Assembly: GCA_963674705.1 (NCBI GenBank)
Contig: OY771506.1
Span: 2,208,001 to 2,272,000, forward strand
Reading direction: 5' to 3'
Origin: Phycisphaeraceae bacterium
Lineage (GTDB): Bacteria; Planctomycetota; Phycisphaerae; Phycisphaerales; Phycisphaeraceae
DNA: 64,000 bases
Shown: positions 1 through 64,000 of the stretch, one piece after another
How positions within the stretch are numbered: the first letter of the stretch is position 1
Layout: each line of letters begins with the position of its first letter
Notes under the pieces: model-generated
What the model was told of the DNA's origin: nothing
The model's database searches: none
Seen by the model: the letters and a program-made list of their open reading frames with translations, nothing else
Made by a program: the position numbers and the translations under genes

Positions 1-1
1 A

Positions 2-1039
2 TGGGCGGACAAACTCGAATACGCTTTCCCGGGTAGGACCCCTAAGCCGATCGGCGTGTGCGGGCAGGTGATCCCGTGGAACTTCCCGCTGCTGATGGCC
101 GCGTGGAAACTCGCCCCCGCGCTGGCTTGCGGCAACACGGTGGTTTTGAAGCCCGCCGAGACCACGCCGCTGACCGCGCTCAAGCTCGCTGAATTGATAC
201 GTGATGCTGAATTGCCCGTGGGCGTCGTCAACATCGTCACCGGCGCGGGCGCGACCGGCGCTGCCGTTGTCAATCATCCGGACGTTGACAAGGTCGCTTT
301 CACCGGCTCGACCGAGGTCGGCAAAACGATCCTCAAATCCATCGCAGGCAGTAATAAAAAATACACGATGGAACTCGGCGGTAAAGCCGCGAACCTGATC
401 TTTGAAGATGCGCCGATCGACCAGGCTGTCGAAGGCATCATCAACGGTATCTTCTTTAATCAAGGGCACGTCTGCTGTGCGGGCTCGCGACTGTTCGTGC
501 AGGAATCCGTCGCAGACACCGTTATTCGCAAACTCAAGGACCGCATCCAAACGCTTATCGTCGGTGACCCGCTTGATAAAAACACCGACATCGGCGCGAT
601 CAACTCCAAGCCGCAGCTCGAAAAGATCGAGTACTACCTCAAGGTCGGCAAGGACGAGGGCGCAAAACTCTGGCAGCCCGATACTGCTCTTCCGACCGAA
701 GGTTTCTTCTGTAAGCCCACGCTGTTCCTTGATGCAAGCCAGTCCCACCGCATCGTGCAGGAGGAGATCTTCGGCCCGGTGCTGGCTGTGCAAACCTTCC
801 GCACGCCTGAAGAGGGCATCGCCAAAGCTAATAACACACCCTACGGCCTGTCCGGCGGCGTGTGGACCGACAAGGGCTCCAAGATATTCAAAGTCACCAA
901 CAAGATCCGGGCCGGCGTCCTCTGGGCCAACACCTACAACAAGTTCGACCCGACTTCCCCCTTCGGCGGCTACAAAGAATCCGGCATGGGCCGCGAAGGC
1001 GGATTACATGGGCTGAAGGAATATGTATCACTGAACTAA
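2..1039 (+). CDS. Aldehyde dehydrogenase (5'-truncated by window edge)
   Basis: Frame open from base 2 (WADKLEYAFPG...). Motifs IPWNFP, FTGSTEVG, ELGGK, catalytic FNQGHVCCAGSR, EEIFGP, PFGGYKESG. Confidence 0.95.
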   Translation, partial: WADKLEYAFPGRTPKPIGVCGQVIPWNFPLLMAAWKLAPALACGNTVVLKPAETTPLTALKLAELIRDAELPVGVVNIVTGAGATGAAVVNHPDVDKVAFTGSTEVGKTILKSIAGSNKKYTMELGGKAANLIFEDAPIDQAVEGIINGIFFNQGHVCCAGSRLFVQESVADTVIRKLKDRIQTLIVGDPLDKNTDIGAINSKPQLEKIEYYLKVGKDEGAKLWQPDTALPTEGFFCKPTLFLDASQSHRIVQEEIFGPVLAVQTFRTPEEGIAKANNTPYGLSGGVWTDKGSKIFKVTNKIRAGVLWANTYNKFDPTSPFGGYKESGMGREGGLHGLKEYVSLN

Positions 1040-1045
1040 GAAGAT

Positions 1046-1199
1046 ATTCACCGCAGAGAACACAGAGATCGCAGAGAAGAATCATCGGAAATAGAAACAG
1101 GGATGAACACAGATGGACACAGATAAGACATGAGACAATAGAAGTGCAGATAAGTATTGTTTTTTTTTATCCGTGTTTATCTGTGTTCATACCTGTTTC
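1046..1199. repeat. Empty tandem-armed inverted repeat (10-nt family) preceded by an orphan 9-nt-family arm
   Basis: GAAACAGGGATGAACACAGATGGACACAGATAA (1094-1126) is inverted to TTATCCGTGTTTATCTGTGTTCATACCTGTTTC (1167-1199). Extra arm ATTCACCGCAGAGAACACAGAGATCGCAGAG at 1046-1076. Confidence 0.9.
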
Positions 1200-1221
1200 A
1201 AACTGCATGAAGAGAATTGAT

Positions 1222-2130
1222 ATGAATCCCACGCAATCAGAATCTCAGACTTCCCCGGCCATCGACGCTTCACCGCGCCTTGGTGTGCTCAAGACGTACA
1301 AACTCTACATCGGCGGCAAGTTTCCGCGCACCGAGTCGGGCAGGTTTTATAAACTCACTTCAAGTTCGGGTGAGGTGCTTGCCAACATGTGTCAGGCCTC
1401 GCGCAAGGACTTTCGTGAAGCGGTCGTTGCTGCACGGGCGGCGCAGTCCGGTTGGTCGGGGGCGACGGCTTATCTTCGTGGACAGATCCTTTACCGCATC
1501 GCTGAGATGCTTGAAGGGCGGGCGAGTCAGTTCGCCACTGAGTTGATCCAGATGGGCGCCGAACCCGAGGCGGCGAGGGCCGAGGTCGCTTGTGCGATCG
1601 ATCGGTTGGTCTACTACGCGGGCTGGTGTGACAAGTATCAGCAGGTCTTCAGCAGTGTGAATCCGGTCGCATCCAGCCACTTCAACTTTTCGTTGCCCGA
1701 GCCGACGGGAGTTGTTTCCGTCATCGGGCCGGAGAAGAACGGCCTCATCGGTTTGATCTCCGTCATCGCCCCGATCATCGCTGCGGGCAATACCTGTGTC
1801 GCGCTTGCCTCGCAGAGTAAAGCCCTTTGCGCGATCACACTCGCTGAAGTATTGCACACCTCCGATTTGCCGGGTGGTGTTGTCAATCTGCTTACGGGTG
1901 ATCGTGACGAACTACTCGAACACTTCGCCTCCCACATGGATGTGAACGCCACGGTTTACTGCGGCAGCGATGCGGACCAGATCGAGCGGTTACGCACACA
2001 CGCCGCCGACAACCTCAAGCGCGTGATCACTAACAAGTGCACCGACTGGATCTCGCCCGACGCCCAGAGCCCCTACGAGATGCTCAACACCGTCGAAGTT
2101 AAAACCACCTGGCATCCGATCGGGATGTAA
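1222..2130 (+). CDS. Short aldehyde dehydrogenase-family protein (NAD-binding domain only, no catalytic Cys domain)
   Basis: KTYKLYIGGKFPRTESGR, YYAGWCDK, EPTGVV, LPGGVVNLLTG, VKTTWHPIG. The ORF-track extension to 862 runs through repeat DNA, so ATG 1222 is preferred. Confidence 0.85.
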   Translation: MNPTQSESQTSPAIDASPRLGVLKTYKLYIGGKFPRTESGRFYKLTSSSGEVLANMCQASRKDFREAVVAARAAQSGWSGATAYLRGQILYRIAEMLEGRASQFATELIQMGAEPEAARAEVACAIDRLVYYAGWCDKYQQVFSSVNPVASSHFNFSLPEPTGVVSVIGPEKNGLIGLISVIAPIIAAGNTCVALASQSKALCAITLAEVLHTSDLPGGVVNLLTGDRDELLEHFASHMDVNATVYCGSDADQIERLRTHAADNLKRVITNKCTDWISPDAQSPYEMLNTVEVKTTWHPIGM

Positions 2131-2135
2131 ATCGG

Positions 2136-2325
2136 ATTCACCGCGGAGAGCGCAGAGAACGCGGAGTAAGACAAGACATGTAACAGGGATGAACACAGAT
2201 AAGCACGGATCAGAAGATAATAGATAGTAATACTTCCGCCGCTTTAATTGTTTTCATCTGTGTCCATCCGTGTTCATCCCTGTTCCAAATTCTTCTCCGC
2301 GACCTCCGCGTCCTCTGCGGTGAAT
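2136..2325. repeat. Nested double inverted repeat (9-nt family outside, 10-nt family inside), empty
   Basis: Outer arms 2136-2166 and 2295-2325 (ATTCACCGCGGAG... / ...CTCTGCGGTGAAT). Inner arms 2182-2210 and 2256-2284 (AACAGGGATGAACAC... / ...GTGTTCATCCCTGTT). Confidence 0.92.
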
Positions 2326-2341
2326 AGATAGAATAGCCATC

Positions 2342-3178
2342 ATGACCACCAAGCTCCTGCAAGTCGGCCCGGTTTCGATCGGCCCTGGTAAACCGTTAGC
2401 CATCATCGCCGGCCCATGCCAGGCCGAGTCGCTTTCGCTTTGCATGGAAGTCGGTAAAGCCATGCGCGACCGCTGCGCTGAGCTTGGGCTTGGTTTCATC
2501 TTCAAAGCCAGTTTCGACAAAGCGAACCGCAGCTCCATCCACACCGATCGTGGCCCCGGTATCACTGCCGGCCTGGATATGCTCGCGAAGGTGCGCGATG
2601 AACTGAACATCCCGATCACCACCGACCTGCACGAACCCGATCAGGCAAAAGCGGTAGGGCAGGTCGTCGACCTGATCCAGATCCCCGCGTTCCTGTGTCG
2701 GCAGACCGACCTGCTTGTCGCCGCGGCGAACACCGGCAAGGCTGTCAACGTCAAAAAGGGCCAGTTCATGTCGCCCGCCGAGATGGGCCACGTCGTCACG
2801 AAGTTGAACGAAGCGAATGCTTCCGGGGTGATGTTGACCGAGCGCGGCACGTTCTTCGGCTACCACCGCCTCGTCAACGACTTCGCCGGGCTTTATGACA
2901 TGATGCAACTCGGCCCGCCCGTCTGTTTTGATGTCACCCACTCCACCCAGCAACCCGGTGCAGCTCCCGATGGCAAATCCACCGGCGGCCGCCCCGACAC
3001 CGCCCCGACGCTGGCGCGGTGCGCGATCGCCGCCGGCGTCCACTGCCTCTTCATCGAAACCCACCCCGAGCCGACCAAAGCCAAGTCCGACGCCGCGACG
3101 ATGCTTCCGTTGGAGCAGATGTTGGGTTTGTTGGGGGAGTTGGCTGAACTGCATCAAGTGATACAAATACCCCGCTAG
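2342..3178 (+). CDS. kdsA: 3-deoxy-8-phosphooctulonate (KDO8P) synthase, probably the metal-dependent type
   Basis: IAGPC (Cys as in metal-dependent enzymes), KASFDKANRSS, QIPAFLCRQTD, KKGQF, ERG, FDVTHS, ETHP, SD. Confidence 0.95.
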   Translation: MTTKLLQVGPVSIGPGKPLAIIAGPCQAESLSLCMEVGKAMRDRCAELGLGFIFKASFDKANRSSIHTDRGPGITAGLDMLAKVRDELNIPITTDLHEPDQAKAVGQVVDLIQIPAFLCRQTDLLVAAANTGKAVNVKKGQFMSPAEMGHVVTKLNEANASGVMLTERGTFFGYHRLVNDFAGLYDMMQLGPPVCFDVTHSTQQPGAAPDGKSTGGRPDTAPTLARCAIAAGVHCLFIETHPEPTKAKSDAATMLPLEQMLGLLGELAELHQVIQIPR

Positions 3179-3257
3179 GATGGGGGGACTTATTAGACGG
3201 GCCATCTTGGCCCGGTGGTGAGTATTTGTGTCGCAAGGCAGTAGTGAGGACTCGCAT

Positions 3258-3881
3258 ATGACCAACGACGCATTCTGGGAAATCATCGGACGAACAAAAT
3301 CGGCATCCGCCGGTGAACTCGAGGCGCAACTCGAAGCGATCAAGATCGAGCTTTCGGGTTTGCCTGAGTCAGAAGTCGTTGAGTTCGATAGGATATTCGG
3401 CGAGCTCAAGGATCGCGCTTATCACTGGGATCTCTGGGGTGCAGCTTACATCATCGGTGGTGGTTGTTCGGACGACGCTTTCATGGACTTTCGAAACTGG
3501 CTGATCTCGATGGGACGTGACGTGTATGAAAACGCGCTGGCCGACGTCGAAACCTTGGCTGATCTTGAGATCGGTGACGACTCCTTCTTCGAGGAATTAG
3601 CTTATGTGGCGAGCGAGGTCTATGAGCAGAAGACCGGCGGTGACATTCCATACTTACCGCATGACTTCCCGGTCGACCCGGTGGGCGAGCCGTGGGAAGA
3701 GAAGGGTGACGAACTTGAACGACGTTTCCCACGTCTTTGGGCGAAGTTTGTGACATCTGAACCAAAGCGTCATATAACACCCCGTCAGAATGGCGAGGCT
3801 ATAGAAAAGCCGGGCCGTTCTGGCCCATTCTCGCGGACAATTTGCGCGGTTTTCCACTGGTTAAACAAACCCTTTGAATAA
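3258..3881 (+). CDS. DUF4240-like protein
   Basis: FWEII N-terminus and WDLWGAAYIIGGGCSDDAFMDFRNWLISMG signature. Confidence 0.75.
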   Translation: MTNDAFWEIIGRTKSASAGELEAQLEAIKIELSGLPESEVVEFDRIFGELKDRAYHWDLWGAAYIIGGGCSDDAFMDFRNWLISMGRDVYENALADVETLADLEIGDDSFFEELAYVASEVYEQKTGGDIPYLPHDFPVDPVGEPWEEKGDELERRFPRLWAKFVTSEPKRHITPRQNGEAIEKPGRSGPFSRTICAVFHWLNKPFE

Positions 3882-4087
3882 CCCCGGTGGTACCGGTTTA
3901 CCTACCGTCTCCTCGCCTGATAGCAGACCACGGCAGGTTATTCAATGGCCTCACACGTCTATTCCGTCTGAAATCACGATTCTGCGGGATTTTTGGAACA
4001 TCCGCCCCATTCTCGTCGTCTTATCTATGTCTGGGCCCCTTTGGGCGATAAGATGTTGTGGATCAGTAACTCATCAGGAGCCGGCCG

Positions 4088-5977
4088 ATGAATACCGTAC
4101 ACCTTGCGATCGCCCGAACGCGTCGCCGCATCTTCGCCGATACCTGGCTGCGGACACTCGGCTGGATGGCGCTGGTCTGGGTCGGCCTAGCGGTCCTGGT
4201 GCTGGTAGCCGACAAGCTCTTTGCGCTGCGGGTCCCGGTCGATCAGGCATGGATTTACGGCAGCCTCGGCGGGATTCTTTTTATCCTCGCCCCCGTCCTC
4301 GCCTCGACACGTCAGCCAGTCGAATCCATTGCCGCCACGATGATGGACGACAGGCTTGGTCTGAAGGACAGTCTCGGCACCGCGCTCTACGCTGAATCTA
4401 TTAAGGATGACCCGTTTGCCAAACAGGTGCTGGCCGATGCCGAGCGGTTGGCATCCAAAACGCGCGTCAATGAAGCGTTTCCCATCCGGCTGGGTACGGG
4501 TTGGAGCTATGCCCTCGCCGGGGGGGCGATCTTTGCGTTGATGGCGGTATTTCTGCCGGAGGGCGATCTATTCGGGATCGAAGGGAAGCAGGAACAAAAA
4601 CAGCAGCAGCTTGCCGAGGCCGAGCAGGTCCAGCGGCAGGTGCTCGAAGCCAACGCGATCCTGCGTGAGGTCGAAACCTCCGAATCCAAACTGGTTGAAG
4701 CCAACCCGGACGATATCTACAAGGAACTGGCCTCCATCACCAAGCGTGACCTGACCAATCCTGACTTCCGTAAGGAAGCGATCACCAAGCTCGCGACCAT
4801 TCAGGAGAAGCTGGCGGTTGCTGAGAAGAACAAGAAACAGGAGATCAAGACCGCCAAGAACAATATGACCAAACTCGATCCCGGCAAGCGAGGCCCGGCC
4901 GACCGCTTCGCCGACGCCATGCGTCGCGGCGACTTCGAGCAAGCTAAAAAGGAATTGCAACGCCTCGCCGACGGCCTGCAAGGGATGCCCGAATCCGAGA
5001 AGCAAGCGCTTAAGGATCAGCTTGAGGCCATGTCCGATCAACTGGACCAAATGGCTGAGCAGCAGAAGCAGGCCCAGCAGCAGGCGCAGCAAAACATCCA
5101 GCAGCAACTGCAAAACGCAGGCCTGACTCAAAATCAGATTCAGCAACTGCAACAGCAAGGCTACAACCAGCAGGCTGTGCAGCAGGCGGTACAACAGTCC
5201 TTGCAGAATCAAGGCATGAATCAGCAGCAGGCCCAGCAACAAGCACAACAGACCGCTCAAAACGTCAGCCAGCAGCAACAGCAATCGCAGAACGCCGCCC
5301 AGTCCCAGTCACAGTGTCAGGGCATGGGCTCGGGGCTCGGTCAGATGGCATCATCCCTAGGCGGTTCGCAGCCCGGCCAAAATGGGCAGAACAGTCAAAA
5401 TAACCCGGGCCAGCAAGGCCAGTTCTCTCAAGGCGCATGGCAGGCTCAGCAGCAGCTCAACCAGCTCCAGCAGATGCAGAACCAGCTCAACCAGATGCAG
5501 AACGCCCAGCAGCAGATGCAGCAGGCGATGTCGCAGTGCCAGGGTATGGGGCAAAATCAAGGGCAGGGCATGGGGCAAAACCCGGGCCAAGGCCAAGGCA
5601 GCAATTCCGGCCAAAACCAGACCGGCAATCCAAACACCCAGAACAATAGTGTCGGCGGACGTATGGGCGGCAGCGGCGGTAACAACCAGGTTCTAGGCGT
5701 CGAACGCCAGACCGCGCCTTACAGCACATCAACCGAACAAGATATCCAGCAGGGCCAGGGCCGTGTCATCGCCAGTTGGCAGGAGAACGGCCAGATGGTG
5801 GCCGGCGAAGCGACCGTCGAATTCGACAAGACCATGACCGAGGCCCGCAACGATGCCGAACGCGCCATCACTGACGACCGCGTTCCCCGCAGGTATCACA
5901 ATGCTGTGAAAGACTACTTCCAGCAGATGCCCACGTTAGACGAAGTCCAAAAGGCCCCCGCCGCGCCACGGGGGTGA
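4088..5977 (+). CDS. Membrane-anchored coiled-coil protein with long Gln/Asn/Gly-rich low-complexity region (MoxR/VWA cluster member)
   Basis: 629-aa ORF with N-terminal hydrophobic helices, a Q-rich tract and C-terminal VPRRYHNAVKDYF. RBS CAGGAG upstream. Confidence 0.8.
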   Translation: MNTVHLAIARTRRRIFADTWLRTLGWMALVWVGLAVLVLVADKLFALRVPVDQAWIYGSLGGILFILAPVLASTRQPVESIAATMMDDRLGLKDSLGTALYAESIKDDPFAKQVLADAERLASKTRVNEAFPIRLGTGWSYALAGGAIFALMAVFLPEGDLFGIEGKQEQKQQQLAEAEQVQRQVLEANAILREVETSESKLVEANPDDIYKELASITKRDLTNPDFRKEAITKLATIQEKLAVAEKNKKQEIKTAKNNMTKLDPGKRGPADRFADAMRRGDFEQAKKELQRLADGLQGMPESEKQALKDQLEAMSDQLDQMAEQQKQAQQQAQQNIQQQLQNAGLTQNQIQQLQQQGYNQQAVQQAVQQSLQNQGMNQQQAQQQAQQTAQNVSQQQQQSQNAAQSQSQCQGMGSGLGQMASSLGGSQPGQNGQNSQNNPGQQGQFSQGAWQAQQQLNQLQQMQNQLNQMQNAQQQMQQAMSQCQGMGQNQGQGMGQNPGQGQGSNSGQNQTGNPNTQNNSVGGRMGGSGGNNQVLGVERQTAPYSTSTEQDIQQGQGRVIASWQENGQMVAGEATVEFDKTMTEARNDAERAITDDRVPRRYHNAVKDYFQQMPTLDEVQKAPAAPRG

Positions 5978-6185
5978 TCTCGGGTATCGGTATTCGGGTC
6001 TCGGGTCTTGCAACAGGGGACACAATCATTCTGGGTAACGAATCTGTGATAAGAGAGAAAAAGATGTTTGGTGCGGTAAGTCAGCACATATCCCAAAGCA
6101 CGTGTATGACTTGCTCATATGACATACGATGGGGTAACGAAAGTCGTAACCCGATACCCGAAACCCGAAACCCGAATCCCGATCA
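5975..6185. repeat. Empty inverted repeat with 7-nt tandem arms (TCGGGTN / ACCCGAA)
   Basis: Left arm TGATCTCGGGTATCGGTATTCGGGTCTCGGGT (5975-6006, begins with the stop codon). Right arm ACCCGATACCCGAAACCCGAAACCCGAATCCCGATCA (6149-6185) directly precedes the GTG start. Confidence 0.85.
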
Positions 6186-9100
6186 GTGAACTTCATCCGT
6201 TTCGATCAACCCGAGTACCTTTGGCTGCTGCTTTTGGCGGTGCCGATTGCCTGGCTTGGGATGCGCAGCCTTGCGGCGCTTGAGCCGGCCCGGCGGTGGA
6301 CCGCGATCGTACTGCGGCTGCTGGTGCTCGCCGTCCTGGTTCTCATGCTCGCCGGCCTGCAGGCGGTTCAGACGCATGACGACCTGACCGTCATCGCGGT
6401 GATGGATCAATCCGAATCCGTACGCCGATTCGCCAAGCCGCCGACCGAACTCAACGGCACGGAAGATGATGTAAACGACATCAGCCAGTGGGCACGTGAA
6501 TACCTCAAGCAGACTGCGGCCGACCGGCGCGATGGCGATCAACTCGGGCTCGTGACTTACGACGGCAAATCCAGCGTCCGCTCGCTACCCAGCGAAGCGA
6601 CCGACCTCGACACCGGCACGATCGATCAGCCCAACGAAGGCACCGACACCGCCAGCGCGATCCGCTCCGGCATGGCTTTGTTCCCGCCGGATTCAGGCCA
6701 GCGCATGGTCCTGTTTTCCGATGGCAACGACACTTCGGGCGACGTCATCGCCGCAGCACAGGAAGCTGCTGCCGCGGGTATCCGCATCGACGTGTTGCCC
6801 GCACCGTACCAGGTCGAGCATGAGGTCATGGTTGAGCGTTTGATCGCTCCCAATGAAGCTCGCGAAGGCCAGACCGTTCCCGTCCGTGTCGTCCTGCGTG
6901 CCACTCGACCGGCCGACGGCTTCATCCAGCTATCGCACGATGATGTGTTCATCGACCTAAATGGCGCACTGGAAGGCACAGGCGCACCGGTCTACAAGTC
7001 CGACTGGACGCTTGAAGAGACCAGTCAGACGGAAAACTCAACCGATGATCCAACGGTAGAAGATACGAACACCGTCGACGAACCCATGCTCGGTAAATAC
7101 ATCACCGTCCGCGAAGTGGACGTGCCGATGGGATTCACCGGCGTCAACAAGTTCCGCGCGATCTTCGAGACATCCGATGAAGACGACACGATGCAGATCA
7201 ACAACCAGGCCGAGGCGTTCACGCTTGTCTCCGGCAAGGGGCGCATCCTCTTTGTAGATAACGTCGGCGGCGAGTCGGGCAGCATCCTCCCACGCGCTCT
7301 TGCCAGCCGGGGTATCGAGATGGACGTCGTCGGCCCGGAGGGCGTACCCATCTCACTCGATCGGATGCAGCGTTACGACGCGATCATCCTCCAGAACGTG
7401 CCTTACGACCAGGTCATCGCACAGCAGCGCCTGATGGCCAAGTACGTGCATGATCTTGGTGGCGGCCTGATTATGCTCGGCGGGCCCGACAGCTTCGGTG
7501 CAGGCGGCTGGACCAATTCCGAAATCGATAAATACATCCTTCCGGTCAGTTGTCAGATCCCCTCGCAGACGATCCTGCCTTCCGGCGCATTGGCGCTGGT
7601 AATCGACCGTTCCGGCTCTATGGCCGCACCCGTCGGCGGCACAATGCGAACGCAGCAGGAGCTTGCCAATGAGGCGGCCGTCCTCGCGCTGAACACGCTG
7701 TATCCGCAAGACCTGATCTGTGTGATCGCGTTTGACGGAAGCGCTCACATGATCGTCAAAACGCAGCCAAACACCGACCCCGTCGCCGTCGCCAAGAAAG
7801 TACGCAGCATCCAGCCCGGCGGCGGCACGGAAAGTTACTACGGCCTGGAGATGGCCTATAAGGAACTGGCGCCCCTGACCGTGCAGGATGCCGCCGTCAA
7901 GCATGTCATCATGCTGACGGATGGTATGAGCGGCGAATCCATCACCGGCGGGTACGTCAAAATGCTCGGCTTGATGAACAAGCAAGGCATCACACTTTCC
8001 ACCATCGGTGTCGGTGATGGGCACAACTCTCAACTACTTAAACAATTGGCCAGCATGGGAAGCGGTAACTACCACCCCATCACCAACCCTTCAAACCTGC
8101 CGCAGGTCTTCATTAAAGAAGCCAAGACCATCCGCAAGAACCTGGTTAAAGAAAACCCATTTACCCCGACGGTGCAACCTACCGGCTCGCCGATCATGGC
8201 AAGCATCAGCAGCGTTCCTGAACTGCGCGGCCTGGTGTTGACCGGCGAAAAACACGACCCGCGCATCCTCATGCCCATGGTCGGACCCGAAGGTGAACCT
8301 GTATTCGCACACTGGCAGGTCGGCCTCGGACGTAGCGCCGCGTTCACCTCCGATGCGACCAACCGCTGGGCCACGCAATGGCTATCGTGGGGCGGCTACC
8401 CCGACTTCTGGGCACGCACCGTCCGCAGCATCGCGCGCCCAAGCGCCTCGCGCGATACCGACCTGATCGTGGGCATCAGCGATGGGCAATTGAATATCCA
8501 ACTCGATGCCGCGTTCGAATCCTCGCAAACAACCGGCAACCGCAGGCAACGTGCCGGCAGCTTCGGCAACTTCCTCGACGTTAAAGGCAGCGTTCTCAAG
8601 CCTGATGGCACCGTCGAACAGGTCGCGCTCGATCAGATCGGCCCGGGCCAGTACCGTGCAAACGTCCCCGCCGGCCAGACCGGCAACTACGTCGTCAGTC
8701 TCTTCATCGAATCGCCCGATGGATCTAGGCGTGCTGTCTTTGGCGGCGCGGGTAAACCGCCCGGCGAAGAGTTGCGCCGCTTCAAATCCAACAACGCCGT
8801 CCTCGAACGCATCGCCGAAATCACCAACGGTCGCGTCCTCGACCCGACCCAGCCCCAGACCGCAGGCCTCTTCGAACGCAACGTGCCTTTTGAAACACGT
8901 TCGATCCGCCCGCTTTGGCGCACGTTGTTGCTTTGGCTGGTCATCTTCTTCATGCTCGATGTCGCCTGCCGCCGCATCGCTTGGGATCCAGTCGCCATCT
9001 GGGAGTGGAGCAAGCAGCGTGTCGATTCGCTGCTTGGCACACTCAAGCCGCGCGAGGTCGAAGTAGAGACCACCCTCGCCGCGCTAAAGAACCGTCAGGC

Positions 9101-9401
9101 ACAAACCGAACAACAACTCGCCGATCGTGCAGCGGGTGTGCGCCTGACCAAGGTCGCAAGCGAACCCGCCGTCCCCGCACCGTCTACCAAGCGCAAGTTT
9201 GAAGCATCCGAGGACTTCGTCGCTTCCAGCAACTTTGCCGAATCCGTAGGCGGCGCGACCGACAACCCGAATTCAGCTTACGCATTGAATGACAAGCAAT
9301 CCGATGGCGACACGGCCGAAGGCGAAGGCATGACCACCAGCCGCCTCCTCGCCGCCAGGCGTCGCGCCCGGGAGCAGATGAATGATGAGAAAGGCAAATA
9401 G
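6186..9401 (+). CDS. Large membrane protein with two VWA domains and a glutamine-amidotransferase-like domain
   Basis: MIDAS-like DQSES and DRSGSM, SDG/TDG motifs, GGGLIMLGGPDSFGAGGW, N- and C-terminal TM segments. Confidence 0.85.
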   Translation: MNFIRFDQPEYLWLLLLAVPIAWLGMRSLAALEPARRWTAIVLRLLVLAVLVLMLAGLQAVQTHDDLTVIAVMDQSESVRRFAKPPTELNGTEDDVNDISQWAREYLKQTAADRRDGDQLGLVTYDGKSSVRSLPSEATDLDTGTIDQPNEGTDTASAIRSGMALFPPDSGQRMVLFSDGNDTSGDVIAAAQEAAAAGIRIDVLPAPYQVEHEVMVERLIAPNEAREGQTVPVRVVLRATRPADGFIQLSHDDVFIDLNGALEGTGAPVYKSDWTLEETSQTENSTDDPTVEDTNTVDEPMLGKYITVREVDVPMGFTGVNKFRAIFETSDEDDTMQINNQAEAFTLVSGKGRILFVDNVGGESGSILPRALASRGIEMDVVGPEGVPISLDRMQRYDAIILQNVPYDQVIAQQRLMAKYVHDLGGGLIMLGGPDSFGAGGWTNSEIDKYILPVSCQIPSQTILPSGALALVIDRSGSMAAPVGGTMRTQQELANEAAVLALNTLYPQDLICVIAFDGSAHMIVKTQPNTDPVAVAKKVRSIQPGGGTESYYGLEMAYKELAPLTVQDAAVKHVIMLTDGMSGESITGGYVKMLGLMNKQGITLSTIGVGDGHNSQLLKQLASMGSGNYHPITNPSNLPQVFIKEAKTIRKNLVKENPFTPTVQPTGSPIMASISSVPELRGLVLTGEKHDPRILMPMVGPEGEPVFAHWQVGLGRSAAFTSDATNRWATQWLSWGGYPDFWARTVRSIARPSASRDTDLIVGISDGQLNIQLDAAFESSQTTGNRRQRAGSFGNFLDVKGSVLKPDGTVEQVALDQIGPGQYRANVPAGQTGNYVVSLFIESPDGSRRAVFGGAGKPPGEELRRFKSNNAVLERIAEITNGRVLDPTQPQTAGLFERNVPFETRSIRPLWRTLLLWLVIFFMLDVACRRIAWDPVAIWEWSKQRVDSLLGTLKPREVEVETTLAALKNRQAQTEQQLADRAAGVRLTKVASEPAVPAPSTKRKFEASEDFVASSNFAESVGGATDNPNSAYALNDKQSDGDTAEGEGMTTSRLLAARRRAREQMNDEKGK

Positions 9402-9847
9402 CCACCGATGAACACAGATGAACACAGATTGGATGCGGGGGCTGTGGTTGACCATGATGCGTTGACTGAACGCATTATTGGTTGCGCGATGGCTGTGAGC
9501 AATAGTCTGGGGGTGGGTTTTCTGGAGAAGGTGTACGAGAACGCCTTGGTTTTGGAATTGCGTGCGGATGGCTTGAGTGTTAACCAGCAAACGCCGGTAC
9601 ATGTGTGGTATCGCGATGAAGTGGTAGGGGACTTTGTTGCGGACTTGATTGTAGAGAACAAGGTATTGATTGAATTAAAACACTCGGATGGTATCCACCC
9701 GGTTCATGTCGCACAATGTCTCAACTACCTGCAAGCCACAAAACACAAAACCTGCCTTCTCTTAAACTTTGGCACAACTAAACTGGGCATCAAACGTATA
9801 TCACTATAAACCTCTTATCTGTGTTTATCAGTGTTCATCGGTGGCTA
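9399..9847. mobile_element. Putative hairpin cassette: 10-nt-family inverted arms enclosing a GxxExxY gene
   Basis: TAGCCACCGATGAACACAGATGAACACAGAT (9399-9429) vs ATCTGTGTTTATCAGTGTTCATCGGTGGCTA (9817-9847), 29/31 complementary. Cargo is AT-richer than the flanking genes. Mobility is inferred. Confidence 0.6.
9408..9809 (+). CDS. GxxExxY protein (PD-(D/E)xK nuclease superfamily)
   Basis: LGVGFLEKVYENAL, ADLIVENKVLIELK, QCLNYL, LLNFG. Confidence 0.92.
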   Translation: MNTDEHRLDAGAVVDHDALTERIIGCAMAVSNSLGVGFLEKVYENALVLELRADGLSVNQQTPVHVWYRDEVVGDFVADLIVENKVLIELKHSDGIHPVHVAQCLNYLQATKHKTCLLLNFGTTKLGIKRISL

Positions 9848-9873
9848 AATTCTGCCACAAGGAGTGAATAATC

Positions 9874-10911
9874 ATGACCGTTAATACCAACGACGAGCAG
9901 CAGGTCCTTGAGCAGGCCGATGCATTCCGTAAAGACTACCAGGCTGTGCGCGAGCAGATAGCACGCTGGATCGTCGGCCATGGCGACATCATCGACGGCG
10001 TCCTGACCTGCCTGTTCGTCGGCGGACACGCGCTGCTCGAAGGTGTGCCCGGCCTCGGTAAAACGCTGTTGATCCGAAGCCTCAGCCAGGCGTTGTCGCT
10101 GGACTTCAGCCGTATCCAGTTCACGCCCGACCTCATGCCCGCCGACATCACCGGCACGACGATCGTCGTCGAGTCGCGCAATGAGGATGGCACGACCTCG
10201 CGCGTGTTCAAATTCCAGCACGGCCCGATCTTCGCTCAGATCGTGCTGGCTGACGAAGTCAACCGCGCGACACCCAAGACGCAGTCTGCCATGCTCGAAG
10301 CGATGCAGGAAAAAGCCGTCACTGTGGCCGGTGAAACCTACACGCTGCAAAAGCCCTTCTTTGTCATGGCAACACAGAACCCCATCGAGCAGGAAGGCAC
10401 ATACCCGCTGCCTGAAGCCCAACTCGACCGTTTCCTGCTCAAACTCGATGTCGGCTACTCTACCCGTGAAGAACTGCACGAAATCGCCAACCGCACCACA
10501 CGCGCTGAAGAACCCGTCATCGAGCCTGTGCTCGATGCTGCGAAGATCATCAACTATCAGAAGCTTATTCGCCGCGTCATCATCGCCCCGCACGTTCAGG
10601 ATTATGCGATCCGCGCTGTCCTCGCGACGCATCCGGACGGTGAATTTGCCGGCAAACTGACCAAACAGTTCCTGCGCTTCGGCGGCTCCCCCCGTGCCGT
10701 GCAGGCCCTTGTTCTCGGCGGAAAAGTCAGAGCGATGTTAGATGGCCGCGCCCACGTGTCTGTAGATGACATCAGAGCCATCATGCTCCCGGCGCTTAGA
10801 CACCGCGTCCTTCTGAACTTCGAAGGCCAAGCCGAAGGCATCACGCCGGACATGGTTCTGAACGACATCATCGACACACTGCCCGTGGAAGCCGAAGGCG
10901 TGCCGGTGTAG
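9874..10911 (+). CDS. moxR: MoxR-family AAA+ ATPase
   Basis: GVPGLGKT, RIQFTPDLMPADITG, LADEVNRATPKTQSAMLEAMQE, ATQNPIEQEGTYPLPEAQLDRF. Confidence 0.95.
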   Translation: MTVNTNDEQQVLEQADAFRKDYQAVREQIARWIVGHGDIIDGVLTCLFVGGHALLEGVPGLGKTLLIRSLSQALSLDFSRIQFTPDLMPADITGTTIVVESRNEDGTTSRVFKFQHGPIFAQIVLADEVNRATPKTQSAMLEAMQEKAVTVAGETYTLQKPFFVMATQNPIEQEGTYPLPEAQLDRFLLKLDVGYSTREELHEIANRTTRAEEPVIEPVLDAAKIINYQKLIRRVIIAPHVQDYAIRAVLATHPDGEFAGKLTKQFLRFGGSPRAVQALVLGGKVRAMLDGRAHVSVDDIRAIMLPALRHRVLLNFEGQAEGITPDMVLNDIIDTLPVEAEGVPV

Positions 10912-10913
10912 GG

Positions 10914-11393
10914 AATGCACGAATGGCGAATGCTCGAATGTCGAAAGAATGACAAATGACGGAATGACAAATGAACGAGCGCTCGTATGACCTAGAGGAA
11001 CGAACAGCCAGGTTTGGTGAAAATATTATTGCCTTTGCCAAACGTGTAACGCTAAATGAGATAACGCGTCCCATTGTTGGGCAACTGGTACGATCTGGGA
11101 CGAGTGTGGGAGCTAATTACTGCGAGGCCGACGATGCGGAAACCAAAAAGGACTTTCGGCACAAGATCGCCATCTGCAAGAAGGAGTCCAGAGAAACAAA
11201 ACATTGGTTGCGTATGATTGTCACAGCAGAGCCTGTGTTGCGTGACGAAGCAAAAATATTATGGCAAGAAGCAAAAGAACTAAATTTGATCTTTGCATCC
11301 ATTCGCAACAGCACCGGAAGGCGATGAATGTGTCATTTGACATTGAATCATTCGACATTCTTTCGACATTCGAGCATTCATCATTCGTGCATT
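10914..11393. mobile_element. Putative hairpin cassette: ~60-bp GAATG-type tandem arms enclosing a four-helix-bundle gene
   Basis: Left arm AATGCACGAATGGCGAATGCTCGAATGTCGAAAGAATGACAAATGAC... (10914-10974) is complementary to ...CATTCTTTCGACATTCGAGCATTCATCATTCGTGCATT (11333-11393). Mobility is inferred. Confidence 0.6.
10971..11327 (+). CDS. Four-helix-bundle protein (23S rRNA intervening-sequence protein / TIGR02436-like)
   Basis: DLEERT, QLVRSGTSVGANYCEA, SKKDF-like TKKDFRHKIAICKKESRETKHWL, EAKEL. Confidence 0.9.
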   Translation: MNERSYDLEERTARFGENIIAFAKRVTLNEITRPIVGQLVRSGTSVGANYCEADDAETKKDFRHKIAICKKESRETKHWLRMIVTAEPVLRDEAKILWQEAKELNLIFASIRNSTGRR

Positions 11394-11398
11394 AACTT

Positions 11399-12328
11399 AT
11401 GACCACCCTCAACTCCCAACCCGCCAAGCAGGACTCGCTCCTCGACCCCGCGTTCATGCATCGGCTTGATCGGCTGGATGTCATGTCGCGCAAGGTGCTG
11501 ACGGGCAAGATGCAGGGCGAGCGACGGAGCAAGAAGAAGGGGCAGAGTGTTGAGTTCGCGGACTATCGCAGTTACGTGATCGGCGACGATCTGCGGTTTA
11601 TCGACTGGAACCTCTATGCCAGGCTCGACAAACTTTTCTTACGCCTGTTTATGGAAGAGGAAGACCTGTCGGTGTCCGTCGTGCTGGATGTCACCGCTAG
11701 CATGGATTACGGCGATCCGAACAAGCTGCTCTATGCCAAGCGCGTCGCTGCGGCGTTGGGGTACATCGGACTGACGCATTACAACCGGGTGAACCTCTAC
11801 ACCTTTGCAGACACGATCACGGACATGGCCCAGGGCATGCGCGGCCGCCGACCCATCCCGCGCATGCTCGAGTTCCTGCAGATGCAGCAGCCCATCTCCG
11901 GCGAAGCTGCCAGCGGGAACCTTGCCAACGCATGCAAACGTCTCGCACTCGTCCAGCGACAGCCCGGCGTCATCATCATGCTCAGCGACTTTTTCGATAA
12001 GGGCGATCTCAACGAAGCCCTGCGTTACCTCGGCGGCGAGAAGCACGACGTCTACGCGATCCAACTGCTCTCCCCGCAAGAAGTCGACCCAGCTAAGGGC
12101 AACGTTCTCGGCGACCTGCGCCTTCGCGACATCGAGGACGGCGACATCGCCGAAGTCTCTGTGAGCCCGGCCCTGCTCAAACGATACAAAGCCAACCTCC
12201 AGGCTTACTGCCAGTTCGTCCGCGAACAGTGCCTGAAGCGCGGCGTCGCCTACATGATCAGCGAAACCGACGTGCCGTTTGATACGTTGGTGTTGAAGTA
12301 CTTACGTCAACGGGGATTGTTGGGATAA
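11399..12328 (+). CDS. DUF58-domain protein (MoxR-associated)
   Basis: GQSVEFADYRSYVIGDDLRFIDWNLYAR, LDVTASM, LSDFF. Confidence 0.92.
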   Translation: MTTLNSQPAKQDSLLDPAFMHRLDRLDVMSRKVLTGKMQGERRSKKKGQSVEFADYRSYVIGDDLRFIDWNLYARLDKLFLRLFMEEEDLSVSVVLDVTASMDYGDPNKLLYAKRVAAALGYIGLTHYNRVNLYTFADTITDMAQGMRGRRPIPRMLEFLQMQQPISGEAASGNLANACKRLALVQRQPGVIIMLSDFFDKGDLNEALRYLGGEKHDVYAIQLLSPQEVDPAKGNVLGDLRLRDIEDGDIAEVSVSPALLKRYKANLQAYCQFVREQCLKRGVAYMISETDVPFDTLVLKYLRQRGLLG

Positions 12329-12334
12329 GGATAT

Positions 12335-12796
12335 TGGAACAGGGATGAACACAGATAAACACGGATAAGATGAAGCGGGGGTATGTGTGGATCAATATCA
12401 TGAAATGACTGAGCAGATAATTGGTTGTGCGTATCGTGTCAGCAATACATTGGGATGTGGTTTTCTTGAGAAGGTATATGAAAATGCGTTGGTCTATGAG
12501 TTGAGTGAGTCAGAGCTTAAAGTTAGCCAGCAACAATCCATAGAAGTGAATTACGCGGCAATCGTTGTTGGGCACTACATTGCCGACATCGTGGTTGAAG
12601 AAAAAGTCATTATCGAGATAAAAGTGGCCAGTAAATTGGATGAAGTCCATGCAGCACAAACCATCAACTACCTTAAGGCGACCGGTTATCCGGTTGCACT
12701 TTTACTTAACTTCGGCAAACCAAAAATTGAGATCAGGCGTTTTGTCAACAAGTTCTAATTCTTTATCCGTGTCCATCCGTGTTCATCCCTGTTCCA
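12335..12796. mobile_element. Putative hairpin cassette: 10-nt-family inverted arms enclosing a second GxxExxY gene
   Basis: TGGAACAGGGATGAACACAGATAAACACGGATAA (12335-12368) vs TTATCCGTGTCCATCCGTGTTCATCCCTGTTCCA (12763-12796), 31/34 complementary. Confidence 0.6.
12387..12758 (+). CDS. GxxExxY protein (PD-(D/E)xK nuclease superfamily)
   Basis: LGCGFLEKVYENAL, ADIVVEEKVIIEIK, QTINYLKAT, LLNFG. Confidence 0.92.
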   Translation: MDQYHEMTEQIIGCAYRVSNTLGCGFLEKVYENALVYELSESELKVSQQQSIEVNYAAIVVGHYIADIVVEEKVIIEIKVASKLDEVHAAQTINYLKATGYPVALLLNFGKPKIEIRRFVNKF

Positions 12797-12811
12797 TAAA
12801 TTGACTCAAAA

Positions 12812-14842
12812 ATGAACTTCATCTCACCAGGCATGGCACTTCTAGCAGCGGGCATCACCGTGCCGCTGTTGGTGTCGCTGTACTTTCTTAAGCTCCGTCG
12901 TCGGTTGATGCCTGTTTCATCGACGCTGCTATGGAAGAAGGCGATCCAGGACATGCAGGTGAACTCGCCGTTCCAGAAGATGCGGCGGAGTTTGTTGTTG
13001 CTGTTACAGTTGTTAATCCTGGCGGCGCTGCTCTTCGCGATGGCGCGGCCGACGATGGAGACGGTCGCCAATCCCGGGCAGCGAGTCGTCATCCTGATCG
13101 ATAACTCCGGATCGATGAACGCTACCGACGTCTCGCCCACACGACTCGATGAAGCCAAGAAGGCAGCGCTTGAGCTGATCAACAGCCTCGATGCCAGCGG
13201 ATCGAATGGCAACGACACAACTTCCGGCGGGGCGATGGTTGTCAGCTTCGCGCAAAGTTCGCAAGTCCGCCAGTCGTTCACGAACGATCCGTCACTATTG
13301 CGCGACGCGATCAGAAGGATCGAGCCGACGGACCACGTCAGCCGTCTTGAGCCGGCGCTGCGTTTGATCGAACCTTTTGCCGGCAAAGCCGCGCAGGATG
13401 ATACCGAGGGACTCGTCGTCTACATCATCAGCGACGGCCGGGTGCGCGACGATGGCCGGGTCCTGTCACTTGCCGGTGCGACGCTTAAATACATCCCCAT
13501 CGGTGGTGGTCCTGCGGGTAACGCCGGCGCTGCTGATCCTGACAACGTCGGTATCGTCTCCTTCAGCGCACGGCGAGACTTCGACAAACCCGAGATCGTT
13601 CAGATCTTCGCCAAGGTCGCCAACTACGGAAACAAACAGGTCAAAACCAACCTCACCCTCTCGCTCGATGGCAACCCCACCCGCGTCCAGCCCATCACCC
13701 TCGGTCCCGCGCCGCAAGTCGATACCGAATCATCGACCGAGTCCACGAGCAACAGCCACGAAACCTCCGTCCAGTTTGACTTCGTCCTGCCCGGCACAGC
13801 GCTCGTTGAGTTGGCGCATGACTATGAAGATCAACTGCCTGCCGACGACGCCGTCCGTTTGACGCTCGCACCTGCCCGACGTCTGCGTGTCCTGCTCGTG
13901 ACCGAAGGCAATGCGTTTCTGGCCAAAGGCATCCAAAGTGCAGGCGTGCGTCAGCTTGCGATATGGACGCCCGACAAGTTCGAGAATCAGGACCCCGAAT
14001 CTCTTAGCCGAGGTGGTTGGGAAGACGCGGGCACATCCGGCCTGGCAGGTGAAGGCTTCGACGTCATCGTCTTCGATCACTACAGCCCAAAGACGATCCC
14101 GCTGGTGGACAGCCTTTACTTCGCTGCTGCGCCACCGTTCGACGACATCAAGCGCATCGCACCGGATGAGCAATCCAACGCCCCGTCCGAGCGCATCCTC
14201 TATTGGGAGCGCACCCATCCTCTGCTGCGTTACGTCTCGCTCGAAGATGTGATCCTTTCCGACCCGGGCCGGCTTGAAGTTTCGCCGCAGGCCACCACGT
14301 TAGTGACCGGCCAGTCCGGACCGATCATGGCCGAAGTCGTCAGGGATGGCGTACGCCACGTTGTCGCCAGCTTCGACCTGCTGCAAACCAACTGGCCGAT
14401 CAAGATCAGCTTCCCTGTCTTCCTCGGCAACACCGTCCAAACCCTCGGCCTCGGCGGGCTCAGCGAAGGCGCAGGCGTCGCTTACCGCACCGGTGAAGTC
14501 GTTTCCATCCCCGCCGATTCGGATGTCACCTACACCGGCCCTGCTACACTCACCGTCCGCCGCACCCAAGGCGCAGCGGTTCTTCCCCCGTTCCCGCTTG
14601 CCGGCGTTTACACCACGACCGACACGATACAGCCGCCATTTGATCGGCTGGGAGTGAACCTGCTCGATCCGCAGGAAAGCGACCTGCGCACCATGGATGT
14701 ACTTAACGTCAGAACCACGGATGCCGATACTGCCGTGCAAACCGCCAGCATCCGCCGCGAGGTCTGGCAGTGGTTCATCTGGGCCGCCCTCGCTGTGATG
14801 CTCATCGAATGGCTGATCTACACCCGCCGCATGCATATCTGA
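12812..14842 (+). CDS. BatA-type N-terminal domain + VWA domain membrane protein
   Basis: LYFLKLRRR...VSSTLLW, LLLLLQLL...ARP, DNSGSM MIDAS, SDG, C-terminal WQWF...EW. Confidence 0.88.
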   Translation: MNFISPGMALLAAGITVPLLVSLYFLKLRRRLMPVSSTLLWKKAIQDMQVNSPFQKMRRSLLLLLQLLILAALLFAMARPTMETVANPGQRVVILIDNSGSMNATDVSPTRLDEAKKAALELINSLDASGSNGNDTTSGGAMVVSFAQSSQVRQSFTNDPSLLRDAIRRIEPTDHVSRLEPALRLIEPFAGKAAQDDTEGLVVYIISDGRVRDDGRVLSLAGATLKYIPIGGGPAGNAGAADPDNVGIVSFSARRDFDKPEIVQIFAKVANYGNKQVKTNLTLSLDGNPTRVQPITLGPAPQVDTESSTESTSNSHETSVQFDFVLPGTALVELAHDYEDQLPADDAVRLTLAPARRLRVLLVTEGNAFLAKGIQSAGVRQLAIWTPDKFENQDPESLSRGGWEDAGTSGLAGEGFDVIVFDHYSPKTIPLVDSLYFAAAPPFDDIKRIAPDEQSNAPSERILYWERTHPLLRYVSLEDVILSDPGRLEVSPQATTLVTGQSGPIMAEVVRDGVRHVVASFDLLQTNWPIKISFPVFLGNTVQTLGLGGLSEGAGVAYRTGEVVSIPADSDVTYTGPATLTVRRTQGAAVLPPFPLAGVYTTTDTIQPPFDRLGVNLLDPQESDLRTMDVLNVRTTDADTAVQTASIRREVWQWFIWAALAVMLIEWLIYTRRMHI

Positions 14843-14883
14843 TCAACTGCATCGAGCACAAACGATTGATCCTGATAGACAAC

Positions 14884-14907
14884 AGCCCCACGCGGAAGCG
14901 TGGGGTT
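14884..14907. terminator. Short palindromic hairpin between convergent genes
   Basis: AGCCCCACGC-GGAA-GCGTGGGGTT. Confidence 0.5.
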
Positions 14908-14941
14908 CAATGTTCGTATCAACTATTCAGATAACAATCGC

Positions 14942-15415
14942 TCAATGCTCGGCCGGTGGATCCTCAAATTCACCCACCAGGTCGAGTTGCACGCGGTTGA
15001 CCTTGAAACCCGTGCGGGTTTGCAGCTCAGTAAGCAGGTTGTCGGGGATATGTTCGAGGATGCGTTTACCCAGATCATCGGGCACATCGGTGATCTGCCC
15101 TGTCCTGTCGCATCGCAGGTGCAGGTGGTCTTCACGTCCGGCGTCATACCGTGTTGACCCGTTGCCGCAGCAGCCCGTGATCTTGAATGCCAATCCGGCA
15201 TTGCACAGCGCTTCGAGCGTGTTGTACACCGTCGCCAGGCTCAGTTTGTCGTCCCTAGCCTTGACCATCTTGTACAGTTCGTCGGCCGTCGGATGCGAGT
15301 GGCACGACGATAACGCGCGATAAATCGCTCGGCGTTGTCGGGTGCAACGTAGGCCGTGTTCCGCGAATGCTGCTTGCAGGTTTTCTGACATGTCTGAGTG
15401 GTGATTCGCAGTCAT
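14942..15415 (-). CDS. Fur/PerR-family transcriptional repressor (start may be 15391)
   Basis: GLRCTRQR, HPTADELY, SLATVYNTL, RYD...HLHLRC. Confidence 0.9.
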   Translation of the reverse strand: MTANHHSDMSENLQAAFAEHGLRCTRQRRAIYRALSSCHSHPTADELYKMVKARDDKLSLATVYNTLEALCNAGLAFKITGCCGNGSTRYDAGREDHLHLRCDRTGQITDVPDDLGKRILEHIPDNLLTELQTRTGFKVNRVQLDLVGEFEDPPAEH

Positions 15416-15608
15416 GGGTCAAAAAGATCCGGTCCGCAGGGCCCGCCAGAATAGGTCCAGGCAACCAGCGTAGGACTAAACAATAAGGCCTGAACCCGTC
15501 CGGGTCCAGTCATATCATCCTATTTATATTCGATTTATCATACCGGCGGCTTTTAACCGCTCCTACGCGGGTTTTACGACAACCCCAACCCGCGTACACT
15601 ACCGGCCT

Positions 15609-16694
15609 ATGGCCAAGAAAAAACGCCCGTCTACCGGCCTCACCTACGCCCAATCCGGGGTCGATATCGACGCCGGCGACCGCACCGTTGACCTCATCAA
15701 GAGCCACCTGCGACGCACATACAACCCCCGCGTCCTCGGCCGACACGGCGCTTTCGCCGGCTGCTTCCGCCTGGACTACAACGAACGGCTGTTTAAACGC
15801 AACTATAAAGACCCCGTCCTCGTCGCCTGCACCGACGGCGTCGGTACCAAGGTCCTGCTGGCTGTCCGGATGGGCATCCACGACACGATCGGCCAGGACT
15901 GCGTCGCCATGAACGTCAACGACATGATCGTTCAGGGGGCCGAGCCGCTGTTCTTCCTGGATTACGTCGGTGTCCACAAGGTCGTGCCCGAACACATGGA
16001 GCAGATCGTTAAGGGGGTTGCCGACGGCTGCCAGCTCGCCGGTTGCGCCCTGATCGGCGGCGAAACCGCAGAGATGCCCGATGTCTATAAAGAAGGGGAC
16101 TACGACCTGGCAGGTTTTGCCGTCGGCGTCTGCGAACTGAAGCGCGTCATCGACGGTGAACGCGTTGAGGTCGGCGACGTCATCCTCGGCCTGACCTCCA
16201 GCGGCATCCATTCCAACGGCTACTCCCTCGTCCGCGCCATCATCGACAAAGCCAAACTCGACCTCGATAAACCCTACCCCGAGCTCGAAGACGACCGCCC
16301 GCTTGGCGAAGTGCTGCTCGAACCGACCCGCATCTATGCCAAGCAGATCGTCAGCGTCCTGCGCAGCTACAAACGTAAACGCCCGATCGGCGGCATGGCT
16401 CACATCACCGGCGGCGGCCTGCCCGGCAACGTCAATCGCGCCCTGCACAGCGCCGTCGACGCCAAGATCAGCCGAAAAACCTGGGGTATCCCGCCGCTTT
16501 TCAAATTCCTGCAACGTCACGGCAACGTCGAAGACGAGGAGATGCTCCGCGTCTTCAACATGGGCGTCGGTTACACGATGATCGTCCGCCCACACTTCGC
16601 GGATGCCATCATGGAAAAGCTCACCAAGCAGGGCGAACAGCCTTTCATTCTGGGCAAGATCACCAAGGGCACCGGACGGGTGGTGATCCAGTAA
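15609..16694 (+). CDS. purM: Phosphoribosylformylglycinamidine cyclo-ligase
   Basis: YAQSGVDI, TDGVGTK, AMNVND, GAEPLFFLDY, GGETAEMP, SSGIHSNGYS, AHITGGG, FNMGVG. Confidence 0.97.
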   Translation: MAKKKRPSTGLTYAQSGVDIDAGDRTVDLIKSHLRRTYNPRVLGRHGAFAGCFRLDYNERLFKRNYKDPVLVACTDGVGTKVLLAVRMGIHDTIGQDCVAMNVNDMIVQGAEPLFFLDYVGVHKVVPEHMEQIVKGVADGCQLAGCALIGGETAEMPDVYKEGDYDLAGFAVGVCELKRVIDGERVEVGDVILGLTSSGIHSNGYSLVRAIIDKAKLDLDKPYPELEDDRPLGEVLLEPTRIYAKQIVSVLRSYKRKRPIGGMAHITGGGLPGNVNRALHSAVDAKISRKTWGIPPLFKFLQRHGNVEDEEMLRVFNMGVGYTMIVRPHFADAIMEKLTKQGEQPFILGKITKGTGRVVIQ

Positions 16695-17032
16695 ATCTCT
16701 GTTGATGGACATTGCTAGTGCCAGTCGGGGGACCCGATGCCAGCAGATGTTTCCAGCTTTGTCGTGTGGCTAAATATCGACCCTGTAAACGCTAACGGGC
16801 CGGGAAGTCCTCGATTTGCCACGTGTGTGTTGCGTGGACGCATCATCCGGCCTGAAGCGGCGGCCATAGTTACAGGCGACTTCCCAATTCTTAAATTATA
16901 TCTATAATATTATTATGTGTTTATGTAATCTTGTCGGATTTCTGGCACATGCCTCAATCGACTGGCAAGCCCCTTGTATTAAGTGTGGCGTCTCACCCAA
17001 TGATGGGTTCGTGACGGAAAAGGAGTACAGCC

Positions 17033-17302
17033 ATGGATGAGAAGGCATTCCAAGCCAAACTGACCGAACTGATGGGTGAGATCTCGACCCTGCCCAAGGC
17101 CGAACGCGAAAAGCTGGAACAAATAGCCCAGCAAACCAAGGAGCGGCACCAGAAGCTGAAAAAGACCGTAGGTGACCTCCAGGAATCGCTCGATTACTTG
17201 CGTCTGTCGATCAAGTATCTCGTATTCGACCTGGAAGCCACCCGCCGGGAAAACCGCTACCTCCGCAAAATGCTCGAAGAAGACAACACCGGCCGAGATT
17301 AA
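17033..17302 (+). CDS. Small coiled-coil protein of unknown function
   Basis: RBS AAGGAG, 89 aa with heptad pattern, LDYLRLSIKYLVFDLEATRREN motif (recalled as a planctomycete-conserved family, unverified), followed by a terminator. Confidence 0.8.
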   Translation: MDEKAFQAKLTELMGEISTLPKAEREKLEQIAQQTKERHQKLKKTVGDLQESLDYLRLSIKYLVFDLEATRRENRYLRKMLEEDNTGRD

Positions 17303-17383
17303 GCCACAGGCCTCTAGCTTACGAAACAGACCCGATCCTAACCGGGGAAAAACCACTGGTTACTCCAACCAGACCCTTGCTCG

Positions 17384-17417
17384 ACAGACGCCCCTTAAAC
17401 CAGGGCGTCTGTTTTTT
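17384..17417 (+). terminator. Rho-independent terminator
   Basis: ACAGACGCCC...GGGCGTCTGT followed by a T-run. Confidence 0.8.
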
Positions 17418-17420
17418 ATA

Positions 17421-17693
17421 TGGGGTCTGGGGTCAGGTGCTTAGGGACTGGGGATTAGTCCAAAAAAGCCGCTTGCGGCTTAGCGCGATAGCATGGCGAG
17501 CTATTAGCCATTAGCCTTTAACCATACAATCCGTCCGATCCACGATCCTCTGTCTCCTATTCTCCTGAGCTACACTCTCCTGCTCTATCCGGCCCGCCTC
17601 TCCGCTGCGCTCAGGACCGGCGCTGGGGGACAAGCCATTAGCCATTTGCGATTAGCAATACAATTCCCACACCCCACGCCCGATCCAAAACCC
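17421..17693. repeat. Composite heptamer-repeat region with REP-like core
   Basis: TGGGGTC-type heptamers at 17421-17458, TTAGCCA-type heptamers, palindrome AAGCCGCTTGCGGCTT. 17589-17693 is an inverted homolog of 36898-37028. Confidence 0.7.
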
Positions 17694-17751
17694 GCTATCA
17701 TGTCCCTGTCCGACGATTAACCCCTGTTATGACTTAAAGCGAGATTCACGG

Positions 17752-18438
17752 ATGAATAGGCAGGACCTTCCCCACGACTTCACGATGTCCACTCCCCCCG
17801 GCTTCCAGGCCGCGATGCAGGCGATGACCCACGCCGGGCACTACTACCCCAACCCGCAGCTCGCCCCGCCGGCAATGCAACGCTACCGCGAGATGACCAT
17901 CGATGAGATGCTCCTGGAGAATCGGGTCATCTTCCTCGTCGGTGAGATCAACCACGCCAGCGCCACCGGCATCATCATGCGACTGCTGCACTTGGAAAAC
18001 ACCAAGCCCGGCGTCGATATCAGCCTCTACATCAACTCCCCCGGCGGGGCTGTCGATGACACCCTCGCCATCTACGACACAATGAACCACATCAGTTCCG
18101 AGGTCTCCACCGTCTGCGTCGGCAAGGCGATGAGCGGCGGCGCCCTGGTTCTTGCGGCCGGCGAAAAAGGCAAACGATACTGCCTGCCCCACGCCAAGGT
18201 CATGATCCACCAGCCCTACGGCGGGATCTACGGCCAGACCACCGATGTCGCCATCCAGGCCGAGGAAATCCTCAAGACCAAGAAACAGCTCAACGAAATC
18301 CTTGCCGAACGCACCGGCCAGGATGTCGCTCGCATCGAAGAAGACTCCGAGCGCGACAAGTTCTTCAGCGCCCAGGAAGCCAAGGACTACGGCCTGGTCG
18401 ATGATGTCGTCGTGAAGAATGAAGAAGCGAACAAGTAA
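17752..18438 (+). CDS. clpP: ATP-dependent Clp protease proteolytic subunit (exact start uncertain)
   Basis: LLENRVIFL, YINSPGG, GKAMSGG (Ser), MIHQP (His), ERDKFFSAQEAKDYGLVD (Asp). Confidence 0.95.
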   Translation: MNRQDLPHDFTMSTPPGFQAAMQAMTHAGHYYPNPQLAPPAMQRYREMTIDEMLLENRVIFLVGEINHASATGIIMRLLHLENTKPGVDISLYINSPGGAVDDTLAIYDTMNHISSEVSTVCVGKAMSGGALVLAAGEKGKRYCLPHAKVMIHQPYGGIYGQTTDVAIQAEEILKTKKQLNEILAERTGQDVARIEEDSERDKFFSAQEAKDYGLVDDVVVKNEEANK

Positions 18439-18493
18439 GCTTGCACTACGTGTCGGTGTGTTTTTCATTCAGCGTGCACAAGAATCATTACTC

Positions 18494-18525
18494 AAGGCCA
18501 CGATCGTTTGATCGTGGCCTTTGTT
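18494..18525 (+). terminator. Rho-independent terminator
   Basis: AAGGCCACGATC-GTTT-GATCGTGGCCTT then TGTT. Confidence 0.75.
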
Positions 18526-18652
18526 AATCTCGGTAATGTAGGTCATCTTTATTCATCACTATCATGTCACTCACTAAATGAACACATTGGTGCGGTTAAC
18601 ATGGAACTCACAAGATAGCAATGGCTTTTGTGTGTTTTAGGCTATTTTTTAT

Positions 18653-18681
18653 TTGAGTTCATTCCCGTCTCACAGTATTCT
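18653..18681 (+). promoter_or_regulatory. Candidate sigma70 promoter
   Basis: TTGAGT-N17-TATTCT in an AT-rich intergenic region. Confidence 0.4.
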
Positions 18682-18819
18682 AGAAAAGTTAGTTTGTATT
18701 TATTGAACAAGAGGCGGGTCCGGTTGTTTCAACGTGTGATGTACTTGTCGATCAGTTCGGCCGTGGCGGACAACAAGACCTAACCAATTAACTTGCCATG
18801 ATCTGAAAGGATTACTCTT

Positions 18820-21012
18820 ATGCTGCGCCGGAACTGTTATCAAGCGGTTGTGTCACTGTCGCTCATTCTGGGTGTGGCGATGACCGCACATGCACAGGAC
18901 GCTTTCTACACCTTCACCTCAGCCACGGACGGCATCAGTTGGCCCGCCTCTCCGACCGGATTGTTGAATTACGATTCTTTCTGGGCGGATGACACCCTGG
19001 GCGGTTACAACCGATTCGACAACTACACTGAAAACAGCGTCTTTTTCGATAGCCAATACCAGGCTGCCGGTAACAGCAGCTTGATCGATAGCGACGCCAT
19101 GTGGGGCAACCCGATCGATAACTACGGCTACGCAAGCATCGACGTCGATTTCGGCGACGACTGGAACACGATGGCCGACACAGTTGCATTTGATATCGCC
19201 CTGGCGATGACCGGACAAGACGCGCCGGACTATATCAGCATCGACTTTTATGACAATTTTGAGAACTACGCCTCAGAAACATACAGCCTCAATGAAGTGT
19301 TCAACGCGGGTAGCGCCTTCGGCGGATTCAATGGTTACGCCGGGCACATCAGCGTCAGCGCTGCCAACCTCATCGGCTACAACGGCTCGCTGGCCGGCAT
19401 CACGGGTATGTCCATCAACCTCTCTGACATCGTTACCCCGGGCGGCACATCGGAGTTCGCCATCGATAACTTCGAGGTTAACGGCGATGGCGTCGATCCC
19501 GGACTCGATCCGGAAAACTCCGAAGTCGTATTCAATACGAGCGGCGTCGCCACCAACATGATCCGTAACAAATACGACTTCACCTTCGGCTATGTCGATG
19601 TTGAAAATATCGGTACCGGCGGCACGACCTATAGCGTTACCCTCGATCCCTCGTCCGATCCTGAATTCGTCGTCGCCACACCCGCGACCAACCAGATCAT
19701 CGCAGGCGGCGTGACGATCACGAACGGCTCGGACAATATCGCCACCATTTCCCAATCGACTCTCTCCGGCGATTACCAGGCCAGCGCGACATTGACCAAT
19801 GACCTCAATCCGCTGGATGCCGACGACCAGGTGACCTACGACATTACAGTCTTCGATCCACCTTCGACAACCGACGACTCAGGCTCGACCGTCCAGGTGG
19901 ATGTGGACCCGATCATCTATATCGAGAATGCCGCCGCCGGCCCTCACGCCGGGGCTCGCCGCGCGAGTGTTGAAGTGACCAATCGTTCCTTCCCCGCCGA
20001 CGGATTTTCCGTGGACGGGCTTTACGTCGGCGACCGGTCCGATGCGGGTGAGACCGAGACCGCGACCGTGATGTTTGATCGTTACGGCCGGGTCAACGGC
20101 ACCTACACCGGCTACTTTGCGGTCAGCTTGAAGATGGCCGATCCCAACCGCAGCTACCTGAACGGTGCGTCGCCCGTGCCCGACATCACCTGGAACCTGG
20201 CATATGACCTTGGCACGATCAGCAGCGACAACGCTTCGGTGAGTGTGAGTGATCCGCTTGGGCCGAGTGTCGTGGGTGTGAACGATGCGGCGACGGCGGC
20301 GACGATTTTGGACGGGCAGAGCAACGCGAATCAGACGGTTTCGATGGCGCTGACGAGCGACCCAGGCAGCAACGCGGACCTGGCGGGTACGCCGGTAGAC
20401 CTGATGTTCTCCGGCGGCAGCGCGCAGGGCCCCTACGTGCTGCAGTTCACATACCTGGACGGCAACATCCCCGGCGGCGTCAGCGAGTCGGACCTTAAGG
20501 TGCTCTTCTACGACACGCTGGCCGGCGAATGGGCGGCAGCAGTTGACGGCAACAGCGGCGGTAGCGCCACGTTCTACAACGGATCGTATAACAGCTATCT
20601 GATGTTCGTCGGCGGGGGCGTGCTGGACGCCGGTGACCTCGGCGTCTTCGGTGTGGATACCTTCAACAACAAAGCCTGGGCGATCATCGATCACGCCAGC
20701 ATCTTCGCGGTGGGCGTGCTCTCATCCGGTTCGCTCCCCGGCGATCTTAACGGCGATGGTTTCGTCGGACTCGACGACCTGGACATCATCCTCAGCAACT
20801 GGAATCAGACCGTCCCGCCCGGCAATCCTTTAGCGGACGTATCCGGCCCCGGCGGTACACCCGATGGTTATGTCGGTTTAGACGATCTGGATGTTGTGCT
20901 GTCTAACTGGAACAACGGCACGCCTCCAAGTCATTTATCAAACATCCCTGAGCCAACAACATTCGCATTGATCGGATCGGGCGCACTTTTATTGTTGCGC
21001 CGTACACATTGA
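18820..21012 (+). CDS. Secreted acidic protein with C-terminal dockerin-like repeats and PEP-CTERM tail
   Basis: Signal peptide ending AHA, GDLNGDGFVGLDDLDIILSNWN x2, IPEP + TM + RR. Confidence 0.85.
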   Translation: MLRRNCYQAVVSLSLILGVAMTAHAQDAFYTFTSATDGISWPASPTGLLNYDSFWADDTLGGYNRFDNYTENSVFFDSQYQAAGNSSLIDSDAMWGNPIDNYGYASIDVDFGDDWNTMADTVAFDIALAMTGQDAPDYISIDFYDNFENYASETYSLNEVFNAGSAFGGFNGYAGHISVSAANLIGYNGSLAGITGMSINLSDIVTPGGTSEFAIDNFEVNGDGVDPGLDPENSEVVFNTSGVATNMIRNKYDFTFGYVDVENIGTGGTTYSVTLDPSSDPEFVVATPATNQIIAGGVTITNGSDNIATISQSTLSGDYQASATLTNDLNPLDADDQVTYDITVFDPPSTTDDSGSTVQVDVDPIIYIENAAAGPHAGARRASVEVTNRSFPADGFSVDGLYVGDRSDAGETETATVMFDRYGRVNGTYTGYFAVSLKMADPNRSYLNGASPVPDITWNLAYDLGTISSDNASVSVSDPLGPSVVGVNDAATAATILDGQSNANQTVSMALTSDPGSNADLAGTPVDLMFSGGSAQGPYVLQFTYLDGNIPGGVSESDLKVLFYDTLAGEWAAAVDGNSGGSATFYNGSYNSYLMFVGGGVLDAGDLGVFGVDTFNNKAWAIIDHASIFAVGVLSSGSLPGDLNGDGFVGLDDLDIILSNWNQTVPPGNPLADVSGPGGTPDGYVGLDDLDVVLSNWNNGTPPSHLSNIPEPTTFALIGSGALLLLRRTH

Positions 21013-21106
21013 TAAATGTGATGCATGTATAACAGTAGAGATGAACATCTATACAATTGTTCGAACGTTAAGATTCTATATTTTTGTTAACAATAATAGA
21101 AATTAC

Positions 21107-21135
21107 TTGTTCAAATCTTGACGTATTGTTATACT
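21107..21135 (+). promoter_or_regulatory. Candidate sigma70 promoter (extended -10)
   Basis: TTGTTC-N17-TATACT with TG upstream of the -10. Confidence 0.45.
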
Positions 21136-21409
21136 CGCAGTCCAGCAAAATGAGGGCGGATCTCATTTTTATTTTCGTGTGATGAGTGTCACCGCTTTCG
21201 TGCGCTAATACACGCGCATGTATTCGCGGTCTTGGTGTGCGCAGGTTTTACGCACGCTTCAACTTGTCCTTGAAAATCGGTCAGGAGCTTCAGCAACAAA
21301 ACTAATTTGTCATACGGCTATGTGTTGCGCCGAACCGTCGCACATGGACGCCGTCCTTTTTCGTTTGGAACTTAGAGCGAATCACTTAACTTAGATCAGG
21401 AGCGGATTC

Positions 21410-24400
21410 ATGAAGGATCAGAAATGTACACCGAAGATGACTCGGTGGGGGATCAATCTATCGTTCTTAGCCGTCGCCATGTGCGCCACGACACCTGCGG
21501 TGGCGGTCGATTGGGACGACGCCGGCGGCTCAGCCAGCAAACTGTGGTCGGACTTCGGCAACTGGAATCCCGACGGCAGCCCCAGCGGACAGGCCGTGAA
21601 CATCGGTAACCTCGCCGGCGCAGCCAACGACACCACCATCTTCGATGGCGGTTACCAGATCTCCTCGCTGACCATCACCAACGGCGCCGATGTCGTCAAC
21701 AGCACCGACAATGGCGCTACCGACGATTTTGAACTCGTCGTCAACGGCGACACCACCGTCAGCGGCTCCGGCAGCTCGATTATCATTTACGGCGGTGATC
21801 CCGACGGTCTCGACACCAATAACCTCACCATCAACAGCGGCGCAAGCGTGATTATCAACTCCACCACCGCGCAAGGCACCGCGGTTATCGAAGTGGACGG
21901 CGGTTCCGGCACCGGTCTGCTCGATATCAACTCCGGCGGCACCCTCATCGGCACCGGCCGAATCGATCTCGAAGCCGCCCCCGTTTCCGCAACAAACCTG
22001 ATTTCCAACGACGGCACGATCACGGCCAACACCACGCCTCTCATCTTCGGGTTCGCTCCCGCTGCCGGCACGCTGCAGATCACGGCTTTAAGCACTAACG
22101 CACGATTCGACTGGGACGGCAGCAGCGGTAACGGCGTACTTAACGTCAACGGCAACCAGACCCTCGACGTTGATGTCGATACGGGGACTGATGCCTTCAG
22201 CGGCACGATGAACCTCTCCACCGGCTCGTCGCTTGATATGGCTAACGGTTGGAGCATGGATACCGGAACCATCAACGCCAACACCCCAGCGTTCGGTCTG
22301 ATCATCATCGGTCAGGACCCGAACCCCGGACCGGCCGCCGTCATCAAGGGAAGCAACTGGACCATGACCGGCGGTACCATCAACGTCGACGATGCATGGG
22401 ATACACTGCAGCTTGATACCCAACTCGTCGCCTCCGGCGGAACCATCAACAACAACGGCACGATGGTCTTCAACGGTGGCGCAACCCTCCAGAGCGGTGT
22501 CGACTTCAACATGAATAGCAACGACTCCTCGCTCGTGGTTAATTCCACCGTCAACATCGATACCCCCGATTTTAATCTTGATGGCAACGAGGCCGCCGGC
22601 AACGTCACCACCATCAACGCCGGTGGCAACCTTGACATCGACGCCGGCGCAGGCGCTGACCTCAGCTTCGGACACACCATCAATATGAACGGCGGCGAAC
22701 TGGATGTGACCTCCACCACCGCCACCAACTGGGCGCTGAATTCCTTGGGCAGCCTGAACGTCGCAGGCAATGCGACCTCCACCATCAACAGCTCGGGGCT
22801 GCCTTTCCAGATCTCCGGCAACGTCAAAGTTGCCGATACGTCACTGCTGAACGTCAACTCTACCGCAGAGTTCTATAGCGCGGTCGATGTTGTCATCGAC
22901 GCCGGCAGCACACTCAACATGGCAACTGCTACTTATAACGGCGGTAACTACACCGGCAGCGGCATCTTCCGTCCCGGTGTCTCCACCATTGCTACCAGCA
23001 CGACATGGGGTGTCAGTATTGTCGACTTCGATGACGGCAACACCACTGTCAGCAACGGCGCAACACTCACTATCAACGCCGACAGCATCGAGGATGCCGG
23101 CGACGGCATCGATGGTACCACCACCATCGAAGACACCGGCCTGATCCAGTTCAACCTCACCGGCGGCGCCGACGTCATCTTCGACGCCGACCTGACCTAT
23201 AACGGCGATACAATCAGCAGCAACTTCATCCTGCAGTCAACAACAGGCTCCGCCATCCACTTCCAGGGCAATGTCGCCGACCTCAACATCAACGGCGACG
23301 GCGGTTCACTCGAACGCCTCATCTTTTCGGGCGGCTCTCGCCTTAATATCAACGACGTCGCCGAAGACTTCCGCTTAGGTGGCGGTTCGCTTACCGCCGG
23401 CAGCACCAACGAAATCGACGGCAGCACCATCAATGGCCCCGGTACACTCCAGGCCAGCACCGGCCGTGCCCTCCGCGGTAACGGCACGATCAACGCCCCG
23501 ATCGACTTCGACGGTACCGCCCAACTCATCGCCACCGGTGGGACGCTCATCGTTAACGGCGCACTCGTCGATGTCGGCACACTCGGCACCAGCGGCGGCT
23601 CTGCTGTCCTCAACGTGACGAATACCTGGAACACCAACGTGACCACTACCGTCTTGCTGCAAGGCGGATCTATCATCGGCTCGACCATCACAAACGATGG
23701 GGCCGATGGTATCAACGGCAACGGCACCGTCTCCGCTCGCATCATCAACAACTCCGTCGTCGATGCCGAAGGCGGCAATCTGACAATCAACAATACCACT
23801 AACGACTGGGACGGCTCAACCAACACCGGTTTGCTACGAGCCATCACCGGCGACCTCCAACTGATCGACAACGCCGCGTTCATCTTCCAAGGCACCGTCG
23901 AAGTAAACAATGGCCGACAGGTCTTCGCCAACGGCTTCGAGCTTGAATTCGATCCGGGCTCCCGCCTGCTGCTGCACGGCGGCACCTACCGCTCCACCAA
24001 CGCGACCGACATCGGCGGTATCGTGACCGTGGACACCGCGGCCAGCACCATCCAGAACGGTGGTACCACCATCTTCGAATCCACCAGCAGCACGACGCTC
24101 AACGCGAACCTGCTGCTGAACAACCCCACGACCCGTGTCCAGTCCGGGGCAAGCTTCTCCGGCGGTTCGACACTCATCAATGCTCAGAACCGAGCGTTGG
24201 TGATCGAAGACGGCGCCGATATCGATGTACTGATTCAAAACCGCGGTACGCTTGAATCCGGTTTGGTACTCGGTCAGAGTTCCGGTCTGGACTTCGAGCA
24301 GACCGTTGCCGGTACGTGGAACGTCGATCTCAACGGCACCGGTCTCAACGATTACGACCGCATGACACTCACCGGCATCGCCTCACTCGCAGGCACGCTG

Positions 24401-24859
24401 GACATCGCAGCGATCGGCGGCTTCGCCCCCTCGCTCGGTGACAGCTTCACCATCCTGCTGGCCAGCAACATCATCGGCACGTTCGATAGCGTGTTAGGTT
24501 CACCCGGTGCGGGCCTTGAATACGATGTCATCTACAACGCCACCAACGTGACGATCGAAGTCGTCAACGCGGTGCTCTTGCCCGGCGACCTCAACAACGA
24601 CGGCTTCGTCGGCCTGGATGACCTGGACATCGTCCTGGCCAACTGGAACCAGTCCGTCCCGCCGGCCGACCCGGCTGCCGACCCCTCCGGCGACAACTTC
24701 GTCGGCCTGGACGACCTGGACATCGTGCTGAACAACTGGAACGCCGGCACGCCCCCGACCAGCAGCGCCGCCGTCCCCGAACCCGGCGCAGCTTTGCTGC
24801 TGGCTTCGATGGGCATTGGTATGGTTGCTCGACGTGGCCGCAAAACCAAAAACAACTGA
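21410..24859 (+). CDS. Large beta-helix (autotransporter-passenger-like) secreted protein with dockerin-like repeats and PEP-CTERM tail
   Basis: G/N/T/D-rich beta-strand repeats, GDLNNDGFVGLDDLDIVLANWN x2, VPEP + TM + RRGRK. Confidence 0.85.
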   Translation: MKDQKCTPKMTRWGINLSFLAVAMCATTPAVAVDWDDAGGSASKLWSDFGNWNPDGSPSGQAVNIGNLAGAANDTTIFDGGYQISSLTITNGADVVNSTDNGATDDFELVVNGDTTVSGSGSSIIIYGGDPDGLDTNNLTINSGASVIINSTTAQGTAVIEVDGGSGTGLLDINSGGTLIGTGRIDLEAAPVSATNLISNDGTITANTTPLIFGFAPAAGTLQITALSTNARFDWDGSSGNGVLNVNGNQTLDVDVDTGTDAFSGTMNLSTGSSLDMANGWSMDTGTINANTPAFGLIIIGQDPNPGPAAVIKGSNWTMTGGTINVDDAWDTLQLDTQLVASGGTINNNGTMVFNGGATLQSGVDFNMNSNDSSLVVNSTVNIDTPDFNLDGNEAAGNVTTINAGGNLDIDAGAGADLSFGHTINMNGGELDVTSTTATNWALNSLGSLNVAGNATSTINSSGLPFQISGNVKVADTSLLNVNSTAEFYSAVDVVIDAGSTLNMATATYNGGNYTGSGIFRPGVSTIATSTTWGVSIVDFDDGNTTVSNGATLTINADSIEDAGDGIDGTTTIEDTGLIQFNLTGGADVIFDADLTYNGDTISSNFILQSTTGSAIHFQGNVADLNINGDGGSLERLIFSGGSRLNINDVAEDFRLGGGSLTAGSTNEIDGSTINGPGTLQASTGRALRGNGTINAPIDFDGTAQLIATGGTLIVNGALVDVGTLGTSGGSAVLNVTNTWNTNVTTTVLLQGGSIIGSTITNDGADGINGNGTVSARIINNSVVDAEGGNLTINNTTNDWDGSTNTGLLRAITGDLQLIDNAAFIFQGTVEVNNGRQVFANGFELEFDPGSRLLLHGGTYRSTNATDIGGIVTVDTAASTIQNGGTTIFESTSSTTLNANLLLNNPTTRVQSGASFSGGSTLINAQNRALVIEDGADIDVLIQNRGTLESGLVLGQSSGLDFEQTVAGTWNVDLNGTGLNDYDRMTLTGIASLAGTLDIAAIGGFAPSLGDSFTILLASNIIGTFDSVLGSPGAGLEYDVIYNATNVTIEVVNAVLLPGDLNNDGFVGLDDLDIVLANWNQSVPPADPAADPSGDNFVGLDDLDIVLNNWNAGTPPTSSAAVPEPGAALLLASMGIGMVARRGRKTKNN

Positions 24860-24966
24860 GCAGGTAATACGCATGAAGTGTTCATGATGGATCGAATAGC
24901 AAACACAACCTGATTTTGTCGATCAGAACACTTTTAGCCTGAAGTTCAGAAAACACGTTTATACTC

Positions 24967-25020
24967 AGCCGTGACCAGGAGATTACTCACGCCAATCTCC
25001 TGGTTCACGGCTCTTTTTTT
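24967..25020 (+). terminator. Rho-independent terminator
   Basis: AGCCGTGACCAGGAGATT...AATCTCCTGGTTCACGGCT followed by T7. Confidence 0.8.
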
Positions 25021-25414
25021 ATGTACTTCTTTTTACGATGAAACACATCAAACCAAGCGGTGCTAAGTTTTCCGTCATATCTGTGACGGTATTTTCAAGC
25101 TACGAACAAATGCGCTATGGCCGGGCTGCGAAATACACGGACTGTATTGGCATGTCACTGAAACGTTCATATTCAAGCGATGATCCACTCTCACGAGATA
25201 TTCAATATAAATTTTAGTTTCCTGCGGTCGAAATAGATGGAAAGACTCAGCGCGCTATGTTACGCTCAGTGAGTCAACCGCGGGTCTGCAGACGTCGGTC
25301 TGGGGAGCACCGCGGGCGGGATTGGTTCAGTAATTTGCCGATGACAAGTTTGTTGCTCTCATAAGACACTTCACACACGACGCCCCGCGCCCGCCCAGCG
25401 AAAAGGGGTTCGTC

Positions 25415-26395
25415 ATGTCGATGCGCTTGCTTGTTGTACTTGCAATCTTTTTCTCAGCCGCGACCGCGCTTGGTGAATATCAACTTATCGAGGATTACAG
25501 CGCGCTGAGCCTGGGTGATATCGACGAACAATCAGGCTGGATCGCCTCAGCTGGCACCGCCGAGGTCGCCATCGATCCGGATGATGCGGCCAACCAGGTT
25601 ATGGCTGTGCATACCAACTCCGGACTCGTCCGTTATCCGCTGACCGTCGCCAACGACGAAACGCACATGCTCTTCTTCCGCCTGCGCTTCGCGGTGCAGC
25701 AGAAGTACTCCATCGGTCTTTCGCCATTGACCTACCCCTCAGAGTTCAGCGACTTCGGCCCGGAACTCGGCATGGCCAACGAAAGCAACGACCTGCACGT
25801 CTGGGACGACGAAGCCAATCCCAACTACGTCGAACTCGATACGCTCAACCAGGACAACTGGTACAACGTCTGGATGTGGATCGACTCGGCCAACGACCAG
25901 TACAAGGTCTGGGTCAACGACGCATCCGAATCCTATGCCGATGCCGGCGACATGTTGTCCGACGGCGACAACGACCTGTTCGACTTCCGTATCTCCGGCT
26001 TAAGCGACTTCGTCAAGTTCTACATCAAAACCGGCGGTGGTGGGGCGCCCGGTGCGCCCGACGGCCCGGTCTACATCGATGACCTCTATCTCAACATCAC
26101 CGACGGCGAATTCAACCTCAACAACCCGACCGCTCTGATCGGCGACGTCAACGGCGACGGCTACGTCGGCCTTGATGATCTGGACATCATCCTCAGCAAC
26201 TGGAACCAGACCATCCCACCCGCTGATCCACGCGCCGACCTGACCGGCGACAACTACGTCGGCCTAGACGACCTGGACGTCATCCTCATCGGTTGGAACA
26301 ACGGCACACCACCGAGTTTACTCAGCATCCCCGAGCCGATTACTGTTTTCTTTATGGGGGGAGGGCTGTTGGCTTGCCTTACGTACAGGCGCTAA
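25415..26395 (+). CDS. Secreted protein (possible jelly-roll domain) with dockerin-like repeats and PEP-CTERM tail
   Basis: Signal peptide, WYNVWMWID, YIDDLY, GDVNGDGYVGLDDLD x2, IPEP + TM + RR. Confidence 0.85.
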   Translation: MSMRLLVVLAIFFSAATALGEYQLIEDYSALSLGDIDEQSGWIASAGTAEVAIDPDDAANQVMAVHTNSGLVRYPLTVANDETHMLFFRLRFAVQQKYSIGLSPLTYPSEFSDFGPELGMANESNDLHVWDDEANPNYVELDTLNQDNWYNVWMWIDSANDQYKVWVNDASESYADAGDMLSDGDNDLFDFRISGLSDFVKFYIKTGGGGAPGAPDGPVYIDDLYLNITDGEFNLNNPTALIGDVNGDGYVGLDDLDIILSNWNQTIPPADPRADLTGDNYVGLDDLDVILIGWNNGTPPSLLSIPEPITVFFMGGGLLACLTYRR

Positions 26396-26487
26396 ACCGA
26401 CTTACAGTCAGACCTGATGCACGGCTTGGTGTGCGAAAAACACGTGACAAGCATTCCAGGTAAGTTGTGCAGCGGTTCATATTGCTA

Positions 26488-26516
26488 TTGTTTGTGGTTT
26501 TTGCAACAGGTAGAAT
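26488..26516 (+). promoter_or_regulatory. Candidate sigma70 promoter
   Basis: TTGTTT-N17-TAGAAT. Confidence 0.45.
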
Positions 26517-26775
26517 AGCTGCCGATCAGCGGATCATTTGTGCATTGTGTCAGGGCGGATCTTGCGCGGCCAATATGCCGCGTGGGGGGTGGAGTTGTGG
26601 CATGCACACACACCTCATGTAATGACTTTGTCGCAACTACAGTTGTAGGGCCCCGCAGTGGATTGGGACTTCATGTAAACACCTATTGATACGTGTGCTC
26701 GCTGTATTGGTGATTCTGGCCACACACATTGTTCGGACACAACTTTCTCACATTTAACAATCAGGAGTCAACGCG

Positions 26776-29478
26776 ATGAGATCGCTTCGATGCAATTGGT
26801 TGGCGACTGTGCATTGTTTTGGCGCTGTCTTACTGTCTACAAGCAATGTTACAGCGACTGAATACACCTGGGACAATTGGTCCGGTGACAGTTCCTTCCA
26901 GACCGCGCTCAACTGGTCGCCGGTCGCCGTGCCTGGGACGACCGACACAGCGACGTTCGATGGTCTATTGGGTGGCAGCGGGATCGGCAACAATAACGTC
27001 TATGTTGCTGACGGTACGGCCGTCGAGGTCATGAAGGTAATTGACACGGCTATTGTCGACATGATTATCGGTGATGGTACGACCGCCAGTCGGTTCGATA
27101 TGGAACTGACCAGCGGTAATTCATTGATTATTGGCGACAGCAGCGGTGATACCGCGATATTCAATCTCAAGGGCGGTTGGCTCGATACCTGGCAGACATA
27201 CGTCAGTGGCAGAGCCAACTTTAATATCGTTGGCGCCGGCAGCTATTGGGATTCAACAGCGGTTCTGATCAGCGGTGACACAATCGCCAGCACCGCCGGT
27301 ATCGGTGTCGGCCTGTCGGCACAGATTGACAGTAACAGCCAGAATGTTGATGTCGGCAGCGACACGGGAAGTGGTCGTATTGTCGTGGATGGCACGCCGC
27401 AGGTGTTGTTCGGTCCGTCGGCGGCATGGGACGGGATCGGCGCGCTGGATGTCGGGCCGACCGGCACGTACGGCTTCAACTTCGGGCAGGTGACGCTTCA
27501 GGCCGGCGGTCAGTTAAGCGCGGCTTCCGCCGGCGTGCACGGCACCACCGACGTGCAAAGCAAGATCACCGTCAAGACCGGCGGCGACCTGACTGTCAGC
27601 GGCCTGCTGCAGATCGGGCCGTATAGCGCGTTGGAACTGATGAATACCGCGAGCAGCATCACGACCGGGCAACTCACTTCAACCGGGGGCAGTTTCAACT
27701 GGACAGGCGGAACACTGGAGATCTCGGCAAGCGAGCTTCATTTAGACAGCACCAATCCGGACAGTGTGTTCGGTAGCTCATTAACAGTTGGTAGTGGTAA
27801 AAAACTTATCACTTCAAATCCCAATGCCAGCGGCGCTTTTGACATCGGGCAGGTCGGAAGCGGGACGGGTTCTTTAACCGTGTCCGACGGAGGTATTGTT
27901 GAAAGCTACTTTGCGCATGTTGGAGAAGGAAACACCTCATCAGGCACGGCCCTGGTCAGCGGGACGGGATCACGCTGGGATATCAGCACGGATTTACGTA
28001 TTGGTGATCGGCACAGTGCTACTGGACAACTCACGATCCAGGACCAAGCGACGGTTACGGTCAGCAATCAACTTGCTCTGGGGCGCCAGGATACCGCCAA
28101 CGGTGATGTGATCGTAACTGATTCGGGCACGTTGTTGTCGGTCAATAAACGATTGGACGTCGCGGGTGGGTGGCAAGGTGGATCGGTATACAGTGACGGC
28201 GGCACAGGCTCGTTGACCGTCACCGGTGGCGGTCGCGTCGAGGTCGCATCTTTGCTCAAGGTCTGGAGCGGTGGAACGGTTACGGTTAACAGCCCCAGCA
28301 CGATTGTCGCCGACAAGGTCGATATCAGCGCGGGCGCGACGTTCAACATCAACGCCGGCGCAGTGCTTTATACCAACCAGTTGATCGGCTTCGGGAACAA
28401 TCCGGTAATCGGCGGCAACCTGCTGATCGGGCACGCCGACGGACCCACTGCTGCCAGCTACAGCGTCGGCTCGGGGCAGAGTCTGACCACAGGAAGCAAT
28501 CTCGTCATCGGCGTCGATAAGCCCGCCATGCTGATCGTCAGCGACGGTGGATATGTTAATTCCCTTAACGGCTTCATCGGTGGGATGCCGGGTTCTGATG
28601 GCAGCTCGGTGACGTTAAGCGGTTCCGGGTCTGGCTGGCACATCAATGGCGCACTGAACATCGGCGGCGACGGATACAACGTCGGTGGCCCGTCCACGTT
28701 ACTGATACAAAACGATGCGGCCGTGGACGCGGACGGGTGGGTCACTGCCTGGCCGGATTCGACGATTACACTCAATCTTGGCACACTTCACGCCGCGAAC
28801 GTCGAACTTGCCGGCGCCGAGTTGATCGGCAAGGGCCCCGTCAATCTTGGCAGCGGTATGCTCTTCAATGCCGGGAGGGTCTATCCTTATACCGGCGTGA
28901 TCGATGTGGCTGGTTCCTATAGTCAGGGCTCCGACGGTGAGTTGGCCTGTGTTCTGTACGGCCATGCCGGTATGCCGGGCGTGGACTTCAGCCAATTGAA
29001 TGTAAGTGGGGCAGCCAGTCTGGAAGGTGTGCTGAGGGTGTTTTATCAAACCCCATACACGCCGGCGCTCAGCGATAGTTTCCATATTCTCGCCGCTCCC
29101 TCGGGTATCACCGGCAGGTTCGACCAGGTCTTCTTACCCGACTTCGGGACGTTAGGCCTGCGAATCGACTATAACGATCCTTACTCAGTCTATATTCGTG
29201 CCGGGTTGACGGGTGATCTGAACGGTGACGGCTTCGTTGGTCTCGACGACCTGGACATCGTACTGAATCGTTGGAATCACAACGCCACGGCCGGTGTGTG
29301 GATCGAGGGCGATCCCTCCGGCGACGGATACGTAGGCCTGGCAGATCTCGACATCATCTTGAACAACTGGAACGCCGGCACGCCACCCGCTTCCGTCAGT
29401 ATCCCCGAGCCGGCTTCACTTCCATTCATCAGCGTATTCCTTTGCCTGACAACCTTACGGCGGAAACATCGCCACTGA
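26776..29478 (+). CDS. Secreted protein with T5SS/PEP-CTERM-associated beta repeats, dockerin-like repeats and PEP-CTERM tail
   Basis: Repeated GSLTVSDGG / VSGTGSRW / LTIQDQATV units, GDLNGDGFVGLDDLD x2, IPEP + TM + RRK. Confidence 0.85.
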   Translation: MRSLRCNWLATVHCFGAVLLSTSNVTATEYTWDNWSGDSSFQTALNWSPVAVPGTTDTATFDGLLGGSGIGNNNVYVADGTAVEVMKVIDTAIVDMIIGDGTTASRFDMELTSGNSLIIGDSSGDTAIFNLKGGWLDTWQTYVSGRANFNIVGAGSYWDSTAVLISGDTIASTAGIGVGLSAQIDSNSQNVDVGSDTGSGRIVVDGTPQVLFGPSAAWDGIGALDVGPTGTYGFNFGQVTLQAGGQLSAASAGVHGTTDVQSKITVKTGGDLTVSGLLQIGPYSALELMNTASSITTGQLTSTGGSFNWTGGTLEISASELHLDSTNPDSVFGSSLTVGSGKKLITSNPNASGAFDIGQVGSGTGSLTVSDGGIVESYFAHVGEGNTSSGTALVSGTGSRWDISTDLRIGDRHSATGQLTIQDQATVTVSNQLALGRQDTANGDVIVTDSGTLLSVNKRLDVAGGWQGGSVYSDGGTGSLTVTGGGRVEVASLLKVWSGGTVTVNSPSTIVADKVDISAGATFNINAGAVLYTNQLIGFGNNPVIGGNLLIGHADGPTAASYSVGSGQSLTTGSNLVIGVDKPAMLIVSDGGYVNSLNGFIGGMPGSDGSSVTLSGSGSGWHINGALNIGGDGYNVGGPSTLLIQNDAAVDADGWVTAWPDSTITLNLGTLHAANVELAGAELIGKGPVNLGSGMLFNAGRVYPYTGVIDVAGSYSQGSDGELACVLYGHAGMPGVDFSQLNVSGAASLEGVLRVFYQTPYTPALSDSFHILAAPSGITGRFDQVFLPDFGTLGLRIDYNDPYSVYIRAGLTGDLNGDGFVGLDDLDIVLNRWNHNATAGVWIEGDPSGDGYVGLADLDIILNNWNAGTPPASVSIPEPASLPFISVFLCLTTLRRKHRH

Positions 29479-29523
29479 TCTGACTAAACAATACAACCTG
29501 CGGCGGGGGAGAAGGAGCCAACG

Positions 29524-30513
29524 ATGAATAAGCAGTTCCTGCTACGATCGTTTGTGGTTGTCGCCTTGCTTGCTACAAATGTCAACAGCACGCAAGGCCT
29601 GATTTATCTTAACTTCGATGAAGATATCTTCACCGCGCCGGTTGGGACACCCCTGATCAGGATCACCGCGACACTCGACCTCGATGGGCAGCACTATCTC
29701 TATGGCGGCACTAGCCACGGCTCGACAACAGCCGTCTGGGCCGATGCGAGTTTTACCCTCGGCCCACTGCCCGGCGCAACCACGACTAATGATCAACTCG
29801 ACAGCTTTAAAGCCCAGATCGGCGACCTGCCCGGACTTGTCCCGCCGTATGAAGATGTGCCCGTGACGATCCCCATCGTCTGGGGTTACTGGCACTTGAA
29901 CAATTGGCAATTCCCACAAGCCACCGATTACCCCGGGTATATCAGCGCAACCGGCTCGTTTGAATCCCAGAGTATCAGCGACCAGTACCGCGTTGAGTTT
30001 TACGTGAACATGCAACCGGGCTACACCGCTGACAATCCCTTGCTGCCCGATGTTGTACAACCCAGTGGCCGATACGACTTCCAACTCGATATGTCAGCAA
30101 CCGATCTGGGGCAGAACTTCTGTGTGTTCATCGATCCGGTCGCAGCCACGGGTTATCACTACTCGGTTGATCCAGGTGATCCGCTGTTTTCCGTCGTCTA
30201 TATTCCTGAAGCATTACCTTTAGGCGATTCGGAGTTTGATCTTGAAGTAGCCGGCGCTACTTACCCGATCCTGGCTGGCGTGCCGTTCGATCTGACACAG
30301 ATCGCGGCTGAAGGTGTCAGTGAATTTACGATCACCGGCATCGACCCCGCTGAAGGACTCGACCCCGCCGATCCGTCTGCGTTCCCGACCGGCCTGATGT
30401 TCGCCAGCCCCGGCGTCGCTAACGTGTCGATGATGCCGATCCCCAGCCCGCAAACGTTTGTCTTGTTGGGAGCATTTGCATTGGGTTCGTTGATGCGTCG
30501 TCGCCATGCCTGA
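29524..30513 (+). CDS. Secreted protein with variant PEP-CTERM tail (IPSP), no dockerin
   Basis: RBS GAAGGAG, signal peptide, IDPVAATGYHY and ITGIDP...LDP..P.AFPTGL motifs, IPSPQT + TM + RRR. Confidence 0.8.
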   Translation: MNKQFLLRSFVVVALLATNVNSTQGLIYLNFDEDIFTAPVGTPLIRITATLDLDGQHYLYGGTSHGSTTAVWADASFTLGPLPGATTTNDQLDSFKAQIGDLPGLVPPYEDVPVTIPIVWGYWHLNNWQFPQATDYPGYISATGSFESQSISDQYRVEFYVNMQPGYTADNPLLPDVVQPSGRYDFQLDMSATDLGQNFCVFIDPVAATGYHYSVDPGDPLFSVVYIPEALPLGDSEFDLEVAGATYPILAGVPFDLTQIAAEGVSEFTITGIDPAEGLDPADPSAFPTGLMFASPGVANVSMMPIPSPQTFVLLGAFALGSLMRRRHA

Positions 30514-30563
30514 TACATCATTGTCTTCCACAACGCTGCGCCGCAAAGTCCGTTTACAGTTAT

Positions 30564-30598
30564 AGGCCGGTCTCGCTTTGATGTGGGGCCGGTTTTTT
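30564..30598 (+). terminator. Rho-independent terminator
   Basis: GGCCGGTCTCGC...GTGGGGCCGGTT followed by a T-run. Confidence 0.65.
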
Positions 30599-30743
30599 CA
30601 TTGCTATCAATATGTTTATCGGCCGCATGACGATGTCGGTGGTTTTATGCCTTAGCTTAATCGCACAAGTCGATGAGCCAACCGAGCGTATTTGCGCGCC
30701 CGCCTCAATGCGATCACTGGCGGAGCGATCGGAGCCTTCGGCC

Positions 30744-32192
30744 ATGCTGTTCAACAGCCTCAACTTTGTCTTGCTCGTTGTGATCACCTTCGGGCTGTAC
30801 TACATCCCGCTTCTGCGTCGCACGCAGGTCGTGCTGCTATTGATCGCCAGCCTGACGTTCTACGGCTTCGGCCAGCCTTACCTGCTGACACTGCTCGTCA
30901 GTTCCGTACTTATCAACGCCTTTGCCAGCCGGGCAACCTATACATGCGATTCGCTCAAACGCGCCCGCACATGGGCGATCACCGGCATTGCGCTCAACCT
31001 GCTGCTGCTCGGCTTCTTCAAGTACGCCGGCATGCTCACACTCACCGTCCTGCGCGGCGAACCCGGCGAGCAATCCGTCGGCCACCTGCTGTTGATGATA
31101 CCGCTACCGATCGGCATCTCCTTCTTCACCTTCCAGGGAATGAGCCTCGTCGTCGATGCCTTCCGCGCTCGCGACGTTGACGAACTCCGCAAAGGGCTCT
31201 CCGGCCCGCCGATGCGCCACCTGCTGCACACCGGCTTCTTCATCTGCTTCTTCCCCCAGCTCGTCGCAGGCCCGATCGTCAAGGCCCACGAGTTCATGCC
31301 ACAGATCAAGCCCAAGTTCATCAAGGACATCGACTGGAACCGCTGCTTTTCGCTGCTGGTGATGGGCTACTTCATGAAGATGGTTGTCGCTGACAACCTC
31401 AAGGACCACACCTTCTGGATCCAGCCGCCATACTTCCAGGTGCGCGGTTCCATCGACCTTTTGGTGATGCTCTTCGGCTTCTCGATGCAGATCCTCGCCG
31501 ACTTCTGGGGCTACTCGTTGATCGCGATGGGTGTCGCCGGATTGTTCGGCTACTACCTGCCGAAAAACTTTGATCATCCTTACATCGCACGCAGCTTCTC
31601 AGAGTTCTGGCGCCGTTGGCACATCTCGCTGTCGACCTGGCTGCGCGAATACCTGTACTACCCGCTCGGTGGTAACCGCAAGGGCCGATCACGCACCTAC
31701 CTCAACCTCTTCATCGTCATGTTCCTCGGCGGACTCTGGCACGGCGCGGCATGGAGTTACGCTGTCTGGGGAACCGTTCACGGCATCGCGCTTGCCACCG
31801 AACGCGCCCTGCGCGGCAAAGTCAACCTCGGCAACAGCCTCATCATCCGCACGATCCAGATGCTCTTCGTCTTCCTGATCGTCACGCTCGCCTGGCTTTT
31901 ATTCAAACTGCCGAACTTCACCGACGCGGTGAACTACATCTATTGCATGTGTACCCGTTGGGACTATCCCTACGACCAGACGATGATGTACTACATCACA
32001 TTCTTCAGCGCGCCGGTTGTGCTGATGCACCTGCGTTACCTGCTGATACACAGCACGTGGTGGCAAAATACTTCTGTCACACAACCACGCTTGGCCGGCC
32101 CCGTGCTCGCACCGGCCTGCTACGGCCTGATGCTCTTGCTCTTGCTTATCAATAGCGGAACCCCCGGCGCTTTTATCTACTTCCAGTTCTAA
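30744..32192 (+). CDS. MBOAT O-acyltransferase (AlgI/DltB/PatA-like)
   Basis: MLFNS start, FFKY, LPIGISFFTFQ, FFPQLVAGPI, EFWRRWHISLSTWLREYLY, GLWHGA, FIYFQF. Confidence 0.93.
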   Translation: MLFNSLNFVLLVVITFGLYYIPLLRRTQVVLLLIASLTFYGFGQPYLLTLLVSSVLINAFASRATYTCDSLKRARTWAITGIALNLLLLGFFKYAGMLTLTVLRGEPGEQSVGHLLLMIPLPIGISFFTFQGMSLVVDAFRARDVDELRKGLSGPPMRHLLHTGFFICFFPQLVAGPIVKAHEFMPQIKPKFIKDIDWNRCFSLLVMGYFMKMVVADNLKDHTFWIQPPYFQVRGSIDLLVMLFGFSMQILADFWGYSLIAMGVAGLFGYYLPKNFDHPYIARSFSEFWRRWHISLSTWLREYLYYPLGGNRKGRSRTYLNLFIVMFLGGLWHGAAWSYAVWGTVHGIALATERALRGKVNLGNSLIIRTIQMLFVFLIVTLAWLLFKLPNFTDAVNYIYCMCTRWDYPYDQTMMYYITFFSAPVVLMHLRYLLIHSTWWQNTSVTQPRLAGPVLAPACYGLMLLLLLINSGTPGAFIYFQF

Positions 32193-32207
32193 CAAGGTCT
32201 CTTCAGC

Positions 32208-33137
32208 ATGCTGATCTATCGATCACTCATCGCGTTCATCGTCCTCGCCGTGGCGTATTCCGTGCTGCTGCCTTACACCGAAATTAACGGCTTCCGCCGC
32301 GGCTCGCAGTGGGAGCTGAACGTCATGACCGCGGAAACCTTTGCCTATCAAAAGCCGAAGACTTCTGTCGTCGTCACCGGTTCCTCCATCAGCTACTGGC
32401 TTAACGATCTGCCGGACGACTGGTACAACCTCGCCATGGCCGGTGAAGGCGCGCTGACCGGGCTATCCATCATCGACCAATCCGATCTCCAGCCGCACAC
32501 CGTCCTCGTCGAGATCAACGTGATCGACCGACCTGTCAACGCTGATCTACTCACCGGCCTGTACGGCCCCGGCATCCGGCAAGCCAAGCAGCACCTGCCC
32601 ATGCTCCAGGAGGCCAACGAACCCTCGCATGTCACGCTCCGCTGTATGCACCTGGCCGACTACTACGCAACTCGCATCGCCGAACGTCTCGGTTACGACC
32701 AGCCCGATCCGTCACAATCATCGGAACCCAGCACAACCCCGATCAGGGAAACCGCCAAACTCGAATCCGGCGGCAACATCCTTCGCGCCATCCGCCTCGA
32801 AGCCGTCAAGACCGGCTACGATGAATCCCTTCTCACCACCCGCCTGCACACCCTGCGCAGCCTTATCGAGAAACTCGAAGCCCGAAACATCCGTGTCGTA
32901 CTTTTTGAAGCCCCGGAAGATGCCGCCACTTACGATTCACCCCGTCGAAACCAGTTGCGCCAGCTTACCCACCAGGTCCTCCCGGCCGACAGCTTCACCT
33001 ATCTCGACACACCGCTGGACCAGACCTACCAGACCCGCGACGGCGTCCACATGACCGCCGAAAGCGCCGCCCGCTACTGCCACTGGCTCGTCAACAACCT
33101 GCCCACCCCCAACACCCTCGTCTCCGCCTCACCCTGA
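32208..33137 (+). CDS. SGNH-hydrolase-like periplasmic partner of the MBOAT (AlgJ/DltD-like)
   Basis: N-terminal anchor, VVVTGSS and DGVH motifs, directly downstream of the MBOAT. Confidence 0.65.
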   Translation: MLIYRSLIAFIVLAVAYSVLLPYTEINGFRRGSQWELNVMTAETFAYQKPKTSVVVTGSSISYWLNDLPDDWYNLAMAGEGALTGLSIIDQSDLQPHTVLVEINVIDRPVNADLLTGLYGPGIRQAKQHLPMLQEANEPSHVTLRCMHLADYYATRIAERLGYDQPDPSQSSEPSTTPIRETAKLESGGNILRAIRLEAVKTGYDESLLTTRLHTLRSLIEKLEARNIRVVLFEAPEDAATYDSPRRNQLRQLTHQVLPADSFTYLDTPLDQTYQTRDGVHMTAESAARYCHWLVNNLPTPNTLVSASP

Positions 33138-33190
33138 ATACACTCAGCACGGTCGGGCGACCCACGCCCAGCGCAGCGTGCAATGCACGG

Positions 33191-33339
33191 GCGCGCGAGC
33201 TGGCAGCTCGCGGCTACGGGAAGGTGTGAACGGCGACGTACGCGCTCATTGCTGTCTGTCGCTCAATAGCCGCGAGCTGCCCCCTCGCGCGAATCTCACA
33301 ATCACCCACCCCATAGCCGCGAGCTGCCAGCTCGCGCGC
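33191..33339. repeat. Three REP-like palindromes (GTAG-type; BIME-like cluster)
   Basis: (G/A)TAGCCGCGAGCTGCCAGCTCGCGCG at 33191-33217 (-), 33266-33291 (+, variant) and 33313-33339 (+). Confidence 0.85.
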
Positions 33340-33481
33340 ACCCTCGTGCAAATCTTTGCGCAAACTTCCACTCACCTCTGCACGAACTGATCCACACTCT
33401 TCTCACCCACACCCATCTGAACACCGTTCCCCTCACCCCCGATTCTCACTCCCAAACCCGTATCAGACCGATAAACTTCCC

Positions 33482-34660
33482 ATGGTGCGCTCATCGCACA
33501 TCCTGGAGCTGGCTGTCGTTGCGCTACTCGGTATCGCGGTCATCATGGTCAACTCGGCCGGCGCCCGCGTGGGCTCACCCGACCCGGATCATGCGGGTCT
33601 TGTCGCCGGGACGACGCAGATTCTTACAAGCCGGCCCATCATCTACGCCGTATTGGCGATCGGTGTCATGATGCTGGCCAGCCGGATCAACGTTCGCCAG
33701 CTCTTTGCCGTCCGTGGCTGGACCAATCCGCTCGCCTTCATCATCGTCGGGGCACTGACGCTGGCAGCGCTCACGCTCGTGCCCGGTATGGGTAAAAGCG
33801 TCAACGGCGCCAGCCGCTGGCTGTACCTGGGCCCGAAAAGCTGGGGCCTGAGTTTCCAGCCAAGCGAACTGGTCAAGTGGGTCATGGTCATCGCCATCGC
33901 CTGGTGGTGTGCACGCCGGCGCGGCCTGATGCACACCTTCCGCCACGGCCTTGTCCCGCCGCTGATTCTGCTGGGCATCGCCTGCTTCATCGTCGTCATC
34001 GAAGACCTTGGCACGGCCGCCCTGATCGGACTCGTCGCGGTCTGCATGCTCATCGCCGGCGGCGCTCGCATCAAACACCTCGCGTGCATCGTCCCGATAG
34101 GCATGGTCGGCCTGGTCGCGGCCCTCTTCCATAGCCCGTACCGTATCAAGCGATTGATCGCCTTCCTCGATCCCTGGGCCGATCCCGAGGGCGCGGGCTA
34201 CCACCCGATCCAGTCCATGCTCGCCGTCAGCCAGGGCGGGCTCTCCGGCAGGGGACTGGGCCACGGCATCCAGAAGTTCGGCTACCTGCCCGAAGACACC
34301 ACCGACTTCATCTTCGCCATCATCTGTGAAGAGATGGGCATCGTCGGCGCAGCCGTGATCGTCTGTCTCTTCCTGGTGATCCTCTGGGTGGGTCTGGGCA
34401 TCGTCCGGGACTGTAAAGACACGTTTGGCCGGCTCGTCGGGCTGGGTGTTTTATTAACGGTCGGTCTTCAGGCCGCGATTAACATCGCCGTCGTCGTCGC
34501 CGTCGTCCCGACCAAGGGCATCGCACTACCGCTGGTCAGCTCCGGCGGCACGGGCTGGATCATGACTGCTTTTGCCTTGGGTTTGGTCGCCGCACTCGAT
34601 AACGCCAACTACCTCGAAGCCGAGGAAGAACTGGAAGGCCTCGTCCTCGAACCCGCTTAG
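33482..34660 (+). CDS. ftsW: SEDS-family peptidoglycan glycosyltransferase FtsW
   Basis: NGASRWL, FQPSELVK, DLGT, FLDPWADP, GRGLGHGIQKFGYLPEDTTDFIFAIICEEMG, PTKGIALPLVSSGG. Confidence 0.9.
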   Translation: MVRSSHILELAVVALLGIAVIMVNSAGARVGSPDPDHAGLVAGTTQILTSRPIIYAVLAIGVMMLASRINVRQLFAVRGWTNPLAFIIVGALTLAALTLVPGMGKSVNGASRWLYLGPKSWGLSFQPSELVKWVMVIAIAWWCARRRGLMHTFRHGLVPPLILLGIACFIVVIEDLGTAALIGLVAVCMLIAGGARIKHLACIVPIGMVGLVAALFHSPYRIKRLIAFLDPWADPEGAGYHPIQSMLAVSQGGLSGRGLGHGIQKFGYLPEDTTDFIFAIICEEMGIVGAAVIVCLFLVILWVGLGIVRDCKDTFGRLVGLGVLLTVGLQAAINIAVVVAVVPTKGIALPLVSSGGTGWIMTAFALGLVAALDNANYLEAEEELEGLVLEPA

Positions 34661-34720
34661 CGCGCTTACAGAATCCAACGATTTATTATCACCGCCATTT
34701 TCCCCAGCAACCCGACTTAC

Positions 34721-34751
34721 TCAAGCCTCAAGTCTCTAGCCTCAAGCCTCA
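34721..34751. repeat. Lone heptamer tandem arm
   Basis: TCAAGCC TCAAGTC TCTAGCC TCAAGCC TCA. Confidence 0.6.
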
Positions 34752-34838
34752 CCCCCAACTACACACAAGACCTCATTCTATTTATACTGACGGAGACATC
34801 TGAATACCCCCACACCACTTGGAAAGGCCTTGCGTACC

Positions 34839-36458
34839 ATGACTTCAGCCCCCTCGTCTGTTTCTGCGCCCTCGTCGGCACTGATTCCCGTTCGTTATCA
34901 GGTGCTCATCGGGGCCATTATCGTCCAACTCATCCTCGGCACGGTGTACGGCTACAGCATCTTCTGGCAACCGCTGCACGCCGAGGTCTTCCCGCAGGTG
35001 ATCACTCAGGCCGAGAAAGCCACGATGATCGCCGACAGTATCGATACGTCCGGCATGACGGTCGTCGCCGATGCCGAGGCTGTGAAGGCGCAGCTTGCGA
35101 CACAGCAGGGTTATCTCAAGTACGCGTTCTCGATCTGCATCCTGTCATTTGCGATCACGATGATCTTTGCCGGACGCGTGCAGGACGTGCGGGGGCCTAG
35201 ACAACCGGCGATCATCGGCGCGGTCCTGATGGGATTGGGATTTCTTGCCGCATCGTTTATGAATTACCCCTTCGTGTTTTTCATGACACACGCGATGCTC
35301 ACTGGCGGCGTCGGCCTGATCCTGCTGTTGATCTTTGATGCATTGCTGGGTGGACATGAGACGGTCCGGGAGAACCCGATGCTCCGATACGTGCCGCAGG
35401 CGATCATCATCGCTGTCGCCGTTGCGGGTGTTACCACCGGCACGCAGTTTGTCGGCAAGCTCGGAGCGGTCGACAAGATCTTTATGCTTTGGGCGACGGT
35501 TGGCTTCCTCGCAGGTGCCGGTATTGGTTTCGCGTACGTCTGCCCGATCGCGGCTCTATACAAGTGGTTCCCCAATGCCAAAGGATTGGTCGGCGGTATC
35601 GCGGTCGCGGGCTTCGGTTTTGGTGCATACCTTTTCACAAACAAGACCATCGGTGCGGTTGGTTACATCATGGACCACGGGATCACTGACTTTTTCCTGG
35701 TTCATGGATTGGTCTGCCTGGTTGCCGTGACCTTCGGCGCCTTACTGCTTCGGAATCCTCAAAGTGTTGCAGCACCCAGTGCCGCTGGTAGCAGCAGCGA
35801 TTCAACGTGGCGTGACACACTCAAGAAACCTTCGTTCTACATGCTCTGGCTCATGTTCTTCTCCGGCGCCATGGCGGGCCTGATGGTCATCGGCATCATC
35901 AAGGGATTTGCCGGCGACCAACTGGTCTCGGGTGCCAAAGCTGCCGCTGATAGTGCGGGCAAAGTGCTCAGTGATGTTGAGATAGACGAGTGGAAACAGA
36001 AGGGTGTTGCGGCGGTCGGTGCACTGGCGATCTTCAATGCGATCGGTCGTATTGTCTGGGGCCTGGTTTCTGACAAGGTTGGCCGCACCTTAGCCATGAT
36101 GACTATGTTCATCTTCCAGGCGATCACGATGTGCGTCTTGACCCTGGCAACGAACGAATGGTCCATCGCCGTTGTTGCCTGCATCGTTGGTTTCAACTTC
36201 GGCGGTAACTTTGCCCTGTTCCCCTCGGCGACCGCTGACCTCTTCGGGGCGAAGAACGTCGGCGCCAACTACGGCTGGGTCTTCACCAGCTACGGTATCG
36301 CAGGCGTCATCGGGATCGCGGCGGGTAATATGGCCAAGCAACAGACCGGCAATTATGAACCGGCGTTCTACGTCGCCGCCGTTCTGTGCGTGATCTCCGC
36401 TGTCCTCGCCATCGCCCTCGGTAAATCAATCGCCAAGGCCAAAGCCGCCGCAGCATAA
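34839..36458 (+). CDS. MFS transporter, oxalate/formate antiporter (OFA)-like, enlarged
   Basis: GRVQDVRGPR, GIGFAYVCPIAALYKWFP, GFGFGA, NAIGRIVWGLVSDKVGR, GGNFALFP, GANYG. Confidence 0.9.
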   Translation: MTSAPSSVSAPSSALIPVRYQVLIGAIIVQLILGTVYGYSIFWQPLHAEVFPQVITQAEKATMIADSIDTSGMTVVADAEAVKAQLATQQGYLKYAFSICILSFAITMIFAGRVQDVRGPRQPAIIGAVLMGLGFLAASFMNYPFVFFMTHAMLTGGVGLILLLIFDALLGGHETVRENPMLRYVPQAIIIAVAVAGVTTGTQFVGKLGAVDKIFMLWATVGFLAGAGIGFAYVCPIAALYKWFPNAKGLVGGIAVAGFGFGAYLFTNKTIGAVGYIMDHGITDFFLVHGLVCLVAVTFGALLLRNPQSVAAPSAAGSSSDSTWRDTLKKPSFYMLWLMFFSGAMAGLMVIGIIKGFAGDQLVSGAKAAADSAGKVLSDVEIDEWKQKGVAAVGALAIFNAIGRIVWGLVSDKVGRTLAMMTMFIFQAITMCVLTLATNEWSIAVVACIVGFNFGGNFALFPSATADLFGAKNVGANYGWVFTSYGIAGVIGIAAGNMAKQQTGNYEPAFYVAAVLCVISAVLAIALGKSIAKAKAAAA

Positions 36459-36558
36459 ACCCCAACGGCGTGGCCGATTCACCGGCCGTGCCCATACCTA
36501 CATCCTAAACTCACACAACCCCCGGCCCCGAAAAGGTCGGGGGTTGTACAATACGACC

Positions 36559-36891
36559 ATGTCAGAAAACAACAACCAACTCGAACCCGTCACCCTCCAC
36601 GACTTCCAGCAGTACATCCACGACCGCTACTACGCCACCGACTCGGCACGCGGCACGCCCGGCACGTTCATGTGGCTCATCGAAGAGATTGGCGAACTTG
36701 CCACCAACCTCCAGAAGATCAAAGGCGAAGGCGGCAACACCTCCGGCGGCTCCACCCACGAAGACCTCGAAGGCGAATTCGCCGATGTCCTCGCCTGGCT
36801 CTGCACCCTCGCGAATATCAACGACGTCGATCTCACCACCGCGATCACGAAGAAGTATCTAGCCGGTGGGGGACCGAAGGGGCACAAATAG
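36559..36891 (+). CDS. MazG-like nucleotide pyrophosphohydrolase
   Basis: WLIEEIGELA...EGEFADVLAWLCTLAN...KKY. Confidence 0.88.
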   Translation: MSENNNQLEPVTLHDFQQYIHDRYYATDSARGTPGTFMWLIEEIGELATNLQKIKGEGGNTSGGSTHEDLEGEFADVLAWLCTLANINDVDLTTAITKKYLAGGGPKGHK

Positions 36892-37028
36892 GGTGTAGGG
36901 TTTGGGGTGTTGGGCGTAGGGTGAGGAATTGATGATTTGTGCTAACGGCTAACGGCTAACGGCTAACGGCTAACGGCTAATCGCTCTACCTCCCCCAACG
37001 CCGGTTCTGAGCACAGCGAAGGGCCGGG
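36889..37028. repeat. Composite heptamer arrays + REP-like core
   Basis: TAGGGTG-type x5 starting at the stop codon, GCTAACG x5 (36941-36975), then TCCCCCAACGCCGGTTCTGAGCACAGCGAAGGGCCGG. Confidence 0.85.
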
Positions 37029-37127
37029 TATCTTCTCTATCTGTACACCACATCACTCACAAGCGCACCAAACAACCCGCGCAAACCATACGCGATCATT
37101 TGCTTCGACCAGCATCGCCCATTTAAC

Positions 37128-39083
37128 TCAAACCGACCGCGTTTCAATCGTGTCGGTTTTCACAGAAGTGCGACCGCGCAACAATTCATTGATCGTCCGC
37201 GCGATCCCCTTTGCATCCAATCCCACCTCAGCAAGCTGTTCCTTGCGGCCGGCCTGCTTGATCCACTTCATCGGCAAACCTGACCGCTTGATACCTTGCG
37301 TCGACAGGCCCGCTTCATTGCACGCTTCCAGCACGCCTGACCCGAATCCGCCGGCCAGCGCGTGATCTTCGATCGTCAATACCGGGATGCCCGCGCCGAT
37401 TACCTTACGCAGCAGTTCCATATCCACCGGCTTGGCGAAGCGTGCATCGTATAGCGCGATATCGTAGCCGCCCGAATCCCCGGAAGACTTGTCGTTTAGC
37501 ATCCGTACCGCTTCCGCCGCCGCGTACACCGGCATGCCGTACGCCAGCACGACCAGGTCCGGCTTCGCTTCCGGCGCGATCACCAGATTTGCCTTGCCCA
37601 ACTCAAACGCCGGGCATTCGCTTTCTGTCTGTAGCGGCTTCTCCGCCACGTTATCTCGCGGATAACGCAGGAACGTCGCGCCCGCATCGTAATCCTTCAT
37701 AAACCGCAGCGCCGCTTTGAGTGTCGGCTCATCGCACGCCGCCATCAATACCGCACCGGGCAGCACGCGGAACATCGAGATATCCATGAACCCGTGATGC
37801 ACCGCGCCGTCTCCGCCGACCAGACCCGCTCGGTCCATGCACACACGCACCGGCAAACCCTGCAGCGATACTTCCTGGAACACCTGGTCCAGTGCCCGCT
37901 GGCTGAACGTCGAATACACCGCAAAGAACGGCTTCAATCCCGTCTTCGCGATCCCCGCACACATGTCCATCGCATGCGATTCGCATATCCCCGTGTCGCG
38001 CGTGCGGTCCGGATACTTTTCAATGAGTTTATCCACGCCCGTTCCCGGGCCCATCGCCGCGGTCACCGCATAAATCTTCTCATCCTCATCCATCAGTTCG
38101 AGCATCGCATCGGCAAACGCGCTGGTGAAGCTGCGCCCGCCTTTGACTAACTCCGCCCGACTTCCATCCACCACGAAAGGTTTGGGCGAGTGGAACGTCG
38201 TCGCATCATTCTCGCTGAACTTGAATCCCTTACCCTTGATCGTCTTGGCGTGCAGCAGCACCGGGCGGTTGATGTCCTTCACCTCGTTGAACATGTCCAC
38301 CAGCGTCGGCAGGTCATGGCCATCGATCGGCCCGATGCACACCAGCCCGAAGTGCTCGAACATGTGGTCCGTCGCGATCGCGTGCTTGAGCATCTCGCCA
38401 CCACGGTGATAAATCTCTTCGAGGATCGATCCGCCCGGGATATGTTCGAGGACACGATGAGCACGCTTTTTGAAGTCCCCGTACGTCGGGCTGACGCGGA
38501 TGCGGTCGAAGTACGCCGCCATCGCGCCCTGCGGATCGCTGATCGACATCCCGTTATCGTTCAGCACCACCAGGAACTGCCGATCCAGTGTCCCGGCATT
38601 GTTCAGCCCTTCAAAGGCTAATCCGTTCACGATCGACGCATCCCCGACCAGCGCGACCGATTTACGATCCGCTTCGCCGTTCAGTGCATCGCCACGCGCC
38701 ATCCCGACCGCCGTCGAGATCGCCGTGCCTGCGTGCCCGACCGAGAACAGGTCGTAGTCAGATTCTTCCGGATCGGGGAACCCCGCCATCCCCTCGCGCG
38801 TCCGCAGCTTCGGCAGCAGCCCCAACCGCCCGGTCAGCAGCTTATGCGGATAACACTGATGCCCCACATCAAACAGCAGCCGGTCCCGCCCGAAGTCGAA
38901 CACGTAATGCAGCGCAATCGTCAGCTCCACCACGCCCAGGTTCGGCGCCAGATGCCCGCCCGTCTTCGCTACCTGATCGCAGATCGCCTGGCGTATCTCC
39001 TGCGCCAGTTGCGGTAACTGGTCCACCGACAACCGCTTAAGCTCGGTCGGGCTCTGAATCGTCTTGAGCAGGGGGCTGTCCAT
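37128..39083 (-). CDS. dxs: 1-deoxy-D-xylulose-5-phosphate synthase
   Basis: GGHLAPNLGVVEL, FDVGHQCYPHKLLTGR, GHAGTAIS, LNDN, GPIDGHD, YSTF, DRAGLVGGDG. Confidence 0.97.
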   Translation of the reverse strand: MDSPLLKTIQSPTELKRLSVDQLPQLAQEIRQAICDQVAKTGGHLAPNLGVVELTIALHYVFDFGRDRLLFDVGHQCYPHKLLTGRLGLLPKLRTREGMAGFPDPEESDYDLFSVGHAGTAISTAVGMARGDALNGEADRKSVALVGDASIVNGLAFEGLNNAGTLDRQFLVVLNDNGMSISDPQGAMAAYFDRIRVSPTYGDFKKRAHRVLEHIPGGSILEEIYHRGGEMLKHAIATDHMFEHFGLVCIGPIDGHDLPTLVDMFNEVKDINRPVLLHAKTIKGKGFKFSENDATTFHSPKPFVVDGSRAELVKGGRSFTSAFADAMLELMDEDEKIYAVTAAMGPGTGVDKLIEKYPDRTRDTGICESHAMDMCAGIAKTGLKPFFAVYSTFSQRALDQVFQEVSLQGLPVRVCMDRAGLVGGDGAVHHGFMDISMFRVLPGAVLMAACDEPTLKAALRFMKDYDAGATFLRYPRDNVAEKPLQTESECPAFELGKANLVIAPEAKPDLVVLAYGMPVYAAAEAVRMLNDKSSGDSGGYDIALYDARFAKPVDMELLRKVIGAGIPVLTIEDHALAGGFGSGVLEACNEAGLSTQGIKRSGLPMKWIKQAGRKEQLAEVGLDAKGIARTINELLRGRTSVKTDTIETRSV

Positions 39084-39107
39084 GGGGGTGATGTTCAATG
39101 TTCAATC

Positions 39108-39188
39108 TGTGCTAACGGCTAATGGCTAACGGCTAATGGCTAAAGGCTTACCACATATTTCGCCATCAGCTATCAGCTTATAGCTTAT
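39108..39188. repeat. Heptamer tandem arm (GCTAAYG) with degenerate inverted partner
   Basis: TGT GCTAACG GCTAATG GCTAACG GCTAATG GCTAAAG, then GCCATCA GCTATCA GCTTATA. Confidence 0.75.
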
Positions 39189-39244
39189 CCCATTCATCGG
39201 CATATATCTTGATTACGGGCCAGACTCGGCCGAAGATCGCCCAA

Positions 39245-40156
39245 TTACCGCTTCCGCACCGCCATGTAATCACATAATTCACGAAGCGGATCCGCTTTAT
39301 CGTCGAATTCCTCTAACGCATCCGCCGCCGTCGCGTGCAATCGCTCGATCTGCGCTTGCGTACCCTCAATGCCCAGCACACTCGGGTACGTCAGCTTGCC
39401 CTGCTCCGCGTCCTTCTGCGTGTTCTTGCCCAGTTCATCAGCCGTGGAAGTCACATCCAATAGATCGTCCACTGCCTGGAACATCAGCCCGATTGCCTCG
39501 GCATACCGCGTCAGCGCCGCCAGCTTCGCCGCCGTCCCGCCCCCGCATATCCCGCCCATCCGGCAGGCCGCCCGCAAAAGCGCCCCCGTCTTGTTCTTGT
39601 GGATCATTTCAAGCCGAGCAAGCAACGCCTCTTCCTCGCCATCGTCCTCAACCGGAGGCATCGCCAGCGTGTCCTGCACCTGCCCGACGATCATGTCGTT
39701 GGTCCCGATCGACAGTTCACGCATCACCTCAAGCGCCCGCTCCGCCGACTTCATCCGCGTCGTAATCAGCTCAAACGCCAGCGAAAGCATCGCGTCGCCC
39801 GCCAGCACCGCCATCGCCTCCCCCGCGTGCTTGTGCAGCGTCGGCCGACCTCGCCTTAGTTCATCATCATCCATCGCCGGCAGATCGTCATGCACCAGAC
39901 TGAACGCATGCACCATCTCCACCGCCGCCGCCGCCGGCAAAGCCTGCTCCGGCCTCCCGCCCACCGCCTCGCAGCAGCGGATCACCAGAATAGGCCGAAT
40001 CATCTTCCCCCCGCCCAGCAGCCCATACGCCACCGCCGCCTTCAGATTCTCCGGCAACGGCCGATGGCGCAGAAACGCCGTCAGATACGCCTCCACGTTA
40101 CGTGCAGGCAAGGTGATCTGCTCAATATCCAATCGATTTACATCCACTAAAGTCAT
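39245..40156 (-). CDS. ispA: Polyprenyl (farnesyl/geranylgeranyl) diphosphate synthase
   Basis: GGKMIRP, HAFSLVHDDLPAMDDDELRRGRPT, KTGAL, FQAVDDLLD, GKNTQKD, KLTYP. Confidence 0.92.
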   Translation of the reverse strand: MTLVDVNRLDIEQITLPARNVEAYLTAFLRHRPLPENLKAAVAYGLLGGGKMIRPILVIRCCEAVGGRPEQALPAAAAVEMVHAFSLVHDDLPAMDDDELRRGRPTLHKHAGEAMAVLAGDAMLSLAFELITTRMKSAERALEVMRELSIGTNDMIVGQVQDTLAMPPVEDDGEEEALLARLEMIHKNKTGALLRAACRMGGICGGGTAAKLAALTRYAEAIGLMFQAVDDLLDVTSTADELGKNTQKDAEQGKLTYPSVLGIEGTQAQIERLHATAADALEEFDDKADPLRELCDYMAVRKR

Positions 40157-40346
40157 TGTACTTTCCGCAAAGGCGAGCCGGGTATTGTACCGGATGCAGT
40201 GGGCCGGTTCTACGCCAAAGCCCGTTTCAGCCGGTTACTGGGTGATTAGTAGTGTGTTGTAAGCAGTTTAGGCAAGATAGGGGGGTGAACAGACTCAAGA
40301 AAACGCACAGATCACGCCCACTCACCACTGCCCACCCACTCTTTAA

Positions 40347-40426
40347 TGGCTGCGGAGCGTCGCTCCGCAGGCAGTCCACCCCACGCGCCCAGCAACACCC
40401 CACATAGCCCGACCATCCTGGTCGGG
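40347..40426. repeat. Two REP-like palindromes
   Basis: TGGCTGCGGAGCGTCGCTCCGCAG and TAGCCCGACCATCCTGGTCGGG. Confidence 0.55.
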
Positions 40427-40461
40427 TCAAAGCCTTGAGATCCAATAAAGCAGACTCGTGC

Positions 40462-41142
40462 TTACTGTGACTGTCTTTTGATCCGTCCCCTTCGCCAAAC
40501 CTGTATCTTGCGGATAACGAGTGTTAACAGCAGCCCCCATATATACCATTGGATGCTACCGAAAATATACAACGTCAATACCGCCCCGATATTGGTTGAA
40601 GCGGCGGTCGATAAGAATACGGCGAGAAATCCTATTGGGAAGTCAATACACGCCCATGCAAGCCATATCATCGCATCAGCATCTGCACCTGGTCCAGTAA
40701 TTTTGATTCCATGCCTTTCACAAACGATATAGAACACAGTAAATCCTATCGTTCGCAGCAATATCAAAACAACCGGTAACTTCCAGTATGCCAACAGCGG
40801 CCGATTATCATCTTCATGAGTAGCACTACCTGCTGAATTTAGATCTCTACGTGTGTCAGTATACTCAAGATCAGTACCACCACGCATTGCACATTTAACT
40901 TGAACGCGTCGCTTTTGCATCCACGTAAATAGGGCAATTGAAACAAGAATCCCGAAGAATGCTGGCAGCGTCAACAATACACACAACGCCACCAGCACAT
41001 ATGGCCACATGGAACTAGACATCATCGCATCAGCAATTGTGTTAGCAGTTATCCAGATAACTATCTGGCTAATGATGGAGATAAACATCCCACCTGATAC
41101 CGCATAGATCAAGGCCTTGATTGTTCGTCTATTTATACGCAT
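40462..41142 (-). CDS. Hypothetical AT-rich membrane protein
   Basis: 226-aa ORF with several hydrophobic segments; visibly lower GC than neighbours. Confidence 0.55.
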   Translation of the reverse strand: MRINRRTIKALIYAVSGGMFISIISQIVIWITANTIADAMMSSSMWPYVLVALCVLLTLPAFFGILVSIALFTWMQKRRVQVKCAMRGGTDLEYTDTRRDLNSAGSATHEDDNRPLLAYWKLPVVLILLRTIGFTVFYIVCERHGIKITGPGADADAMIWLAWACIDFPIGFLAVFLSTAASTNIGAVLTLYIFGSIQWYIWGLLLTLVIRKIQVWRRGRIKRQSQ

Positions 41143-41249
41143 GAAGTGATCCCCGTGAATAACTGATGCGATTAACTATCAACAGATAGATTATACACAG
41201 CAAAACAGGCCCGGACCTACAATAAAATCTCTGCCCCACACCCCAAATC

Positions 41250-42392
41250 CTACCCACCCCTCCCCACCACCTTATCAAACCCAACCCCCGTCATCGTGCT
41301 CAACCAGTCCGCGACTACCTGCGCGCCGTCATCCGGTTTAGTGTCGCGCATGATCTGGCGCATCTTTTCTAACTGGTTCTTATTACCCAGCAATGCCTTC
41401 AAAGGACCGGCCAACTGGTTCACGTTTTCGATCGGGTCGATGTAGTCCTTCTGCAAAATCGCGGCACCTGCGCTGACTAATGGTTGTGCGTTCAGCTTCT
41501 GGTGCTCATCCTTGTGATACGGATAGGGCAAAAAGATCGTCGGCACCGCGTTTGCCCATGCTTCCGCGACAGAGCCCGCGCCCGCTCGGCCGATCGCGAT
41601 CGTCGCCGCCGCCCACACCGCGCCCATCTTGTTGCAGTACGCATAAGCAAGCCCGCGCACACCCGCCTTGTCGTACGCCGCCTGCACCTTCTCCTGATCA
41701 TCAGGCCCGGTCAGGTGAATGATCTGCCAACCCTCCAGTGCCTTCCGGTGCTGCGCCCGCGTGCACAGCTCCATCATCATCTGATTGATCGATGTCGAAC
41801 CCTGCGAGCCTGCAAACACGAGGATCGTGTCGAGGTCGGGGCGCAGGCCTAAATCCCACCGTGCCTTCTCGACCTTCATTGTCCCGATCACCGACCGACG
41901 CAAAGGCATCCCGATCAACTGCGCGCGTCGTAACTGATCCGTCGGGTACGAAGTAAATACTTCCGTCGCCTTGTTTGCCGTGAACTTATTCGCCCGGCCG
42001 GGCACCGCATCCAGATTCAACATCGCGCAAGGCACACCCGCCTTCTGCGCTGCCGACACCGCAGGTCCGGAAACAAACCCGCCCGTCGACACCATCGCCT
42101 TGGCGTCCGTCCGCGCGATCAACTCCAGCACGATCTGTTCGCTCTGCTTATACGCCTGGTAAAACGCCCACAACGCCTTGGGCCGCATAATCAAAGGCAG
42201 CGCCGGCAAGGCCGTGTACTGAAGGTTCTCCTTCTGCATGATCCGCTGATCGACCGCACGGCCCGACACCAGAAAATGACACACCGCCTGCGCATCCGCC
42301 TCCCGCAACCGCTCCAGCACCGCCAGGTTCGGATAAATATGCCCCCCCGATCCCCCGCCTGCAAACAAAATGGTGCGACGCTTCTTAGCCAT
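41250..42392 (-). CDS. murG: Undecaprenyl-PP-MurNAc-pentapeptide N-acetylglucosaminyltransferase
   Basis: GGGSGGHIYP, TGGFVSGP, PGRAN, GSQGS, GRAGAGSVAE, PYP...HQKLNA. Confidence 0.92.
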   Translation of the reverse strand: MAKKRRTILFAGGGSGGHIYPNLAVLERLREADAQAVCHFLVSGRAVDQRIMQKENLQYTALPALPLIMRPKALWAFYQAYKQSEQIVLELIARTDAKAMVSTGGFVSGPAVSAAQKAGVPCAMLNLDAVPGRANKFTANKATEVFTSYPTDQLRRAQLIGMPLRRSVIGTMKVEKARWDLGLRPDLDTILVFAGSQGSTSINQMMMELCTRAQHRKALEGWQIIHLTGPDDQEKVQAAYDKAGVRGLAYAYCNKMGAVWAAATIAIGRAGAGSVAEAWANAVPTIFLPYPYHKDEHQKLNAQPLVSAGAAILQKDYIDPIENVNQLAGPLKALLGNKNQLEKMRQIMRDTKPDDGAQVVADWLSTMTGVGFDKVVGRGG

Positions 42393-42420
42393 AGGCTATC
42401 AGCATAACAATAAAGTCGGC

Positions 42421-42961
42421 TTCACCACAGAGGGCGAGGAGGAATATAAGATGGAACTCGGATGGATCGGATACAAACGGATAACAAGCTGGAAGAGGGG
42501 AAAAGGGTAATCACATGCGACCCAATGCAACGCATTCTTTATTAGCCGCGTTGCCACGCAACGCGGGCAGTCGCTTCACACGTGCTCAATTCCGGTCCCT
42601 TCTCCCCGCGCAACATATTCGATCTACGCTGTAACCGCATAAACAAGAAGGCAATTAGCCACAGATAAACACAGATGAACACAGATGAACACGGATCAGA
42701 AAAGAGCCTGTTTTGAATATCTTGATCAAAATGCTTGTTTTAGCTTTTTAAACCGTGATGAATCTGATGCTACAGAGATTCTCATGTTTTGCATCTGTGT
42801 TCATCCGTGTTCATCTGTGGCTAAACATAGTCTGGATACATGCTTCGAGCATAGATCGAATATGTTGCAAGAGGAGAGGGAGTCAACTCAACAAAATCTG
42901 TGTAATCACCGCAATCTGCGGATACTTCTTTTTCCATCCGCTTGCATCCGATGCATCCGAG
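42421..42961. repeat. Multi-layer nested inverted-repeat region
   Basis: Pairs 42457-42482/42936-42961, 42610-42626/42852-42868 (perfect 17 bp) and 42655-42696/42793-42824. Orphan arms at 42421 and 42895-42930. REP at 42543-42566. Confidence 0.9.
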
Positions 42962-43234
42962 CTACTCAACCTTCTTCCCTCGCCCCTTCATCCAATCCGC
43001 ACACAACTGAACCACCACCGCGAACACACCCAGCCCGCCGCCGAGAAGTACGCCCACCATCGCCCCCAACACCGTCGCCGTCCCCGTCGGCTCAAGCTCC
43101 GCCCAAGGCACCAGCGTCTCGAACAGCTTCGGCGCAAGTAACGCCGACACATACCCGAACACCCCAGCCAACACCATCCCGATCAACGCCGCAACTGTCA
43201 CGATCACGAACACGCTGACAATATTCAGTTTCAT
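42962..43234 (-). CDS. Small two-TM membrane protein (90 aa)
   Basis: RBS AAAGGGG, MKLNIVSVFVIV..., two Gly-rich hydrophobic helices. Confidence 0.7.
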   Translation of the reverse strand: MKLNIVSVFVIVTVAALIGMVLAGVFGYVSALLAPKLFETLVPWAELEPTGTATVLGAMVGVLLGGGLGVFAVVVQLCADWMKGRGKKVE

Positions 43235-43261
43235 CGCACACCCCTTTAAGAAACAGACTTG

Positions 43262-43529
43262 AACCACAGAGACTCAGAGACACAGAGAAATGCATTTTAA
43301 CAGGGATGAACACAGATAAACACAGATAAGAGGAAACAAGAAGTATCCGCAGATTTCGCAGACTTCACAGATTCATAAGTTAAAGCATTCTTCTTAATCT
43401 GCGCAATCGCTGTAATCTGCGGATACTACTTCTGCTTCTTTTTACCTCTTATCCGTGTTCATCTGTGTTCATCCCTGTTCCAATTCGCCTTTCTCCGCAT
43501 CCGTATGCATCCGCACCCATCCGCGTTCC
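43262..43529. repeat. Nested inverted repeats (10-nt family around CGCAGATT family) with orphan arms
   Basis: Pairs 43299-43333/43445-43479 and 43338-43373/43396-43431. Orphan arms at 43262-43287 and 43499-43529. Confidence 0.9.
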
Positions 43530-43536
43530 CGATCGA

Positions 43537-44031
43537 TCACCCCTCCGGCGGATACTCCGGCACCGCTTCCGTCTGCGCTTTGCGATACGCCAGCAGTTTC
43601 TGTTCGATCTCCTTGTCAGCTAGCGCCAAGATCGACGCCGCGAAGAGCGCCGCGTTGACCGCGCCGTGGCTGCCCATGCTCATCGTCCCGACCGGGATGC
43701 CCTTGGGCATGTTGCACGTCGAGAGTAGCGCATCCAGCCCGCCCATCAGCTTGCCATCCATCGGCACGCCGAGCACGGGCAGGTGTGTCCCCGCCGCCAT
43801 CACACCTGCAAGGTGTGCACTCATGCCCGCCGCCGCGATGATGACCTTGATCCCGCGCTCCGCAGCCGTGGTCACAAAGTCGTGTGCACGCTTGGGCGTC
43901 CGGTGCGCGGAGCAGACCTTCATCTCGTAAGGGATGCCAAGTTGATCGAGCACCGCCGAGCATTGCCGCATCGTCTGCGCATCGCTGGCACTACCCATCA
44001 CAATACCGACAAGTGGTTTATTTTCGCTCAT
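43537..44031 (-). CDS. purE: N5-carboxyaminoimidazole ribonucleotide mutase
   Basis: VGIVMGSASD, SAHRTP, IAAAGMSAHLAG, PVLGVP, GLDALLS, MPKGIPVGT. Confidence 0.97.
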   Translation of the reverse strand: MSENKPLVGIVMGSASDAQTMRQCSAVLDQLGIPYEMKVCSAHRTPKRAHDFVTTAAERGIKVIIAAAGMSAHLAGVMAAGTHLPVLGVPMDGKLMGGLDALLSTCNMPKGIPVGTMSMGSHGAVNAALFAASILALADKEIEQKLLAYRKAQTEAVPEYPPEG

Positions 44032-44171
44032 GCCTGTAAGGTATCCAACTCGGCCGGACACGTAAACACGGCCGGTTTTACAGGGAATTTTCAACATATA
44101 AAGGGCGGCCAGCAGTATGAAAGGTAAAACCCATCTTAGTCCGCAACATCCAAGCAGCCGACCGTCCCTTA

Positions 44172-44606
44172 TTGCGTGAACGCATCATCCAGTGGTGGGG
44201 CGCCGACAAGGTCGTCTCGCGCGGCAGGCTCATCGCGCCCGCCGATCTCGATGGCTGGGTCGTCATCCAGGACAATCATCTCATCGGCGCACTCACCTAC
44301 GAGTTACACGATAGCGAAGTCGAGATCGTCACCATCAACGCCGATCTGCCGGGTAAAGGTATCGGCAGCGACCTGATCAAACGCACGATCGACCACGCCC
44401 GCAACTCAGGCTGCCGTCGCGTCTGGCTCATCACCACCAACGACAACCTGAATGCTTTACGTTTCTACCAACGCCGAGGCCTGCACCTGGCCGCCATCTA
44501 CCCCAATGCCCTCGAACAATCCCGAAAACTCAAACCACAAATCCCAGAAGTTGGCAGCTTCGGCATCCCGTTGCGCGATGAGATTGAATTGGAAGTGAAA
44601 CTGTGA
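44172..44606 (+). CDS. GNAT-family N-acetyltransferase (true start probably further upstream)
   Basis: GKGIGSDL, RVWLITTNDNLNALRFYQRRG, SRKLKPQIP...GIPLRDEIELE. Confidence 0.88.
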   Translation: MRERIIQWWGADKVVSRGRLIAPADLDGWVVIQDNHLIGALTYELHDSEVEIVTINADLPGKGIGSDLIKRTIDHARNSGCRRVWLITTNDNLNALRFYQRRGLHLAAIYPNALEQSRKLKPQIPEVGSFGIPLRDEIELEVKL

Positions 44607-44646
44607 ATTTGAGAGCTAATCACGATTAATGATGCGTTTACGTCGT

Positions 44647-44778
44647 AATGACGAATAACGAATTCACGAATGACGAATCAATACCAAATGCTTCAATGTC
44701 CAATGGCTAACAACTTACGATGTTCGTCATTGGGTATTGGATATTCTTTCGTCATTCGTGAATTCGTCATTCGACATT
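44647..44778. repeat. Empty GAATG-family inverted repeat
   Basis: AATGACGAATAACGAATTCACGAATGACGAA... is complementary to ...TTCGTCATTCGTGAATTCGTCATTCGACATT, abutting the TAA of the convergent gene. Confidence 0.88.
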
Positions 44779-45614
44779 TACATCATGTCCTTCCAAGCCT
44801 CCGGCAAAACCTGCAGCCAGTACCGGCCGTGGATGCGTTCGACGAAGACCTTGCAGCCGAACGCTTCGCTTAATCGCTCCGGCGTGATGATGGATTCGCA
44901 CGGGCCCTCGGCGATGAATCGGCCTTGCTGCATCAGCATGACGCGGTGCGTGCGGGGTGAAAGTTCCTCGACGTGGTGCGTGATCATCAGCACCGCCGGC
45001 GCGTCCGGCTGATCCAGCACCTGTTCGACGGTTGCCAGCACCTGCTCGCGTCCGGATAGGTCCAGGCCGCCGGTCGGTTCATCGAGGATCAGTAGCTGCG
45101 GCACATGCACCAGCGCCCGCGCGATCAGCGCTCGCCGCTGTTCGCCGGTCGACAGCAGGCCGAAGCGGTGGTCCATCCGATGGCCTAATCCGACCAAAGT
45201 CAGCAGATGTCTGGCACGGTCGCGCTGCGTGTCCGTGTACCGATCGTAAAGCCCGACGGTTGCGAAAAACCCTGTTATCACAGCCTCAGTGGCGTTTAAG
45301 TCCGCATCGACCACCGCGCCGAAGACATGGTAACCGCCCGTGTCGGTCGTGGGATTGACCAGCCCGATGCGTCGGCGGAGCATGCGGATATCCGTGTGGC
45401 CCAGTGTTTGGCCCAGCACGGTGACCTTGCCTTCGGTCGCGAACATCTGCCCCGTCAGGCATCGCGCGAACGTTGTTTTTCCGCAGCCGTTAGGCCCTAT
45501 GATGGCGGTGTACTTGCCGCGCTCAAGCCGGCAACTGACGTTATCCAGGATCGTCGTGCCCTGGCGCGAGACTGTCAGGCCTTGGACGTTCACCGCATCA
45601 TTGTTTGGGTTCAT
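44778..45614 (-). CDS. ABC transporter ATP-binding protein (ModF/YlmA-like)
   Basis: GPNGCGKT, LSTGEQRR, LILDEPT, MITHHVEE. Confidence 0.9.
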   Translation of the reverse strand: MNPNNDAVNVQGLTVSRQGTTILDNVSCRLERGKYTAIIGPNGCGKTTFARCLTGQMFATEGKVTVLGQTLGHTDIRMLRRRIGLVNPTTDTGGYHVFGAVVDADLNATEAVITGFFATVGLYDRYTDTQRDRARHLLTLVGLGHRMDHRFGLLSTGEQRRALIARALVHVPQLLILDEPTGGLDLSGREQVLATVEQVLDQPDAPAVLMITHHVEELSPRTHRVMLMQQGRFIAEGPCESIITPERLSEAFGCKVFVERIHGRYWLQVLPEAWKDMM

Positions 45615-45664
45615 CGCGTTCACCGGCTAACATCCTACCTTGAACCGAAGCTGATGGAGTACGC

Positions 45665-46804
45665 ATGGACCTCAAGCACGAAAAGTACCTGTTAGAACTG
45701 ACCGCACTGCCCACCGCCACGGGCCACGAGGACCGTGTGATGGCCTGGGTTGAACGCTGGGCGCAGCGGAAGAAGAACGTTGAACTTACGCGCGACCGCT
45801 GGGGCAACATCATGCTCAAGCGCGTCGGCGCGCGTTCGCGCAGGCCGATCTTCTTCACCGCGCATATGGATCACCCTGCGTTTGTGGTTACCGAGCAGAT
45901 CGGTCCACGCAAGATCAAGGCCGACTTCCGCGGCGGCGTGCGGGATGAATACTTCTTTGGCTCGCGTGTCTGCCTGCACTTAGGCGACATCGGGCCATGC
46001 AAGGGCAAGGTCGTGAACCTAGTTCAACCCAAGCCGCCTGCGGTGGATAAGCAGGTCACGATCGAACTCGTTAAGCCGGTCGTCGCGGAGCCAGGAGATG
46101 TCGTGACTTGGGATTTACCTGCGCCGAAGATCACGCGCGGCCTGTTGAAAGCCCCGGCATGCGACGACCTTGCAGGTGTTGCGGCGGCGATATCGGCGTT
46201 TGAAGTGCTGCTCAAGAGCAAGAAGCGAGGTTTGGATGTGCGTGTATTACTGACGCGCGCTGAGGAGATCGGCTTCATTGGCGCGATCGGCGCTTGCAAG
46301 AGCGGGATCATCCCGAAGGGCGCGCGGTTGATCGCGTTGGAGACATCCAAGAGTTTTGCCGAGTCGCCGGTCGGTGGCGGGCCGATCGTTCGGGTCGGTG
46401 ACAAGACCAAGAGTTTTGATCCGGACCTGACGTATGCGGTGAGTCGCGTCGGGCTCGACCTTGAGCAAGAAGACAAAAACTTTAAGTGGCAACGCAAGCT
46501 CATGCCCGGCGGGACGTGCGAAGCTTCGGCCTATCAAACATACGGTTTTACCGCTACATGTTTATGCCTTGCATTGCAAAACTACCACAACATGAACGAA
46601 GGTTTTCCACCACTGCACGGGCGCACAAAACCGTCTGTGCGCAAGGCTGTGCGCATCGATTCGGAAGCGATTTCGGTCGCGGATTATCACGGCCTGGTGC
46701 GCATGCTTGTCGAGGTCGGCAAGCGCCTGGATGACAAGAAAACGTCGTTATCGTTCAAGGCCAGGCTCGATCCGCTTTTTGCGCGGCGGCGCTCGGTCCT
46801 TTGA
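45665..46804 (+). CDS. M20/M28/M42-clan metallopeptidase
   Basis: AHMDHP, ACDDLAG, RAEEIG, LETS, GGTCEA, NYHN. Confidence 0.82.
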   Translation: MDLKHEKYLLELTALPTATGHEDRVMAWVERWAQRKKNVELTRDRWGNIMLKRVGARSRRPIFFTAHMDHPAFVVTEQIGPRKIKADFRGGVRDEYFFGSRVCLHLGDIGPCKGKVVNLVQPKPPAVDKQVTIELVKPVVAEPGDVVTWDLPAPKITRGLLKAPACDDLAGVAAAISAFEVLLKSKKRGLDVRVLLTRAEEIGFIGAIGACKSGIIPKGARLIALETSKSFAESPVGGGPIVRVGDKTKSFDPDLTYAVSRVGLDLEQEDKNFKWQRKLMPGGTCEASAYQTYGFTATCLCLALQNYHNMNEGFPPLHGRTKPSVRKAVRIDSEAISVADYHGLVRMLVEVGKRLDDKKTSLSFKARLDPLFARRRSVL

Positions 46805-47392
46805 TCGCAATTTCTTTTAAACCTTAGTTATTCCATGCGGTAGAGCAAACGCTGCGTAGGCTGCGGATTCTGCGCGGCCACAGCGCGTCTGGCGAGTGTT
46901 GCGCCCGCGCATGGGCTGCGCTATCGGACGCAGGTGTTGCGCCGGGGTGGATTTCGACAGTGGGTTAATCCGTCGGGTTCCGGGCCGTTTCTGGGCAGTT
47001 TAAGAAAATTATTAATCGCAGTAATAGCGTTATTTACACGGATCCGGGATGTCTATGCGCGCACGCATTTTCAACGTCTGGCATGCGTGGCACTGGCGTT
47101 GCGACTGACCGTCGGGGCGGCGTGCCGTTACGCCGCGCTTCGGTGAGTAGTTTGAGTAGGAAGTATTGAAGATGCGTGAACAAGTCTGGTTGCCACTGAT
47201 CCGCAGCTCGGAATCGACGTCGATCGGCGAGGCGATCCTCCGCTTGGCGTCGCTGGCCGAGGCCGCGCATCTGCAACAGACATCCGAAGCTTACTTGGCG
47301 GATCAATCGAGCGAAGTGGGGTCCGACGGACCGGCCCCGCGGGACGTAGTCGCTGCCGACACCGGCGGCCGGTTGCACAAGGAGGTGGACCG

Positions 47393-48175
47393 ATGAACTA
47401 CGGCCTGTACTTGTCCGCTTCCGGCGTTCTGACCAATACATATCGTCAGGACGTCTTTGCCAACAACCTGGCGAACGTCGAGACGAACGGGTTCAAGCCC
47501 GACGTGCCGATGTTGCGCCAGCGAGATGCCGAGTCTGTGGAAGATCAACTCGGTTTTGATGTATCCAATGAGATCATGGACAAGCTTGGCGGCGGGGTGC
47601 TGGCGGCGAAGCAGCGCATCAACTTCGCACCGGGTTCACTCAAAGCCACGGGTAACCCACTGGATGTCGCGCTGATCGAGAAGAACCAGTTTTTTGCGGT
47701 GCAAGAGGTGGATGCTTCGGGTCAGGTGTCGGTCGCGCTGACGCGCAACGGGCAGTTCGCGCGTAACGATGCGGGCGAGTTGGTAACAATGACCGGCAAG
47801 CGAGTGCTTGATAACAGCGATCAACCGATCGTGATCGAAGGCCCGGGTAAACCCACGATCGATAGCGCGGGCAACGTTCAGATCAACGGCCAGCCTATCG
47901 CGCAGCTGCAAGTCACAAGCGTGACGGATCTGGACGGCCTGCAGAAGCGGGGCGAGGGGCTTTTTACATTTAAAGGTGAAGACACCCGCCAACCGGTCAA
48001 CGCTGAAACGATCGATCTGAAGCAGGGCTACCTTGAATCCAGCGGGACGAATCCGATCACGGCAATGATGAACGTCGTTGCTGCCAGCAAGGCGGTCACG
48101 AGCAACGCGAACATGATCCGTTACCACGACCAGGTGCTTGACCGTGCGGTCAACACGTTGGGACGGGTTTCTTAA
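47393..48175 (+). CDS. flgF: Flagellar basal-body rod protein FlgF
   Basis: ANNLANVETNGFK, TGNPLDVAL, TRNGQF, GYLESS; precedes flgG. Confidence 0.85.
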   Translation: MNYGLYLSASGVLTNTYRQDVFANNLANVETNGFKPDVPMLRQRDAESVEDQLGFDVSNEIMDKLGGGVLAAKQRINFAPGSLKATGNPLDVALIEKNQFFAVQEVDASGQVSVALTRNGQFARNDAGELVTMTGKRVLDNSDQPIVIEGPGKPTIDSAGNVQINGQPIAQLQVTSVTDLDGLQKRGEGLFTFKGEDTRQPVNAETIDLKQGYLESSGTNPITAMMNVVAASKAVTSNANMIRYHDQVLDRAVNTLGRVS

Positions 48176-48235
48176 CGGATAACGGATAGTGAGAAACACA
48201 CCGGCTGATATAGCCGGCAACACGACGAGGTAACC

Positions 48236-49045
48236 ATGGCGATCAACGCACTTCATTCGGCTTCCACAGGACTCAGCGCCCTATCGACCGCGCTGGATGT
48301 ATCCGCCAACAACCTCGCCAACGCAAACACGATCGGTTTCAAAGCGGCTCGCACCAACTTTGAAGACCTGCTTTACCTGCAGAAGGCGCAGCCGGGCGTT
48401 GAGAGCGCTAACGGCGATCGCAGGCCGGCAGGTATCCAGGTCGGTCTTGGCACGCGCGTCAGCAATACGCAGGCCGACTTCCGCACGGGAAGCCCCGTCG
48501 GTACCGGGCAGGACTTTGACATGATGATCGACGGCGAGGGCTTCTTTAAAGTCGCGATCCTCCCCGATCAGGGCGACGGTTTCGGCTACACACGTGCGGG
48601 AAACTTTTTCCGCAACGTTGATGGTGACCTGGTGCTGGGCAACTCGAACGGGCCACGGCTTGAGCCCGTGATCAACGTGCCCGAAGGTACGACCAATATC
48701 AATATCACGCCCGAGGGTCTGGTCTCCGGTTTGGAGCCGGGCGGTACAGAGCCGACCGAGTTCGGCACGATTCTGATTTCGGACTTCGTGAACCGCGCGG
48801 GTCTGCAAAACATCGGCAGCAACATCTATATCGAAACCGCCTCATCGGGTGCGGCGATCGAAGCCCAGCCCGGCACGAGCACGCTGGGTGTGATCATGCA
48901 CAAGTTCACCGAGTCGTCGAACGTCGATCCGGTGACGGAGCTGGTGACGCTGATCAAGACGCAGCGTGCGTTTGAAATGAACAGCCAGTCGATCCAGGCA
49001 GCGGATGAGGCGCTGCAGACGATCGGCAACCTGACACGGTTCTAA
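48236..49045 (+). CDS. flgG: Flagellar basal-body rod protein FlgG
   Basis: ANNLANANTIGFK, FEDLLY, GEGFF, YTRAGNF, ESSNVD, QRAFEMNS. Confidence 0.93.
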   Translation: MAINALHSASTGLSALSTALDVSANNLANANTIGFKAARTNFEDLLYLQKAQPGVESANGDRRPAGIQVGLGTRVSNTQADFRTGSPVGTGQDFDMMIDGEGFFKVAILPDQGDGFGYTRAGNFFRNVDGDLVLGNSNGPRLEPVINVPEGTTNINITPEGLVSGLEPGGTEPTEFGTILISDFVNRAGLQNIGSNIYIETASSGAAIEAQPGTSTLGVIMHKFTESSNVDPVTELVTLIKTQRAFEMNSQSIQAADEALQTIGNLTRF

Positions 49046-49080
49046 TTCGAGTAAGTAAGCAAGCGCTCCGACGGGCAAGG

Positions 49081-50205
49081 ATGACCGAGATGCTAGACAT
49101 TGATCCCAACAATACGCCGACGGCAACGCTTCGCAGGATGCTGATCCTGTTGCTGGCGGCGCTGGTGCTGGCGATCGGTCTGGTGGCCCGCGCGGATTCG
49201 GTTGACCTGTATGACCAGATCGGTGTCAAGGGCACGTCGGTGACACTGGGGCAGATCGCGGAATTAAAGGGTCCTGCGGCGCTTGAACACGCGGACCTGG
49301 TTGTGATGGAGCTGGGTGAAGGCCGAGATGAAAAGACGATCACGCTTTCGACAGTGAGTAAAGCGCTGGATAAGGCGGGCGTGAACTGGGGGCTGGTTTC
49401 GCTTCGTGGGTTTAATGAATGTCGGGTGACGCGCCTGATTGAACCCGAGGTGGTCGACAGCGAGCTTGGTCAAGCGGTGAGCGCGAACGTCGAGACGCCG
49501 ATCGGGCTGAACACATCATTGACGCTGCGCGGCATGGTTGAAGAGCTTCTGGCTGAGCGGGCCGGTGCGACGCTTGAGCAGCTACAGGTCAGCTATTCGA
49601 CGCGTGATGAAAAGCTACTGGACACACCGATTCTGAGCAAGAGTGTTGAGATCGAACCGACGATGCTGAACACGCTTGGGAACGTTCCGATTGCGGTGCG
49701 TTTGTACGAGGGGCCGCGGGTTGTGGAGAGCTTCAACATCACTGCGAAGGTGAAGCGTGTGATGCTTGCGGTGGTGACATCGCAGCGTGTTGCGCGGGGC
49801 GACAGGTATTCGCGAGACAACGTCGAGGTGCGTGAGTGCATCATCGACAACAGCGATGTCACGCCGATCACCGACCCGTCCCTGGTTTATGGCCAGCAGG
49901 CGTCGATGTCGCTGAACGCGGATCAATTATTGACGGTGCGGGCGGTCCGTCCACCGGTGCTGATCAAGCGAGGCGACCTTGTGACGGTGCGTTGTTTCAT
50001 CGGCGGATTGATTGTAAAGACCGTGGGCATCGCGAAGCAGGACGGGGCGCTTGATGAAGTGATCGAGATCAAGAACGACACGACACATGAAACGTATCTG
50101 GCGACGGTGACGGGACCGAAGCAGGCGGTCGTCTCGATCGGCGGCGGAGCGTCGGATGATGGATCGGTTGCGGTGGCTGAGACAAACCAGGAGGCAGTGA
50201 ATTGA
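49081..50205 (+). CDS. flgA: Flagellar P-ring formation chaperone FlgA
   Basis: C-terminal PVLIKRGDLVTV...AKQDGALDEVIEIKN; lies between flgG and flgH. Confidence 0.85.
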   Translation: MTEMLDIDPNNTPTATLRRMLILLLAALVLAIGLVARADSVDLYDQIGVKGTSVTLGQIAELKGPAALEHADLVVMELGEGRDEKTITLSTVSKALDKAGVNWGLVSLRGFNECRVTRLIEPEVVDSELGQAVSANVETPIGLNTSLTLRGMVEELLAERAGATLEQLQVSYSTRDEKLLDTPILSKSVEIEPTMLNTLGNVPIAVRLYEGPRVVESFNITAKVKRVMLAVVTSQRVARGDRYSRDNVEVRECIIDNSDVTPITDPSLVYGQQASMSLNADQLLTVRAVRPPVLIKRGDLVTVRCFIGGLIVKTVGIAKQDGALDEVIEIKNDTTHETYLATVTGPKQAVVSIGGGASDDGSVAVAETNQEAVN

Positions 50206-50915
50206 AGTATGCAAGCATGAAGTATCTGGCAGCCGGCCTGGTATTGATGGGTAGCTCGTTCGCGATCGCGTCGGGGCCCTCGTCGTCGTTATATGTTGCC
50301 GATGAGCAGCCGGCATATCGCGCGCCGGGCGAAGAGCCGAGCACGCTTTCGCCCGCGATTGCGCAGAACAGTTTCTACGCGGTGCAGGTGCCCGAACCGA
50401 GGCAGTTCGCTCAGAACGACCTGGTCACCGTCATCATTCGTGAGTCATTCAAGACCGACTTGAAGGCATCGCTTGAGACGAAGAAAGATACAAAGGTTGA
50501 CGGCGAGATAACCGACTTCATTGACGTCAACAAGTTGCTTGAAGCGATTGTCGAGCCGAATACGTTCTCGAACGGGAATCCGGCCGTCGGCGTGAACTTC
50601 AGCAAAGACTGGAACGGTGACGGCGATTACTCGCGTGAAGAAAGCATGACGGGTCGGATGACGGCTCGCGTGGCTGATGTGAAGCCGAACGGCACGCTGG
50701 TGCTCGAAGCGCGTCAGACCATGATCAACGACAAGGAAGAAGTGGCGGTTGTATTGACCGGCACGTGTCGTGCGGCGGATGTCACGATTGACAACACGGT
50801 GCTGTCGACTGAGCTGTATGACCTGCACCTGGATAAGCAGCACAAGGGCGCATTGAAAGAGACAACGAAGAAGGGGTTGATTACGAAGATTTTTGATGCG
50901 TTGTTTGCGTTCTGA
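50202..50915 (+). CDS. flgH: Flagellar L-ring protein FlgH
   Basis: DLVTVIIRE, ARVADVKPNGTLVLEA, LTG.CR..DV..DNTVLS. Confidence 0.88.
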   Translation: MKYASMKYLAAGLVLMGSSFAIASGPSSSLYVADEQPAYRAPGEEPSTLSPAIAQNSFYAVQVPEPRQFAQNDLVTVIIRESFKTDLKASLETKKDTKVDGEITDFIDVNKLLEAIVEPNTFSNGNPAVGVNFSKDWNGDGDYSREESMTGRMTARVADVKPNGTLVLEARQTMINDKEEVAVVLTGTCRAADVTIDNTVLSTELYDLHLDKQHKGALKETTKKGLITKIFDALFAF

Positions 50916-50960
50916 ATCAGTATTGGAAGATCCACGGCGGAGCCGTAAGGGATTGAAGTC

Positions 50961-52049
50961 ATGATGAATTTGCGAAGCATTTTAATGATGATGGTTCTGG
51001 GTCTGCTGCTGAGCGTGGCATTGCCTGCGGGGGCGGTGCAGGTTCAGGACATTGCTCGTCTGAAGGGATCGGAATCGAGCAAGATCATCGGTATGGGTCT
51101 GGTGGTCGGTCTACCCGGCACGGGTGACGGCGGGAAGTTTGAGCCGGCGATGCGTCCATTGGCGCAGATGATCGGTCGTTTTGTGGACCCGAACACGATG
51201 GCCAGTGAGTTGAAAGACTCGAAGAACGTGGCGCTGGTGAGTATCACGGCGGAGCTTCCGGAGAACGGCGTGCGTGAAGGTGATCGCGTGACGGTGCGTG
51301 TTTCTTCGGTGGGTCCGGCGAAGAGCCTGGCGGGCGGCACGCTGTTGATGACGCCGTTAATGGCACCGCGGCCGGATGTCGAGTTGATTTACGCGTTTGC
51401 CGAGGGTCAGGTAACGATCGAGGATGAAAACACGCCGACGGTCGGGATCATTTCGCAAGGCGCGCAGTTGACACGCGACATCATGACGCGTCACGTGGAG
51501 AACGGGCAGGTGACGCTGGTGATCGACGAGGCGCATGCATCCTGGCCCGTTGCTCGTAACTTGGCGCAGAACATTAATGATGAATTGAATCCCGAGGGGA
51601 CGCCCTTGGCGCGGGCGATCGGGCCGAAGAACGTGACGGTGCAGTTGCCGATGTGGGAGCGTGCGGACCCGTCGCTGTTCATCAGCAAGCTGATGGTGAT
51701 GTCTTTCCCGACACCGCTGATGCCTTTGGAGGCGCGTGTGGTGATTAATAAGCGCACGGGGACGATCGTGATGTCGGGTGATGTAGAGATCAGCCCGGTG
51801 GTGATTTCGAAGAGTGGTTTGACGATCACTCGGATCACGCCGACGCCGCAGCCGGATCAGTTCAACCCGGTGGAGACCGAGGATCGGTTCATCGGTGTGG
51901 ACCCGTCGGGGCAGGGCGGCGCGAAGCTGGCGGACCTGATCGAGGCGTTTAACCAGTTGAAGGTGGATGCGAAGGACCGGATCGAGGTGATCGAGGCGAT
52001 CAATGCTGCGGGTCACCTGCACGCGAAGCTTGAGTATCAGCAGAACTAA
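50961..52049 (+). CDS. flgI: Flagellar P-ring protein FlgI
   Basis: GMGLVVGLPGTGD, KNVALV, KSLAGGTLLMTPL, ARVVINKRTGTIV, AGHLHA. Confidence 0.93.
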   Translation: MMNLRSILMMMVLGLLLSVALPAGAVQVQDIARLKGSESSKIIGMGLVVGLPGTGDGGKFEPAMRPLAQMIGRFVDPNTMASELKDSKNVALVSITAELPENGVREGDRVTVRVSSVGPAKSLAGGTLLMTPLMAPRPDVELIYAFAEGQVTIEDENTPTVGIISQGAQLTRDIMTRHVENGQVTLVIDEAHASWPVARNLAQNINDELNPEGTPLARAIGPKNVTVQLPMWERADPSLFISKLMVMSFPTPLMPLEARVVINKRTGTIVMSGDVEISPVVISKSGLTITRITPTPQPDQFNPVETEDRFIGVDPSGQGGAKLADLIEAFNQLKVDAKDRIEVIEAINAAGHLHAKLEYQQN

Positions 52050-52052
52050 ACC

Positions 52053-52469
52053 ATGAACGTTCAGCTCATCAACAACACGATGGCGGCGGCCTCACTTGTT
52101 CGGGAATCCGAGCGGGAGGGGGGCGACTTTGCATCGGTGTTGAAGGGTCAGCGGGGTGTGGCGACGGCTGAAGAGAACTACGGGTTGAGCGAAGAAGAAT
52201 CGCAGACGATCCGGACAGCGGCTGAACAGTTGGTGGCGACGACGTTTATCAACCCGATGCTGGCGAAGATGCGTGACGATCCGTTTAAGAGTGATCTGTT
52301 CCACGGCGGAAGGGGTGAAGAGGTGTTCGGGCAGCAACTGGACACGATGTACTCAGACCGGATCGTATCAAGCACGGATTTTGCGATCGTGGACGCTGTG
52401 TATGACCGGATCGCCAGCAGCGCGGCGAAGAACCACAGGCAGGAATCGAAAGTAGACACCCATGCTTGA
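52053..52469 (+). CDS. flgJ: Rod-binding protein (FlgJ N-terminal-like)
   Basis: AAEQLV..FINPMLAKMR, GGRGEEVFGQQLD; follows flgI. Confidence 0.75.
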   Translation: MNVQLINNTMAAASLVRESEREGGDFASVLKGQRGVATAEENYGLSEEESQTIRTAAEQLVATTFINPMLAKMRDDPFKSDLFHGGRGEEVFGQQLDTMYSDRIVSSTDFAIVDAVYDRIASSAAKNHRQESKVDTHA

Positions 52470-52980
52470 TCCGAAGAAAGCCAACCTGGTTCTGAAGCTT
52501 GAGGCGACGCTGAAGCAGCAACTGACCCTGCACGGCGAGCTGCTCGAGTTGCTTCAGCGCAAGCGAGAGGTGTTGCGCACGAGTGACAACGATTCGCTGA
52601 CGGGTGTTTGCATCCTGGAGCACGAGAAGCTGCAGAAGATTGCGGAGCTTGAGAAGCAGCGGTTGAAGCTGGTGGCGCAGTTGACGCTGCTGGTGGAGCC
52701 GGGCGCGCGAGAGCCGATGCGGATGGCGCAGTTGGCGGACAAGCTCGGGGAGCCGGTGCGTGGACGGATGCTGGTGGCGCGGCATCAGTTGCTCGAGAAG
52801 ATGAAGCAGGTGCAGGCGGAGACGAACATCGTGCGTCGAGCGACCGAAGCGATGGCGAACCATTTGCAGGGCGTGGTGCAGACATTGGGTGCGCTTAGCG
52901 CGGGCGTGGCGACGTATGGGCGGCGCGGCGCGTTACCACAGAAGCAAGCGGCGGTGAGTACGTTCAGTGCGACGGCGTGA
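52462..52980 (+). CDS. flgN: Flagellar export chaperone FlgN
   Basis: Helical protein with LEKQR motif immediately before flgK. Confidence 0.75.
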   Translation: MLDPKKANLVLKLEATLKQQLTLHGELLELLQRKREVLRTSDNDSLTGVCILEHEKLQKIAELEKQRLKLVAQLTLLVEPGAREPMRMAQLADKLGEPVRGRMLVARHQLLEKMKQVQAETNIVRRATEAMANHLQGVVQTLGALSAGVATYGRRGALPQKQAAVSTFSATA

Positions 52981-53020
52981 TTGAGAGTGGCTAACAGCGA
53001 TTAGCTAAAGGCATAGAACC

Positions 53021-54739
53021 ATGGGAATGCTTGGCACCTTACAGATCGGCAAATCGGGGCTGCTCGCCTCGCAGGCGGCGCTACAGGTGGTGGGCAACAA
53101 CCTGGCGAACCTGGCGACGGAGGGGTATCACCGCCAGAACATCACGCTTGAGCCGGAGACGGCGCAGCAGATCGGGCCGGGGATGTTCATCGGACGGGGC
53201 GTGACGATCCAGTCGATCACACGCGCAGCGGATGAGGCGCTGGAAGCGCGGCTGCGCAATGCGATCTCGGATGAGGGCGCGGCGGATGTACGCCAATCGT
53301 TGCTCGGGCGGATCGAAGCGATCCAGAACGAATTCACGGACACGGACCTGTCGACGATTATGTCGGAGTTCTTCAACGCGTTCAGCGAGTTGTCGAACAA
53401 CCCGCAGGATATGTCGCTGCGATCGATGGTGATCGAGCAGGCGGGGACGCTGACGTCGTTTATCCGCGAGCTTGATTCGAACCTGGGCAGCATGGAGCAG
53501 CAGACGATCGCGCAGATCGATCAGACGACGGCGACCGCGAATGATCTGCTGAACCGGATCGCAACGTTAAACCAGCAGATCAGCGTACAGAGCCGGGGCT
53601 CGGGCGGCGCACCTTCGCTGCGCGATCAGCGTGACGCGCTGCTGGCCGAGTTGTCGCAGTACATGGATATCTCGACGGTCGAGCAGGAAAGCGGCTCGGT
53701 CGATGTGTTTGTTGGTTCGCTGCCGATCATCTTGAACAGCACCAACCGGGGGATCGAGGTTGTCAACAAGAGCATCGACGGCGAGACGGTGACGCAAATC
53801 GTGATCTCCGCGGACAAGAGCCCGTTGGACCTGACGTCCGGCGAACTCGGGGCGTTGATCGAATTCAAGGAAGGGGATATCAAGGACGCGATCGGCGCGG
53901 TGGACGAGCTTGCCTCGCAATTGATCTGGCAGGTGAACCGTCTGCACTCACAGGGCCAGGGTACGGAGCTGTTGGATGGCGTGACGACGGCTTCGTTGGT
54001 GAGTGATCCGACGTTGACGCTGGACGATCCGGACAATGGGCTGGCGTTTACGCCGCAGCACGGTTCGTTCCAGTTACACGTGATCCAGCAGTCGACGGGG
54101 CAGGTGGTCACGACGACGATCGATATCGACCTGGACGAAATCAATCCGGCGACGAATACGACGCTGAACTCGCTTGCGGCAGATATCAATGCGGTAGCGA
54201 ATGTGACGGCGTCGGTGAATGCGGCGGGGCAGATCGTGATCGATACGGGCACCAGCGACTTCCAGATCGCGTTCGGCGACGACACGTCGGGTGTTCTTGC
54301 GGCGCTTGGGATCAATACGTTCTTCACGGGTAAGGATGCGTTTGACATCGATGTGAACACGGTTGTGGAAGAGAGCCCGGGCCTGATCGCCGCGGCATAT
54401 TCCGGGCCGGAGGGTGCGAACCCGGGTGATAACAGCGTGGCGCTGTCGATCGCGTCGTTGCGTGATGACGGGTTGGACGATCTGAACGGCCTGAGCCTGA
54501 CGGAGTACTGGAGCCGACACGTCGGCGACTTTGCGGTGCGTCGGGCGCAGTCGCGTGAGGAGCTGGCGTCGACGACGGTGATCCGTGAAGGATTGGCGAC
54601 GCAGCAACAGTCGGTTTCGGGTGTGAACGCGGATGAAGAAACGATCGACCTGATCATGTACCAGCGAGCGTACCAGGCGAGTGCGCGGCTGCTGACGGTG
54701 ATTGATGAATTGATGCAGACATTGATGGCAGCGGTTTAG
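53021..54739 (+). CDS. flgK: Flagellar hook-associated protein FlgK
   Basis: GNNLANLATEGYHRQ, LRDQRD, SVSGVNADEE, YQRAYQASAR. Confidence 0.95.
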   Translation: MGMLGTLQIGKSGLLASQAALQVVGNNLANLATEGYHRQNITLEPETAQQIGPGMFIGRGVTIQSITRAADEALEARLRNAISDEGAADVRQSLLGRIEAIQNEFTDTDLSTIMSEFFNAFSELSNNPQDMSLRSMVIEQAGTLTSFIRELDSNLGSMEQQTIAQIDQTTATANDLLNRIATLNQQISVQSRGSGGAPSLRDQRDALLAELSQYMDISTVEQESGSVDVFVGSLPIILNSTNRGIEVVNKSIDGETVTQIVISADKSPLDLTSGELGALIEFKEGDIKDAIGAVDELASQLIWQVNRLHSQGQGTELLDGVTTASLVSDPTLTLDDPDNGLAFTPQHGSFQLHVIQQSTGQVVTTTIDIDLDEINPATNTTLNSLAADINAVANVTASVNAAGQIVIDTGTSDFQIAFGDDTSGVLAALGINTFFTGKDAFDIDVNTVVEESPGLIAAAYSGPEGANPGDNSVALSIASLRDDGLDDLNGLSLTEYWSRHVGDFAVRRAQSREELASTTVIREGLATQQQSVSGVNADEETIDLIMYQRAYQASARLLTVIDELMQTLMAAV

Positions 54740-54818
54740 CAGACGAAAGGATTGTTGCCGTGAGCGATCACGGTCAAGCGTAAGTGGGGTAATTAACCCG
54801 ACACGGGCCTAGAAGAAC

Positions 54819-56768
54819 ATGGCTACCACACCAGCCTTATCCCGGACGACCTCGTTGATGCAGGGCAACCTGATGTTGTCGCGTCTGCGTCAAACGAACT
54901 CGAGCATGTACGATCTGCAGCGGCAGATCAGCACGGGCTTGAAGCAGTCTGTGCCTTCGGACGATCCCAGCGCGACTAGCGGGATCATGTTCCTGCAGGA
55001 CGCTTTGTCTTCCCGGAGCCAGTACCAGAGCAATCTGAATCACGCGTTGGCGGTATTGAACGACATCGACCAGGCGCTGGGTGAGTCGAACAATATCCTG
55101 GTTGAGTCGCAGACGATCGCATCGAGCCTGATCAACGCCAGCACGGAGGAGCGCGAGGCCGAGGCTTTGGTGATCGATGCGCAACTTCAGGCGATGATGG
55201 ACATCGGCAACCTTCAGCTTAACGGTCTGTCGATTTTTGGCGGCAACGCCGGGGCGGCTGATAACGGTCTGATTTTCGAGGCATTTCTCGGCGGCATCCG
55301 TTACACGGGGTCGGATGAAAATCTCGCCGCCGACTCGGGCGTGTTGGAAGAGTATGCGTTTACGAGTAACGGTGTCGAAGCGTTTGGCGCACTGAGTGCG
55401 CGGGTGGCATCCATTATTGATCTGGACCCCGACGCGACGGTGGATACGAAGATCAACACGCTCGATGGCGTGAAGAGTCTGGGCGTTACACTGGGTGAGG
55501 TGAGTCTGACGGTTGATGGCACGCAGGTCATGGTGGACCTGAGCGATGCGAACACGCTGGGCGACGTACTTTCCCGACTCAACCTGGCGATCGACGACAT
55601 CAATCCCGCCGCGGGCTGGCTCGCTTTGGGTACGACGGGTTTTGAGCTGACCAACACCGCCGGCCACACGATCGTGATCGATGACATTGGCAACGGCCGG
55701 GTTGCGACCGATCTGGGCCTTGAATTGACCGCTATCCAACCCGGCGGTGTCACACGCTTCGGTGGCGACGTGCAACCACGACTCACACTCACTACCGAAC
55801 TGTCGGACCTCGGCCCGGCGATCGACTTGGCCAGCGGCCTGCTGATCACGCAAGGTGAACAAACACGCACGGCTGACTTCTCCTCGGCGAACACGGTTCA
55901 GGACCTGGTCAACGAGATCGATCGTTTGCAACTTGGATTACGGCTTGAGATTAACGATGAGGGCACCGGGTTGAACCTGGTCAGCGAGGTCAGCGGCATC
56001 AGCCTGTCCGTCGGGGAGAACGGCGGGACGACCGCGAGCGACCTGGGCATCAGGACTTATGGCCCGAACACATCGCTCTCCGACTTCCGTAACGGTCTTG
56101 GCATCGAGCCGATCACCGGGCAGGACGACATGCTGTTCACGGTAAACAACGGCATGAGTTTCGGTGTCGACGCGTCGGGGCTCGGGACGGTGGATGAGTT
56201 GATCACGGCGATCGAGGACGCGGCGACCGCGGCCGGACTGACGGTGGGCGTCAACTTCAGCGTGGACTACGTCAGCAGCGGCAACGGACTGGTGTTCACT
56301 GACAACACAGCCGGCATCAATGGATTCACGATCGAGCGTGTAGGTGAGAGCCTTGTGGCGGACCAGTTGGGCATGCTCAAGGAAGACGGCACCGCGCTAA
56401 CGTTCACCAGCAGTGATGAAGCGATGGTGCGTGTGGAGAATGTTTTTACACATTTAACAGATTTACGTGATGCATTACTAAATGATGACACGCTTGGCAT
56501 CACAATTGCTGCAGGCAAGTTGGATGTGGACACCCAACAGGTGACCCAGGCCCGCGCAACAGTCGGTGTGAGGGCTCAAAGAGTAGAGCGACAGATAGAG
56601 CGCTCAGAGGATTTAAAGCTCATGGAAGAAACAATGCTCAGCGATTTGCGGGACGCGGACCTGACGGAAGTCATCACGCGTTATTCGCAGCTACAAGTTG
56701 AGCTACAAGCTTCACTGCAGATCGGTGCGCAAAACCTGCAGTACAGCCTTTTGGACTTCTTGCGTTAG
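54819..56768 (+). CDS. flgL: Flagellar hook-associated protein FlgL (large insert)
   Basis: QISTG...PSDDP N-terminus, LSDLRDADLTE...SLLDFLR C-terminus. Confidence 0.9.
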   Translation: MATTPALSRTTSLMQGNLMLSRLRQTNSSMYDLQRQISTGLKQSVPSDDPSATSGIMFLQDALSSRSQYQSNLNHALAVLNDIDQALGESNNILVESQTIASSLINASTEEREAEALVIDAQLQAMMDIGNLQLNGLSIFGGNAGAADNGLIFEAFLGGIRYTGSDENLAADSGVLEEYAFTSNGVEAFGALSARVASIIDLDPDATVDTKINTLDGVKSLGVTLGEVSLTVDGTQVMVDLSDANTLGDVLSRLNLAIDDINPAAGWLALGTTGFELTNTAGHTIVIDDIGNGRVATDLGLELTAIQPGGVTRFGGDVQPRLTLTTELSDLGPAIDLASGLLITQGEQTRTADFSSANTVQDLVNEIDRLQLGLRLEINDEGTGLNLVSEVSGISLSVGENGGTTASDLGIRTYGPNTSLSDFRNGLGIEPITGQDDMLFTVNNGMSFGVDASGLGTVDELITAIEDAATAAGLTVGVNFSVDYVSSGNGLVFTDNTAGINGFTIERVGESLVADQLGMLKEDGTALTFTSSDEAMVRVENVFTHLTDLRDALLNDDTLGITIAAGKLDVDTQQVTQARATVGVRAQRVERQIERSEDLKLMEETMLSDLRDADLTEVITRYSQLQVELQASLQIGAQNLQYSLLDFLR

Positions 56769-56906
56769 TAAGCGCAAGGCTTGCGCTACCCGCCGGCGTT
56801 ACGGCCAGCGGCGGGTAACGGTAGATGGCGGCAGGAGCCGTCAACCCGGGTCGGAGGCCCGGGCTCGGAAATCCAGGACGGACGGCCGTGTTTGAGGACT
56901 GTGGTC

Positions 56907-57356
56907 ATGTTGATCAATACCTCGCGATTCGGTGAAGTGGACGTGGACCAGACCCGCATCATCAGCTTCCCCAAGGGGCTGCTTGGCTTTCCGAAGTACA
57001 GGCAGTTCGTGCTGATCGAGGCCGGCGAAGACAGCTACTTCTGGTGGCTGCAATCGATCGAGCTTCCTGACCTGGCGTTCGTGGTCACGGACCCGAGCCT
57101 GTTCGTGCCGACCTACAAGGTCCCGATGAAGGCCGAGCAGATGCAGGAGATGGGCCTGGAGTCGCTGGCCGACGCCCAGGTGTTTGTGATCGTGAACAAG
57201 CGCGGTCAGGTCCTGACCGGGAACCTGCAGGGGCCCCTGGTCATCCACTGCGGCAAGCGTGTCGGTGAGCAGTTGGTCTTAAGCGATCGGCGTTTCACGA
57301 CCCGTGTTCCTCTGATCGAGCTGGGCGCCCCGGCGGTTACGGCGGCCTCGGCCTGA
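56907..57356 (+). CDS. fliW: Flagellar assembly factor FliW
   Basis: INTSRFG, FPKGLLGF, WLQS...LAFVVTDP, TGNLQGPLVI. Confidence 0.93.
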   Translation: MLINTSRFGEVDVDQTRIISFPKGLLGFPKYRQFVLIEAGEDSYFWWLQSIELPDLAFVVTDPSLFVPTYKVPMKAEQMQEMGLESLADAQVFVIVNKRGQVLTGNLQGPLVIHCGKRVGEQLVLSDRRFTTRVPLIELGAPAVTAASA

Positions 57357-57439
57357 ACCTCGCCGGGCCTTGAGTGTGCGGGTTCGGCTAAGAGAAGACG
57401 TGCATTGAATACGAACGTGAACAACAGCGAGACGCGCAC

Positions 57440-57455
57440 GCCGCAAGGATGCGGC
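57440..57455 (+). promoter_or_regulatory. Candidate CsrA-binding hairpin in the csrA leader
   Basis: GCCGCA-AGGA-TGCGGC stem-loop with GGA in the loop. Confidence 0.65.
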
Positions 57456-57492
57456 AGCTACGCGACAAGGCCCAAGGAAGGAGCCCGAACCA

Positions 57493-57753
57493 ATGCTGGT
57501 TCTATCGCGTCAACGCGACGAGACGATCATGATCGGCGACGAGATCGAGATCACGGTCGTGGATATCCGGGGGGACAAAGTGAGGCTGGGAATCTCCGCG
57601 CCCAGGCAGGTCCAGGTGCACCGCAAGGAGGTCTACGAGGCCATCCAACGCGAGAACACGTCAGCCACCCGGGTCCAGGTCGACGACCTGAACACTGCGG
57701 ATCAAAACCTGCGAAAGCACAACGGCAAGCCGCCGGGTGCACGCCAACCATAG
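57493..57753 (+). CDS. csrA: Carbon storage regulator CsrA
   Basis: MLVLSR...IMIGDEIEITVV...VRLGISAP...VHRKEVY. Confidence 0.97.
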   Translation: MLVLSRQRDETIMIGDEIEITVVDIRGDKVRLGISAPRQVQVHRKEVYEAIQRENTSATRVQVDDLNTADQNLRKHNGKPPGARQP

Positions 57754-57885
57754 ATCGAGGCCTAGCCTCAGCGTGGCGAGGGCCTGTCACCCAAGCCGGT
57801 TTCCCGGATTTTTAACACGATGTGTACTTCTCGCCGGCAACAAACTAAGCACGGCGAATGACCGGACAATCAAGGAGGATTGTCA

Positions 57886-59355
57886 ATGACACGGATCAAC
57901 ACCAACGTTTCTTCGCTGATAGCCCAGCGTAACCTGGCCAAGACCAATGATGACCTGAGCACCAGGCTGCAGCGGCTGAGCACGGGTCTTCAGATCAACC
58001 GCGGAGCGGATGACCCCGCCGGCTTGATCGTCTCTGAACGCTTGCGGACAGAGATCTCCGGCGTCGGGCAGGCTGTGGACAACATCGAACGTGCCAGCAA
58101 CGTCATCGCGACCGCCGAAGGCGCTCTATCGGAAATCAGCGACCTGCTGATCTCCATGAAGAGCCTCGTGGTGGAAGCGGCGAACACGGGCGCCTTTTCT
58201 GATGATGAAATCAAGGCCAACCAGTTGCAGATCGACTCGGCCATCGACTCGATCACACGTATCGCCAACACCACCAGTTTCGCCGGCCTCAAGCTGCTCA
58301 ACGGCTCGCTGGACTATGTCCACCAGGGCCTGACCGCCAGCCAGATCAGCGACGTCAAGATCACCGGCGTGAACTTCGGCACCAACTCAACGTTGCCGGT
58401 CACCGTCGAAGTGCTCAACTCCGCTGAGACCGCGACGATGTACATCTCCGCCGCCAATCCGGCGACCGGATCGACGATCCTCTCCAGCATCAACTTCTCC
58501 ATCGCGGGGGTTAATGGTGTGGAGGTCTTCGAGTACGTCTCCGGTACGAAGCTGTCGGCGATCGTATTCGGTTTGAACGCGGTGTCCGACGCCACGGGCG
58601 TCTCTGCATCGCTGGTGAACACCTCTGCGATCCAGATCAACAGCCTGTCGTTTGGTTCGGAAAATTACGTTTCGGTCAAGAAGCTCAATAACGAAAACCA
58701 GAGCTTCCGCGTCGTGGACGCACTGGGCGGTACGGAAATCAACCGTGATGAAGGTGCGGACGTGCTGGCACTGGTCAACGGCAACCTCGCGCTGGGTGAC
58801 GGCCTTGATGTGACCCTGCGGACAACCTCGTTGAGCCTGGAACTGTCGCTGACCTCCGGGTCCGCGCAGACACTCAATACGCCTTACACCTTCACGATCA
58901 CCGGCGGTGGGGCGACCTACCAGATCGGCCCGAGCATCAACAGCCAGCAGCAGATCGGCTTCGGCATCCAGTCCGTGGCCGCGAACAACCTCGGCAACTC
59001 GGTCGTCGGCTACCTCAGCAGCATGAAGAGCGGCGGCTCCAACTCGCTGGTGCAGGGTTCAGACCCGGCCGACCAGGCCAGGATGGCTGCGGATGTACTC
59101 GACGAATCGATCGACCAGGTCTCGATCCTCCGAGGCCGACTCGGCGCCTTCGAGAAGAACACGTTACAGACGACATTGCGAAGCTCGCAGATCGCGATGG
59201 AGAACCTGACGGCTTCCGAAAGCGACATCCGCGACACCGACTTCGCCGAAGAGACCGCGAAGTTGACACGTGCCCAGATCCTGCAGCAGGCAGGCACGCA
59301 GACACTGGCGATCGCGAATCAGAACGCCTCGAACGTACTAGCACTGCTCGGCTAA
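57886..59355 (+). CDS. fliC: Flagellin
   Basis: AGGAGG RBS, RINTNV, RLSTGLQINRGADDPAGL, RGRLGA, SDIRDTDFAEE, QILQQAG, VLALL. Confidence 0.96.
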   Translation: MTRINTNVSSLIAQRNLAKTNDDLSTRLQRLSTGLQINRGADDPAGLIVSERLRTEISGVGQAVDNIERASNVIATAEGALSEISDLLISMKSLVVEAANTGAFSDDEIKANQLQIDSAIDSITRIANTTSFAGLKLLNGSLDYVHQGLTASQISDVKITGVNFGTNSTLPVTVEVLNSAETATMYISAANPATGSTILSSINFSIAGVNGVEVFEYVSGTKLSAIVFGLNAVSDATGVSASLVNTSAIQINSLSFGSENYVSVKKLNNENQSFRVVDALGGTEINRDEGADVLALVNGNLALGDGLDVTLRTTSLSLELSLTSGSAQTLNTPYTFTITGGGATYQIGPSINSQQQIGFGIQSVAANNLGNSVVGYLSSMKSGGSNSLVQGSDPADQARMAADVLDESIDQVSILRGRLGAFEKNTLQTTLRSSQIAMENLTASESDIRDTDFAEETAKLTRAQILQQAGTQTLAIANQNASNVLALLG

Positions 59356-59445
59356 CGTTCCGCGCCGGCCCTATCGGTGGGGTAGGGCAGCGCGGCGCCG
59401 AGTGGCGTGAGTTCGTTGGAAAGGCAATACGCCTAAGGTGACCGG

Positions 59446-59480
59446 CCCTCACCCCGGCCCTCTCCCAAGGGGAGAGGGAG
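59446..59480. repeat. CCCTCACCCC..CCCTCTCCC..GGGAGAGGG palindromic element
   Basis: CCCTCACCCCGGCCCTCTCCCAAGGGGAGAGGGAG; single copy in the window. Confidence 0.65.
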
Positions 59481-59501
59481 TAAGCGGTCTGAAGTTTCAC
59501 C

Positions 59502-61265
59502 ATGGATTTGGACGCCGCGATCCAGTTTGCCGCTTCGGCGCTAAGCGCGGGGCGATTGGCGGAAGCCGAGACAACCTGTAAATCAATCCTGGCCGCTGAA
59601 CGTGATTCAGCGGTCGTTTTGCAATTGCTCGGGCTGATCAAACACCGCAAGCAACAATACGATGCTGCGGTCAAACACCTCAAGCGTTCGGTTCAGCTCA
59701 ATCCCGATCAAGCGGTCTGGCACTTCAACCTGGGTGTCTCCTGTCGTGCGGCGGGGAAACTCGAAGACGCCCGGCAGGCCTATTTGCATGCGGTACGGCT
59801 CGATCCGACGTACACCTCGGCGCATTACAACCTCGGTTCGGTATTGATTGCGCTTGGTGAGACAGATCAGGCGCTTGAATGCTTTAAAACCACGCTGAAG
59901 CTGGACCCTGAGCACGGCAACGCGTGTTTCCATGCGGGGGCGCTATACCGGGATGCGGGTAATAACGGCCGGGCACTGAAGATGCTGCGCAAGGCGGCGC
60001 AATTATTACCCGATGATGAGCAGGTCCTACTTGCGCTGGCGGTGGTGTTGATTGATGCGGCCGAGTTGGATGAGGCGAAAACACTGTTAGAGGGGGTGCT
60101 GCGCGATAAGCCGGGGTCTGGCGGGGCGGCGACGAACCTGGCGGTGGTTTACGAGCGGATGGGCGAGCCGGCGCAGGCGTGGGAGTTGATCGAACCGTTA
60201 CTCGGTGAATCGGGTGTGGGGGCGGATGCGGCGCTGGTGTTTGCGGATTTTGCGAAGAAGCTGGGCAAGGAAGGGCGTGCGATCGAGGCACTGCACGATT
60301 CGCTTGAACAGGATGATGGGGCAGGCGATCGGCAGATGTTGTGCCACTTCGCGCTTGGCCGGCTGTATGACGAGCGGGGCCAAGCGGACGAGGCGTTTGA
60401 GCACTTTGAACAAGGCAACGGATTAAAGCATCGGCGGTTCGATCCTGATGAGCACGAGCAATACGTCGAGATGATCCTGCGTGCGTTTGATGGAGGTTCA
60501 CTAACCAGGCATGAGCGAGCGACGAACGCGGATGGTCGGCCGGTGTTCATCGTGGGGATGCCGCGGTCGGGCACGAGCCTGGTGGAACAGATCCTGGCGA
60601 CACACGAACAGGTAACAGGCGGGGGCGAGTTGCCGACGGTGTCGAACCTGGCGCGTCAGCTCGAGCATTTAACGAACGGGGCCGATGGGAAGCGAGCGTA
60701 TCCGGATGTCATTACGCAAGCGCAGCTAGATGAGATGGCGCGGATATATTTGGCGCAGATCGAAAGGATCGATGCCGGGGCGTCGCGTGTGACGGATAAG
60801 ACGCCGACGAATTTTTTGTATTTAGGTTTGATCGCACGCATGCTGCCCGGGGCAAAGATCATCCACTGCAAACGCGATCCGATGGCGGCGTGCTGGTCGT
60901 GCTATACCAAGAACTTCGTCGGCAGCCATGCCTACAGCTACAACCTCGAGCATCTGGGTCTGTATCACCGCCAGTACCAGCGGTTGATGACGCATTGGCG
61001 GCGGGTGCTGGATGTCCCGATGCTGGAGGTGGAGTACGAGCGGCTGGTCAGCGAGCCGGAGACACAGATGCGTCAGTTGATCGGGTTTGCCGGGCTTGAA
61101 TGGTCAGACGTTTGCCTGCGGTTCCATGAGAACAAACGGCGGGCGCCGTCGGCGAGCTACGACCAGGTGCGTCAGCCGATCTATACCAACGCGATCGACC
61201 ACTGGCGGCGGTACGAGAGGCATCTTGGCCCGCTGCGCGAGGCGCTGGGTAGGTCGGCGGCGTGA
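59502..61265 (+). CDS. TPR-repeat sulfotransferase-family protein
   Basis: N-terminal TPRs, PVFIVGMPRSGTSLVEQIL, DKTPTNF, RDP...S, SYDQVRQPIY. Confidence 0.92.
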   Translation: MDLDAAIQFAASALSAGRLAEAETTCKSILAAERDSAVVLQLLGLIKHRKQQYDAAVKHLKRSVQLNPDQAVWHFNLGVSCRAAGKLEDARQAYLHAVRLDPTYTSAHYNLGSVLIALGETDQALECFKTTLKLDPEHGNACFHAGALYRDAGNNGRALKMLRKAAQLLPDDEQVLLALAVVLIDAAELDEAKTLLEGVLRDKPGSGGAATNLAVVYERMGEPAQAWELIEPLLGESGVGADAALVFADFAKKLGKEGRAIEALHDSLEQDDGAGDRQMLCHFALGRLYDERGQADEAFEHFEQGNGLKHRRFDPDEHEQYVEMILRAFDGGSLTRHERATNADGRPVFIVGMPRSGTSLVEQILATHEQVTGGGELPTVSNLARQLEHLTNGADGKRAYPDVITQAQLDEMARIYLAQIERIDAGASRVTDKTPTNFLYLGLIARMLPGAKIIHCKRDPMAACWSCYTKNFVGSHAYSYNLEHLGLYHRQYQRLMTHWRRVLDVPMLEVEYERLVSEPETQMRQLIGFAGLEWSDVCLRFHENKRRAPSASYDQVRQPIYTNAIDHWRRYERHLGPLREALGRSAA

Positions 61266-61284
61266 AACGCGGTAGCATATCGGT

Positions 61285-61956
61285 GTGCTGGCGATAGAGA
61301 ACCTGCAAATCAGAGCGAATCCCTTTGATGGCCCCGCGCTCATCGAAGGCTTATCTATCAAGGTGGAACGCTACCAGGCGGTGGGGATTGTTGGGCCTTC
61401 GGGGTGTGGCAAGTCGACGCTGCTGCGTTCGATCGCGGGGTTGATTGATCCGGTGGGCGGAGAGGTGGCGATCGATGGTCGCTCGCCGATGGAGCTTGGC
61501 TACCCTGAGTTTCGTAGGCGCGTGATGCTTGTGCCGCAACGGCCGACCGTGTGGGATGGATCGGTGTGTGACAACCTGCTGCGGCCGCGCAGTTTTGATG
61601 CGGTTAGACATGAATATACGCGTGGCGGTTGCGAGGCGATGCTGGGCAAGGTCGGCTTGGCTGATAAGTTGGATGCGTCCGCGGCGACGTTATCCGAAGG
61701 AGAAAAGCAACGCGTTTGCCTGGTTCGTGCGGTGTTGGCTGAACCTGACTTTTTGCTTCTGGATGAGCCGACGTCTGCGCTTGATGGCGGATCGGTGGGG
61801 TGGGTAGAGTCGCTGCTTCGTCAAGCGATGAGTGATAACGATGGGATGGGGGCGTTAGTTGCGACACATGACCGCGCCTTTGCAGAACGCTTTTGTTCAA
61901 ACGTGATCGACCTGGCTGATTACATGCCTGCGGGGAAGGTGGTGAGTCATGCTTGA
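61285..61956 (+). CDS. ABC ATP-binding protein (FetA/YbbL-like)
   Basis: GPSGCGKS, LSEGEKQR, LLDEPTSALD, ATHD. Confidence 0.88.
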   Translation: MLAIENLQIRANPFDGPALIEGLSIKVERYQAVGIVGPSGCGKSTLLRSIAGLIDPVGGEVAIDGRSPMELGYPEFRRRVMLVPQRPTVWDGSVCDNLLRPRSFDAVRHEYTRGGCEAMLGKVGLADKLDASAATLSEGEKQRVCLVRAVLAEPDFLLLDEPTSALDGGSVGWVESLLRQAMSDNDGMGALVATHDRAFAERFCSNVIDLADYMPAGKVVSHA

Positions 61957-62779
61957 ATTGGCGGTCGATGAGTATGTCAGCCACGCGATCGTATTAAGTG
62001 GTTGGGACCTGGCGATCGCGGCGGGATTGGTCGTGTTGGCAGGGCTGATCAGCCTCTTGTTGCGTTTGGGATTGGAGGGCCGATTAGCGATTGCGTCGCT
62101 GCGGACGGTGGTGCAGTTGATGCTGCTGGGGCTGGTGCTGCGGTTTGTGTTTGACCCGAGTGCGCATTGGTTGTTGGCGGTGGTGGTGGCGGTGATGCTG
62201 CTCATGGCAAGTCGGGAGGCGGTGCGGCGGTCGGAGAGCCGGTTCCGTGGGTTGACGCTGCTTGCGCTGGTGAGCCTGACGCTCAGCGCGATGTTCACGA
62301 CGGTGATGGTGACGGGCGTGATCGTGGGAGTGGAGCCCTGGTACGAGCCTCGCTACATGATCCCGCTGCTGGGCATGATCCTGGGTAATGGGTTGACGGG
62401 TGTGTCGCTGTGTGTGGATACGTTGCTTACGGCGCTGCGTGAGAAGCACGGACACATCGAGACGGATTTAGCATTGGGTGCGACGCGCTGGGAAGCGGCG
62501 CGCGGGCCATTGCGCGACGCGGTGCGGCGGGGATTGATCCCGATCATCAACAGCATGAGCGTGGTGGGGATTGTGTCGATCCCCGGGATGATGACGGGCC
62601 AGATCCTTGCGGGGGCCGATCCTGCCGAGGCGGCGAAGTATCAGATCGTGGTGATGTTCATGATCTCCGCGTCAACAAGTTTGTGCTGCATGTTGATGGC
62701 GCTACTGATTTACAAACGGATGTTCAACAGCCGGCATCAGTTGCGTAGTGAGCTGATCGTGAAAGCGGGGGGAAGTTAG
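61949..62779 (+). CDS. fetB: ABC permease FetB/YbbM (UPF0014)
   Basis: RTVVQL, YMIPLLGMILGN, LALGAT, VGIVSIPGMMTGQILAG, YQI. Confidence 0.88.
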   Translation: MLELAVDEYVSHAIVLSGWDLAIAAGLVVLAGLISLLLRLGLEGRLAIASLRTVVQLMLLGLVLRFVFDPSAHWLLAVVVAVMLLMASREAVRRSESRFRGLTLLALVSLTLSAMFTTVMVTGVIVGVEPWYEPRYMIPLLGMILGNGLTGVSLCVDTLLTALREKHGHIETDLALGATRWEAARGPLRDAVRRGLIPIINSMSVVGIVSIPGMMTGQILAGADPAEAAKYQIVVMFMISASTSLCCMLMALLIYKRMFNSRHQLRSELIVKAGGS

Positions 62780-62791
62780 ATAAGAGTATTA

Positions 62792-62969
62792 ACCACAGAG
62801 GCACAGAGATCACAGAGAAGAGTTTATTTAACAGGGATGAACACAGATAAACACGGATACACGATGTATAGGAAAAGCATTTGAAATGCCTGCTTCCTCG
62901 CATCTGTGTTAATCCGTGTTTATCCCTGTTCCCAATTGCCTTTCTCTGTGTTCTCTGTGCCTCTGTGGT
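62792..62969. repeat. Nested double inverted repeat (CACAGAG family outside, 10-nt family inside), empty
   Basis: Outer arms 62792-62819/62942-62969 (27/28 complementary). Inner arms 62830-62858/62902-62930. Confidence 0.92.
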
Positions 62970-62980
62970 GAAACTGAATT

Positions 62981-63772
62981 TTAATCGCCATCGAGCAGTC
63001 GGCCGATGCCGCCGAGGATGGAGCCTTCGCCCTTGGCACTGCCGCCGGAGGAGGGGGCGTGCGCGATGATGCGGTCTGCCATTCTGCTGAAGGGCAGGGA
63101 TTGTATCCAGACGGTGCCGGGGCCGGTAAGGGTGGCGAGGAAGAGTCCTTCGCCGCCGAAGAACATGCTCTTGAGGTTGCCGGCACGTTGGATGTTGTAG
63201 TCGACGCCGGGGTCGAAAGCGACGAGGCAGCCGGTGTCGACCTTGAGCGTTTCGCCGGGGCCGAGTTCTCGTTGGATGATGGTGCCGCCGGCGTGGATGA
63301 AGGCGAGGCCGTCGCCGACGAGTTTCTGGAGGATAAAGCCCTCGCCGCCGAAGAAGCCTGCGCCGAGCCGCTTATTGAAAGCGATGCTGACTTTCGTGCC
63401 GAACGCGGCGCAGAGGAACGCGTCTTTCTGGCAGATGAGTTGGCCGCCATGTTCGGGGAGGTGGACCGGGATGATCTTGCCGGGATAAGGCGCGGCAAAG
63501 GCGACTTGTTTCTTGCCCATGCCGTTGTGTGTGAAGTGCGTCATGAACAGTGACTCGCCGGTCAGCGCGCGTTTACCGACGGAAAGGAGTTTACCCATCA
63601 CGCCTTCGTTAGCGGTTGAGCCGTCACCCATCTTCGCTTCGAAGGTGATGCCGTCTTCCATGTAATTCATGGCTCCGGCTTCGGCGATCACGGTTTCGCC
63701 CGGGTCGAGTTCGACGAGCACCATCTGCATGTCGTCGCCGACGATTTCGTAGTCAAGTTCATGGCTTTTCAT
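62981..63772 (-). CDS. TIGR00266 / AIM24-family protein
   Basis: [35 protein letters not shown] x2, [27 protein letters not shown]. Confidence 0.92.
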
Positions 63773-64000
63773 TGTGTCTCCCTTTGATTGTGCCTGATGC
63801 TGTATGTCAGGAATATAGCGGAAATATAGAGTATAGCGTCAGTCTGTCATGGATTTGTGAAATATGTTGTTGGGCGGCGCAGAAGTGGGAAGATTTGTCG
63901 CGTTGGTGTGGATTAGTCTGTTGGATCATGTGTAGCGCGTTCGGATTCGGAGCAGATGCCGTTAAGCATGCCGCTGAAGACGACGTGGTGCAGGGGCAGG

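Follow-up and report, generated by a model that had tools for sequence, protein, structure and literature searches.

An operon with arm-bounded elements at every junction

The window, a 64,000-nucleotide stretch of a Phycisphaeraceae genome, contains an operon of five host genes on the forward strand. The first (4088 to 5977) encodes a Gln-rich protein of 629 aa with no family match, and the second a VWA-domain membrane protein of 1071 aa (6186 to 9401). Family matches identify the others as a MoxR AAA ATPase (9874 to 10911), a DUF58 protein (11399 to 12328), and a BatA/VWA protein of 676 aa (12812 to 14842). Each of the four junctions between these genes holds an element bounded by inverted arms made of short repeated words.

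Three of the elements are cassettes with a gene of their own, also on the forward strand. J2 (9399 to 9847) has arms of three 10-bp words each (9399 to 9429 and 9817 to 9847; 94% complementary), and the stop codon of the VWA-domain gene forms the first three bases of its left arm. Its gene, gx1 (9408 to 9809), encodes a GxxExxY protein of the PD-(D/E)xK group (TIGR04256/PF13366), and the earliest possible start codon falls within the left arm. J4 (12335 to 12796) is built in the same manner, with three 10-bp words in each arm (12335 to 12368 and 12763 to 12796; 91% complementary), and encloses gx2 (12387 to 12758), a second GxxExxY gene (TIGR04256/PF13366), whose product has a restriction-endonuclease-like fold. 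J3 (10914 to 11393) has arms of 7-bp words (10914 to 10974 and 11333 to 11393; 87% complementary) around a gene for a four-helix-bundle protein (10971 to 11327; TIGR02436, PF05635; PDB 2rld, E value of 4e-15). The fourth element, J1 (5975 to 6185), is gene-less. Its outer end coincides with the stop codon of the first host gene, and its inverted arms of 7-bp words are weaker, with a 24-nt core that is 75% complementary. The J1 word recurs at a distant site of the genome under study, G000, on the flanks of an intact four-helix-bundle gene (G000:1196552).

All four elements form long stems on both strands (z of -3.7 to -8.9 against 25 dinucleotide shuffles each), and the J1 fold was equalled by 0 of 200 shuffles. 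The cargo genes have a GC content of 41 to 47%, compared with 59 to 61% for the host genes, share the orientation of the operon, and occupy their loops nearly whole. Thus, a preliminary description of inverted word-repeat arms at all four junctions, enclosing AT-rich, co-oriented, loop-filling cargo, is confirmed, with two GxxExxY elements, one four-helix-bundle element, and one gene-less element. The four consecutive element-bearing junctions are the longest such run in the genome (P = 0.02, permutation over 3872 junctions), and three of the genome's eight armed cargo genes lie within this operon. The operon has no transposase gene, and the genome's 14 Y1-transposase matches lie elsewhere. 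An Rfam search of positions 900 to 15000 of the window returned no match, and a scan for promoters and terminators gave no signal clearly exceeding shuffles.

A genome-wide family with ordered nesting

The junction elements belong to a family of 184 in the genome, of which 176 are gene-less and 8 carry GxxExxY or four-helix-bundle genes; the arm families were defined by unsupervised clustering and have no curated names. An arm consists of tandem direct words that pair with the opposite arm, and a single arm is not itself a short palindrome. Among 175 arms, 133 are paired and 42 are solo, none is inside-out, and 2 fall in long genes; extragenic, inward-facing motif doublets of the kind by which RAYT/REPIN systems are recognized are therefore present. 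The elements sit close behind stop codons and are under-represented at divergent junctions (12 of 553; p = 1e-5), and their host neighbors are functionally unrelated to one another. Arms are sharply conserved, and loops are unique to each element. A full-length copy at 85% or above exists for only 4 of the 184 elements, which gives no hint of recent replication.

Elements also occur inside one another. We found 26 concentric nested pairs, in a single fixed order and with 22 centered within 8 nt, alongside no side-by-side pairs. Two nested gene-less elements lie in the window. The one at 2135 to 2325 has outer arms of 9-bp words and inner arms of 10-bp words, and the one at 43295 to 43483 has outer arms of 10-bp words and the inner arms of another GxxExxY clade. 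Separately, the Y1 match at G000 3512733 has non-periodic arms on either side. A suspected connection of DUF559 with one of the non-periodic repeat families was rejected, as DUF559 has no match in G000.

Arms accompany two protein families

Association of arms with cargo genes is broad, in line with the enrichment that had been expected around both families. Arms flank 59 of 73 GxxExxY loci (1 of 134 shifted controls) and 65 of 72 four-helix-bundle loci (0 of 136 shifted controls), as well as 36 of 40 GxxExxY genes picked by HMM. The arm word follows the clade of the cargo protein. On the protein tree the 10-bp arm label changes 2 times, compared with 8.5 when shuffled (0 of 500 shuffles as few), a clustering for which co-inheritance alone suffices because arm and gene are physically linked. 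The abundance of arms also varies with the gene in a survey of 40 related genomes, where a GxxExxY gene is present in 15 of the 16 genomes with at least six copies of the 10-bp arm, and 14 of the 15 genomes without the gene have at most one arm. A GxxExxY match exceeds the cutoff in 25 relatives; ten of these have at most three arms of the 10-bp type, and several of the ten carry other words.

Junction contents turn over between relatives

Orthologous junctions differ in what they hold. J1 is identical in the relative G004, has different heptamer words in congeners, and is missing from four other genera. At J2, four congeners have a 49-nt empty allele and G004 has an arm remnant only; the nearest relatives of the J2 cassette (L062/L063) occupy the J2 junction too. 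The J3 site holds a GxxExxY cassette with other arms in G004 and G009 and a 30-nt empty allele in G008, and in a relative at about 93% DNA identity a GxxExxY cassette replaces the four-helix-bundle cassette of this genome. The J4 site has a cassette of the same clade in four congeners, is empty in G005, and in G010 contains an unrelated ORF within such arms. Full, degenerate, and empty alleles of one orthologous site were thus found at J2, J3, and J4, and the flhB-flhA junction offers a second case in which one of the two protein families stands in for the other. Given the family swap at J3 and the empty alleles in congeners, we conclude that junction content turns over.

Genome-wide, length changes of more than 40 nt affect 20 of 72 element junctions, compared with 44 of 479 plain junctions (p = 4e-5), and the same family is kept between G000 and G004 at 39 of the 72. 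Most change is replacement and nesting. At four G000 sites (352151, 374321, 1344874, and 1758792) the outer arms are retained and the interior is different in G004.

This turnover supports the proposal of transposase-free units that come and go at gene boundaries. Instead of the same cargo at the same sites, vertically inherited and armless, which was the pattern named in advance as contrary to it, we found swaps and empty alleles. The suggestion that an alignment of the operon to relatives would give empty alleles and exact boundaries held for the former only: the junction alignments viewed contained no clean insertion or empty/filled pair with exact boundaries, and no target-site duplication was seen in them. 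Three further signs of movement were considered and rejected. Divergence of about 0% around J1 and J4 had suggested homing-like flank co-conversion, but flanks at least 98% identical surround 7 of 39 shared elements and 159 of 738 plain junctions; without enrichment for near-identity, there is no homing-type co-conversion signal. Loop-skipping joints resembling excision of J2 and J4 have sides of about 23 to 31 nt and short unrelated inserts, and are therefore paralogous gene-less elements. Two truncated arms share an end base, as a fixed cut point might produce, but no sharp drop emerged across the 42 solo arms.

A different account of the turnover is that the elements are passive relics: every gene-less hairpin would be a decayed cassette that once bore a gene, horizontal transfer and ordinary homologous recombination would have brought the cassettes in, and nothing would act in trans. 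G000 and G004 are indeed recombination mosaics, J3 is full in some genomes and gene-less or empty in others, with arm words that are related, some arm words of G000 belong to clades whose genes are found only in congeners, and solo arms are numerous. However, none of the 86 gene-less loops of at least 40 nt retains a cargo remnant, a result by which we rejected the origin of these loops as deleted cargo genes. Nor would passive decay predict sharply conserved arms around unique loops, ordered and centered nesting, or the link between arm abundance and gene presence. We consider this account improbable.

A conserved nuclease fold under purifying selection

The gx2 protein has the features expected of a PD-(D/E)xK nuclease, namely a restriction-endonuclease-like fold with conserved acidic residues and a lysine. 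Among 54 homologs, E28, E32, D67, E77, and Q91 are invariant, and K79 and Y95 are at least 90% conserved; the catalytic residues are intact. The predicted structure (pLDDT 95) resembles Cas4 SSO0001 (Foldseek E value of 3e-4; VIA Z of 8.5; rmsd of 2.9 over 99 residues), and Cas4, lambda exonuclease, and Hjc are the closest folds. An Atlas search returned nothing besides GxxExxY clusters. The four-helix-bundle protein, to our knowledge, has no known catalytic activity.

In quick trees of GxxExxY proteins, five congeners have J4 genes that group in a single clade (SH-aLRT 92) with a topology unlike that of the V2 host tree, and dN/dS is 0.06 to 0.19. The J4 gene has resided at its junction for a long time and is under purifying selection. 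The earlier view of small mobile or selfish units stands as regards turnover; the gene-bearing cassettes are long-lived and not recent invaders.

Such persistence could also mean that the host has domesticated the system, keeping the genes for its own benefit (defense, DNA repair, or operon tuning via arm binding), with the arms as regulatory sites rather than mobile ends. In addition to the J4 clade, other clades keep home junctions, one of them, in four congeners, upstream of a gene for glutamine amidotransferase; recent copies are few; and RAYTs have been argued, in the portions of PMC5581495 drawn on here, to be domesticated likewise. A host function fits poorly with unrelated protein families swapping at the same junctions (J3, J4, and flhB-flhA), with common empty alleles and an in-frame stop that interrupts one G000 cargo copy, with functionally unrelated host neighbors, and with concentric nesting that has no obvious regulatory use. 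We regard domestication as an unlikely explanation of the whole.

Arms as probable DNA sites rather than RNA stems

The stems raise the question of whether the arms matter in RNA. The elements might be mRNA intervening sequences, with the arms pairing in the transcript and bringing the upstream stop near the downstream start, RNase III possibly excising the loop, and an Avd-like four-helix-bundle protein handling the RNA, possibly with retro-mobility. All four elements fold strongly, and the location behind stop codons and avoidance of divergent junctions would be expected here too. There is also precedent in the Coxiella 23S intervening sequence (IVS), which, in the sections of PMC4990558 drawn on here, has the same four-helix-bundle ORF, heptamer repeats, a 28-bp terminal stem, and excision by RNase III. 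PF05635 resembles Avd, according to part of PMC10053308, and the genome has one reverse transcriptase.

The mismatches in the arms argue otherwise. G·U and A·C mismatches on the sense strand stand at 137:128 and, in the heptamer arms, at 52:42 and 65:62. A bias toward G·U is absent in four data sets and also in a fixed register (81:87), whereas a control set of terminator-like stems is strongly biased (68:11). The reverse strand folds about equally well. Wobble positions do not covary within the top subfamily (0.717 versus 0.694; p = 0.1). By the G·U test we reject selection on the arms as RNA stems. The arms can fold, but folding out of the mRNA, once proposed as the way the units work, does not appear to be what matters, and an RNA-level explanation seems to us rather unlikely. 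Across subfamilies, the two arms of one element do share letters (0.663 versus 0.561). Element-specific homogenization by template switching was rejected as a source of likeness between arms, as in just 13 of 177 elements does an arm match its own partner better than any other member of the family.

A proposed model of cassette exchange

We conclude that the cassettes are probably mobile and that the small proteins they encode probably recognize the arms as DNA sites. As the best explanation, although one to which we give slightly less than an even chance, the four junction elements are part of a family of arm-bounded cassettes spread across the genome, with cassette contents exchanged from one relative to another, the arms probably being DNA binding sites for cassette-encoded proteins and the GxxExxY nuclease probably cutting to start the exchange. 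Such a DNA-level system would operate much as RAYT/REPIN systems do, with different proteins. The explanation builds on the directly established architecture, orthologous turnover, concentric nesting in a set order, agreement between arm word and protein clade, intact catalytic residues, and purifying selection. Each GxxExxY clade would bind its three helically phased 8- to 10-bp words in both arms and may cut in an arm, a little interior to it, or at an extruded cruciform. Repair by the host could then copy in another arm-bounded unit, giving replacement or nesting and no target duplication. Arm pairs that lack a gene would be non-autonomous and depend on proteins supplied in trans, in the way that REPINs depend on RAYTs. 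Gene-bearing copies would stay at home junctions right behind a stop codon, a position in which transcription of the host genes would express them too. As for the four-helix-bundle protein, it may bind heptamer arms and borrow a nuclease, which is the weakest step.

A wider reading is conceivable, although we hold it more doubtful. GxxExxY proteins would be the enzymes of an undescribed, cross-phylum, transposase-free system of cassette exchange, in which each clade reads its own triple word and inserts, by a fixed hierarchy, at the center of hairpins that belong to other clades, and in which unrelated genes can travel between the arms as in a dispersed integron, with ORF-bearing rRNA IVSs and bacterial heptamer repeats as its four-helix-bundle branch. 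A literature search found no description of the arm-bounded cassette architecture. If cassette exchange of this kind is real, a function would be found for GxxExxY and for the "23S IVS" four-helix bundle, both very large orphan families, unexplained intergenic heptamer and decamer repeats would be accounted for, the origin of ORF-bearing rRNA IVSs would be explained, and a nuclease of roughly 120 aa with natural clade-specific target words would be at hand. The arm-clade pairings provide ready substrates with inbuilt negative controls, and the operon is a natural series of full, swapped, gene-less, and empty alleles at the same junctions.

Comparison with known systems

Homing endonuclease elements and MITEs offer parallels: a single site can be full, degenerate, or empty, the termini are inverted repeats, and there is a nuclease fold. 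The elements described here differ in that no intron or intein and no flank co-conversion signal was seen, nor any target duplication in the junction alignments viewed, and the many near-identical copies of MITE and IS families are not found, as only 4 of 184 elements reach the 85% level.

RAYT/REPIN systems, as portrayed in parts of PMC3116915 and PMC5581495, combine few gene copies that have inverted flanking motifs with many extragenic, gene-less inverted doublets. The family described here is similar in its few flanked genes, many gene-less doublets, variable spacers, and long vertical residence of genes, the J4 clade of five congeners being a case of RAYT-like persistence at one site. The flanked gene of RAYT/REPIN systems, however, encodes an HUH Y1 transposase, whereas here it encodes a PD-(D/E)xK nuclease (PF13366) or a four-helix bundle (PF05635). 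REPIN arms are small palindromes and their compensatory covariation is reported to be common in those parts of the two papers; here the arms are tandem direct words, no such covariation was found, and elements nest in a fixed order.

The heptamer repeats of Xanthomonas and Nostoc, described as quadruplex-forming and as occupying stable loci, likewise form arrays, often in convergent pairs, between aligned ORFs and near stops, and are scarce between divergent genes (PMC4692102, in part). The excerpted text of that paper draws no link from the repeats to a flanked gene and does not contain the term "helix bundle."

ORF-bearing 23S rRNA IVSs of Coxiella and Leptospira (PMC4990558, in part) share with our elements the terminal inverted repeats, a four-helix-bundle ORF, heptamers before the ORF, a lower GC content, and a patchy distribution. 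Within the operon, only J3 has such an S23p/four-helix-bundle ORF between complementary termini; two of the three cargo cassettes carry GxxExxY genes, and mismatches in the arms do not bear the mark of selection for an RNA stem. Those IVSs lie inside an rRNA gene, whereas the elements described here lie between protein genes, many per genome. To us the rRNA IVS appears to be a particular landing site within the wider class.

Cassettes at the junctions of a MoxR operon

The window operon comprises, in order, gene A, for which no family was matched, a VWA protein, MoxR, DUF58, and BatA/VWA. As the preliminary description had claimed, an inverted repeat with arms of short tandem words is present at each of its four junctions (J1, 5975..6185; J2, 9399..9847; J3, 10914..11393; J4, 12335..12796), beginning 0 to 6 nt from the upstream stop codon. 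GxxExxY (PF13366) genes occupy J2 (gx1) and J4 (gx2), a four-helix-bundle (FHB; PF05635) gene occupies J3, and J1 is empty. The cargo genes are indeed AT-richer than the host genes (41 to 47% versus 59 to 61% GC), and all four junctions fold far above shuffles on both strands. Further gene-less elements of 10-bp words lie at 1045-1202 (with an additional, unpaired outer arm), 42654-42825, and 62826-62934. The host is probably a Phycisphaerae planctomycete, judging from named loci with a MoxR of 80% identity.

The gx2 model (pLDDT 95) matches Cas4 SSO0001, lambda-type exonucleases, and Hjc, with a middling best Z of 8.6 that indicates fold, not function. Conserved GxxExxY residues are acidic, Lys, and Gln-x3-Tyr, the last of which we take to be a RecB/Cas4-type motif. 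The FHB protein matches PDB 2rld.

Contents of the junctions in relatives

Twenty MoxR loci were collected from 40 relatives, and J1 to J4 were compared in 17, among those listed. J1 is identical in the genome holding the window (G000) and its close relative G004; it has heptamer arms of different words in G009, G008, G010, G006, and G019, and in four other genera it measures 9 to 71 nt and lacks the hairpin. Alignment of the operon yielded the empty alleles that the preliminary description had looked to relatives for, of 49 nt at J2 (four congeners), 30 nt at J3 (G008), and 29 nt at J4 (G005). At J2, G009 has a different, gene-less hairpin, and G004 has the first 19 nt of the G000 left arm and then a G009-type hairpin; one contig of run X6 spans the G000 cassette, and L062 and L063, to which gx1 is closest in the databases, lie at this same junction. 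Where G000 has the FHB gene at J3, G004 and G009 have a GxxExxY gene of another clade within other arms, and the junction in G010, G005, and G019 is occupied by a hairpin that is built from related words and encloses no gene. J4 holds GxxExxY genes of gx2's clade in G004, G003, G008, and G009, one of another clade in G019, and, within J4-type arms in G010, an unrelated 113-aa ORF with no Pfam match; it also hosts six FHB relatives in Tepidisphaerales/Phycisphaerales. The flhB-flhA junction shows a second FHB-for-GxxExxY swap (G000 versus G009). GxxExxY genes also lie directly 3' of paralogous MoxR genes (G030:C1:765377, G039:C1:1189201, and G013:C1:131368, two of them in another family), and MoxR operons are therefore recurrent sites.

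In a quick tree, gx2 and its four J4 counterparts group as a single clade (SH-aLRT 92), with a topology unlike that of the V2 host tree. Their dN/dS is 0.06 to 0.19 in four of six pairs, the other two being saturated, and in three genome pairs dS is 1.6 to 2.1 versus 0.7 to 0.8 for DUF58. A domesticated host function, which the low dN/dS favors and the swaps of content oppose, seems an unlikely explanation of the elements.

Census, nesting, and turnover

The G000 census used a custom simple gene caller, junctions of 30 to 1,500 nt, and an inverted-repeat score of at least 30, which was reached by 333 of 3,150 junctions versus 0 of 500 shuffles. Among families from unsupervised clustering, 13 periodic ones, hand-picked by period value, make up 184 elements. 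Three GxxExxY and six FHB genes were matched; eight of these nine are armed and co-directional with both neighbors, in line with the co-orientation described earlier, and 176 of the 184 elements therefore lack both genes. Elements are scarce at divergent junctions (12/553 versus 172/2,597; p=1e-5) and cluster along the genome (44 in runs of at least two versus 17 expected), the window operon being the sole run of four (P=0.02). The main 10-bp family has 175 arms, of which 133 have a partner, two lie inside long genes, and none faces outward. A full-length copy at 85% exists for just 4 of the 184 elements, loop sequences are unique among elements, and none of 86 gene-less loops of at least 40 nt matches a cargo protein as a remnant. 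That the elements are passive relics appears the least probable of the readings considered.

An armed GxxExxY gene at a groEL/dnaJ junction (G000:C1:2957915-2958265) has an in-frame stop near its start, and a divergent, armless FHB gene (G000:C1:3224184-3224501) is possibly domesticated. Alongside the word-arm families, G000 has 14 Y1 transposase matches and several nonperiodic REP-like families, in whose arms A·C outnumbers G·U on the sense strand (53:83; p=0.013).

A scan of G000 with 13 reference arms from gene-bearing cassettes found 26 concentric pairs in 24 junctions, 22 of them centered within 8 nt, and no side-by-side pairs. From outside to inside, the order is 8/9-bp-word arms, two 10-bp types, and then a further GxxExxY type or J3-type FHB arms, with no reversal among the 26 pairs; the innermost GxxExxY arm type shares its junction with 10-bp arms in 10 of 13 pairs. 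This fixed order may reflect a rule of targeting, or it may record invasions that came one after another.

G000 and G004 share ~93% DNA identity, and their comparison covers 1.6 of 5.8 Mb and 868 orthologous junctions. Either genome has a periodic element at 72 of these, 39 of which retain the same family. Lengths changed by more than 40 nt at 20 of the 72, versus 44 of 479 plain junctions of at least 80 nt (p=4e-5). In the alignments viewed, elements are replaced, nested, or interrupted in the loop by an IS-like insertion, and four sites retain the outer arms and differ in the interior alone. No clean insertion with target duplication was seen in them, in line with the lack of an obvious target duplication first described for the operon. 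Divergence is low around J1 and J4. Element-specific flank identity was rejected (flanks of at least 98% at 7/39 shared elements versus 159/738 plain junctions). Between window 4088-14842 and its G004 counterpart (L001), divergence alternates between ~0% and 8% in kilobase tracts, which shows that the two species recently exchanged DNA by homologous recombination. At G000:C1:1315900 and its G004 ortholog (L226), tandem heptamer arrays of similar length and different word share a position, and G004 orthologs of G000 239736 and 1687867 (L243 and L047) have IS-like insertions next to word-arm hairpins or within their loop.

Arms at cargo genes in other genomes

The arms expected around these genes were found at 59 of 73 GxxExxY and 65 of 72 FHB loci (score of at least 30; 6/79 and 8/80 loci at contig ends dropped), versus 1/134 and 0/136 for windows displaced by 800 nt, a weak control, as these are probably mostly coding DNA. 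The GxxExxY search query included an arm-encoded peptide; 20 of 28 loci matching the core only are armed, as are 36 of 40 HMM-picked genes in relatives (40 of 76 matches, chosen mostly by score). An alignment of 84 arms preselected for J2-arm likeness shows three 10-bp words across phyla. Arm period changes 15 times on the GxxExxY protein tree versus 27 when shuffled (13/49 rows unlabelled), clustering that the physical linkage of arm and gene would produce by itself. Among the 40 relatives, which are related genomes and whose arms were counted up to 150, a GxxExxY gene is present in 15 of the 16 with six or more arms (the remaining one is 66% complete), and of the 15 that lack the gene, 14 have no more than one arm. 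At 35/52 and 56/64 loci, a stop codon on the same strand precedes the arm by 150 nt or less. Tandem arms of 112-nt period lie beside GxxExxY genes at L085:1154-1581 and L086:1944-2203.

DNA sites or RNA stems

On the transcribed strand, a selected RNA stem accepts G·U pairs but excludes A·C pairs, and terminator-like hairpins of G000 show this bias (G·U:A·C = 68:11). The arms are balanced in G000 (137:128 in 82 elements and 52:42 in 48), across phyla (59:55 and 65:62), and in fixed register (81:87). Wobble-position covariation is absent in the largest arm subfamily (28 pairs; p=0.1), and the own partner is the best family match of an arm in 13 of 177 elements; each arm thus probably follows a word consensus. 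The two arms of one element share a subfamily at 0.663 versus 0.561 (72 pairs). Such arms would resemble inverted protein-binding sites. These counts speak against the earlier proposal that the elements fold out of the mRNA as a stem-loop. RNA that folds at the arms and is cut may remain compatible with the G·U result, and we consider it improbable that the elements are RNA intervening sequences. At wobble columns 23 and 29 of the 10-bp arm model, paired arms differ above chance (0.22 versus 0.36; 0.35 versus 0.47), perhaps from selection against perfect palindromes.

Proposed mechanism and known systems

The arm-bounded cassette feature is real and widespread. As an explanation, we tentatively favor cassette exchange at the DNA level, at somewhat less than even odds: proteins would read the arms as DNA sites, GxxExxY would start exchange there by cutting, gene-less arm pairs would be served in trans, and the FHB protein may take part.

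No account of this architecture turned up in searches of an open-access library, and papers behind subscription, like supplements, may bear on the point. The sources compared describe the Coxiella IVS (PMC4990558), PF13366 with function unknown and multiple transfers (PMC3424549), the resemblance of PF05635 to Avd (PMC10053308), cas operons with IVP genes inside (PMC3936711), heptamer repeats of Xanthomonas/Nostoc (PMC4692102), and RAYT/REPIN systems (PMC3116915 and PMC5581495); 10.1101/2024.02.27.582315 and 10.1101/2021.01.26.428298 were also included. The cassettes fail one of the defining tests of each known family considered. In working they most resemble RAYT/REPIN. The window locus adds the replacement of one protein family by another at a given junction, nesting in a set order, and results that count against selection of the arms as RNA stems.
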